Assembly (NCBI GenBank): GCA_022820675.1
Contig: JAJEFC010000073.1
Span: 10,330 to 42,329 of the forward strand
Reading direction: 5' to 3'
Source of the DNA: Vicinamibacteria bacterium
GTDB taxonomy: Bacteria > Acidobacteriota > Vicinamibacteria > Vicinamibacterales > UBA8438
Length of the DNA: 32,000 nucleotides
A program made the translations under genes and the position numbers. Numbering within the stretch: the stretch's first letter is position 1; each line of letters starts with the position of its first letter. The notes under the pieces were generated by a model that saw only the letters and a program-made list of their open reading frames with translations, searched no databases and was not told the DNA's origin. Shown piece after piece: positions 1-32,000 of the stretch.

Positions 1-28
1 GATTCGCAACGACATCACGGGAGGCGCC

Positions 29-1333
29 ATGAGCGGCCAGCCCCGAAGCGTCGATCAATCCGACCGCACCGTGCCGCTCAACCTGCGCCAGAGCGGCCGC
101 ACCCCCACCGAGCTGCTCATCTCGACGCGCGTGCGGAAATCGCCTTATTGGCACCTGTCCCACGCCGCGGGCTGCTGGCGGGCCACCGTCTACAACCGCG
201 TGTACCATCCGCGCGGCTACGTGCGGCCCGAGGACGGCGGCGCCGCGGCCGAGCACGAGGCCCTGACGAAGCACGTCACCCTGTGGAACGTCGCGGTCGA
301 GCGGCAGGTCCGGGTCGCGGGGCCCGACGCGGAGCGGTTCGTCGACTACGTCGTCACCCGCGACGCCACCCGCATCGAACCCATGCGCGCCCGCTACGTC
401 ATCCTCTGCAACGAGAAGGGCGGCATCCTGAACGATCCGGTGCTGCTGCGCCTCTCGCGCGACGAGTTCTGGTTCTCGCTGGCCGACTCCGACCTGCTGT
501 ACTGGCTGCAGGGCGTCAACGTGGGGCTGCGCAGGGACGTGGCGATCGACGAGATCGACGTCTGCCCCGTGCAGATCCAGGGGCCGAAGTCGCTCGCCCT
601 GATGGTCGACCTCGTCGGCGAAGCGATGCGGGACATCCCCTACTACGGCCTCCTCGAAGCCGAGATCGCAGGCTGCCCGGTGGTCGTCTCCCAGACCGGC
701 TTCTCGGGCGAGAAGGGCTACGAGATCTACCTCCGCGATGCGACCCTGCACGCCGAGGCGCTGTGGCGCGCGGTGATCGAGGCGGGCCGGGCGCACCGGC
801 TCCAGGTCATCGCCCCGGGCCATCAGCGGCGCATCCAGGCCGGCATCCTGTCGTGGGGCCAGGACATGGACCACGAGACGACGCCGTTCCAGTGCAACCT
901 CGCCTACCAGGTGCCGCGGAAGAAGACAGGCGACTACATCGGCCGGGCCGCCCTCGAGCGCATGCGGGCCGAGATCGAGGCGGGGCGGCCGCCGTTCAGG
1001 ATGACGATGGTGGGCATGACCCTGGGCGGGAAGCCCATCGACGACTATGCGCCGGACTTCTGGCTGGTCTAGGACGCCGGCGGCGGGGACCCCATCGGGT
1101 ACCTGACCTCGCCCTGGCACTCGCCCGAGCTGGGGTGCAACATCGCCCTCGGCTACGTGCCGGTCGGCCGGTCGGCGGTCGGCACCGAGCTCCGCGTGTG
1201 GCTGCCCGACGAATACGCCAGCAGACCGGGGCAGCCCGACCGGGCGCGGGTGTGCGAGGTCCCGTTCCGGCCCTCGGTCAACCCGAGCGCGCGCGAGCTC
1301 GCCCACGCCCGCGGCGAGGACGCGGCGGACTAA
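29..1333 (+). pseudogene. GcvT/DmdA-family (tetrahydrofolate-dependent) aminomethyltransferase, interrupted by a single in-frame TAG at 1070-1072
   Basis: The track ORF 29-1072 has an RBS (GGGAGG) 4 nt before the ATG. After the TAG the same frame stays open to TAA at 1331-1333. That stretch encodes DAGGGDPIGYLTSPWHSPELGCNIALGYVPV..., the typical GcvT C-terminal barrel motif (xG.vTS..sP.l...IAL.yv). I verified the frame arithmetically (1073 to 1331 is 258 nt). Confidence 0.75.
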
Positions 1334-1594
1334 CCCGCCCATCGTTGCCTACGGCTCGGCTGGGCGCCCAACCAACCCTGCTCGGACGCTGCACCGTTCT
1401 GCGGCGCGGACTCCGAGCCCGCCAACCGTCGCCTGCGGCTCCGCCGGGCGGCCGACCAACCCTGCCGGGAGCCTGCGCTTCCCGCGGGTGGCGGACTTCC
1501 GCCGCGCATCCCCTTGGCGCCCTCCAAAATGACTTACTCCCCTCCCCTGAAACCGACCGGGTGGCGGAGTTCCGCCGGGCATCCCCTTGGCGCC
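1334..1594. repeat. Degenerate tandem repeats of about 75-85 bp in a convergent intergenic region
   Basis: The unit starting cccgcc(c/a)a(t/c)cgt(t/c)gcct at 1334 recurs at 1418. The 36-mer gggtggcgga(c/g)ttccgcc(g/c)(c/g)gcatccccttggcgcc occurs at 1486-1521 and 1559-1594 with 2 mismatches. Confidence 0.7.
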
Positions 1595-1684
1595 AGACCA
1601 CGCGGCGAGCTCGCAAGACGAGTCGTCGCCCCGGGAACGTCCCGGAAGCGACGGCGTCCGCGCCCAGCACACGGGTGCTCCGCG

Positions 1685-1864
1685 TCAGCCCATCCAGAAG
1701 CCCTTCCGGTGGGAGACGCCGAGCACCTTGTGGCAGCCGGCGCAGAAGTACACGTAGCGCTTGCCGAGGAATCCGGACAGGGACCGGTACTGGATGGCTC
1801 GCAGCGGCTCGTTGCAGTGCGGGCACACCGGGGTGACGTCGTTGCGTTCTTCGCTCTGGATCAT
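1685..1864 (-). CDS. Small zinc-ribbon protein (59 aa, CPxC...CxxC), function unknown
   Basis: This is an internal ATG (1862-1864) of track ORF 1685-2221, preceded by AGGGAG 5 nt upstream. The translation is MIQSEERNDVTPVCPHCNEPL...YFCAGCHKVLGVSHRKGFWMG, with two Cys pairs. The upstream part of the track ORF looks like GC-driven noise. Confidence 0.55.
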   Translation of the reverse strand: MIQSEERNDVTPVCPHCNEPLRAIQYRSLSGFLGKRYVYFCAGCHKVLGVSHRKGFWMG

Positions 1865-2285
1865 CGGGCTCCCTTCGCTTTCGGGATCTACGCGGCGCCC
1901 CGGTTGGGTATTCGACCACCCGCGCGGCGGCGGCCGAGCCGCGTGGCCATTTCGCTCGCGCCCCACGCGGCTCGGCGGGTTGACGCCCGCCGGGGTAACG
2001 CGCCCGGCCCACGATCGAGCGAGACCGGCAGACTCGGGGGGTGCACGTCGGATTCCTGAGTGGCCGCCACGCTGGGCTGTCAGGCTCCCGATTCTCGGTG
2101 TTCTCGGCTGCGAAACCCCTCCGGAACGCGCCGTCCCGGCCTCGGCGGTACGGTTTGCGGGCCGCGTCTCGCTTTCTTGACGCGCGCCCGGCGTCGGGGC
2201 GCCGCTTGCACGAGGAGGCAACCGGGTCCATCATGGGGGCGGACGGCTGCAGGCCGGCTGCACCAAGCACGAAGAGGAGGTTCAG

Positions 2286-3293
2286 ATGAGCCGACGTTGT
2301 CTCGTTGCCGTACTCGTCGTGACGGCGGGGCTCGCGCTTTCGCCGCGACCGGCGGAGGCACAAGCGGAGGAGGCGGCGGAATCGCTCCGGACCGGTTGGG
2401 GCGAGCCCTCCCTGCAGGGCATCTGGGACTTCCGCTCCATCACGCCGCTGCAGCGGCCCGAGCGATACGCGGAGCGCGAGTTCCTCACCGAAGAGGAGGC
2501 GGCGGGCCTGGAGCAGGCCACCGTCGACCGCGAGCTCGAGCTGCTGCTTCGGCCCCCGCGGCGGACCCGGGCCGGGACCAGCGTCGACCGCGGCGAGGAC
2601 GGCGCGCTCGGCGCCTACAACGACTACTGGCTGGACCGGGGGACGACCACCCAGACCACGCGGCGCACGTCGCTCATCGTGGACCCGCCGAACGGGCGCA
2701 TGCCGCCCCTGACGGCCGAGGCCGAGCGGCGGCGGGCCGAGCGAGCCGCGTACCGGCGCGAGCACCCCGCCGACTCGTGGGAGGACCGCGGCCTGAACGA
2801 CCGGTGCATGTTCACCACCGGCCTGCCCATGGTCCCGAGCGCCTACAACAACAACGTGCACATCTTCCAGACCCCGGACCACGTGGCGATGGTCATCGAG
2901 ATGACGCACACCCTGCGCGTCGTGCCCCTCGACGGGCGCCCGCGGTCCGACCAGCCGATCCGGCAGTTCTCCGGGCAGTCGCGCGGCCACTGGGAGGGCG
3001 ACACCCTCGTCGTCGAGACCATGCACTTCAACCGCCTGACCAGCCTGCGGGGCTCGACCCCCGAGGCCCGGCTCGTCGATCGCTTCACGCGGGCCGCCCC
3101 CGACCTCATCGAGTACGAGTTCACCATCGAGGACCCGGCGACATGGACGCGTCCGTGGACGGCGCGGGTCGAGCTGAAGAGGACCGACGAGCCCCTCTAC
3201 GAGTACGCCTGCCACGAGGGCAACTACTCGATGGAGGGCATCCTGGCCGGCGCGCGGGCGGAGGAGCGGGCGGCGGCGGCGGGATTGCGCTAG
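2286..3293 (+). CDS. Secreted conserved hypothetical protein (signal peptide, C-terminal YEYACHEGNY motif)
   Basis: There is a strong RBS (GAGGAGG) 5 nt before the ATG. The signal peptide is LVAVLVVTAGLALSPRPAEAQA. The composition is non-repetitive and protein-like, and the ORF ends in TAG. I do not recognise the family by eye. Confidence 0.7.
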   Translation: MSRRCLVAVLVVTAGLALSPRPAEAQAEEAAESLRTGWGEPSLQGIWDFRSITPLQRPERYAEREFLTEEEAAGLEQATVDRELELLLRPPRRTRAGTSVDRGEDGALGAYNDYWLDRGTTTQTTRRTSLIVDPPNGRMPPLTAEAERRRAERAAYRREHPADSWEDRGLNDRCMFTTGLPMVPSAYNNNVHIFQTPDHVAMVIEMTHTLRVVPLDGRPRSDQPIRQFSGQSRGHWEGDTLVVETMHFNRLTSLRGSTPEARLVDRFTRAAPDLIEYEFTIEDPATWTRPWTARVELKRTDEPLYEYACHEGNYSMEGILAGARAEERAAAAGLR

Positions 3294-3485
3294 ACGGCGC
3301 CGAGACCCCGGCACGGGGTGTGCTCGGCATCTTCCGTCGTCGCGGCTACCAGCACGACGACGGGAAAGGCGTCGATGGCGCGCTTCAGCAGTCCGGCCGC
3401 ATGGCGAGGCAGATACTGAATGTCGACCACGGCATGGGCGATTATCGCCCTTGTCATGGGCAACAGACAAGGCGCCTCGGCGGAA

Positions 3486-3557
3486 CGTGACACGGTTGAC
3501 GGCGCCCCGCTGCTGCCCGGATTCCGTCTGCCGGTCGAGGAGATCTTCGCGCTGTAG
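3486..3557 (+). pseudogene. Possible 3' remnant of an Uma2-family (DUF820) endonuclease gene
   Basis: The frame ending at TAG 3555-3557 reads ...RDTVDGAPLLPGFRLPVEEIFAL*. This resembles the characteristic Uma2 C-terminus (..LPGF.L.v.elF). No upstream body is present, because a TGA at 3417 closes the frame. Confidence 0.3.
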
Positions 3558-3745
3558 CCGGCTGACACCGACCGCCGACGCCGCGCATGCCCACGCTCCG
3601 ACCTGCCGATGGCTCCGAAGCTGGTAGCCACATCGTGCTTCGCGCCGCCGGATCGTTCCGGCGCCAGGATCAGAGCCGTCGGATCGTTCCGCGGTTCCGC
3701 CAGCGGAGCGCCGCGAGAGTCTCGCCTGAAGCCAAGGAGAACAAC

Positions 3746-4930
3746 ATGCAGGGTCGTGCCCGCTGGATGATGATGACGAATCCGGTCCCCTCGACGAGGC
3801 GGCATCACCACGCCGTGATCGCCGTGGTGCTCGCATACCTGTGCGCACCGCCAGCCCTCGCCCAGTCGGCGGCCCCGGCGGCGGTGGCGCCCGCGCCGCT
3901 GCACTACGCCGAGGTGGTCGAGGAGGCGCGTGCGCTGGTGCGGACGGACATCGCCGAGCGCGGCTATCCCGGCATCGCGATCGCGGTGGCGGTCGACGGC
4001 GAGACGGTGTGGTCGGAGGGCTTCGGCTACGCCGACCTCGAGCACCGGGTCCCGATGTCGCCGGCGGTGAAGTTCCGCGTCGGCAGCATCTCCAAGTCGC
4101 TGACGGCGGCGGCGGTGGCGAGCCTGGTCGAGGACGGCCGCCTCGACCTCGACGTGCCGGTCCAGACGTACGTCCCGTCGTTCCCCGAGAAGGCGCACCC
4201 GGTCACAACGCGGCAGCTCGGCGGCCACCTGGGCGGGATTCGCCACTACCGGGGGAACGAGAACTTCATCCGCGACCCCTACGCGACGGTGGTCGACGGA
4301 CTGTCCATCTTCGCCGACGACCCGCTGCTGCACGAGCCGGGCACCGCGTTCTCGTACACGAGCCACGGCTTCAACCTGCTCAGCGCGGCGGTCGAGGGAG
4401 CGGCCGGACAGCCGTTCCTCGATTACATGCGCGACGCCGTCTTCCGTCCCCTCGGAATGCGCGACACCGTCGCCGACTTCGTGACCCCGATCATCCGCGG
4501 ACGGACCCGCTACTACGTGCGGGACGACGAAGGGCGGGTGGTGAACGCGCCGTTCGTCAACAACAGCTACAAGTGGGCCGGCGGCGGCTTCCTGTCGACG
4601 ACGGAGGACGTGCTGCGCTTCGCCAACGCCCATCTCGACGACGGGTTCCTGTCGAAGTCGTCGCGGGAGCTGCTCTTCACCGAACAGAAGACTCGCGACG
4701 GCGAGGGCGTGGGCTACGGCCTCGGGTGGTTCATCCGGACCCGCGACGACGGGCAGCGCCTGCTGTCCCACTCCGGCGGATCGGTCGGCGGCACGTCGCT
4801 GATGGTCATGGAGCCCGACACGCGGGTCGTCGTGGTGGGACTCATCAACCTGACCGGCGCGAACAACAGCGTCGTGCGCGAGGTGCTCGACCGGTTCATC
4901 GAGGCGGCGGCCGCCGCGACGGAGCATTGA
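3746..4930 (+). CDS. Serine hydrolase, class C beta-lactamase/penicillin-binding-protein-related family, secreted
   Basis: AAGGAG lies 7 nt before ATG 3746, an internal start of track ORF 3587-4930. A signal peptide is present. The family motifs are S-x-x-K (SISKSL), a YxN-like FSYTSHGFN and HSGGSVGG. Confidence 0.85.
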   Translation: MQGRARWMMMTNPVPSTRRHHHAVIAVVLAYLCAPPALAQSAAPAAVAPAPLHYAEVVEEARALVRTDIAERGYPGIAIAVAVDGETVWSEGFGYADLEHRVPMSPAVKFRVGSISKSLTAAAVASLVEDGRLDLDVPVQTYVPSFPEKAHPVTTRQLGGHLGGIRHYRGNENFIRDPYATVVDGLSIFADDPLLHEPGTAFSYTSHGFNLLSAAVEGAAGQPFLDYMRDAVFRPLGMRDTVADFVTPIIRGRTRYYVRDDEGRVVNAPFVNNSYKWAGGGFLSTTEDVLRFANAHLDDGFLSKSSRELLFTEQKTRDGEGVGYGLGWFIRTRDDGQRLLSHSGGSVGGTSLMVMEPDTRVVVVGLINLTGANNSVVREVLDRFIEAAAAATEH

Positions 4931-4961
4931 GCCGCCGCCGGACGGCCGCCGGCCCGTCGCC

Positions 4962-5240
4962 TCAGGACGACGGGAGCCGGAAGTTGACGGTCACCGTCAG
5001 CAGGACGGAAACGGGCACCCCGTCTGCCGGCGCGGGCTCGTACCGCCAGTGCTCGACCGCGGCGACCGCCGTCTCGTCCGGTAGCGGCACTGAACGCGAT
5101 ATCTCGACGTCGCTCACCTCGTCCGTCGGGCCGAGAGTGACATCCATGATGACGACACCCTGAGCTCGGGCTGCCCGGGCCTCGGGGGGATAGACCGGAT
5201 CGACACCGCGGACCGTGGTAGATTGGCACGTCAGACGCAT
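4962..5240 (-). CDS. TonB C-terminal domain only (92 aa), probably a truncated tonB remnant
   Basis: DPVYPPEARAARAQGVVIMDVTL...AAVEHWRYEPAPADGVPVSVLLTVTVNFRL matches the TonB_C consensus. There is no N-terminal TM or Pro-rich region and no further upstream start in the ORF. Its ATG lies 18 nt from the divergent start at 5258. Confidence 0.6.
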   Translation of the reverse strand: MRLTCQSTTVRGVDPVYPPEARAARAQGVVIMDVTLGPTDEVSDVEISRSVPLPDETAVAAVEHWRYEPAPADGVPVSVLLTVTVNFRLPSS

Positions 5241-5257
5241 GGTGACGGAGTGAAGCG

Positions 5258-6550
5258 ATGAGCAGCTCGTTGTCGAGAGTCCTTGCCTGGACCGTCGTGC
5301 TGTCGGCGTTCGTGGCGGCGAGTCCGCTCCAGGCGGCCGCGAACGAAGGCGGAACGGCGCCCGAGCACCCCACGTTCACCCGCGACGTGCTGCCCATCCT
5401 GCAGCGGTCCTGCCAGACGTGCCACCGGCCCGACATGTTCACGCCGATGTCGCTGCTGACCTACGAGGAGGTGCGGCCGTGGGCGCGGGCGATCAGGCAG
5501 CGGGTCGAGGAGCGGGTCATGCCGCCGTGGTTCGCGGACCGGACGGTGGGCCGGTACCGCGACGACCCGTCGCTGAGCGAGGCGCAGATCGCCACCATCG
5601 CCCGCTGGGTCGACCAGGGCGCCCCCCGCGGGAACCCCGCCGACGCGCCGCCGCCGGTCGAGTGGCCGGCCGTCGACACGTGGTACCACGGCGAGGAGCC
5701 GGACCTGGTCGTCACCAGCCCGCCGGTCGTGGTGCCCCCCAACTCGACCGAGACCTATCCCGAGCCGGAGATGTCGACCGGGCTCACCGAGGACCGCTAC
5801 ATCAAGTGGATCCAGGTCATGCCGGGCGAGTCGCGCGTCGTCCACCACGTGCTCGTCTACGCGGTGCGGGGCGGAGAGGACGGGGCGGCCGACGACGGCG
5901 CGCCGAGCGGGGTGCGCGAGCTGCTGGCCAACCGCGCGCGCGGCGACTTCGTCGGCGACCACTTCGAGGACGGCTACGCGCGGCTGCTGCGCAAGGACGA
6001 CCGCATCCGGCTTCAGCTCCACTACCTGCCCGACGACGAGCGGAGCTTCACCGACCAGACGAGCGTGGGCATCAAGTTCTACCCCGCGGGCTACGAGCCG
6101 GAGTACGTGGTGAGGACGAGGGCGGTGTCCAACCGCGCCGACCTGATCATTCCCCCGGGCGCGCCGAACGTGCGCAGCGACGCCTACTTCACCCTGCCCG
6201 AGGCGACCCGCATCATCAGCTTCCAGCCGCACATGCACTACCGGGGCAAGGCCATGACCCTGGAGGCGATACGGCCCGGCAGCGCGACCCCCGAGCTGCT
6301 GAGCGACGTCGACCGGTTCGCGTGGGACTGGCAGCCGACCTACGTGTACGAGACGCCGCTCACCCTGCCGGCGGGCACCGTCATGCACGTCACCGCGTAC
6401 CACGACAACTCGGCCGCCAACCGGGTCAACCCCGATCCGGACGCGGCGGTGGGCTGGGGCCAGCGGACCATCGACGAGATGAACATCGGCTGGCTCGACT
6501 ACTTCCACATCTCGGAGGAGGAGTACGCCGAGCTGCAGGCGGAGGAGTAG
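5258..6550 (+). CDS. Secreted haem-c (CxxCH, PSCyt1-like) domain fused to a PHM/DBH-like copper monooxygenase fold (cassette copy A)
   Basis: GGAG lies 7 nt upstream of the ATG and a signal peptide is present. The motifs are FTRDVLPILQRSCQTCH, then HH (196/197), H255, HxH (325/327 in QPHMHYRG) and M408 (IDEM). It is a paralogue of 26085-27530. Confidence 0.8.
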   Translation: MSSSLSRVLAWTVVLSAFVAASPLQAAANEGGTAPEHPTFTRDVLPILQRSCQTCHRPDMFTPMSLLTYEEVRPWARAIRQRVEERVMPPWFADRTVGRYRDDPSLSEAQIATIARWVDQGAPRGNPADAPPPVEWPAVDTWYHGEEPDLVVTSPPVVVPPNSTETYPEPEMSTGLTEDRYIKWIQVMPGESRVVHHVLVYAVRGGEDGAADDGAPSGVRELLANRARGDFVGDHFEDGYARLLRKDDRIRLQLHYLPDDERSFTDQTSVGIKFYPAGYEPEYVVRTRAVSNRADLIIPPGAPNVRSDAYFTLPEATRIISFQPHMHYRGKAMTLEAIRPGSATPELLSDVDRFAWDWQPTYVYETPLTLPAGTVMHVTAYHDNSAANRVNPDPDAAVGWGQRTIDEMNIGWLDYFHISEEEYAELQAEE

Positions 6551-6554
6551 CCGC

Positions 6555-7043
6555 ATGCGCCGGGCCGCCGTCGTTCTCGCGCTGGCGGGCGCCGCCGTCG
6601 TTCTCGCGCTGGCGGGCGCCGCCGCGTCCGCCGGGGCCCAGCCCCGGCACCCCGTCTACCTGATCTACGACGGCTTCATCGTGAACGCCGACGGCTCGCG
6701 GACGCTGGCGTTCGGCTACCACAACCTGAACCACGTCGACGTGACCGTCGACGGCGAAGACAACGCGTTCCTCGCCGGCGCGGCCGACCGCAGCCAGCCC
6801 ACCGTGTTCCGGCCGGGGCGGCACCGGTTCGCCTGCGTCATGGTCGTGCCGGACGGTCTCGACGCCCGGTTGCAGTGGCGCGTGCGCTTCGCCGGTCACA
6901 CGTCCACGACGACCCCCCGCATGCTGGACCCTCTCTACGCACTGGAAGAGGCGAGCGCGCGGCGGGCGGTCGAGGGCATCGTGGTCGACGGGTCGCCCCC
7001 GGGAACCTGCCTGGAGCGGGTGGCTTCGGGCGAACGGCCATAG
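6555..7043 (+). CDS. Secreted partner protein of cassette A (unknown family, beta-rich), short form
   Basis: It starts 4 nt after the upstream stop, and the GGAGGAG RBS lies inside the upstream gene's end. A signal peptide is present. The mature N-terminal ~110 aa are homologous to 27668-28585 (PVYLIYDGF..DGSRTLAFGY.. versus VVPAYEGWE..DGSFNLVFGT..; QPTVFRPGRHRF versus QPTWFLPRRNRF). Confidence 0.7.
   Translation: MRRAAVVLALAGAAVVLALAGAAASAGAQPRHPVYLIYDGFIVNADGSRTLAFGYHNLNHVDVTVDGEDNAFLAGAADRSQPTVFRPGRHRFACVMVVPDGLDARLQWRVRFAGHTSTTTPRMLDPLYALEEASARRAVEGIVVDGSPPGTCLERVASGERP
6564..6617. repeat. Perfect 27-bp tandem duplication (2 copies) inside the signal peptide of 6555-7043
   Basis: gccgccgtcgttctcgcgctggcgggc occurs at 6564-6590 and again at 6591-6617, giving AAVVLALAG twice in frame. 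Confidence 0.95.
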
Positions 7044-7441
7044 GCGAACGGCCGCACGGAAGCCGACCACGACCGGGCCAACGCCGAGAGGGTAAGCGCA
7101 ATCCGGCCTCCGAACGTCTACCATGCAGCAGGTTTGCCGCCGCGGACTCACGAACGGCTACGATCCTCGCGCCAGCAGCCTCGGCGGCGGCGACCAGCGG
7201 GTCGCGTTCGACGCCCGACCCGACGCCGGCCTCCGCTACTGTCGCGAGGACTCGGGGTTCCGTGTCTTCGCGCCGCCGCCGAGGCGAGAGGGCGGTGAAC
7301 GCGCAGACGCCGCGGATGTCATAATCCACCTTCGTTCGTGAGCTGGTCGAGGAAGCAGTACGTCCACACTGGAGGAGCTTCGATGCGGAACCCCCGATTC
7401 ATGATTGCCCGCTCGACGTCGACGGATCGACGCCGGTCGAC

Positions 7442-9853
7442 ATGATCGAGGGAAGCCCGAGCTCGCTGGACGTGCGTCCGGGCGGCGAGACGGCGATCCT
7501 GGCCGGGTGGTCGGCGCGCCTCGCGTGCGCCCTTGTGTCGTGCGCCCTGGTCCTGGCGGGAACGGCGGCGGCGGCCCAGCAGCAGGCCCTCGCCCCGCAG
7601 ACCGGCGCCATCGACGGCCCCCCCGCGCCGGTGCCGCCGGCCACCATCAACCGCGACGCGGCCGGCGGGGCGACGGTGCGCGCCGTCCGCCTCGATCAGC
7701 CGCTGCTGCTCGACGGCGTGCTCGACGAACTGGCCTACGAGACGACCGAGCCCTTCGGCGGCTTCATCCAGCAGGCCCCCGACGAGGGGGCGCCGGCCAC
7801 GGAGGCGACCGAGAACTGGATCTTCTTCGACGACGAGTCCGTCTACGTGGGGGCCCGCGTGTACGAGTCGGTCCCGGAGTCGGCGTGGGTCGCCAACGAG
7901 ATGCAGCGCGACTCGTTCCAGCTCATCAACAACGACGGCTACATCGTCGTCTTCGACACGTTCTACGACCGCCGGAACGGCTTCTCGTTCCGGGTCAACC
8001 CCATCGGGGGGTTCAGCGACCAGCAGATCACCGACGAGGGCAACCCCAACCCCGACTGGAACCCCGTGTGGGACGTGCGCACCGGCCGCTTCGACGGCGG
8101 CTGGACGGTCGAGATGGAGGTGCCCTTCCAGTCGCTCCGCTTCCGGCCGGGGGCGAACCAGGTGTGGGGCATCCAGATCGGCCGCGACATCCGGTCGAAC
8201 TACGAGGAGGCCTACCTCACGGCGGTGCCCATCTCGGCCGGCCCGGGGCAGTTCCGCCTGTCGGTGGCCGGCACCCTCGTGGGCCTCGAGGTGCCCGCGG
8301 ACAGCCGCACGTTCGAGGTCAAGCCCTACGCCATCGGCTCCGTCAACACCGACCGGACCGTCGCGCCGCCGATCTCGAACGCCGGTGACGGGAACGGCGG
8401 CGTCGACCTCAAGTACGGGCTGACCGAGAACCTGACCGCCGACTTCACGCTGAACACCGACTTCGCGCAGGTCGAGGTGGACGAGCAGCAGATCAACCTG
8501 ACCCGGTTCAGCCTGTTCTTCCCCGAGAAGCGCGAGTTCTTCCTGGAGAGCCAGGGCATCTTCGACTTCGCGCGGGTGGCCGGCTTCGGCGGCTTCGGCG
8601 GGTCGGCGCGGGGGAACCTCAACGCGGCGCCGGGGGTCTTCCCGCCCGGCGACGCGCCGACCCTCTTCTTCAGCCGGCGCATCGGCCTCGACGCGACGGG
8701 GCGGACGGTGCCCATCCTCGGCGGCGGACGGCTGACCGGCAAGGTGGGCGACTTCAGCGTGGGGGCCATCAACATCCAGACCGACGACGTGTCCACCGGC
8801 GCCGCGTCGCCCGCCGGCGCCGCCGGCACGAACTTCAGCGTGCTTCGCATCAAACGCGACATCCTGCGCCGGAGCCGCGTCGGCGCGATGTTCACCAACC
8901 GGTCGATCTCGTTGAACGGCGACGGCGCGAACCAGGCCTACGGCCTCGACGGGTCGTTCTCGTTCTACGACAACGTCAACCTCTACGGCTACTACGCCCA
9001 GACGAGGACGCCGGGCCTCGAAGGCGACGACGAGAGCTATCAGGCCGCGTTCTCGTACGAGGGCGACCTCTACGGCCTCCTCGTCGACCACCTGCAGGTC
9101 GGCGGGAACTTCAACCCCGAGATCGGCTTCATGCGCCGCCACGACTTCCGGCGCAGCTACGTCCACGCGCAGTTCAGCCCGCGGCCCGAGGGCATCGAGG
9201 CGGTGCGCCAGTTCACGTGGGCCGGCAGCCTCGACTACATCACCAACGGGGCCGGGCAAATCGAGACCCGCATCCTGTCGGGGCGCTTCCAGACCTCGTT
9301 CGAGAACAGCGACAGCCTGAGCGCGGACATCCAGCAGGACTACGAGCTGCTGACCGACCCCTTCGAGCTCGCCGGCGCCATGACCCTGCCCGTCGGCGGC
9401 TACGAGTTCACCGACTTCCAGGTGTCCTACCGCATGGGGCCGCAGCGCCGGGTGGCGGGCAACCTGTGGGTCCAGCACGGCGAGTTCTTCGACGGCGACA
9501 TCACCGCCGTCGGCTACTCGCGGGGCCGCATCGAGGTGACGCGGCAGTTCGCGGTCGAGCCGAGCGTCTCGCTGAACCGCATCACCCTGCCGCAGGGCGC
9601 GTTCACGGCCCGGGTGACGACGACGCGGCTCACCTACACCTTCACGCCGCGCATGTTCGCGAGCGCGCTGCTGCAGCACAACTCGGTCGACAACGTGCTG
9701 AGCACCAACGTGCGCCTCCGCTGGGAGTATCAGCCGGGCAGCGAGCTGTTCGTGGTGTACAACGACCAGCGCGACACCTGGCTGAGCCGCGGCTTCCCGA
9801 TGCTCGAAAACCGCGCCTTCGTGGTGAAGGTCACCCGCCAGTTCCGCTTCTGA
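7442..9853 (+). CDS. DUF5916-family outer-membrane protein with an N-terminal CBM9-like domain
   Basis: A signal peptide is present. The motif set is LDG.LDE, ...FIQQAPDEGAPATE...WIFFDDESVYVGARV, ...WNPVWDVRTGRFDGGWTVEMEVPFQSLRF and ...WGIQIGRDI. A long beta-rich C-terminal part ends in ...TRQFRF, the C-terminal aromatic typical of OMP barrels. Confidence 0.85.
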   Translation: MIEGSPSSLDVRPGGETAILAGWSARLACALVSCALVLAGTAAAAQQQALAPQTGAIDGPPAPVPPATINRDAAGGATVRAVRLDQPLLLDGVLDELAYETTEPFGGFIQQAPDEGAPATEATENWIFFDDESVYVGARVYESVPESAWVANEMQRDSFQLINNDGYIVVFDTFYDRRNGFSFRVNPIGGFSDQQITDEGNPNPDWNPVWDVRTGRFDGGWTVEMEVPFQSLRFRPGANQVWGIQIGRDIRSNYEEAYLTAVPISAGPGQFRLSVAGTLVGLEVPADSRTFEVKPYAIGSVNTDRTVAPPISNAGDGNGGVDLKYGLTENLTADFTLNTDFAQVEVDEQQINLTRFSLFFPEKREFFLESQGIFDFARVAGFGGFGGSARGNLNAAPGVFPPGDAPTLFFSRRIGLDATGRTVPILGGGRLTGKVGDFSVGAINIQTDDVSTGAASPAGAAGTNFSVLRIKRDILRRSRVGAMFTNRSISLNGDGANQAYGLDGSFSFYDNVNLYGYYAQTRTPGLEGDDESYQAAFSYEGDLYGLLVDHLQVGGNFNPEIGFMRRHDFRRSYVHAQFSPRPEGIEAVRQFTWAGSLDYITNGAGQIETRILSGRFQTSFENSDSLSADIQQDYELLTDPFELAGAMTLPVGGYEFTDFQVSYRMGPQRRVAGNLWVQHGEFFDGDITAVGYSRGRIEVTRQFAVEPSVSLNRITLPQGAFTARVTTTRLTYTFTPRMFASALLQHNSVDNVLSTNVRLRWEYQPGSELFVVYNDQRDTWLSRGFPMLENRAFVVKVTRQFRF

Positions 9854-9943
9854 GCCGACACCGTCCGGTTGCACTCCTCGCCGAAGGCGTCTCCGCCGGG
9901 CGGGCGGGGGCCGCGGCGACAGACCCCGTTACGCGAGGTCCAA

Positions 9944-11464
9944 GTGAACGTTCGTCTGACGACGCTCCTCCACGACATCCTGACCAGCCGCGTCTACGAC
10001 GTCGCCCGCGAGACCCCCCTCGATCCCGCGGCGGCGCTGTCGAGCCGCCTCGGCAACGCGGTGCTGCTCAAGCGCGAGGACCTGCAGCCGGTGTTCAGCT
10101 TCAAGCTGCGGGGCGCGTACAACAAGATCGCCCATCTCGACGAGGCCGAGCGCGCGCGCGGCATCATCACCGCCAGCGCCGGCAACCACTCGCAGGGCGT
10201 CGCCTGCTCGGCGCGGAAGCTGGGGCTGCGCGCCGCCATCGTCATGCCCGAGACGACCCCCCGCATCAAGGTCGACGCGGTGCGCGCGCTCGGCGCCGAG
10301 GTGGTGCTGCGCGGCGACAGCTACCCCGAGGCGCAGGCCCACTGCGACGGGCTGGCGGCGAAAACCGGCGCGACCTTCATCCATCCCTTCGACGACCCCC
10401 TCGTGATTGCGGGCCAGGGGACGATAGGGGCCGAGATTCTGCGGCACACGCGCCGGCCCGCCGCCGTCTTCGTGCCCGTCGGGGGCGGCGGGCTGATCGC
10501 GGGAATCGCCGGCTACGTCAAGTCGCTGCAGCCCGACGTGCGGGTCGTCGGCGTCGAGCCGTTCGAGGCCGACGCCATGTACCGGGCCCTCGGCGAGGGC
10601 CGGCGCGTGGAGCTCGACCACGTGGGCATCTTCGCCGACGGCGTCGCGGTGCGGAGGGTCGGCGCCCTGCCGTTCGCCATCGCGAAGGACACGGTGGACG
10701 AGATCGTGCGGGTCAGCAACGACGAGACGTGCGCTGCGATCAAGGACATCTTCGACGACACGCGCACGGTGATGGAGCCGGCCGGCGCGCTCGCGGTGGC
10801 GGGGCTCAAGCGGTGGGTGGCCCGGGAGGGCGCGCGCGGCCGGACGCTGGTGGCCGTCGCCAGCGGCGCCAACATCAACTTCGACCGCCTGCGCTTCGTG
10901 GCCGAGCGCGCCGAGGTCGGCGAGGCGCGCGAGGCGCTGCTGGCGGTGACGATTCCCGAACGGCGGGGCGCGTTCCGCGAGTTCTGCGCCACCATCGGCC
11001 GGCGCGTCGTCACCGAGTTCAACTACCGCCTCAGCGACCGGCAGATCGCGCACATCTTCGTGGGGCTGGCCGTCCAGTCGCGCCGCGACGCCAGCGACGT
11101 GGCCCGCCTGCTCTCTGCCCGGGGCTACGAGGTCGAGGACCTCACCGACAACGAGATGGCGAAGCTCCACGTCCGCCACATGGTGGGCGGACGCGCCTCG
11201 GCGGTGCACGACGAACGGCTGTGCCGGTTCGAGTTCCCCGAACGGCCGGGCGCCCTCATCGACTTTCTCGACAAGCTGGCCAACCGGTGGAACATCAGCC
11301 TGTTCCACTACCGCAACCACGGCGCCGACTTCGGCCGGGTGCTGGCCGGGCTCGAGGTGCCCGACGCGGAGACGCCCGACTTCCGGGCGTTTCTCGAAGC
11401 GCTCGGCTATGCCTATACCGTCGAGGCCGACAACCCCGCGTACACGTTCTTCCTGCAGCACTGA
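9944..11464 (+). CDS. ilvA: Threonine ammonia-lyase (biosynthetic threonine dehydratase) with two C-terminal ACT-like regulatory domains
   Basis: The PLP-lysine motif is FSFKLRGAYNK, and GNHSQG and a GGGGL loop are present. The ~506 aa length is consistent with the biosynthetic form. I prefer GTG 9944 (GAGG 5 nt upstream) over the track's ATG 9869, because the extra 25 residues are Pro/Arg-rich and have no homology. Confidence 0.9.
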   Translation: MNVRLTTLLHDILTSRVYDVARETPLDPAAALSSRLGNAVLLKREDLQPVFSFKLRGAYNKIAHLDEAERARGIITASAGNHSQGVACSARKLGLRAAIVMPETTPRIKVDAVRALGAEVVLRGDSYPEAQAHCDGLAAKTGATFIHPFDDPLVIAGQGTIGAEILRHTRRPAAVFVPVGGGGLIAGIAGYVKSLQPDVRVVGVEPFEADAMYRALGEGRRVELDHVGIFADGVAVRRVGALPFAIAKDTVDEIVRVSNDETCAAIKDIFDDTRTVMEPAGALAVAGLKRWVAREGARGRTLVAVASGANINFDRLRFVAERAEVGEAREALLAVTIPERRGAFREFCATIGRRVVTEFNYRLSDRQIAHIFVGLAVQSRRDASDVARLLSARGYEVEDLTDNEMAKLHVRHMVGGRASAVHDERLCRFEFPERPGALIDFLDKLANRWNISLFHYRNHGADFGRVLAGLEVPDAETPDFRAFLEALGYAYTVEADNPAYTFFLQH

Positions 11465-11762
11465 GCGGGCGCGAGACGACACGGTGCCCTCCAAGTGGGT
11501 GCACGTCAGAATTGTTGGGGGCCAGATGGGAGACGGCGCCCGGAACTCCAGCGCGCCGGGTATGCGCTGGACAGCCCCGAGGCCGACGCCACCATCGCCC
11601 TGCGCCGCTGCAAGCTCAGCGACTGCTTCGGGACTTCCGGGAACGACGAGCGGCAAGGGCGCCTGACAGTCATCCCACGAATCTGACGTACACCCCCTCC
11701 AGGTTTGGAGATGGACGCGGGCGTGGCACAAGATGAACCGCATCCGCGGAACTCAGGAGCAG

Positions 11763-14072
11763 ATGATGACAACGCTGTCGGGCTCGAGACATGACATCGG
11801 TCGAATTGTCGCTTCGAACCTGGCGCTCGGCTGCGCGTGGATGATGGGCGCGGTCGCCGCATCCGCGCAGGGCGCCTTTCAGGTCGAGGAAGCCACCATC
11901 GGCGACATTCATCGCGCGATCCGCGGGGGCGAGACGACCTGCGTGCAGGTGGTGGAGGCCTACGTCGAGCGCGCGAGGGCGTACAACGGCGTCTGCACGC
12001 AGCTCGTCACCGCCGACGGCGCACCGGTCGCGCCGGGCCCGGGCGCCGTGCGGGCCGGCGCCCCCATCGAGTTCCCCGCCGCCACCGTGCCGGTGCGCGA
12101 GATTCTGCCCGACTACGACGACTACCGGGGGCGGCCGATCGAGTTCGGCCGGATGGAGCCCACGCGGTCCGACCCGGGCGTCCAGCAGCAGTACGGCATG
12201 GTCGTGGGCATGGCGGGCGCCGGCCAGCTCAACGCGCTGAGCACGCTCAACCTGCGCGGCGAGCGCTCGGTGACCTGCCAGGCCGGGTGCGACGCGCACC
12301 CGTCCGACGGTGCGCTGCCCGCGCACTGCCCCGCCGCGTGCGAGGCGTTCCGGCGACAGCCCGACGCGCTCGAGCGGGCGGCCGAGCTCGACGCGCGGTA
12401 CGGCAGGGACCCCGACCTCGAACGGATGCCGATGTACTGCGCGGCGATCTCGTTCAAGGACGTCTTCGACACCACGGACATGCGTTCGACGAGCGGAGCC
12501 GACACCGCCTATGCGATGGACGCCGCGCCGCGCGACGCGACGGTCGTCGCCGAGCTGCGCGCCAAGGGCGCCATCGTCTACGCCAAGGCCAACCTCTCGG
12601 AGTACAACGCCGGCGGCGGCGACCCGGGGGGCGCCGTCGCCCGATCGCGGACGTTCGGCGCGGGCGTCGCCCGCAGCAGTTGGGCCGGCCCCGCGTGCAA
12701 CGTCTACGACACGGCGCGCGAGCCCGGCGGCTCGAGCTCGGGGTCTGCGGTTTCGGTCGGCGCGAACCTCGCCACCTGCTCGATCTGCTAGGAGACCGGC
12801 GGCTCGTGCCGGCAGCCGGCGTGGCGCAACGGCGTCGTCGGCCTCGTGACGACGAAGGGGCTCGTGCCCTACGGCGGATCGACCGGCGTCGAGCCCTACC
12901 TCGACCGGGGAGGCATCAACTGCCGCACCGTCGAGGACGCCGCCCGCGTGCTCGACGCGCTCCGGAACCCCGACCGCGGCTTCCACGACCCGCGCGACAT
13001 CTACGCCGCGCTGCCGCGCGCGCTGGTCCCCGAGGCGCCCTACGCGAGCTTCGTCGTCGACGCCGAGGCGGCCGGGGCCAGACCGCTCGCCGGCGTCCGC
13101 ATCGGCGTGGTGCGCGAGTACATGGTGAAGCACACCGCCAACGACGCCGCGGCGAGCGATCTCGTCAACGGGGAGATCCTGCGCGTGCTGCGCGACGAGC
13201 TCGGCGCGGAGATGGTGGAGTCGTCCGACCCGGCGTATCCGGACGACCCGTCGATCCCGAACATGGCGTACGACTTCCACCGGGCGATAGCCGAGATCCT
13301 GCCCGTCCACATGCCCGAGTACATCCAGGCCAGGGACGCTGGCGGCGAGTATCGGTTCGCGGTGCCGGGTCACGACGTGACCAGCCGCGACTATCTCGTG
13401 AGGGCGGCCGAGGGCATCGTGCCGCTGTCGGCCGACCTGAACCTCCGCAGCATCAACCGCTCGCCGCGCACCCTGAGCTTCAGCTTTCACCTGGCCCAGT
13501 ACCTGATGCGCCGCGGCGACGCCGCGGTGACCGACTGGGCGAGCCTGAACGCCAACTCGAAGTACTACAGCGAGCGCCGCGCGGTGGCGATGCGCAACTG
13601 GGAGAACGCCCGCGACATCCGCTCGGCCGGCATCACCCGGCGCGTGAGGATGCGCGAGGTCATGCGGCTCGTCCTCCTCAACGTGCTGCACCGGAACGAC
13701 CTCGACGTGCTCGTCAACCCCACGATCACGGTGCCCCCGGTGCGAATCGGCTACGCCGGGGAACCGTCGGTCAACGACCGTCCGACCGGCCGGTTTCCCA
13801 CGAGCGCGAACCTCGGCATTCCGGAGATAACGGTGCCGGCCGGCTTCAACCGGATCGTCTACGACCCCGAGTACGTGCTGAACGACGACCGGGACGGCTA
13901 CGACAACGTCACCGGCAGCCGCCGGACGGAGCTCGACGCCGCGCTCCCGGTCGGCGTCTCGTTCTGGGCGGGCCCCGGCGACGAGCCCATCGTCCTGCGC
14001 GTCGCGTCGGCCTACGAAGCGGCCACGAAGCACCGCCGGCCGCCGCCGGACTTCGGACCTGTGGACCGATGA
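11763..14072 (+). pseudogene. Secreted amidase-signature (AS) family amidase, interrupted by a single in-frame TAG at 12789-12791
   Basis: Track ORFs 11733-12791 and 12846-14072 are in the same frame (12792 to 12846 is 54 nt). Read through, the sequence is GGSSSGSAVSVGANLATCSIC-TAG-ETGGSCRQPAWRNGVVGLVTTKGLVPYGG, which is the AS signature with the nucleophile Ser (GGS) after the TAG. The catalytic Lys lies in ISFKDVFDT. A signal peptide is present, and AGGAG precedes ATG 11763/11766. Confidence 0.8.
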
Positions 14073-14200
14073 CGCCGACGTGCGAGAAGGCGCGTGCCCG
14101 GACGAGTCGATGGCCGAGGGGACCCGACCGGCGTCGACTCGCGGCTGCTGATAAAATCGCCGGTCTCCGCGACGGACCCGCTACGGAACCGGAGAGTCCG

Positions 14201-15217
14201 ATGCCCATGAAGCCGCTCATCGCCGTGCTCGCCCTCGCGTTCGCTGCAACCGCCGGCGCGCAGCCGGCCGGGTTCGACCGCCTGCCGCCCGACGTCCTCG
14301 ACGCCGCGCCGCCGTCGGAGCGCGTCACCGGCGAGCCCGGCGCCATGAAGATCCGCCGAACGTCGTGCCGCACGGCGCCGATGGATGAGATCCGGCGGCG
14401 CATCGTCGACCTCGCGGTGCAGGAGTGGGCGTTCTTCGGCTTCATCGTCGTGGACCAGACCGTGGTCGAGGAGTCCGGCTCGGGCCAGCCGCGCCGGCGC
14501 CGTTGGCGGCGCCCCGGTCGGGCCGAGTCGGCCCGCGTGGCCGCCTCCATCGCCGGCTACTGGACGGTCACGCCGCAGGGCGGCTGGATCATCGGCGAAC
14601 AGAACGACGCCTGGGGCGGGCCGCGCGGCGTCGCCTCGCGCTGGCGCTACCCGTGGTCGGCGGCCTTCGTGTCGTGGGCGATGTGCGAGGCCGGCCTCGG
14701 CGAGGCGTCCCGCTTCCAGCGCGCGGTAGCGCACCACGCCTACATCGATCAGGCCATCCGCGCGCGCGACGGCCGAGCGCCCGACGCGGCGTTCGCGGCC
14801 TACGACGTCGGCGAGGCGCCGATCGTGCCGGGCGATCTGCTGTGCAGCGCGCGCCGGCCCGCCTACCGTTCCATCGCCGAGCGCCGGCGCCAGCTCGGCG
14901 TCGGCGCCCGGACCCACTGCGACATCGTCGTGAAGGTCGAGCCGTCGCCCAGCCGCATTCTCGCCGTCGGCGGCAACGTGCGCGGCGCCGTGAGCCTGAA
15001 GCTGCTCCCGGCTGCCGATGACGGTCCCGACGGCAGTCTCCGCCCGCTACCAGGCCGGAGGCGGATCTTCGCCCACCTCAAGCTCCGCGCCCCGTCCCTC
15101 GCGGCCGACGCGCTCGACCGCACGCCCACGATGCGCGCGGTTCGGTGCACCGACGGCTTCCCGCTGCCGCCACCGGCAGCCGCCGCCGGCCTCGTCGGTC
15201 CCGGCGCCTTCTGCTGA
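14201..15217 (+). CDS. DUF2272 domain-containing secreted protein
   Basis: This is the C-terminal part of the artefactual track ORF 11837-15217. GGAGAG lies 4 nt before ATG 14201, and the signal peptide is MKPLIAVLALAFAATAGAQP. The motifs are YPWSAAFVSWAMCEAG, PGDLLCSAR, HCDIVVKV and AVGGNVRGAVS. Confidence 0.75.
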   Translation: MPMKPLIAVLALAFAATAGAQPAGFDRLPPDVLDAAPPSERVTGEPGAMKIRRTSCRTAPMDEIRRRIVDLAVQEWAFFGFIVVDQTVVEESGSGQPRRRRWRRPGRAESARVAASIAGYWTVTPQGGWIIGEQNDAWGGPRGVASRWRYPWSAAFVSWAMCEAGLGEASRFQRAVAHHAYIDQAIRARDGRAPDAAFAAYDVGEAPIVPGDLLCSARRPAYRSIAERRRQLGVGARTHCDIVVKVEPSPSRILAVGGNVRGAVSLKLLPAADDGPDGSLRPLPGRRRIFAHLKLRAPSLAADALDRTPTMRAVRCTDGFPLPPPAAAAGLVGPGAFC

Positions 15218-15609
15218 GTCCAGCCGCAACGGAGTACGGCGCCTCGCCCGAAATCATTCCGGTTTCCGGACCCGGGTGACGCGGCATGGCTTCCGCGCCC
15301 TCCGGCGAGTCGCCCTCCCGTCGAGAGCCCGCGGGCCACGACAGCCCGCGTCCCGGGTCCGTCCTCCAGGGGTTGAGCCCGGCCAAGGAGGAAGAGCCCC
15401 CTCCCCCGCGTCGGCACTTCGAGGCGTTTCGGGCGCAGCCATGAGACGATGCTCACCGACCGAGAAGCGGTGGCGGCCGTTCTGGCCGATACCTCATGGG
15501 CCGGTCGTCGGCGCCCTGCGATGAACGAAGCCGGTCGACCGCACGTCCAATCGGGCACGGAGCAGGAACGAAACGGGGGGCGCGGGGTCCAAACGTCCCG
15601 GGGGAAGAG

Positions 15610-18600
15610 ATGCGCTACTTCACCGCTACGCTGACGCTGCTGGTCTCGCTGGCGGCAACGCCCGTCCTGGCCCAGATCGACGCCCGGATGCTGCGCCATC
15701 CCGACGTCTCCGAGACGCAGATCGCCTTCGTCTACGCGGGCGACATCTGGGTGGTCGCCAAGGAGGGCGGCTCGGCCCGCAAGCTGAGCTCGCCGCCCGG
15801 GGAAGAGTCCTTCCCGCGGTTCTCGCCCGACGGCAAGCAGATCGCCTTCAGCGGCAACTACCACGGCAACACCGACGTCTACGTCGTCCCGACCCTGGGC
15901 GGCGCGCCGTTCCGCATCACGCACCATCCGGGCGGAGACCGGGTCCTCGACTGGACGCCGGACGGCCGCGGCGTCCTCCTCGCCTCCAACCGGCGGAGCG
16001 GCCTGGCCGCCTTCCGGCAGATCTACCGCGTCGCCGTCGAGGGCGGTCAGCCCGAGCGGCTCGCCGTGCCGTACGGGGAGTTCGGCACGCTGTCGCCCGA
16101 CGGGCGGCGCATCGCCTACACCCCCGAGACCCGCGGGTTCCGCACCTGGAAGCGCTACCGGGGCGGGGCCGCACCCGAGATCTGGCTCCTCGATCTCGAG
16201 ACGCTCGACGCCGAGAACGTCAGCGACAGCCCCGCCAACGACGCCCAGCCGATGTGGCACGACGACACGCTGTATTTCCTCTCCGATCGCGGGCCGGCCC
16301 AGCGATACAACATCTGGGCCCACGACCTGACGACCGGCGCGAAGCGGCAGGTGACCACCTTCACCGACTTCGACATCACATTCCCCGCCATCGGGCCGTC
16401 GGACCTCGTCTTCCAGGCCGGGGGCCGGCTCTTTCGCATGGACCTCGCCACGGAGCGGGTCGCGGAGGTCGCAGTCGACGTCGTGACCGATCTGGCCGCC
16501 CTCGTCCCGCGCACCGCGGACGTGGCGAGCCGCATCACGTCGGCGGGAATCTCGCCGACCGGGCAGCGCGCGGTGTTCGAGGCGCGGGGCGAGATCTTCA
16601 CGGTCCCCGCCCGGCACGGCGCGGTTCGGAACCTGACGCATTCGTCGGGCGCGGCAGATCGATTCCCGGCCTGGTCGCCGGACGGCCGGTGGATCGCCTC
16701 GTGGAGCGACAGCGGGGGCGAGTACGAGCTGACGCTGCATCGGGCCGACGGCACCGGCGAGCCGCAGGTCGTGACCGCGCTCGGGCCGGGGTTCCGCTAC
16801 CGGCCGTTCTGGGCCCCCGACAGCACCAGGCTCGCCTTCATCGACCACACGCAGCGCATCCACGTCTTCGACCGCGAGACCGAGGCGCTGACCGAGGTCG
16901 ACCGCGGGCTGCACATGCTCCATAACGCGCTGGCCGGCTTCGAGCTGAGCTGGTCGCACGACAGCCGCTGGCTCGCCTGGTCCCGAGGGCTCGAGACCAC
17001 CAACAGCGCCATCTTCCTCTTCGATACCGAAGCCGGCGAGCGGTTCCAGGTGACCTCCGGCTACTACAACGACTTCCGGCCCGTCTTCGACCCGGCCGGG
17101 AAGCACCTCTACTACTACTCGAACCGGACCCTCGCTCCGGTCTATTCCGATCTCGACGCCACCTGGGTCTACCCCAACGCGACGAACATCGTGGCCGCGA
17201 CCCTGCGCGACGACGTGCCGTCCCCCCTCGCGCCCCGCAACGACGAGGAGCCCGTCGCGGAGGACGACGACGAGGACGAGCCCGGCGAGGGCGAGCCCGG
17301 CGAAGAGGCGGCCGGGGAAGCGGACGACTCCGGGCCCGAGTCGGACGAGGACGACGCCGGCCCGGCGCCGCTCGACATCGACGTCGACGGCTTCGAGGGC
17401 CGAGCCGTGATGCTGCCGGTCGAGGCCGGGAACTTCGGCCGCCTGCGGGCGGTCGACGGCAAGGTCGTCTTCCACCGCAGGCCGCACGCCGGCGGCGCCG
17501 GCGACCAGCCGAGCCCCATCGTCGCCTGGGACCTCGAGGAACGGGAGGAGCAGACCATCCTGCCCGACGGCGACAGCTTCGAGATCTCGGCGGACGGCAG
17601 GAAGCTGCTCGTGTCGAACGAGCGAGCGTGGGCGATCGTCGACGTCGCGCCGGGACAGACGCTGGAGAACCGCCTGGCCACCAACGCGCTGACGATGACG
17701 CTCGACCCGCCGGCCGAGTGGCGGCAGATGTTCGACGAGGTGTGGCGCACCTACCGGGACTACTTCTACGACGACGACCTCCACGGCCTCGACTGGCACG
17801 GACTGCGGGCGCAGTACGGCGGCCTGGTCGACCAGGCGGTCACGCGCTGGGACGTCAACTTCCTCATCGGCGAGCTCATCGGCGAGGTCAACGCGTCGCA
17901 CACCTACGTCGGCGGGGGCGACACCGAGACGCCGCGCCGGCGCGGCGTCGGCCTGCTCGGCGTCGACTGGTCGCTGGAGAACGGCGCCTACCGCATCGCC
18001 CGCATCGTGCGGGGCGCCGCCTGGGACATCGAGGACCGGTCTCCCCTCGACGAGCCCGGCGTCGACGTCGACGAGGGGGACTACGTGCTCGCGGTCAACG
18101 GGAACCCCCTCGACCCCGCGCGCGACCCGTACTCGGCCTTCGAGGGGCTGGCGGGCGAGACCGTCCTCCTCACCGTGAACGACCGGCCGACGACCGACGG
18201 CGCCCGCGAGGTCGTCGTGACGACGCTCACGAACGAGGCGACGCTCCGCATGCGGAACTGGATCGAGCAGAACCGCCTGCGTGTCGACGAGGCGTCCGGC
18301 GGCCGCATCGGCTACGTGTACGTGCCGAACACGGCGGTCCCCGGCCAGACCGAGCTCGTGCGGCAGTTCAACCACCAGCACGCCAGGGACGGGCTGATCA
18401 TCGACGAGCGGTGGAACGGCGGCGGTCAGTTGCCCGACCGCTTCGTCGAGTTGATGAACCGCGAGACCGTCGGCCACATCTACTTCCGGCACGGCGCGAC
18501 CGCGCGTCACCCCACCATCACCCACCGCGGCCACAAGGCGATGCTCATCAACGGCCAGGCCGGCTCGGGCGGCGACGCGTTCCCGTGGTTCTTCCGCGAG

Positions 18601-18936
18601 ATGGACGCGGGCGTCCTCGTGGGCGAGCGCACGTGGGGCGGCCTCATCGGCCCCGCCTCGGGACACCAGCTCATCGACGGCGGCTTCTACACGGCCCCGC
18701 CCGGACGGCTCTACCGGAACGACGGCCAGTGGTTCGCGGAGGGCCACGGGGTCGAGCCGGACATCCCGGTGACGGACCACCCGGGCGAGCTCGCCAAGGG
18801 GAACGACCCGCAACTCGACGCCGCGGTTGCGGAGCTCATGCGCCGCATCCGGGAGGATCCCCCGGCTCTGCCTGCGCCGCCCGCTGACGAGCGGCGGGTC
18901 GTCACCGACTCTAACGGCGAGAACGGGGACCGTTAG
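15610..18936 (+). CDS. Tricorn-type protease homologue (PD40/beta-propeller repeats, PDZ and S41 peptidase domain), secreted
   Basis: The start is ATG 15610, an internal start of the track ORF. A signal peptide is present. The N-terminus is LRHPDVSETQIAFVYAGDIWVV...FPRFSPDGKQIAFSG. The S41 region is IGYVYVPN...GLIIDERWNGGGQ and NGQAGSGGDAF. The gene ends in TAG. Confidence 0.9.
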   Translation: MRYFTATLTLLVSLAATPVLAQIDARMLRHPDVSETQIAFVYAGDIWVVAKEGGSARKLSSPPGEESFPRFSPDGKQIAFSGNYHGNTDVYVVPTLGGAPFRITHHPGGDRVLDWTPDGRGVLLASNRRSGLAAFRQIYRVAVEGGQPERLAVPYGEFGTLSPDGRRIAYTPETRGFRTWKRYRGGAAPEIWLLDLETLDAENVSDSPANDAQPMWHDDTLYFLSDRGPAQRYNIWAHDLTTGAKRQVTTFTDFDITFPAIGPSDLVFQAGGRLFRMDLATERVAEVAVDVVTDLAALVPRTADVASRITSAGISPTGQRAVFEARGEIFTVPARHGAVRNLTHSSGAADRFPAWSPDGRWIASWSDSGGEYELTLHRADGTGEPQVVTALGPGFRYRPFWAPDSTRLAFIDHTQRIHVFDRETEALTEVDRGLHMLHNALAGFELSWSHDSRWLAWSRGLETTNSAIFLFDTEAGERFQVTSGYYNDFRPVFDPAGKHLYYYSNRTLAPVYSDLDATWVYPNATNIVAATLRDDVPSPLAPRNDEEPVAEDDDEDEPGEGEPGEEAAGEADDSGPESDEDDAGPAPLDIDVDGFEGRAVMLPVEAGNFGRLRAVDGKVVFHRRPHAGGAGDQPSPIVAWDLEEREEQTILPDGDSFEISADGRKLLVSNERAWAIVDVAPGQTLENRLATNALTMTLDPPAEWRQMFDEVWRTYRDYFYDDDLHGLDWHGLRAQYGGLVDQAVTRWDVNFLIGELIGEVNASHTYVGGGDTETPRRRGVGLLGVDWSLENGAYRIARIVRGAAWDIEDRSPLDEPGVDVDEGDYVLAVNGNPLDPARDPYSAFEGLAGETVLLTVNDRPTTDGAREVVVTTLTNEATLRMRNWIEQNRLRVDEASGGRIGYVYVPNTAVPGQTELVRQFNHQHARDGLIIDERWNGGGQLPDRFVELMNRETVGHIYFRHGATARHPTITHRGHKAMLINGQAGSGGDAFPWFFREMDAGVLVGERTWGGLIGPASGHQLIDGGFYTAPPGRLYRNDGQWFAEGHGVEPDIPVTDHPGELAKGNDPQLDAAVAELMRRIREDPPALPAPPADERRVVTDSNGENGDR

Positions 18937-19347
18937 CTGGACGCGGGTCCACCTGCGCAGGTTGGGGCGGATCACCTCGCGCCGGGAAATACGCGTGTCG
19001 TTGATCGAGCAGGGATCGCTGGATCCCCCTCGGTCCCTGCCCGGCCCGCGTGGCTTGTCTTGTCCGGCCGCGCGAGTGCTCTACAGTACCCGTGCGCCCT
19101 CCAAGGTCCCCGGCACGTTGACGTCAACGCACCTCTGCGCCGCCCCGGCGTGGGCAATTCCTGCACCCGCCGTTCTCCGCCACCAGCTCGTTCGCATGCA
19201 ACTCGGGCCGTTCCGCGTTGGCCCCGTTCTTGCTCCGTGAAGCACCTCGTCAACGGCCCGCCGGCCCGGGTTGCCCCCGCAACCCGCCGCGCGCCGCACG
19301 CCCCGCACGACGCAGGAGGTGGACTCCGGACGCCGCCAGGAGCGCGA

Positions 19348-20421
19348 ATGCACGACCCCGCCTACAAGCTCTTGTTCTCGCGCCCGCGCATGGTCCGCGA
19401 CCTGCTCGACGGCTTCGCCGCCCGAAGCTGGAGCGGCCTCCTAGACTTCGAGTCGCTGGCCCCCCTCCCCGCCAGCTTCGTCGGCCGAGAGCTCCAGCAG
19501 CGCCACGGCGACCTCATCTGGCGCGTCCGCTTCCGCGGCGACCGATGGCTCTACCTGGTCCTGCTCCTCGAGTTCCAGTCCACCGTCGACCCGGCGATGG
19601 CGGTCCGCATCCTGGAGTACACCGCCCTGCTCTACCGGCGGCTGGTCGACCACGACGTGCTCCGAGAACACGGGGCCCTGACGCCGGTGCTGCCGGTCGT
19701 CCTCTACAACGGCCGACGGCGGTGGACGGCGCCGGTCGACGTGACGAGCCTGCTGGCGGCTGAGAGCGACACTCTGGCGCGGTACCAGCCGTCGCAGCGA
19801 TACTATGTCCTGGACGTGGCGCGCGCGGCGGACGCCGACCTGCCGGCGGGCAACCTGGTGTCGGCGCTCATCGGTCTGGAGAAGACGCGCGACGCGACGG
19901 GCCTGCGCGGGGCGCTGAAGGCGCTGTTCGACCTTCTGCGGCAACAGAAGGACGGCGCGTTGACGCGGGCGTTCCTGACGTGGCTGCGCCACGGGTTGCG
20001 GCATGCGGGCCGGCTGCCGGCAGACGGGGACCATCCGTTGGCGCAGTTGCGGGAGACGCAGACGATGCTGGAAGAGACCGTGCGGGAATGGACGCAGGAA
20101 TGGCTCGAGCAGGGCCGTGCCCAAGGCATGGAGAAGGGCATCGAGCAGGGCCGCGCCCAAGGCATCGAGCAGGGTCGCGCCCAAGGCATCGAGCAGGGCC
20201 GTGCCCAAGGCATCGAGCAGGGCCGCAGCGAAGAGCGGGCGCTGCTCTGCCGCCAAGCAGCCCGGAAGTTCGATACCGGGACCGCCGAGGGACTGGCCGC
20301 CGCCCTGGCCGGCGTCACCGACCCGGACCGCCTTGCGCGCGTCGGCGACTGGATCATCGAGTGCGCGACGGCGTCGGACCTGCTGGACCTAGTCCACGGC
20401 GAAAACGGGTCGGTAGGCTGA
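19348..20421 (+). CDS. Rpn-family recombination-promoting nuclease/putative transposase (PD-(D/E)XK N-domain, DUF4351-like C-domain), full-length copy A
   Basis: AGGAG lies 5 nt before ATG 19348. The motifs are DLIWRVRF...LYLVLLLEFQS (the D...E.Q nuclease motif), ...LPVVLYNG and a GIEQGRAQ repeat block. The C-terminus is LLCRQAARKFD...LARVGDWIIECATASDLL. Confidence 0.85.
   Translation: MHDPAYKLLFSRPRMVRDLLDGFAARSWSGLLDFESLAPLPASFVGRELQQRHGDLIWRVRFRGDRWLYLVLLLEFQSTVDPAMAVRILEYTALLYRRLVDHDVLREHGALTPVLPVVLYNGRRRWTAPVDVTSLLAAESDTLARYQPSQRYYVLDVARAADADLPAGNLVSALIGLEKTRDATGLRGALKALFDLLRQQKDGALTRAFLTWLRHGLRHAGRLPADGDHPLAQLRETQTMLEETVREWTQEWLEQGRAQGMEKGIEQGRAQGIEQGRAQGIEQGRAQGIEQGRSEERALLCRQAARKFDTGTAEGLAAALAGVTDPDRLARVGDWIIECATASDLLDLVHGENGSVG
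20104..20232. repeat. In-frame 24-bp tandem repeat (ggcatcgagcagggccgcgcccaa; GIEQGRAQ) within Rpn copy A
   Basis: Four near-perfect 24-bp units lie at 20137-20232, with degenerate units upstream. The paralogue has a shorter array at about 23391-23483. Confidence 0.85.
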
Positions 20422-20600
20422 GACGCCGACGCGGCGGAGCCCGGCGGCTGCGCGGCATTGACCTCGAACGCGATCGGATCGCGCACTGAGCGCCCCTGCC
20501 GACAGTCCCGACAGCTCTCCGGCCGCTTCCGAGCCGGCGGCGAGAGACGGCCGCTCATGTTTCCGCACCTCGACCGCTATTGGAAGGAGGGAGGGCACTC

Positions 20601-20861
20601 ATGCGCGAGCGAAGCATCGGGATTCAGGAACTCCAGGCGAACCTGAGCCGTTGCCTCGACGAGGTTCGGCGCGGCACGACTCTTCTCCTGACGGACGGCG
20701 AGCGTCGGGTGGCTCGCCTCATCCCGGAGCCGGACACCAGCGCCTTGCGGGGCGGACTTCCCATCGCCTGGAGCGGACGTCGGTTGAAGGAGACCAAGCC
20801 GAGGGCCCGGCTGCGCGGCGGAGGCAGCATGGCTGACATCGTCAGGGAGAACCGCCGGTGA
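20601..20861 (+). CDS. Type II antitoxin, Phd/YefM-like (VapB-position partner of the PIN toxin)
   Basis: The RBS GGAAGGAGGGAGGG precedes ATG 20601. The N-terminus IGIQELQANLSRCLDEVRRGTTLLLTDGERRVARLIP fits the Phd/YefM N-terminal pattern. It overlaps the next gene by 4 nt (GTGA). Confidence 0.75.
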   Translation: MRERSIGIQELQANLSRCLDEVRRGTTLLLTDGERRVARLIPEPDTSALRGGLPIAWSGRRLKETKPRARLRGGGSMADIVRENRR

Positions 20862-21298
20862 CGCTGCTCTACCTGGACACGAGCGCCCTGTTCAAGCGCT
20901 ACGTCGAGGAGGCCGAGTCGGAGGCGCTGCTCGACCGGATCGAAGACGCCCCGGCCGTGGGCACCGCCTTGATCACGCGGGTCGAGGTGGCTGCGGCGCT
21001 GGCGAAGGCGGTGCGTGATGATCGTATGCCGTCCTCGGAAGCGCGCGAGGCCGAGAGCGATTTCCTCGGCGACTGGGCCGACTTCACCAGAATCGGATTG
21101 ACGGACGATGTGGCGGGGCGCGCAGGTCGCCTCGCGTGGAAGCACGACCTGCGAGGCTACGACGCCGCGCAGTTGGCGGCCGCACTCGCATGGCGCGATG
21201 CGACCGAAGACGCGGAGGACCAGGTCGTGTTCGCTTGCTTCGACAACGATCTGCGCCGGGCGGCTGCGGCGGAAGGCCTCGAGACGTGGCCGGCATGA
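20858..21298 (+). CDS. vapC: PIN-domain toxin (VapC family)
   Basis: The GTG start overlaps the antitoxin stop. The sequence LYLDTSALFKRY...TRVEVAAAL...YDAAQLAAAL...FDNDL carries the PIN acidic residues (D, E, D, D) in the usual order. Confidence 0.85.
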   Translation: MTLLYLDTSALFKRYVEEAESEALLDRIEDAPAVGTALITRVEVAAALAKAVRDDRMPSSEAREAESDFLGDWADFTRIGLTDDVAGRAGRLAWKHDLRGYDAAQLAAALAWRDATEDAEDQVVFACFDNDLRRAAAAEGLETWPA

Positions 21299-21451
21299 AC
21301 GCTGCCGATGTGTGGGTGCCGGGCGGTTACATGCCGTTGTCGCTGCCCCGCCCGGCGGGACGTGTCGCGCTGTCTGGGCCGGGCCGATCACTCAGCTCGA
21401 TGCCTGCCGTCGTGAATGTGGCCGTCGTCCGCAGTATCCGCCTGGCCGACC

Positions 21452-22498
21452 TCAGAACGTGGCAATGGGGTTGATCGGCGACCCGGTGCCGCGCGTGGGC
21501 AGCGGCGCCGCCGTCAGCAGGAACTCGTAGCGGTTCAGCGAGGCGGCCACCTCGCCCACGGCCTCGAGGTCCAGATTGTCGAACAGCGGCATTCCCAGGT
21601 AGATGAGCGCGAACCGGTGGAGCGGCCGGGGACCGAGGTCGTCCGCCGCCGTGACGGCCGGGTCCGCGTCGGCCGGCGCCATGTCCTGGGCCGCCTCGCC
21701 GCCCAGTATCGCGATGTCGCGCTCGCTGAGCCACGGGATGACCGACGCGTGCAGTCCGGCCGCCGCGCTGGCCACGTCCCAGGGGCCGACCTCGGCACGC
21801 CGGGCCCAGCGGCCGGTGCGGATGACCACCACGTCGCCGGCGGAGACGGTCACGCCCGTCGCCGCCTCCCAGGCCTCGATGTCCTCGACGTGGATCGGCG
21901 TGCCCGGCTCCAGGTACGGCACGTTGCGGAACCGCGCCATGTCGATCAGCACGCCCCGCGTGACGATGCCCGACTTGGCGTTGTGCACGGTGTTCCTGGC
22001 GTGGCCGCCGCGGGCCGCGACCTCGGCGGGGTCGGGCCGGTAGTCGTTGTAGGTCACGCCGTCGCCGATGAAGTTGTGGTTCAGGAAGTCGAGGTGGGTG
22101 TGGATGAACCCGTGGTACGCGATCCGGATCTCGTCGGCGGTGATCCCGAGCGGGGTGACCTGATACGGCCGCGGGCCGTCGATCGTCGCCTCGGTCTCGG
22201 CGTCGCGCGCGAGCGAGACGGAGATGCCCTCCCGCACGAGGGTGGCCGCCTGCCTGCGCTTCTCCGGCGTGATGAGGTTCAGGGTGCCCCTCTCGTCGTC
22301 GGCGCCCCACCGGCCCCAGTTCGACAGCTCCTGCTTCCACCGCTCGACATCCGCCTGCGTGACCCGCTGGCCGCCGGCTGATGCCGAGCCCGGCTGGAAG
22401 CCCAGGGAGCGGACGGTCTGCCCGAGCAACGGCACCGCGACGACGCCCGCCAGCGCGACGACGGCAGCCAGACTCGATCGTCTCTTGGTCGTTCCCAT
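21452..22498 (-). CDS. Cyclase-family protein (kynurenine formamidase-like fold), secreted
   Basis: GGGAGGG lies 4 nt before ATG 22498 and a signal peptide is present. The motifs are NWGRWGADDERGTLN, the His cluster HGFIHTHLD and VVIRTGRW. Confidence 0.85.
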   Translation of the reverse strand: MGTTKRRSSLAAVVALAGVVAVPLLGQTVRSLGFQPGSASAGGQRVTQADVERWKQELSNWGRWGADDERGTLNLITPEKRRQAATLVREGISVSLARDAETEATIDGPRPYQVTPLGITADEIRIAYHGFIHTHLDFLNHNFIGDGVTYNDYRPDPAEVAARGGHARNTVHNAKSGIVTRGVLIDMARFRNVPYLEPGTPIHVEDIEAWEAATGVTVSAGDVVVIRTGRWARRAEVGPWDVASAAAGLHASVIPWLSERDIAILGGEAAQDMAPADADPAVTAADDLGPRPLHRFALIYLGMPLFDNLDLEAVGEVAASLNRYEFLLTAAPLPTRGTGSPINPIATF

Positions 22499-22670
22499 TG
22501 ATCCCTCCCTGGTGCCGCTCCGTGGTCATCGCGGCTCCGCGACCCGGAGCCCGAGACGTTCCTCCGCCGATCGGATCGGGCCATCGAAAGGTTCCCGGTC
22601 CCGCGTGCCTCACTCCGCGAGGCACGGCCTGATGATAGTCCGTCCGCCGGTTCGCTCAGCGCGTCGTCAG

Positions 22671-22750
22671 CATCGACCAGCGCAGTGCGGGCGCGAACGC
22701 ACAGCGGGCCAGGACCGCCAGACGTGCTCGTTCCTCGCCATCCACGCCAG
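22671..22750. repeat. About 80-bp unit (copy 1) bordering the truncated Rpn copy; second copy at 23746-23825
   Basis: c(a/g)tcga(c/g)cagcgc(a/g)gtgcgggcgcgaac...caggaccgcc(a/g)gac(g/a)tgctcg(t/c)tcctcgccatccacgccag. On the minus strand the unit carries an RBS plus the first ~20 codons of a gene (MSGGPDLLQVRARTALLDA). In this copy the ATG is ACG. Confidence 0.8.
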
Positions 22751-22751
22751 C

Positions 22752-23672
22752 ATGCCCGCCAGCTTCGTCGGCCGAGAACTGCAGCAGCGCCACGGCGACC
22801 TCATCTGGCGCGTCCGCTTCCGCGACGACCGCTGGCTCTACCTGGTCCTGCTCCTCGAGTTCCAGTCCACCGTCGACCCGGCGATGGCGGTGCGCATCCT
22901 GGAGTACACCGCGCTGCTCTACCGGCGGCTGGTCGACCACGACGTGCTCCGAGAACACGGGGCCCTGCCGCCGGTGCTGCCGGTCGTCCTCTACAACGGC
23001 CGGCGGCGGTGGACGGCGCCGGTCGAGGTGACCAACCTGCTGGCGGTGGGGCGCGACGTGCTGGCGCCGTACCAGCCGTCGCAGCGATACCATGTTCTGG
23101 ACGTGGCGCGCGCGGCGGACGCCGACCTGCCGGCGGGCAACTTGGTCTCTGCGCTCATCGGCCTGGAGAAAACGCGCGACGCGGCGGGCCTGCGCGGTGC
23201 GCTGAAGGCGCTGTTCGACCTTCTGCGGCAACAGAAGGACGGCGCGTTGACGCGGGCGTTCATGACGTGGCTGCGCCACGGGCTGCGGCATGCGGGCCGG
23301 CTGCCGGCAGACGGGGAGGACCCGTTGGCGCAGTTGCAGGAGACGCAGACGATGCTGGAAGAGACCGTGCGGGAATGGACGCGGGAATGGCTCGAGCAGG
23401 GCCGCGCCCAAGGCATCGAGCAGGGCCGCGCCCAAGGCATCGAGCAGGGGCGCGTCCAGGGCATCGAGCAGGCCCGCCACGAAGAGCGGGCGCTGCTCTG
23501 CCGTCTGGCGGCCCGGAAGTTCGATGACGGGGCCGCCGAGAGACTGGCCGCCGCCCTGGCCGGCGTCACCGACCCGGACCGCCTTGCGCGCGTCGGGGAC
23601 TGGATCATCGAGTGCGCGACGGCGTCGGACCTGCTGGCCCGCGTCCGCGGCGACAACGGGCCGGGTGGCTGA
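22752..23672 (+). pseudogene. Rpn-family nuclease/putative transposase, 5'-truncated copy B (lacks about 45 N-terminal codons)
   Basis: It is near-identical to copy A from PASFVGRELQQRHGDLIWRVRF onward. Homology starts abruptly at 22755. There is no SD before the fortuitous ATG 22752. The D...EFQ motif is retained. Confidence 0.75.
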
Positions 23673-23745
23673 GACGCCGACGCGGCGGGGACCCGGCGGC
23701 GGCGCGGCATTGACCTCGAACGCGATCGGATCACCGCGGCCGCGG

Positions 23746-23825
23746 CGTCGAGCAGCGCGGTGCGGGCGCGAACCTGCAGCAGGTCAGGACCGCCGGACAT
23801 GCTCGCTCCTCGCCATCCACGCCAG
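23746..23825. repeat. About 80-bp unit (copy 2), with an intact minus-strand RBS and ATG (23798-23800) of a gene fragment truncated after ~22 codons
   Basis: See 22671-22750. The minus strand reads GAGGAGcgagcATG TCC GGC GGT CCT GAC CTG CTG..., then runs into the 3' tail shared by both rpn copies. Confidence 0.8.
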
Positions 23826-23847
23826 TGGAGCGGCCGGCGGCGGGTGC

Positions 23848-24231
23848 TCAGCAGACGACCAACTGCGGAATCCACCGGAAGTGGCGGTCGCCGGTGCAGA
23901 GCACCAGGTCGTGGTGGACCGCGAGGGCGGCGATCCAGAGGTCGTTCGTCGGTATCGGGCGGCCGTCGCGGCGAAGCTGCCGGTGCAACCGTGCGTAGTG
24001 GTGGGTCGTCTGTTCGTCGGGCGCGAGCACCGACACGCGGGGGCTGGCGAGGAACCGTTGCAGGTTGGCGGCGTTCGCCGATTCCCGGTTGCCGGCCGCG
24101 AATCCGGCCCGCAACTCGGCCAGCACGATGAGCGGCAGGACGATGGCCGGCACGGTTCGAACGAGCTCGACCCGTTCGGCGACTCCGCGCATGAAGTCGC
24201 TGTAGGCGTTCGTGTCGAGGGCGACGGTCAT
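23848..24231 (-). CDS. vapC: PIN-domain toxin (VapC family), second TA locus
   Basis: This is an internal ATG of track ORF 23848-24567. The sequence is MTVALDTNAYSDFMRG...LIVLAELRAGF...TNDLWIAALAVHHDLVLCTGDRHF. It overlaps the upstream antitoxin by 4 nt. Confidence 0.85.
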   Translation of the reverse strand: MTVALDTNAYSDFMRGVAERVELVRTVPAIVLPLIVLAELRAGFAAGNRESANAANLQRFLASPRVSVLAPDEQTTHHYARLHRQLRRDGRPIPTNDLWIAALAVHHDLVLCTGDRHFRWIPQLVVC

Positions 24232-24467
24232 GTCCACGACTCGTCGTCGATGCGCTCGAACTCGGCGACGGCGCTGTCGAAGTCCGGGTCTTCCTCCCAG
24301 GTGCCGGCCAGATGGTCGAGGTCGGTGTGCCTGGCGGTGGCGTCGAGGGCCAGCCCGCGGGCCAGCGCGTCGATGACGACCGCGTTGAGGCTCTTCGATT
24401 CCCGCTTGGCCCGCTGCCGAAGGGCGCGGTCGATCGCGTCCGGAACGGCTCGAATGGTGTACTGCAT
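24228..24467 (-). CDS. vapB: Ribbon-helix-helix antitoxin (VapB/FitA-like)
   Basis: MQYTIRAVPDAIDRALRQRAKRESKSLNAVVIDALARGL has the typical RHH N-terminus. The start is ATG 24465-24467, and the CDS is 79 aa. Confidence 0.8.
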   Translation of the reverse strand: MQYTIRAVPDAIDRALRQRAKRESKSLNAVVIDALARGLALDATARHTDLDHLAGTWEEDPDFDSAVAEFERIDDESWT

Positions 24468-24497
24468 GACGTGTATGCAGGCATGGTAACACCCCGG

Positions 24498-24671
24498 CGC
24501 AGGCATGGGAGCAGGCACACGTGCCCCGGCGCGGACCAGACGGGTGCCCCGTTGCGGTTCGCCGCACAGAACGCGCTCGTGCTCGAGCGCGGCGTGCTGT
24601 CGATCACGCCCGACGGCCGCTACGACATGGCGATCCCGTCGATGGCCCGGTGGCTGGCAGGCGAACGGTGA
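24498..24671 (+). pseudogene. 3' remnant of a paralogue of the downstream P-loop NTPase gene
   Basis: It reads ...CPGADQTGAPLRFAAQNALVLERGVLSITPDGRYDMAIPSMARWLAGER*. This is nearly identical to the C-terminus of 24668-25879 (FAAALVERGVLSITPDGRYDVAIPSMARWLAAGTR*). Its TGA overlaps the GTG start of the intact gene (GTGA). Confidence 0.6.
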
Positions 24672-25879
24672 GCACCGACGCCGGGACGCGGTGGCATCGC
24701 GCGTATACTCGCCCCGTGGGCTTCGATTCCGAGTTGGCGCGAGCGCTTCTGGAGGAAGTCGACCGCGACACGGCCGCGTTCTTCGCCGGCCGTCGCGCGG
24801 AGATCCAGCGGTTCGACGAGGCGCTTCGCACGGTGGAGCGCCGCTTCGAGGGCAACGAGCGCGCCCTGTTCCTCGTCTACCAGGGCGCGCCGGGCTGCGG
24901 CAAGACCTCGCTGGTCTCCCATCTGCGGAAAGCCCGCCCGGAGGAGATCGGGCTGCTCGTCAACGTCCAGCCTTCGGATTTGGCGAGCGTCTCCGCGCTG
25001 ACCGAGCAGGTGCGCCGCACGGCGGAGGATGCCGGTCCGGCGGGCAGCCGGGTGGCGGCCCGTTTCGCGCAGGCGCTGGCCTCCTACCTGCGCATGGGTG
25101 GTTCCGGCGCCGAACTGCGCAGCCTCATGGCGGACCGCACGGCCAGGCGGGCCAAGGTCGTGCTGCATCTGGACGAAGCCCAGGTCATCGACGAGTCGGC
25201 CAAGGCGGGCCTCTTGATGCTGCACACGCGGGGCCTCGGCGCGCCGTGCGTCTTCCTGTTCACGGGCCTGAGCCACACGGCGCAGCGGATCGACACCGTC
25301 AGGGGCGGGTCGCAGGCCGGGGAGAACACCGTCTTCAACATGGGCGCGATGGCCGCCGAGGAGTGCGCCGAGTCGACCGCGATGATGCTCGCCGCGCTCG
25401 GCGCGGGTGGCGGCGACGCGGAGAAGGACCGGGCGGCGGGGCTGGCCGCGGAGCTGTCGTACGGCTGGCCCCAGCATCTGCACATCGCCCAGACGGCCCT
25501 GTGCCGCGAGCTGCTGCGGACGGACGGGACGCTGCGGGGCATCGACTCGGACCGGGTGCGGACCGAATCGGACCGGCGCCGCCACGATTACTACGCCAAG
25601 AGGCTGTCCGGCTCCGTCCTCGGCCTGCGGCCGTCGTTCACGGCCGCCGTCGTCGCCCGGGTGACGGCGCTGCGGCCGCACGACTGGCTCACGCTGGCCG
25701 ACCTGTGCGAGGACGAGCTGCAACAGTCGGGTCTGGCCGCCAACCCGAACTTCGACGCCACCTCGGGCGAGTTCGCCGCCGCGCTGGTCGAGCGCGGCGT
25801 GCTGTCGATCACGCCCGACGGCCGCTACGACGTGGCGATTCCGTCGATGGCCCGCTGGCTGGCGGCGGGTACGCGTTGA
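24668..25879 (+). CDS. P-loop NTPase (AAA_16/Arch_ATPase-like, STAND-like) with a C-terminal winged-helix-like tail
   Basis: The start is GTG 24668, internal to the track ORF. The motifs are FAGRRAEIQRFDEAL, Walker A GAPGCGKTS and Walker B VVLHLDEAQ. Confidence 0.75.
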   Translation: MSTDAGTRWHRAYTRPVGFDSELARALLEEVDRDTAAFFAGRRAEIQRFDEALRTVERRFEGNERALFLVYQGAPGCGKTSLVSHLRKARPEEIGLLVNVQPSDLASVSALTEQVRRTAEDAGPAGSRVAARFAQALASYLRMGGSGAELRSLMADRTARRAKVVLHLDEAQVIDESAKAGLLMLHTRGLGAPCVFLFTGLSHTAQRIDTVRGGSQAGENTVFNMGAMAAEECAESTAMMLAALGAGGGDAEKDRAAGLAAELSYGWPQHLHIAQTALCRELLRTDGTLRGIDSDRVRTESDRRRHDYYAKRLSGSVLGLRPSFTAAVVARVTALRPHDWLTLADLCEDELQQSGLAANPNFDATSGEFAAALVERGVLSITPDGRYDVAIPSMARWLAAGTR

Positions 25880-25953
25880 CGCGCGGCAGGCCGCCCTTCC
25901 GTTTCGGACCGTGTGCGTCGGAGCCCGGTTGTCAGCTCGCCGATGACACCGCG

Positions 25954-26027
25954 CCGCAGGCATCAGCGCAGGCAGGCGTGCCCCGGCACGGAGCAAACGG
26001 GCGCCCCGTTGCGGTTCGCCGCGCAGA
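25954..26027. repeat. Second, shorter copy of the remnant sequence at 24498-24570
   Basis: ccgcaggcat...gcaggca(ggc)gtgccccggc(a)cgga(g)ca(a)acggg(c)gccccgttgcggttcgccgc(g)caga encodes CPGTEQTGAPLRFAAQ, and homology then ends. Confidence 0.75.
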
Positions 26028-26084
26028 CTCCTACAATGGGGTTCCGGCCCGGCCGGAAACCGTGCTCGCACCGAGGAGGCCCGG

Positions 26085-27530
26085 ATGACGACGACGCGAG
26101 ACCGGCGGCGGACGTTTCCCTGGCAGATCGTGCTCACCACGGCGGTCGCGGCCCTCGCCGCGATGCCCGCCCCGGCCGCGGCGCAGGCCGCGGCCACCGA
26201 CGAGGTCACCTTCACCCGCGACATCGCCCCGATCCTCCAGCGGAGCTGTCAGAAGTGCCATCAGCCCAACTCGCTGGCGCCGATGTCGCTCATCGACTAC
26301 GAGGAGGTGCGGCCCTGGGCTCGCGCCATCAAGCTGCGCACGGGGCTGCGCGACAAGCCGGGGGTGATGCCCCCGTGGTACATCGAGAAGGACATCGGCA
26401 TCCAGCGGTTCAAGGACGACCCGTCGCTGAGCGACGAGGAGGTCGCCCTGATCGCGCGGTGGGCCGACAACGGCGCGCCGCGGGGGAATCCCGCCGACCT
26501 GCCCCCGCCGGTGCCGTTCATCGACGTCGACCAGTGGGAGATCGGGCAGCCCGACCTGATCGTGTCGTCGCCGAGCTTCGAGGTGGCGGGTGACGCGCCC
26601 GACTGGTGGGGCTCGATCGGCGAGGTGCCGACGGGGCTGACCGAAGACCGCTACGTCGCCGCGATGGAGTACAAGGAGGTCACCGAGTCGAGCGTGGGCG
26701 AGACCCGCAACACGGTGGGCGGCCTCTTCGTGGTACACCACGCCACCCTCGGCGTCACCGACCCCGACCCCGACCCGAACGAGGACGATCCGCTGGCCGC
26801 GCAGCGCCGCTGGCCGACCCACGAGGTGGGGCGCAACGCCGACGTCTTCGACCCCGAGGCGGGCAAGATCATGAAGGCGGGGTCGAATCTGCAGTTCAAC
26901 TCGATGCACCTGCACGCGAACGGGGCGGACACGCGGGCCCACCTCGACGTCGGGTTCAAGTTCCATCCCCGCGGCTACGAGCCGACCCGGAAGTGGGTGC
27001 GGATGTCGTTCGGCAACGGCGTCGACCTCGACATCGAGGCGATGGACCCCGACCAGCAGGCGGAGGCGTACTTCACCCTGCCGGAGAACACGCTGATCAC
27101 CATCTTCGAGCCCCACATGCACGCGCCCGGCGTGCGCATGTGCCTCGACGCCATCTGGGGGCACAACGTCCAGACCCTGAACTGCGCCGGCTACGACCAC
27201 AGTTGGGTGCGGGTCTACAACTACGCCGACGACGCGGCGCCCCTGCTGCCGAAGGGCACCATCCTCAGGATGACCGGCTACTTCAACAACTCGCCGTCGA
27301 ACCCCAACGTGCCCGATCCGCGCAACTGGTCGGGCGGCGGACACCGCTCGGTCGACCAGATGTTCATCAACCTGATGCGCGGGGTCTACCTGACCGACGA
27401 GGAGTTCGCGGCCGAGATGGCGAAGCGGCGCGAGGCCCTCGAGCTGGCCGACGGCGAGGTGGTCCTCGGCTGTCCGCTCTGCGGAACGCTGAAGCTGGCG
27501 CCGGCCGAGAACGCCGGAGGCGGACAGTGA
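26085..27530 (+). CDS. Secreted haem-c (CxxCH) domain fused to a PHM/DBH-like copper monooxygenase fold (cassette copy B)
   Basis: GAGGAGG lies 5 nt before the ATG. The motifs are FTRDIAPILQRSCQKCH, then HH 218/219, H277 (SMHLH), HxH 344/346 (EPHMHAPG) and M426 (VDQM). An extra C-terminal CPLC is present. Confidence 0.8.
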   Translation: MTTTRDRRRTFPWQIVLTTAVAALAAMPAPAAAQAAATDEVTFTRDIAPILQRSCQKCHQPNSLAPMSLIDYEEVRPWARAIKLRTGLRDKPGVMPPWYIEKDIGIQRFKDDPSLSDEEVALIARWADNGAPRGNPADLPPPVPFIDVDQWEIGQPDLIVSSPSFEVAGDAPDWWGSIGEVPTGLTEDRYVAAMEYKEVTESSVGETRNTVGGLFVVHHATLGVTDPDPDPNEDDPLAAQRRWPTHEVGRNADVFDPEAGKIMKAGSNLQFNSMHLHANGADTRAHLDVGFKFHPRGYEPTRKWVRMSFGNGVDLDIEAMDPDQQAEAYFTLPENTLITIFEPHMHAPGVRMCLDAIWGHNVQTLNCAGYDHSWVRVYNYADDAAPLLPKGTILRMTGYFNNSPSNPNVPDPRNWSGGGHRSVDQMFINLMRGVYLTDEEFAAEMAKRREALELADGEVVLGCPLCGTLKLAPAENAGGGQ

Positions 27531-27542
27531 GAGCCGTAGCCG

Positions 27543-27680
27543 GGCGCGGCGGGACACTCGAAGACCGCCGGATGCGCGGTGGTCCGCTTCGCAAGACGCT
27601 GAGAGGCCGGGCCGGCGGCGGGGCTCTCGAAGACCGCCCGATACGCGGCGGTCCGCTCCGCGGGACGGTGAGGACCCCGG
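27543..27680. repeat. Two tandem ~69-nt units, each with a 7-bp-stem hairpin, between cassette-B genes
   Basis: The core ctcgaagaccgcc(g/c)gat(g/a)cgcgg(t/c)ggtccgct(t/c)cgc occurs at 27557-27592 and 27626-27661. The stem is GACCGCC/GGCGGTC in unit 2 and GACCGCC/GGTGGTC (a G-U wobble) in unit 1. Confidence 0.75.
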
Positions 27681-28585
27681 CCGGCCGCGGCAGGGCCCTT
27701 TCGGCGACGGCCGTACTCCTCGCCGGGCTGCTCGTCGTCCTCGCCGTCCAGGACGCGGACGCGCAGGGCTCGCGCCGCGCCTACGACTTCGGCCAGGAGG
27801 TGGTGCCGGCCTACGAGGGCTGGGAGCAGAACCCGGACGGCTCGTTCAACCTGGTGTTCGGGACGATGAACCGGAACTGGGAGGAAGAGCTGCACATCCC
27901 CGTCGGCCCCGACAACAACATCGAGCCCGGGGGACCCGACCAGGGGCAGCCGACGTGGTTCCTGCCGCGGCGGAACCGGTTCCTCTTCCGCATCCGGGTC
28001 CCGGCCGACTTCGGCGCCAAGGAGCTGGTGTGGACGCTCACCAGCCACGGCGAGACGAAGCGCGCCTACGGCACCCTGAAGCCCGACTACTACATGGACG
28101 ACAACGTCCGCATGGCCAACAACGGGGCCGGCGTCTCCGGCGAGCTGTTCAAGAACGTGGCCCCGACGCTCGAGATCCGCGGCGAGTCGACCCGCACCGT
28201 GAAGGCCAACACGCCGGTCACGCTGACCGCGGTCGCGCACGACGAGGACGAGCTGCCGAGGCGGCGGGGCATGCGCCCCGTGGACCCGGGCCGGCCCACG
28301 AGCCTGACGCCAATCGCCGCAACCGGCCTCCGGCTCTCCTGGTTCGTCTACCGGGGGGCCGTGCCGGTGACCTTCGATCCGGTGCAGACCAAGGTGTGGG
28401 AGGACACGCGGGCCAACTCGAACTCGCCGTGGGGCGCGGGCTGGGAGACGCCCGACCCGCCCCCGGACAACGAGTGGGTCGTGCAGGCGACCTTCACCGA
28501 GCCTGGCACCTACGTGCTCCGGTGCATCGCCCACGACGGCGGGCTCGCGACCTACGAGGACGTCACTTTCGTGGTGACGGAGTGA
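27668..28585 (+). CDS. Secreted partner protein of cassette B, long form with an extra C-terminal Ig/PKD-like domain
   Basis: This is the C-terminal part of the artefactual track ORF 26606-28585. I prefer GTG 27668 because it gives a normal signal peptide (RALSATAVLLAGLLVVLAVQDADAQG). The alternative is ATG 27572. The N-domain is homologous to 6555-7043. The C-terminus ...VTLTAVAHDEDE...GTYVLRCIAHDGGLATYEDVTFVVTE is Ig-like. Confidence 0.7.
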   Translation: MRTPAGRGRALSATAVLLAGLLVVLAVQDADAQGSRRAYDFGQEVVPAYEGWEQNPDGSFNLVFGTMNRNWEEELHIPVGPDNNIEPGGPDQGQPTWFLPRRNRFLFRIRVPADFGAKELVWTLTSHGETKRAYGTLKPDYYMDDNVRMANNGAGVSGELFKNVAPTLEIRGESTRTVKANTPVTLTAVAHDEDELPRRRGMRPVDPGRPTSLTPIAATGLRLSWFVYRGAVPVTFDPVQTKVWEDTRANSNSPWGAGWETPDPPPDNEWVVQATFTEPGTYVLRCIAHDGGLATYEDVTFVVTE

Positions 28586-28690
28586 AGCGTTCGTGGGTGA
28601 CGGAGTGACAGGCGTCGGAGAGCAGTGCAGCTCGCACGGCCGGCGTCCATAGTGACGGAGTGAAGCGTTCGTGGTGACCGCGTGAAGCGG
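28573..28690. repeat. Cluster of GGTGACGGAGTGAAGCG(TTCGTGG) repeats spanning the stop of 27668-28585 and the region downstream
   Basis: Copies lie at 28573-28596, 28596-28608 (partial), 28651-28674 and 28673-28689 (degenerate). The same 17-mer occurs at 5241-5257, immediately before the ATG of cassette A. Confidence 0.85.
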
Positions 28691-28866
28691 CCGCCGAACT
28701 GCAGGTCCTGCGGGCTGTGTTGCGCGACTGCCAGACCTCGGACCAGCTATCGGAACGCCCCCCTCGCGAAGAGGCGCCGCCCGTTGCGCCCCGACGCAGA
28801 CGGTCAGCGACGGAACCGCAGTCAGGTTGAACCGGCGGAAGCTCCGGTTGCCGCTACTCGCGCGAG

Positions 28867-30186
28867 CTATGTGTCGCTCCGGTCCGCGAACCGAGCCTCC
28901 ATCTCACGCCGCACCTCGACGGCCATCCCGCTCGGATCGATCTCCACGTCGCTCCACCCGACGACCTCGCCCGCGCCGATGGCCCGCTTCAGGGTCACCC
29001 CGTGGGCGAGGCCGATCGGCAACGCCCCGCGGTCGAGCGACGCCCCGGCCGGGAGCAGCTTCCCGTAGACGGTGAACCCGCCCTCGCCGTCGAGGGTCTC
29101 CCCCGCCGCGAGATCACGTTTCGCGGTCGCCGCCACGTCGCCGACGAAGTCGCGCGCGGCGCCGGTCGGCTTCCCGAGCAGCCCCGCCGCGAGAATCGAC
29201 ACGTTCAGCTCGAGCCCGATGAGGTGGAACGGCTTGTACATGGCCGAGTAACGCCCCGATGCGTCGGTGTTCATGCCGTACTGCCGGAAGCAGCTCGCGG
29301 TGTAGTCGTTGGGCGCCTCGACGACGACGTAGACGCCCCAGCGCAGGTCGCCGGGCACCGGCCGGCCGTCGCGCTCGAGCGACGACACCACCTCGACCTG
29401 CCCCTTGTGGTGGAGCTGGCCGCCGGCCTCGGCCGGCCGCAGCACTTGCGCGAGGTCGTCGCGGCCGCACGGCGGGAACCGCAGGCCGTCGGGTGCGGGC
29501 GCGAGGCCGGTGGCGTTGGCGATGGCGGCCATCTCGATGGCCGACTTCGTTCCGTCGAGGAACGAGTTGAACATGCGGCTGTTCATGCCCGCCGCCCGCG
29601 CCTCGTCGGCGGTGAGCCCGTAGTGGTCCCACACCGTGTCCGGCGTCGAGGCGTGGTACGACGGCAGGTACTTGGTGCCCTTCCCCGCCGCCACCACGTC
29701 GAAGCCGCACGCCCGCGCCCACTCCACCAGCTCGCACGTCAGGGCGGGCTGATCGCCGTAGGCCATCGTGTAGACGACGCCGGCCGCGCGCGCCTCGGCC
29801 GCCAGCAGCGGCCCCGCCAGGACGTCGGCCTCGACGTTCACCATCACGACGTGCCGCCCCGCCGCGCACGCCGCGCGCGCGTGCGCGATGCCCGCCGCGG
29901 GGTCGCCGGTCGCCTCGACGACGACGTCGACGGCGTCGTCGCGCACCATCTCTATCGCGTCGTCCGTGAACCGCGTCCCGGCGATGCGCGCGTCCGTCCA
30001 GCCGACGGCGCGGCACGCGGCGCGCGCGCGGTCCGGATGGAGGTCCGCGATGGCGCGCACCTCCAGGCCGGTCGTCGACGGGACCTGGCTCAGAAACATC
30101 GATCCGAACTTGCCGGCGCCGATCAGGCCCACCCGCACCGGCCGGTCGGCCGCAGCGCGCGCGCGCAACTCGTCCCAGAGGTACAT
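28867..30186 (-). CDS. NAD(P)-binding dehydrogenase with a C-terminal SAF domain (COG4091, homoserine-dehydrogenase-like)
   Basis: The start is ATG 30184-30186, internal to the composite track ORF 28867-31071. The Rossmann motif is VRVGLIGAGKFG. The C-terminus GDVAATAKRDLAAGETLDGEGGFTVYGKL is SAF-like. It lies 11 nt downstream of the dioxygenase gene. Confidence 0.75.
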   Translation of the reverse strand: MYLWDELRARAAADRPVRVGLIGAGKFGSMFLSQVPSTTGLEVRAIADLHPDRARAACRAVGWTDARIAGTRFTDDAIEMVRDDAVDVVVEATGDPAAGIAHARAACAAGRHVVMVNVEADVLAGPLLAAEARAAGVVYTMAYGDQPALTCELVEWARACGFDVVAAGKGTKYLPSYHASTPDTVWDHYGLTADEARAAGMNSRMFNSFLDGTKSAIEMAAIANATGLAPAPDGLRFPPCGRDDLAQVLRPAEAGGQLHHKGQVEVVSSLERDGRPVPGDLRWGVYVVVEAPNDYTASCFRQYGMNTDASGRYSAMYKPFHLIGLELNVSILAAGLLGKPTGAARDFVGDVAATAKRDLAAGETLDGEGGFTVYGKLLPAGASLDRGALPIGLAHGVTLKRAIGAGEVVGWSDVEIDPSGMAVEVRREMEARFADRSDT

Positions 30187-30197
30187 TGCGCCCCCAT

Positions 30198-30992
30198 TCA
30201 GACCGCCGCGCCCGCGCGCACGAGCTCGGCGAGGCAGTCGTCGGCCAGCGGCTCGATGGGCGCGAAGTCGCGGTGGGCGATCCACGCCGCGCGCTTGAAC
30301 CGGCGGATGTGGTTGTCGACGTGGCACAGCGAGAGGTAGACGATGCTGCGGCCGAACGGACTGATGTTCGGCGGGCTCGCGTGCACCAGGGTCGAGGCGA
30401 AGACGATGATGCTGCCCGGCGGCCCGGTCGGGGCCACGCAGCCGCCCCGCTCCGCGAGCCGTGTCACGGTGGCGCGGTCCAGGGTCCACAGCGGGTAGCT
30501 CGTCGTCTCCAGATCGTGGCCGGCCTCGAACACCCCCTGCCGGTGGCTCCCGGGCAGGAACAGCAGCGGCCCGTTGGCGGCGTTCACCTCGTCCAGGAAC
30601 ACCGCGATGTTCATGGCCCGCGGCTCGGGCATCTCGTCGTCGCGGTGCCACGTGCCGAAGTCCTGGTGCCACTGCCACACCTCGCCGTCGAACGCGGCCT
30701 TGGCGTTCACCTTGTACTGGTGCATGTAGACCGGGCCGCCGACGAGCTGCATCACCGGCTCGACGAGGCGCGGGTGGCGCCCGAGGCGGCGGAACGCCTC
30801 GTTGTAGGTGTGGGCCGCGAACGCGGTGCGGGCGACGCCGCTCGACTCGCGCCACACCTCCTGGCGGTCGAGGGCGTAGACCTCGTCGGCGGCGGCCCGC
30901 AGCACCGCCGCCTCGTCGGCCGAGAACCGCGAGGGGAAGAACAGGTAGCCCTGCTCCTCGAATCGTTCGATCTCCTCGGGGGTCAGCTTCAT
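30198..30992 (-). CDS. Fe(II)/2-oxoglutarate dioxygenase, PhyH family, ectoine-hydroxylase (EctD)-like
   Basis: AGGAGG lies 6 nt before ATG 30990-30992. VWQWHQDFGTWHRDDEMP resembles the EctD signature F.WHSDFETWH.EDG(M/L)P. The H-x-D motif (WHQD) and the distal His (TLVHASPPNIS..R) are present. Confidence 0.75.
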   Translation of the reverse strand: MKLTPEEIERFEEQGYLFFPSRFSADEAAVLRAAADEVYALDRQEVWRESSGVARTAFAAHTYNEAFRRLGRHPRLVEPVMQLVGGPVYMHQYKVNAKAAFDGEVWQWHQDFGTWHRDDEMPEPRAMNIAVFLDEVNAANGPLLFLPGSHRQGVFEAGHDLETTSYPLWTLDRATVTRLAERGGCVAPTGPPGSIIVFASTLVHASPPNISPFGRSIVYLSLCHVDNHIRRFKRAAWIAHRDFAPIEPLADDCLAELVRAGAAV

Positions 30993-31079
30993 GACGCTCC
31001 TCCTGGGTCGAAGCACGTCCCGGGCCGCGGGCGGGCCCGGAATCGGCGCCCCGGCCCCGGTTCACGTACACTGTAGGCC

Positions 31080-31457
31080 ATGTCAGCCTCGACGACCGTC
31101 ACCAAGTTTACGTGGAACGACATGCCGAAGGAGCGGGTCACCAACCGCATCGACCGCCGCATCGTCACCGGCGAGAGCACGATGGTGGCCCACGTCTACC
31201 TCCAGAAGGGCGCCGTCGTCCCCGCGCACTCGCACCGCAACGAGCAGCTCACCTACATCCTGCGGGGCAGGCTCCGGTTCTGGGTGGGCGACGACCTCTC
31301 GCAGGTGTTCGACGTCGGCGAGGGCGAGGTGCTGCGCCTGCCGTCCAACGTGCCGCACAAGGCCGAGGCGCTCGAGGAGACGCTCGACGTCGACATCTTC
31401 AGCCCGCCCCGGCAGGACTGGCTCGACCGCACGGACGACTACTTCAAGGACCAGTAG
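31080..31457 (+). CDS. Cupin domain protein
   Basis: The cupin motifs are GAVVPAHSHRNEQLTYILRGRL and ...LRLPSNVPHKAEA. The protein is 125 aa. Confidence 0.8.
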   Translation: MSASTTVTKFTWNDMPKERVTNRIDRRIVTGESTMVAHVYLQKGAVVPAHSHRNEQLTYILRGRLRFWVGDDLSQVFDVGEGEVLRLPSNVPHKAEALEETLDVDIFSPPRQDWLDRTDDYFKDQ

Positions 31458-31468
31458 GGACGCCCCGC

Positions 31469-32000
31469 ATGCCCGCACTGACCGACTACCGCGTGCTGAC
31501 GTTCGACTGCTACGGCACCCTGATCGACTGGGAGTGCGGCATCTGGGATGCGCTGCAGCCCGTGATCATGCGCAACCCGGGCCGCGGCGTCACCCGCGAC
31601 GCCGGCCTCCGCGCCTTCGCGCAGGGCGAGAGCCGGCAGGAGCAGGCCACCCCCGGCCTGCGCTATCCGGAGCTGCTCGCGCGCGTGCACCGGCGCATCG
31701 CCGAGAGCCTGGACCTGCGGACGGACGACGACCTCGACGCGGCCTTCGGCGCCTCCGTCCCCCACTGGCCGGCGTTCCCGGACACCGCCGACGCCCTGCG
31801 CATCCTCAAGCGGTACTACGGACTCGTCATCCTGTCCAACGTGCATCGCGACGGCATCGCCGCCTCGAACCGGAAGCTCGGGGTCGCGTTCGATGCCATC
31901 TACACCGCCGAGGACATCGGGTCGTACAAGCCGGCCGACGCCAACTTCGAGTACATGCTGGCCCGCCTGAAGTCGGACCTGGGGCTGGAGCGGTCGGACG
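31469..32000 (+). CDS. HAD-superfamily hydrolase, type II haloacid-dehalogenase-like (3' end beyond the window)
   Basis: This is not in the ORF track because no stop lies within the window. The start is ATG 31469. HAD motif I is FDCYGTLIDWE, and later motifs are LVILSNV and SYKPADANF. The frame is open to position 32000. Confidence 0.75.
   Translation, partial: MPALTDYRVLTFDCYGTLIDWECGIWDALQPVIMRNPGRGVTRDAGLRAFAQGESRQEQATPGLRYPELLARVHRRIAESLDLRTDDDLDAAFGASVPHWPAFPDTADALRILKRYYGLVILSNVHRDGIAASNRKLGVAFDAIYTAEDIGSYKPADANFEYMLARLKSDLGLERSD

Follow-up and report, generated by a model that had tools for sequence, protein, structure and literature searches.

Peptidylglycine alpha-hydroxylating monooxygenase (PHM), the catalytic core of PAM, and dopamine beta-monooxygenase (DBH) are textbook eukaryotic enzymes, both of which are hard to produce, and the route by which electrons reach the copper site CuH and cross the ~11 Å to the second site, CuM, is still debated. 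The ligand set of three histidines at CuH and two histidines with a methionine at CuM (His3 + His2Met) is characteristic of the substrate-hydroxylating family that the two enzymes form with tyramine beta-monooxygenase (TBM). Here, we describe a two-gene bacterial cassette, located within a 32,000-nucleotide stretch of a contig from a soil acidobacterium of the Vicinamibacteria (the window), which we consider fairly likely to encode a periplasmic, PHM/DBH-type copper monooxygenase that consists of two subunits and is linked to electron transport by its own covalent haem c. The overall architecture of the first gene product, enzA, is similar, but distinct, to that of PHM (PDB 1PHM, 1OPM, 1SDW, 3MLL), with which it shares a two-lobe beta-sandwich (Foldseek E 2e-13, ~285 aligned columns) at only 16–18% identity. 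In contrast to PHM, enzA is bacterial and predicted to be periplasmic, has no fused PAL domain, carries a fused haem-c domain in place of ascorbate dependence and is accompanied by a dedicated partner subunit. The same catalytic core is present in DBH (4ZEL; E 1e-12, TMq 0.50), tyramine beta-monooxygenase and MOXD1, whereas no DOMON or DBH dimerisation domain was detected in the cassette, where haem c would again replace ascorbate. We note that the extra N-terminal beta-sandwich (DOMON) of DBH is reminiscent of the partner-enzyme fusions described below. The same logic of a single-electron haem relay underlies the transfer from cytochrome b561 and ascorbate to PHM and DBH, as well as that from the cytochrome domain of fungal cellobiose dehydrogenase or PQQ pyranose dehydrogenase to LPMO. 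However, the folds and cofactors of the fungal systems (haem b cytochrome, histidine-brace single copper) are unrelated to those proposed here, and transfer there takes place between proteins, whereas the haem c of enzA would be covalently fused.

Both reading frames of the first cassette (copy A) start with ATG and appear in the ORF list of the window exactly where the initial annotation had placed them, with GC-rich third codon positions (Table 1; GC3 0.93 for partA) that are typical of real genes in this window of 71% GC. The spacing of 4 nt claimed for the two genes can be read directly from the junction, where the enzA stop codon TAG (6548–6550) is followed by CCGC and the partA ATG at 6555, and where GGAGGAG (6541–6547) lies 8–14 nt upstream of that ATG. 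Comparable gaps between enzyme and partner genes, from −8 to +18 nt, are found in many related loci. A promoter and terminator scan of positions 4800–7500 found no signal. The first 30 residues of enzA, which include the putative signal peptide, have pLDDT values below 50 in the structural model and are variable in the family alignment.

Table 1. Features of the two cassettes, in coordinates of the window.
Feature	Coordinates	Strand	Basis
enzA: 430-aa secreted haem-c / PHM-like putative dicopper protein, copy A	5258..6550	+	ORF, GC3 0.97, family search, model and fold match
Sec-type signal peptide, ~aa 1–28, MSSSLSRVLAWTVVLSAFVAASPLQAAA then NE	5258..5341	+	read from sequence; cleavage site predicted
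Class-I cytochrome c-like domain, ~aa 38–125	5369..5632	+	model helices, conservation, Cytochrome_CBB3 matches in homologues
CxxCH codons; codon of candidate axial Met88	5411..5425; 5519..5521	+	conservation among representatives
PHM-like N-lobe, ~aa 148–290; proposed CuH ligands H196/H197 (5843–5848) and H255 (6020–6022)	5699..6127	+	Foldseek, hhalign, conservation
PHM-like C-lobe, ~aa 291–418; proposed CuM ligands H325/H327 (6230–6238) and M408 (6479–6481)	6128..6511	+	Pfam Cu2_monoox_C, hhalign, conservation
enzA/partA junction: Shine-Dalgarno-like GGAGGAG, enzA TAG, CCGC, partA ATG	6541..6557	+	sequence
partA: 162-aa secreted partner, short form; signal peptide ~aa 1–28, then one ~130-aa beta-sandwich domain	6555..7043	+	ORF, homologues, alignments, adjacency to enzA
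enzB: 481-aa paralogue of enzA, all haem and copper ligands kept	26085..27530	+	sequence comparison
partB: ~305-aa long-form partner; N-domain common to partA, then C-terminal Ig/PKD-like domain	27668..28585	+	alternative start ATG 27572

The AlphaFold2 model of enzA (pLDDT 82, pTM 0.80) displays a two-lobe beta-sandwich, for which the top 31 Foldseek matches in the PDB are consecutively PHM or human DBH (E 2e-13 to 2e-9), with target-normalised TM values of 0.52–0.65 for the PHM chains. The next match falls to E 3e-5 and a TM below 0.25; judged from the model, the strong PDB fold matches of the sandwich are PHM and DBH only, in agreement with the fold initially proposed for the C-terminal region. 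Of the Pfam models suggested at the same time, Cu2_monoox_C (PF03712) covers residues 298–423 in the C-lobe of enzA with 23.3 bits, just above its curated cut-off of 23 (E 4.9e-5). It was also recovered at E ≤ 0.1 from 31 of the 33 homologues, but the scan of enzB gave no PF03712 match. By contrast, the N-lobe model Cu2_monooxygen (PF01082) is unmatched in enzA and was found in a single one of the 33 homologues (E 0.084), and the expected PSCyt1 match did not appear. When the PDB was searched by sequence, neither the family profile nor the PHM-like region by itself retrieved PHM or DBH; the only results were a cytochrome c of marginal score (4rlr, E 0.54) and chance matches. Thus, the homology between enzA and PHM is visible only through the fold and the Pfam C-lobe model.

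Within this sandwich, the proposed CuH ligands are provided by a VVHH motif (H196/H197) and H255, and those of CuM by the motifs PHMH (H325/H327) and DEM (M408), all of which, like the haem residues, are present at the positions originally reported. A single colinear hhalign alignment places the six residues, in the HH...H and HxH...M order shared with PHM, on H107, H108, H172, H242, H244 and M314 of a self-consistently numbered PHM sequence, albeit with poor statistics (E 0.027, probability 1.8%), and their spacing of 58, 70 and 81 residues is close to the 64, 70 and 70 of PHM, as had been suggested. Among 150 representatives of 50%-identity clusters, at 32–56% identity, the CxxCH motif, M88 and the six proposed copper ligands are 97–100% conserved, with the CuH ligands kept in 145–147 of 147 representatives and those of CuM in 144/144 (H325/H327) and 142/142 (M408). 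In addition, the same haem and copper residues are invariant in an alignment of 63 multidomain relatives with a mean column identity of 13%, and at the level of sequence such conservation is well beyond chance. Copper-free versions of the PHM/PNGase F fold exist, which would allow the conserved His and Met residues to be structural or to bind another metal, with enzA being a non-catalytic haem binding protein on a PNGase F/PHM-like scaffold and its downstream gene a mere neighbour. Retention of the six residues at PHM positions in so divergent a family argues against this reading, which we regard as very improbable.

Unlike the ligands, the PHM residues R240, N316 and Y318 are replaced in enzA by Q323, I410 and W412, respectively, in the hhalign alignment with PHM. 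These residues, which we take to be the carboxylate and backbone anchors of the PHM substrate, have roles reportedly described by Prigge et al. in 1999. Because the anchors are replaced, the chemistry of enzA may be different from that of PHM; its substrate is probably not a glycine-extended peptide. The replacements also speak against a bacterial counterpart of peptide amidation, in which enzA would hydroxylate the alpha-carbon of a C-terminal glycine or of N-acylglycines, and a separate PAL-like lyase would release glyoxylate and leave the amide. Such a lyase is suggested by NHL beta-propellers with a match to the rat PAL domain (PDB 3fvz, E 2.9e-24, one colinear stretch; 33–42% identity to the PAL core sequence), which are encoded close to homologous cassettes, at most a few genes away (L001–3, L036, L048, L051, L061, L063, L096 and L119). 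Genes for peptidases and amidases are also common in the window itself, as exemplified by a tricorn-like protease, a beta-lactamase-fold hydrolase and an amidase. However, PAL-like genes occur near ~8% of loci and not within this window, and, compared with the PAL core, their products carry a histidine in place of the catalytic Tyr654 and have no evident third zinc histidine. Peptide amidation is moreover stated not to be known in prokaryotes (PMC6739457), and we consider an amidating role of the cassette quite unlikely.

The N-terminal domain of enzA combines the features of a class-I c-type cytochrome, namely a CxxCH motif (CQTCH, residues 52–56, with C52, C55 and H56), a distal methionine, a small helical domain (helices 40–51, 69–84 and 108–119 in the AlphaFold2 model) and a signal peptide. 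Conservation of the CxxCH among orthologues, on which the initial annotation relied, extends to all 147 ungapped representatives, and the M88-P-P that follows is kept in 148 of 148, within an invariant M88-P-P-W motif. The linker that joins the haem domain to the core has pLDDT values of 96–97, which together with the overall pTM of 0.80 suggests that the haem domain is docked on the core rather than floppy. As in class-I c-type cytochromes (Cytochrome_CBB3, PF13442; Haem_bd, PF14376), a single CxxCH is followed downstream by Met-Pro-Pro within a small helical domain, but the domain of enzA forms part of an enzyme instead of standing alone and falls below the Pfam thresholds of both families (E 0.2 and 0.16, respectively). 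Cytochrome_CBB3 is matched by 27 of 33 homologues at E ≤ 0.1 (best E 3e-6), and by the homologue P0241 with E 4e-9. The previous label of the domain as PSCyt1-type had to be abandoned: PF07635 gave no match at E ≤ 1 in either copy and none in the 33 homologues at E ≤ 0.1, and it is not among the 25 families listed as most frequent in 63 relatives. The weak matches obtained are to Cytochrome_CBB3 and Haem_bd.

The second cassette of the window retains this arrangement despite considerable divergence. EnzB is 39% identical to enzA (E 7e-83) and, as originally noted for this paralogue, keeps every haem and copper residue (C55/C58/H59, H218/H219, H277, H344/H346 and M426), and the order of enzyme and then partner is the same in both cassettes. 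The claim that both copies are followed by homologous secreted partners holds (35% identity between partA and partB, E 1e-12). The 4-nt spacing is confined to copy A, since partB starts either 41 nt (ATG 27572) or 137 nt (GTG 27668) downstream of enzB. The GTG is the more likely start because it fits the length of the partner homologues. A 69-nt tandem repeat lies in the gap between enzB and partB and gave no RNA-structure signal (z = 0.06).

The linkage of enzyme and partner extends well beyond this window, as the synteny proposed for the pair implied. The partner gene adjoins the enzyme gene in all 29 Vicinamibacterales genomes, directly downstream in 28 of them, and the same adjacency was seen in 36 of the 38 metagenome loci that could be evaluated (tblastn-checked). 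Fusions of the two genes are present in several lineages and follow at least three topologies, which comprise partner-enzyme fusions (L068, L072, L076, L087 and P0247), enzyme-partner fusions (P0249 and P0250) and a split arrangement (P0248). The three fusion topologies and the 36/38 adjacency rule out a chance neighbour and thereby count further against a non-catalytic scaffold protein. The partner is absent from an enzA-like clade of ~50–55% identity (P0044, P0077, P0111, L042 and L043). The gene downstream of the Blastocatellia homologue P0044 is of partner-like size, but is unrelated to the partner.

The long-form partner is a secreted protein of ~300 aa that comprises two beta-sandwich domains, and partA is its short form; our search for this family yielded 4,826 matches. 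The partner matches no Pfam or NCBIfam family, and only weak PKD matches were seen, in 4 of 34 members. The partner model has a pLDDT of 67 overall and of 55–70 in the N-domain, and its Foldseek matches are generic Ig tandems with TM values of 0.2–0.3, among which DBH was not retrieved; with no specific PDB fold and no family match, the description of the partner as a family of undescribed function stands. The invariant residues in the partner alignments are Tyr, Trp, Asn, Asp and Arg. Because His, Cys and Met are never invariant, a redox role is disfavoured, and the partner was likewise rejected as a copper chaperone. A family of several thousand members without annotation now has its function tied to a specific enzyme.

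From this anatomy we infer how the cassette could operate as a haem-wired copper monooxygenase. EnzA and partA would be exported by Sec, and the Ccm or Ccs machinery would attach haem to C52 and C55, where H56 and, probably, M88 would serve as the axial ligands. Each beta-sandwich lobe would bind one copper, CuH at H196/H197/H255 and CuM at H325/H327/M408. The haem would accept single electrons from a periplasmic donor, which could be a soluble cytochrome of the c type or a PQQ dehydrogenase encoded nearby and, in relatives, also a redoxin domain of the same polypeptide. It would pass the electrons to CuH, thereby replacing the ascorbate and cytochrome b561 of the eukaryotic enzymes. Since enzA carries its own haem-c domain and is predicted to reside in the periplasm, we do not expect it to depend on ascorbate. 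CuM would then bind O2 and hydroxylate the substrate, bound in the cleft between the lobes, at a C-H bond, whereas the partner would act as a non-catalytic beta-sandwich subunit on the enzyme, most likely recognizing or presenting the substrate.

The wider family comprises 15,319 50%-identity clusters at E ≤ 1e-3 (1,937 at E ≤ 1e-30) and is concentrated in poorly cultured soil Acidobacteriota. The annotation of its members does not go beyond 'cytochrome c' or 'hypothetical', with 'alkyl hydroperoxide reductase' as a further automatic name, and NCBIfam holds no model for enzA or the partner. In line with the initial annotation, a literature search, with most subscription journals outside its coverage, found no study of bacterial members and no characterised bacterial enzyme of this architecture. 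A Redoxin/AhpC-TSA domain is fused N-terminally in 33 of the 149 top representatives (~22%). These redoxin-cytochrome c-PHM-like fusions belong to the same family, with 32–40% identity over the cytochrome c and PHM-like region and all ligands kept, and are as uncharacterised as the window copies, but differ from them in the N-terminal thiol-redoxin domain and sometimes in EF-hand, TPR or CBM48-like tails. The fused peroxiredoxin-like domains of these relatives could point to peroxide chemistry instead.

Together with the hydroperoxide reductase name and the lack of conservation of the PHM substrate-binding residues, the redoxin fusions lend some weight to the alternative that enzA is not an oxygenase, but serves in the periplasm in electron transfer, as an oxidase or in the handling of peroxide, its copper sites and haem relaying electrons, such as from thiols via redoxin to O2 or H2O2. 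The Pfam scan found no redoxin domain in either window copy, however, the His3 + His2Met set is, as noted above, that of the hydroxylating enzymes, and a nearly universal non-redox partner fits substrate handling better, such that we judge this alternative unlikely. If enzA is indeed a monooxygenase, a bacterial, soluble homologue with a spectroscopically visible donor would make haem-to-CuH-to-CuM transfer directly measurable, and the copper chemistry of PHM and DBH would not be confined to ascorbate-containing eukaryotic compartments. More tentatively, the family may constitute the first prokaryotic branch of PHM/DBH, an abundant self-contained module for periplasmic C-H hydroxylation in soil bacteria, in which a dicopper core fused to haem c, together with an obligatory beta-sandwich subunit, would draw electrons from respiration or PQQ dehydrogenases instead of ascorbate and act on environmental substrates. 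Because the family is very large and concentrated in soil Acidobacteriota, it probably represents an oxidative step in the turnover of soil carbon or nitrogen that has so far gone unrecognised, as well as a new source of O2-dependent hydroxylation biocatalysts.

The gene neighbourhood raises a further possibility for the substrate, namely that the partner or fused CBM-like domains target a glycan, which copper would oxidise with electrons delivered through the haem by a PQQ sugar dehydrogenase, parallel to the fungal route from PQQ or cellobiose dehydrogenase via a cytochrome domain to LPMO. AMPK1_CBM/CBM48-like domains are fused C-terminally in 4 relatives, and the invariant Tyr, Trp, Asn, Asp and Arg of the partner are as in sugar-binding beta-sandwiches. 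Moreover, genes for PQQ dehydrogenases, including glucose/alcohol types, TonB-dependent receptors (9/80 loci) and a GH5-like protein (3 loci) lie near the cassette, and DUF5916 is encoded directly downstream of it in this lineage. All of these associations are nevertheless in the minority (DUF5916 is found in 1 of 84 more distant loci, L036–L119), the Pfam and NCBIfam scans of the partner gave no CBM or glycoside-hydrolase family, and we know of no PHM-type enzyme that acts on polysaccharides. Thus, an oxidative carbohydrate-active system appears unlikely as well.

For a haem-wired monooxygenase, PQQ dehydrogenases are plausible neighbours, as these enzymes commonly reduce c-type cytochromes. 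They were found nearby in 9 of 80 metagenome loci and in 8 genome loci, in addition to L004, L036 and L039. An adjacent PQQ dehydrogenase and the cassette might together form a redox-balanced loop that first hydroxylates and then dehydrogenates the substrate, and we note that the PQQ dehydrogenase of L004 carries a Cytochrome_CBB3 domain of its own.

The best-supported reading of enzA, the enzyme of copy A, is that of a putative periplasmic monooxygenase of the PHM/DBH type, judging from its sequence and modelled fold. An AlphaFold2 model built from a 33-sequence alignment (pLDDT 82, pTM 0.80) comprises a helical N-terminal domain followed by ~20 beta-strands. When this model was searched against the PDB with Foldseek, the first 31 matches were all chains of PHM or human DBH (E 2e-13 to 2e-9 over ~285 aligned columns, with a target-normalised TM of 0.52-0.65 for those of PHM), beyond which there is a gap before unrelated jelly-roll folds appear, with E 3e-5 and TM <0.25. 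The Pfam model Cu2_monoox_C matches enzA residues 298-423 with 23.3 bits (cut-off 23) and, at E <= 0.1, 31 of the 33 homologues, with Cytochrome_CBB3 matching 27/33 at the same threshold and the N-lobe model PF01082 a single one (E 0.084). The PSCyt1 label that the initial annotation placed on the haem domain was not supported, the PSCyt1 model matching 0/33 at E <= 0.1. Profile-to-sequence alignment of the enzA family with the rat PHM core, in a numbering that gives all six published ligand positions, yields one colinear stretch of 242 columns. Since the statistics of this alignment are weak (E 0.027), homology rests on the fold search and the alignment serves residue mapping only, whereby VVHH of enzA corresponds to TVHH of PHM (H107/H108), LQLH to LQVH (H172), PHMH to VHTH (H242/H244) and DEM to DEM (M314).

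All haem and copper residues first proposed for enzA are found at their assigned positions, and the paralogue enzB of copy B (39% identity, E 7e-83) retains each of them (C55/C58/H59, H218/H219, H277, H344/H346 and M426). Scanned exhaustively with HMMER, 1.84 billion cluster representatives gave 15,319 clusters at E <= 1e-3, of which 1,937 reach E <= 1e-30. In the 150 top-scoring representatives (identity 32-56%; denominators are ungapped sequences), CxxCH is present in 147/147 and M88-P-P in 148/148, with the CuH positions kept in 145/147 (H196), 146/147 (H197) and 147/147 (H255), and the CuM positions in 144/144 (both H325 and H327) and 142/142 (M408). Across 63 multidomain relatives, aligned at a mean column identity of 13%, 18 columns are invariant, among them C, C, H, M-P-P, HH, H, HxH and M. 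These alignments provide strong evidence that selection acts on one haem site and two predicted copper sites of the PHM type. An N-terminal AhpC/TSA-redoxin domain occurs in 33/149 top representatives, and such fusions would favour a rival, non-oxygenase redox role; other top representatives carry EF-hands, TPRs or CBM48-like domains.

The partner, a secreted beta-sandwich protein, accompanies the enzyme. The initial annotation made its claim depend on synteny of the two in other genomes; an enzA orthologue lies directly upstream of the partA-type gene in 28 of the 29 genome loci that have one, all within Vicinamibacterales (Acidobacteriota), and 2.2 kb upstream in the 29th. More distant loci bear enzB/partB pairs with a 4-nt overlap, often tandemly duplicated. 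In a metagenome survey of 80 diverse loci (39-79% identity), tblastn placed a partner gene <=700 nt from the enzyme gene in 36 of the 38 evaluable cases, namely those with 1 kb or more of sequence to either side; of the 36, 23 are downstream, nine upstream or fused and four divergent. Fusions of the two into one polypeptide take the form signal peptide-partner-cytochrome c-PHM (L068, L072, L076, L087, P0247), enzyme-partner (P0249, P0250) or, in P0248, an enzyme inserted between the two domains of the partner. On the strength of synteny in genomes and metagenomes together with these fusions, a physical and functional enzyme-partner complex is very likely. A partnerless clade is found at ~50-55% identity to enzA (P0044, P0077, P0111, L042, L043).

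The partners of copies A and B are homologous, as initially proposed (35% identity, E 1e-12). A search with partA alone retrieved close relatives only, and a profile that included partB found 4,826 proteins. The usual form is ~300 aa, with a signal peptide, a ~130-aa N-domain common to partA and a C-terminal Ig/PKD-like domain; alignments identify partA as a truncated form that lacks the latter. The partner has no match in Pfam or NCBIfam, and its mediocre AF2 model (pLDDT 67 overall; 85-97 in the C-domain, 55-70 in the N-domain) resembles generic tandem Ig folds only. Its invariant residues are Tyr, Trp, Asn, Asp, Arg, Gly and Pro. A role as redox protein or copper chaperone was considered and appears unlikely because no His, Cys or Met is invariant. 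Rather, we suggest that the partner would act as a non-catalytic subunit, probably for substrate recognition. The two electrons per turnover would enter enzA through the fused haem c, whereas PHM and DBH use ascorbate.

Features of the two cassettes and their surroundings in the window
Feature	Positions	Strand	Description
Secreted protein	2286-3293	+	335 aa, C-terminal YEYACHEGNY motif (ORF)
TonB C-terminal domain	4962-5240	-	92-aa ORF; PF03544, E 8e-19
enzA	5258-6550	+	430 aa (ORF listing)
partA	6555-7043	+	162 aa (ORF listing)
27-nt tandem duplication	6564-6617		within partA signal peptide
YhgA-like transposase genes	19060-20421, 22224-23672		before copy B
Cyclase-like hydrolase	21452-22498		PF04199
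PIN-toxin/antitoxin-like pair	23848-24518	-	read from ORF translations
AAA ATPase gene	24521-25879		before copy B
enzB	26085-27530	+	481 aa; then open frame up to 28585 (ORF listing)
69-nt tandem repeat	27546-27683		between enzB stop and likely partB start

Besides the partner, no neighbour is universal across the surveyed loci. The most frequent are PQQ dehydrogenases, at 9/80 metagenome loci (L053, L072, L074, L076, L086, L087, L100, L117, L118), eight genome loci, and L004, L036 and L039; that of L004, a quinohaemoprotein, itself bears a cytochrome c domain and is encoded by a gene overlapping that of the enzyme at the latter's end. TonB-dependent receptors occur at 9/80 metagenome loci and PF04199 hydrolases at 8/80. 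The PQQ sugar dehydrogenases and TonB receptors, together with the CBM-like fusions, are consistent with a rival, carbohydrate-directed oxidative role. Homologues of the 2286-3293 product, which has no Pfam match, flank 23/119 cassette loci, in some directly beside enzyme or partner (L032, L037, L069, L079), and this protein may be a third component of the system.

PAL is the lyase half of animal PAM. NHL propellers that resemble this domain in rat PAM (match to 3fvz at E 2.9e-24) are encoded at six of the 80 metagenome loci (L048, L051, L061, L063, L096, L119) as well as at L001-3 and L036. Mapped onto the PAL sequence, they contain equivalents of His585, His690 and Arg706, with Tyr654 replaced by His and the third zinc histidine not evident. 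These neighbours keep alive an amidation-type role, which we nevertheless consider improbable: in the PHM alignment, Q323, I410 and W412 of enzA take the places of the peptide anchors R240, N316 and Y318, and the enzyme is therefore not classed as a peptidylglycine hydroxylase. Amidation is stated as not known in prokaryotes (PMC6739457).

The PHM/DBH-type catalytic core is already known; what is new relative to PHM and DBH is the predicted covalent haem-c electron entry, the apparently obligatory partner and the putative bacterial periplasmic setting. Database names for the family are 'hypothetical protein', 'cytochrome c', 'mono/diheme cytochrome c family protein' and 'alkyl hydroperoxide reductase', with 'copper type II ascorbate-dependent monooxygenase-like protein' used once, and a full-text literature search found no published work on bacterial members.

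Copies A and B lie 19 kb apart in the window, whereas at least nine of the 29 genomes have the contiguous order enzB-partB-enzA-partA (loci L021, L023-L027, L030 and L033 among them). Since transposases, a toxin/antitoxin-like pair and an AAA ATPase precede copy B, this suggests rearrangement via mobile elements. At L039 (162-2389, minus strand), a third, more divergent cassette (~45% identity) is split over several frames, either because the copy is decaying or because of an assembly error.

The window has a GC content of 71%, and the cassette ORFs combine GC3 >0.9 with low GC2, as real genes do. The enzA/partA junction (GGAGGAG-TAG-CCGC-ATG) bears out the reported 4-nt spacing and also contains a Shine-Dalgarno-like sequence. 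Copy A is base-for-base identical, with the same gene order, in a public metagenome scaffold (ERZ23491428 scaffold_1640, locus L120), which differs from the window at five bases in 16.1 kb (1071, 3080, 10735, 12789, 15862), none of them within 5258-7043; two make TAG stops, at codon 348 of a GCV_T-family gene and codon 342 of an amidase gene. The TonB C-terminal domain makes up the whole of its ORF, 17 nt separate this fragment from the start of enzA, and homologous fragments occupy varying positions in related loci. The duplication in partA is perfect, adds AAVVLALAG and is recent, being absent from relatives in the partner alignment A2. The 69-nt repeat (81% identity) has no further copies in the window and gives no RNA-structure signal on folding (z = 0.06); it is also present in the close relative P0390, within the annotated N-terminus.

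Follow-up and report, generated by a model that had tools for sequence, protein, structure and literature searches.

A conserved two-gene cassette of a Vicinamibacterales genome encodes a putative haem c-fused, PHM/DBH-like copper enzyme and a co-evolving Ig-like partner

Results

Two enzyme-partner cassettes in the window

The window analysed here is a 32,000-nucleotide stretch of the genome of a Vicinamibacteria bacterium (GCA_022820675.1 JAJEFC010000073.1:10330-42329), and all features described below lie on its plus strand unless stated otherwise. In cassette B, a gene for a 481-residue enzyme (26085-27530), in which we recognize a predicted signal peptide, a putative c-type haem domain, a predicted two-sandwich PHM-like copper domain, and a C-terminal CxxC tail, is followed by a partner gene (27527-28585) that most likely encodes 352 residues from a GTG overlapping the TGA stop codon of the enzyme gene (GTGA). 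Cassette A, the paralogue that served for comparison, encodes an enzyme of 430 residues (5258-6550) and a partner of 162 residues that has the N-domain only (6555-7043).

Cassette B, which an earlier sequence-only reading of this DNA had described, is real and intact. The frame of enzyme B is unbroken, with a GC3 of 0.94 in the ORF analysis, and the partner frame runs to position 28585. Comparison with orthologues gave dN/dS values of 0.12-0.22 for the enzyme B and partner B genes, and both genes are under purifying selection. The cassette is an intact two-gene set from a soil acidobacterium, and we propose that 26085-28585 would constitute a translationally coupled two-gene operon of this Vicinamibacterales (Acidobacteriota) genome. 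Neither a promoter-like site nor a plus-strand terminator was found around cassette B. The sole terminator-like match nearby lies on the minus strand (27940-27920) and is within shuffle expectation. Elsewhere in the window, two TAG codons interrupt reading frames (1070-1072 and 12789-12791) and may be assembly errors or marks of pseudogenes.

Export signal, haem motif, and copper ligands of enzyme B

Enzyme B begins with a predicted Sec-type signal peptide (26085-26189; MTTTRDRRRTFPW...AAAQA, read from the sequence), whose n-region is variable among orthologues (NRCRAF, DPWRKF, and TRSCY). The arginines of the n-region had been taken as a hint of Tat export, but the RRR lacks the conservation of a twin-arginine motif, RR being missing from many orthologues, and the TAT-signal models of Pfam and NCBIfam gave no match for enzyme B at E <= 1. 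Haem c maturation is Sec/Ccm-dependent, and a c-type haem protein would be expected to take that route; a Tat leader was rejected on these grounds.

The haem c attachment motif CQKCH (C55, C58, and H59; 26247-26261) is kept in 119 of 120 B-type and 117 of 120 A-type homologues, the rest being gaps, while M95 of an MPPW motif (26367-26378) is invariant in all 240 homologues examined. M95 is likely the distal haem ligand, an assignment that we presume from what is known of class I cytochromes c. The Pfam Cytochrome_CBB3 model matched this domain weakly (15 bits against a cutoff of 27), and the structural model of the haem domain is of low confidence.

Six residues of the copper domain are putatively equivalent, judged by motif order and spacing, to the CuH and CuM residues of PHM. 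The putative CuH ligands H218-H219 (26736-26741) are invariant in the 240 homologues, as is H275, the third putative CuH ligand, which lies in the motif H275-L-H277 (26907-26915) next to an additional histidine, H277, conserved in 120 of 120 B-type and 98 of 120 A-type sequences. The putative CuM ligands H344 and H346 (H344-M-H346; 27114-27122) are likewise invariant in all 240, and M426 (27360-27362), the putative CuM Met ligand, is conserved in 119 of 120 B-type and 120 of 120 A-type homologues. The claim that enzyme B keeps the CxxCH and all six putative copper ligands was thus borne out and, a few sequences aside, extends to both sets of 120 homologues; among the 120 B-type sequences, the ligands were never lacking.

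The copper domain resembles PHM and DBH in fold

The 30 best Foldseek matches of the enzyme B model in the PDB were PHM (1phm, 1sdw, 3mll, and others) and DBH (4zel), with E values of 1e-7 to 1e-5 and a probability of 1.00; the TM-score to PHM was low, at about 0.5, and the AF2 models are of middling quality, with pLDDT values of 64.7 (enzyme B) and 60.1. On this model, the catalytic core of enzyme B is predicted to be a PHM/DBH-like two-domain beta-sandwich.

Family models reached the proteins at best marginally. The Pfam copper-monooxygenase models (PF01082 and PF03712) gave no match to enzyme B at E <= 1, while copy A, in its counterpart of the H344-M-H346 region, just reaches Cu2_monoox_C (PF03712; 23.3 bits, with the cutoff at 23), a domain that precomputed annotation assigns to a minority of A-like homologues and to none of the B-type homologues listed. 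NCBIfam had no match for any of the four proteins (enzymes A and B, partners A and B), and sequence and profile searches of the PDB with enzyme B, the A1 profile, enzyme A, and the partner profile returned chance-level matches only.

Characters that distinguish enzyme B are shared by its clade

Enzymes B and A are 38% identical (E = 1e-84). An insertion had been proposed between the HH and the third His of enzyme B, but this interval spans 56 residues in B and 58 in A, so that there is no net insertion; the segment in question (TDPDPD...WPTHEVGRN, 26754-26837) has diverged instead and comprises a variable acidic loop, after which comes the WPxHEVGRN motif of the B clade. Within this segment, W243 and H246 are invariant in 120 of 120 B-type homologues, whereas A-type homologues have Leu and Tyr/Arg there. 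Enzyme B owes its greater length to 13 additional residues ahead of the HH, 6 within the haem domain, and 32 at the C-terminal tail.

The C463-P-L-C466 pair (27471-27482), which the sequence-only reading had also pointed out, is indeed present; it is invariant in the B-type set (120 of 120) and absent from A-type homologues, and 79 of 80 B-clade enzymes at genome loci have the C-terminal CxxC. C463 and C466 are joined by H246, H277, H372, C353, and C367 as further invariant residues of the B clade, and these extra His and Cys residues could point to a metal site that is altered or added, and to chemistry of another kind. The description of such features as lineage-specific additions did not survive the comparison: WPxHEVGRN, Cys353/Cys367, and the C-terminal CxxC are invariant throughout a clade of at least 8000 homologues, the top 120 of which are 67-96% identical to enzyme B. 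As far as the alignments tell, the supposed additions are clade-defining characters.

An in-frame duplication at the enzyme-partner junction

The 137 nt between the enzyme stop codon and a GTG at 27668 had been described as a structured spacer. However, the junction stretch folds no better than its shuffles (MFE of -67.9 versus -70.3 +/- 3.7 kcal/mol; z = +0.64), and an Rfam search of it gave a sole match that is not credible (RF02804; 19.8 bits versus a gathering score of 46, E = 0.51). The stretch is moreover absent or different in relatives, and a structured cis-regulatory RNA was ruled out on these three counts. What had been taken for a spacer is made up of two tandem units of 69 nt, or 23 codons each (27546-27683, comprising 27546-27614 and 27615-27683), which are 81% identical and in frame with the GTG at 27527 that overlaps the enzyme stop.

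Within the window, the 69-nt unit occurs only at the enzyme-partner junction, and among 80 loci only those of the nearest relatives (L001 and L002) carry it; a mobile repeat as its source was rejected on these grounds. Relatives such as L005 and L010 are without the units, and their signal peptide begins directly at the GTGA. Similarity between the 3' half of the unit and the part of the enzyme gene that codes for the CPLC end (23 invariant columns) suggests a slipped duplication of the gene junction, but is too weak for certainty.

From the sequence, we infer GTG 27527 to be the real start of the partner. A GGAGG Shine-Dalgarno-like site (27516-27520) is read inside the 3' end of the enzyme gene, 6 nt upstream of this GTG; it is conserved in the closest relatives, and more distant GTGA-junction relatives have degenerate G-rich variants (GGGGG, GGGAG). 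Among relatives, the partner shares the frame of the overlapping start in all 32 that have an (A/G)TGA junction, across 16 spacings, and the frames are scattered in relatives whose enzyme genes end in TAG or TAA. This conservation of frame may be due in part to duplicated units whose lengths happen to be multiples of three. The closest database homologue of partner B (P0121) is called at 352 residues. Most likely, the two 69-nt units encode an Arg/Gly-rich expansion of the n-region of the partner signal peptide, yielding the 352-residue partner, and the 137 nt would represent a recent in-frame 2 x 69-nt duplication inside an n-region that starts at GTG 27527. At 55 residues, this n-region is unusually long.

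The alternative start at GTG 27668 would give a partner of 305 residues. On that account, the 137 nt are a true non-coding spacer, the start at 27668 is homologous to the ancestral one, and the upstream copies of the junction are untranslated debris. The peptide read from 27668 (VRTPAGRGRALSATAVLL) does align with complete short signal peptides that start at the junction in relatives such as L007, each 69-nt unit ends in a degenerate junction copy, and open frames are common at 71% GC. We nevertheless consider a non-coding spacer unlikely, as all 16 spacings in the (A/G)TGA-junction relatives hold the overlapping-start frame, the strong GGAGG precedes 27527 and not 27668, and gene callers choose the 352-residue form. 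The coding duplication remains our preferred reading of the junction.

Domains of partner B

The hydrophobic core of the partner signal peptide and its ADA-Q cleavage region (27695-27763), as read from the sequence, have homologues in the short signal peptides of relatives, such as VRAAGARGRILPATVVLLAGLL of L007. The N-domain that follows (27791-28147), a predicted beta-sandwich common to partner A, is 35% identical to its counterpart over 116 residues (E = 4e-12) and also forms tandem arrays of three to seven copies in large proteins of surface type that carry DUF11, Ig, SpaA, LamG, and TSP3 domains; its model (pLDDT about 55-60) is too poor for a fold assignment of its own. The C-domain (28160-28582; …GTYVLRCIAHDGGL…) is modelled as an Ig-like beta-sandwich with AF2 strands of pLDDT up to 96-97. 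In the structure comparison, the whole partner B model matched tandem Ig modules. The invariant residues of the partner include no Cys, His, or Met cluster of the kind that binds metal.

Partner B had been said to be about twice as long as partner A and to end in an Ig/PKD-like domain. The length, the confident C-terminal beta-sandwich, and a generic Ig-like fold agree with this description, but the PKD label does not, since Pfam (including PKD, PF00801/PF18911) gave no match to partner B at E <= 1. The idea that copy B had added a domain probably has the polarity wrong. Two-domain partners are spread over several clades: the B clade, a third clade in which the partner is encoded upstream, and A-like partners at about 50% identity. 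The two-domain form is probably ancestral, and this distribution makes the 162-residue partner of copy A probably a derived, truncated one.

Family size and co-evolution

In addition to the B-type homologues, the family includes A-like proteins, about 4900 in number, and its partners number at least 6800. In species genomes of GTDB, 535 loci were confirmed; 80 of them were retained, every one from Acidobacteriota. A two-domain partner lies immediately downstream of 76 of 80 B-clade enzymes. No partner adjoins five B-type enzymes (L014-L018), so that the partner is not strictly obligatory. Neither of the outcomes that would have counted against the sequence-only reading was observed: B orthologues do not lack the ligands, and enzyme and partner distances are strongly congruent. 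The Mantel r is 0.94 over all pairs and 0.89 when only B is considered, and none of 2000 permutations attained the observed value; the two proteins co-evolve.

A- and B-type enzymes fall in separate clusters, and copies A and B each have orthologues of 84-98% identity in other Vicinamibacterales genomes. Together with the 38% identity between them, this identifies A and B as old, separate paralogues. The earlier view of two diverged paralogous cassettes therefore stands insofar as they are old, separately conserved, and not recent duplicates; as two copies splitting one function it is too narrow, because single genomes hold 5-6 or more cassettes, often in tandem. In some relatives, the A cassette lies directly downstream of B. 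Copy A belongs to a small, distant clade whose partner has probably lost its second domain. The clade of copy B is the largest of the family and the best conserved; copy B is a standard orthologue within it, and its cassette is an ordinary member of a very large, conserved, uncharacterised family rather than a locally embellished copy.

The gene neighbourhoods of the 80 loci have recurrent yet heterogeneous members and indicate no pathway or substrate. Recurrent neighbours are periplasmic redox proteins, namely a PQQ dehydrogenase with cytochrome c and PSCyt/DUF1552 proteins. A literature search for experimental work on the family, on bacterial PHM/DBH-like or cytochrome-fused copper monooxygenases, or on Acidobacteria carrying the family found nothing relevant.

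Discussion

The closest known systems are PHM and DBH, copper type II ascorbate-dependent monooxygenases (PF01082/PF03712), whose two-beta-sandwich fold is the best PDB match of enzyme B and whose ligand pattern, HH...H for CuH and HxH...M for CuM, is the same. Unlike these, enzyme B is bacterial and predicted to be periplasmic, is only about 10% identical to PHM and below the Pfam thresholds, and has an N-terminal putative covalent haem c domain in place of the dependence on ascorbate or cytochrome b561; the B clade adds invariant His and Cys residues, the C-terminal CxxC, and a dedicated Ig-like partner gene. The haem module itself recalls planctomycete-type cytochrome c modules (PSCyt1, PF07635) and the alpha subunit of hydrazine synthase, with which it has the motif F-x-x-D-(I/V)-x-P-I-L-x-x-x-C-x-x-C-H in sub-threshold matches. 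It is only at this haem motif that the profile touches a solved structure (HzsA residues 640-665, E = 0.9). PSCyt-containing proteins recur as neighbours of the cassettes, but in PSCyt1 proteins the module is combined with PSD or DUF1592-type domains, whereas here it is fused to a copper domain.

Cellobiose dehydrogenase (CDH) feeds LPMOs, and DOMON-cytochrome b561 proteins belong to the DBH family. Enzyme B may follow the logic common to these systems, in which a haem module gives single electrons to a mononuclear, O2-activating copper site outside the cytoplasm; the likeness is an analogy, as enzyme B has a covalent c-type haem, a different copper fold, and one fused chain. Partner B, for its part, is modelled much like the tandem Ig modules of bacterial surface proteins (invasin/intimin, S-layer SbsC, and DUF11-repeat proteins), but it is small, stand-alone, predicted to be secreted, and probably translationally coupled to an enzyme, and no Pfam family covers it.

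We hypothesize that the first gene encodes a Sec-exported, periplasmic protein that joins a c-type haem domain with His/Met ligation, at its N-terminus, to a two-sandwich copper domain of the PHM/DBH type. This copper domain would keep both a CuH (H218, H219, H275) and a CuM (H344, H346, M426) site. The presence of a fused haem c argues for an electron donor other than ascorbate. The haem would draw electrons from the periplasmic respiratory chain and hand them on to CuH, a task that falls to ascorbate or cytochrome b561 in the animal enzymes, and CuM would activate O2 to hydroxylate a C-H bond of some periplasmic or extracellular substrate. The product of the second gene would be a secreted, non-catalytic protein of two Ig-like beta-sandwiches, inherited and evolving with the enzyme and probably associating with it stoichiometrically, as a subunit that binds the substrate or serves as a scaffold. 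Taken as a whole, with the coupled operon, the haem-fused copper monooxygenase, the Ig-like partner subunit, and the coding duplication, we regard this explanation as reasonably probable.

A different role for the enzyme has some appeal, namely that a protein of PHM fold serves not in C-H hydroxylation but as a haem-copper electron-transfer protein or oxidase, in peroxide or superoxide handling, or in nitrogen or sulfur oxyanion chemistry. The extra invariant His and Cys residues of the B clade near the CuH segment (H246, H277, H372, C353, C367) and the periplasmic redox neighbours are consistent with it, as is the source name "alkyl hydroperoxide reductase" of one homologue, but source names are automatic annotations, and all six ligands of the non-coupled CuH/CuM pair, the CuM Met included, are strictly kept over deep divergence. 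This ligand set, with its CuM Met, is a hallmark of O2-activating PHM/DBH chemistry, and we doubt that hydroxylation is absent. For the partner, tight co-inheritance and co-evolution would be expected equally if it were the protein substrate of the enzyme (in a RiPP or PHM-type reaction; PHM acts on peptides) or a copper-delivery chaperone. Yet partner C-termini are variable and not Gly-extended, the partner offers copper no cluster of conserved Cys, His, or Met residues, its model shows two folded Ig domains of which the first is a surface module of generic kind, and the CxxC able to handle Cu(I) is on the enzyme; a substrate or chaperone therefore seems improbable to us, and a subunit is preferred.

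Least probable is the view of copy B as a locally elaborated duplicate that gained a Tat-type leader, an insertion, a CxxC pair, an Ig domain, and a structured spacer while dividing a function with A. Enzyme B is longer than A and the listed residues are present, and the adjoining A and B cassettes of L006, L009, and L011 fit a shared history. This view is nevertheless largely refuted: all B features are invariant in a clade of at least 8000 homologues, the interval from HH to the third His has no net insertion, RR is not conserved in a leader on which the TAT models are silent and whose haem c cargo would mature by Sec/Ccm, two-domain partners occur in several clades, and the spacer is neither structured nor conserved.

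For this locus, the value of the analysis is corrective: copy B is the standard form, its apparent spacer is most likely a coding duplication in a signal peptide, and copy A is probably an unusual, reduced form. To our knowledge, copper monooxygenases of the PHM/DBH type are known almost only from eukaryotes, where they are ascorbate-dependent and make amidated peptides and catecholamines. Tentatively, and with somewhat less than even confidence, we suggest that the cassettes make up a large and as yet unstudied class of non-coupled binuclear copper monooxygenases in prokaryotes, wired to the respiratory chain via a fused cytochrome c and heterodimeric with an Ig-like substrate-binding subunit. 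Their paralogues may have expanded in soil Vicinamibacteria for oxidative attack on diverse extracellular organics, as an analogue of the LPMO/CDH system, with the extra His and Cys residues and the CxxC as a possible third metal-handling site. A bacterial family of thousands of members that combines both sets of copper-site ligands with a cytochrome c fusion and a co-evolving partner would be a natural system for studying electron delivery to CuH, and it could reveal new oxidative chemistry in a soil lineage that is among the most abundant and least cultured.

The window holds two diverged enzyme-partner cassettes

Enzyme B (481 aa; 26085-27530, + strand) is an intact ORF in a window of 71% GC, where a GC3 above 0.9 sets real genes apart, and the ORF of partner B follows it in a different frame, ending at 28585 (+ strand). 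About 21 kb upstream of enzyme B lies the comparison cassette, copy A, with enzyme A (430 aa; 5258-6550, + strand) and, 4 nt after it, partner A (162 aa; 6555-7043, + strand). The enzymes are 38% identical over their full length (E = 1e-84), while the partners are 35% identical over 116 aa, a match that spans the whole mature part of partner A but the N-terminal half alone of partner B. This homology of both genes therefore bears out the sequence-only reading of copy B as a second, diverged cassette.

Enzyme B is predicted to join a c-type cytochrome to a copper domain

Copy A fell barely over threshold in the Pfam family Cu2_monoox_C (PF03712; 23.3 bits versus a cutoff of 23), enzyme B reached no Pfam copper model, and the Pfam cytochrome c matches were weak for both copies; searches of NCBIfam and of PDB sequences returned no match. 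AlphaFold2 modelled enzyme B with mediocre overall confidence (pLDDT 64.7) but a good beta-sandwich core, and the best PDB matches of the model were about 30 structures of peptidylglycine alpha-hydroxylating monooxygenase (PHM) and human dopamine beta-hydroxylase (DBH), with E values of 1e-7 to 1e-5 and a probability of 1.00. When 120 B-type and 120 A-type database homologues were aligned, the haem attachment motif C55-x-x-C58-H59, Met95 of MPPW (the likely distal haem ligand), and all six putative copper ligands claimed for copy B (H218, H219, H275, H344, H346, and M426) proved invariant save for a few gaps. The likeness of these ligands to those of PHM is one of order and sequence context: VVHH, LxLH, PHMH, and DxM are arranged in what we take to be the manner of the two PHM copper sites, CuH and CuM. 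The fold match and the invariant haem motif and ligands thus point to a secreted fusion of a c-type cytochrome with a PHM/DBH-type non-coupled binuclear copper domain.

The homologues of enzyme B number at least 8000, and the top 120 (67-96% identity, 460-520 aa) are annotated at most as "cytochrome c". The near relatives of enzyme A form a tight group (77-97% identity), beyond which identity falls to 50-58% in a broad set from Blastocatellia and Vicinamibacterales; part of that set carries PF03712 or the name "copper type II ascorbate-dependent monooxygenase-like". A literature search for such bacterial proteins found no experimental work.

The B-specific residues are characters of a very large clade

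W243 and H246 (both in the WPxHEVGRN motif), H277, C353, C367, H372, and the C-terminal pair C463/C466 were invariant in 120/120 B-type homologues, and 79 of the 80 B-clade enzymes found at genome loci carry the CxxC tail. These are characters of a very large clade and not, as first read, lineage-specific additions of copy B; the extra invariant His and Cys residues, with the CxxC pair, may constitute a further metal-handling or redox site. No net insertion separates the HH pair from the third His, since the interval is 56 residues in B versus 58 in A; the segment has diverged, with a conserved Trp and His in B-type enzymes and Leu and Tyr/Arg in A-type ones. Of the 51 extra residues in enzyme B, 32 belong to the C-terminal tail, 13 precede HH, and 6 fall in the haem domain.

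The Arg-rich n-region had raised the question of a Tat leader. Its RRR is common to the nearest relatives only (other orthologues have NRCRAF, DPWRKF, TRSCY, or KVTWNKGK), and neither Pfam nor NCBIfam gave a TAT-signal match for enzyme B. Sec export is expected of a protein that needs periplasmic haem attachment.

Enzymes and partners have co-evolved

A locus scan with one genome per GTDB species confirmed 535 loci, of which 80 were kept, all from Vicinamibacterales or other Acidobacteriota and the closest at 97-98% identity. A single genome can hold many copies (five each on CBDCCO010000007.1 and CBDBMV010000002.1, six in isolate 3187d3cd), and tandem cassettes are frequent (L024, L030, L054, and L059).

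The 95 enzymes and neighbours taken from these loci were grouped by average-linkage clustering at 50% divergence. Clade B comprises 80 enzymes, 76 of which have a two-domain partner encoded downstream. The CxxC tail is missing from all other groups: clade A (four enzymes; downstream partner with 120-125 aa after the YxGW motif), a third clade about 45% identical to A (eight enzymes; two-domain partner encoded upstream), a further clade of two enzymes with no adjacent partner, and a single enzyme at L030, 45% identical to B, with a two-domain partner downstream. The third cassette type was seen at L045, L046, L052, L060, L064, L066, and L069 (minus strand, ~8300-13300), frequently a few kb from a B-type cassette. 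Five loci, L014-L018, carry a B-type enzyme (82-87% identical to copy B) without an adjoining partner gene (downstream of 7449); the gene that follows in L014 is convergent, on the minus strand.

Enzyme and partner distances correlate strongly (Mantel r = 0.94 for 72 pairs and 0.89 within the B clade; 0/2000 permutations reached the observed values), the copper ligands are kept across the B-type homologues, and dN/dS against orthologues was 0.12-0.22 for enzyme and partner genes alike. The two checks that had been set for the first reading thus both come out in its favour, and A and B hold up as ancient, co-evolving paralogous cassettes. The idea that copy B added a partner domain has the direction reversed: the widespread two-domain partner is probably the ancestral form, and that of copy A probably a truncated one. 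The lengths of A-like partners at about 50% identity span 160-386 aa, and one of 265 aa carries the start of a second domain homologous to that of partner B.

The partner is predicted to be built from Ig-like modules

At least 6800 proteins of about 290-310 aa are homologous to partner B; they are unnamed and lack a Pfam domain, and no Cys/His/Met cluster suggestive of a metal site occurs among the partner's conserved residues. Its AlphaFold2 model is confident in the C-terminal sandwich only. The proposed Ig/PKD-like character stands for the Ig part because the full-length model resembles tandem Ig modules such as those of myomesin, basigin, S-layer SbsC, and invasin, and is unsupported for PKD because Pfam gave no match. 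At the 50%-cluster level, partner A has 864 relatives by exhaustive phmmer search, and the N-domain common to both partners recurs as 3-7 tandem copies in proteins of 500-3500 aa (P0364, P0370, P0399, and P0407 among them). Six such multi-copy proteins were scanned and also contained DUF11, Ig, SpaA-like, laminin-G, and TSP3 domains. The N-domain, for which there is no Pfam family, is a generic surface beta-sandwich module and appears to be an undescribed surface beta-sandwich repeat.

The supposed spacer most likely encodes signal peptide

The 137 nt between the genes had been described as a structured spacer. Their folding energy was -67.9 kcal/mol versus -70.3 +/- 3.7 kcal/mol for dinucleotide shuffles (z = +0.64), and Rfam gave no credible match (sole hit RF02804, 19.8 bits versus a gathering score of 46), so that the structure is not upheld; no promoter-like site or + strand terminator was seen around the stretch. 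What makes up the supposed spacer is two tandem 69-nt units (27546-27614 and 27615-27683, + strand), 81% identical, which occur nowhere else in the window and, among the 80 loci, only at L001 and L002. In its 3' half, each unit shows weak similarity to the enzyme gene's CPLC-coding end, a likeness that makes the units look like slipped duplications of the gene junction.

The enzyme B gene ends ...GGAGGCGGACAGTGA. A GTG at 27527 (+ strand) overlaps its TGA stop, lies 6 nt after GGAGG, and shares the reading frame of the partner; the GTG at 27668 is 141 nt (47 codons) further downstream. Initiation at 27668 would leave an untranslated gap upstream, and the peptide encoded from there on is homologous to entire short leaders in relatives; we nevertheless regard this start as unlikely. 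At loci with an (A/G)TGA junction the partner is in frame with the overlapping start in 32/32 cases, across 16 distances of 101-317 nt, while loci with TAG, TAA, or a non-overlapping TGA show frames 0/1/2 in 14/20/7 cases. In relatives that include L005 and L010, a short partner signal peptide (VRALAVV...) begins exactly at GTGA, and the closest database homologue of partner B is called at 352 aa, the length from 27527. Most likely, then, partner B starts at 27527, and the "spacer" codes for a recently expanded part of the signal peptide's Arg/Gly-rich n-region, which is removed on export.

The A cassette has been relocated

The conserved order around B is cyclase (-), enzyme B, partner B, DRL-type oxidoreductase (-), PhyH (-), and cupin (+). 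In L006, L009, and L011 (~7870-10420) an A cassette, 86-90% identical, lies directly downstream of partner B, and L004 has an enzyme A fragment only at that position (8479-9177). In the window, the A cassette sits between beta-lactamase-family and DUF5916 genes, which in L010 (1-3369) are adjacent with no A cassette between them. The A cassette was therefore relocated in the window's lineage. Between the cassettes, the window carries two YhgA/Rpn-like Transposase_31 genes together with one PIN-domain and one AAA ATPase gene (19060-20421 and 22224-23672, also 20858-21298 and 24521-25879), and Transposase_31-type genes are a likely driver of local rearrangements. Just upstream of enzyme B, the count of Transposase_31 copies or fragments differs from one relative to another, and in L006 two parts of partner A are about 2 kb apart. 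A large Tricorn-protease-like gene (15496-18936; PD40 repeats, Tricorn C1, PDZ, and peptidase S41) also lies between the cassettes.

The DUF5916 protein that follows cassette A (7442-9853) belongs to a family found near cassettes in 13/80 loci, and some relatives add a CBM9-like domain. Recurrent neighbours, each in 13-17 of 80 loci, are PSCyt/PSD (DUF1592-type) with DUF1552, PQQ dehydrogenases with a cytochrome c domain, DUF5916/CBM9-like proteins, cyclases, glyoxalase-fold proteins, and ankyrin-repeat proteins; they point to periplasmic redox metabolism and indicate no substrate.

Two genes are interrupted by an in-frame TAG, one for a GCV_T-type aminomethyltransferase (29-1333; TAG at 1070-1072) and one for an amidase (11733-14072; TAG at 12789-12791); both codons lie within CTAGG, which has only these two + strand occurrences in the window. 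The B enzyme of L002 has TAG (6952-6954; ATCTAGGCG) versus GAG in the window (ATCGAGGCG). Such codons could reflect an assembly or base-calling error that turns GAG into TAG in a specific motif, or could mark real pseudogenes.

Discussion

Our model of the cassette builds on homology, fold, ligand conservation, partner coupling and co-evolution, and purifying selection. The enzyme would be exported by Sec and receive its haem through Ccm, after which the respiratory chain would reduce the haem and one-electron transfers would run from haem to CuH to CuM. Activation of O2 would then lead to C-H hydroxylation of a substrate, with the partner as a putative binding or scaffolding subunit. Cassette B typifies a large variant of the PHM/DBH copper monooxygenase kind; copy B itself is ordinary within the family, which is moderately interesting as a whole.
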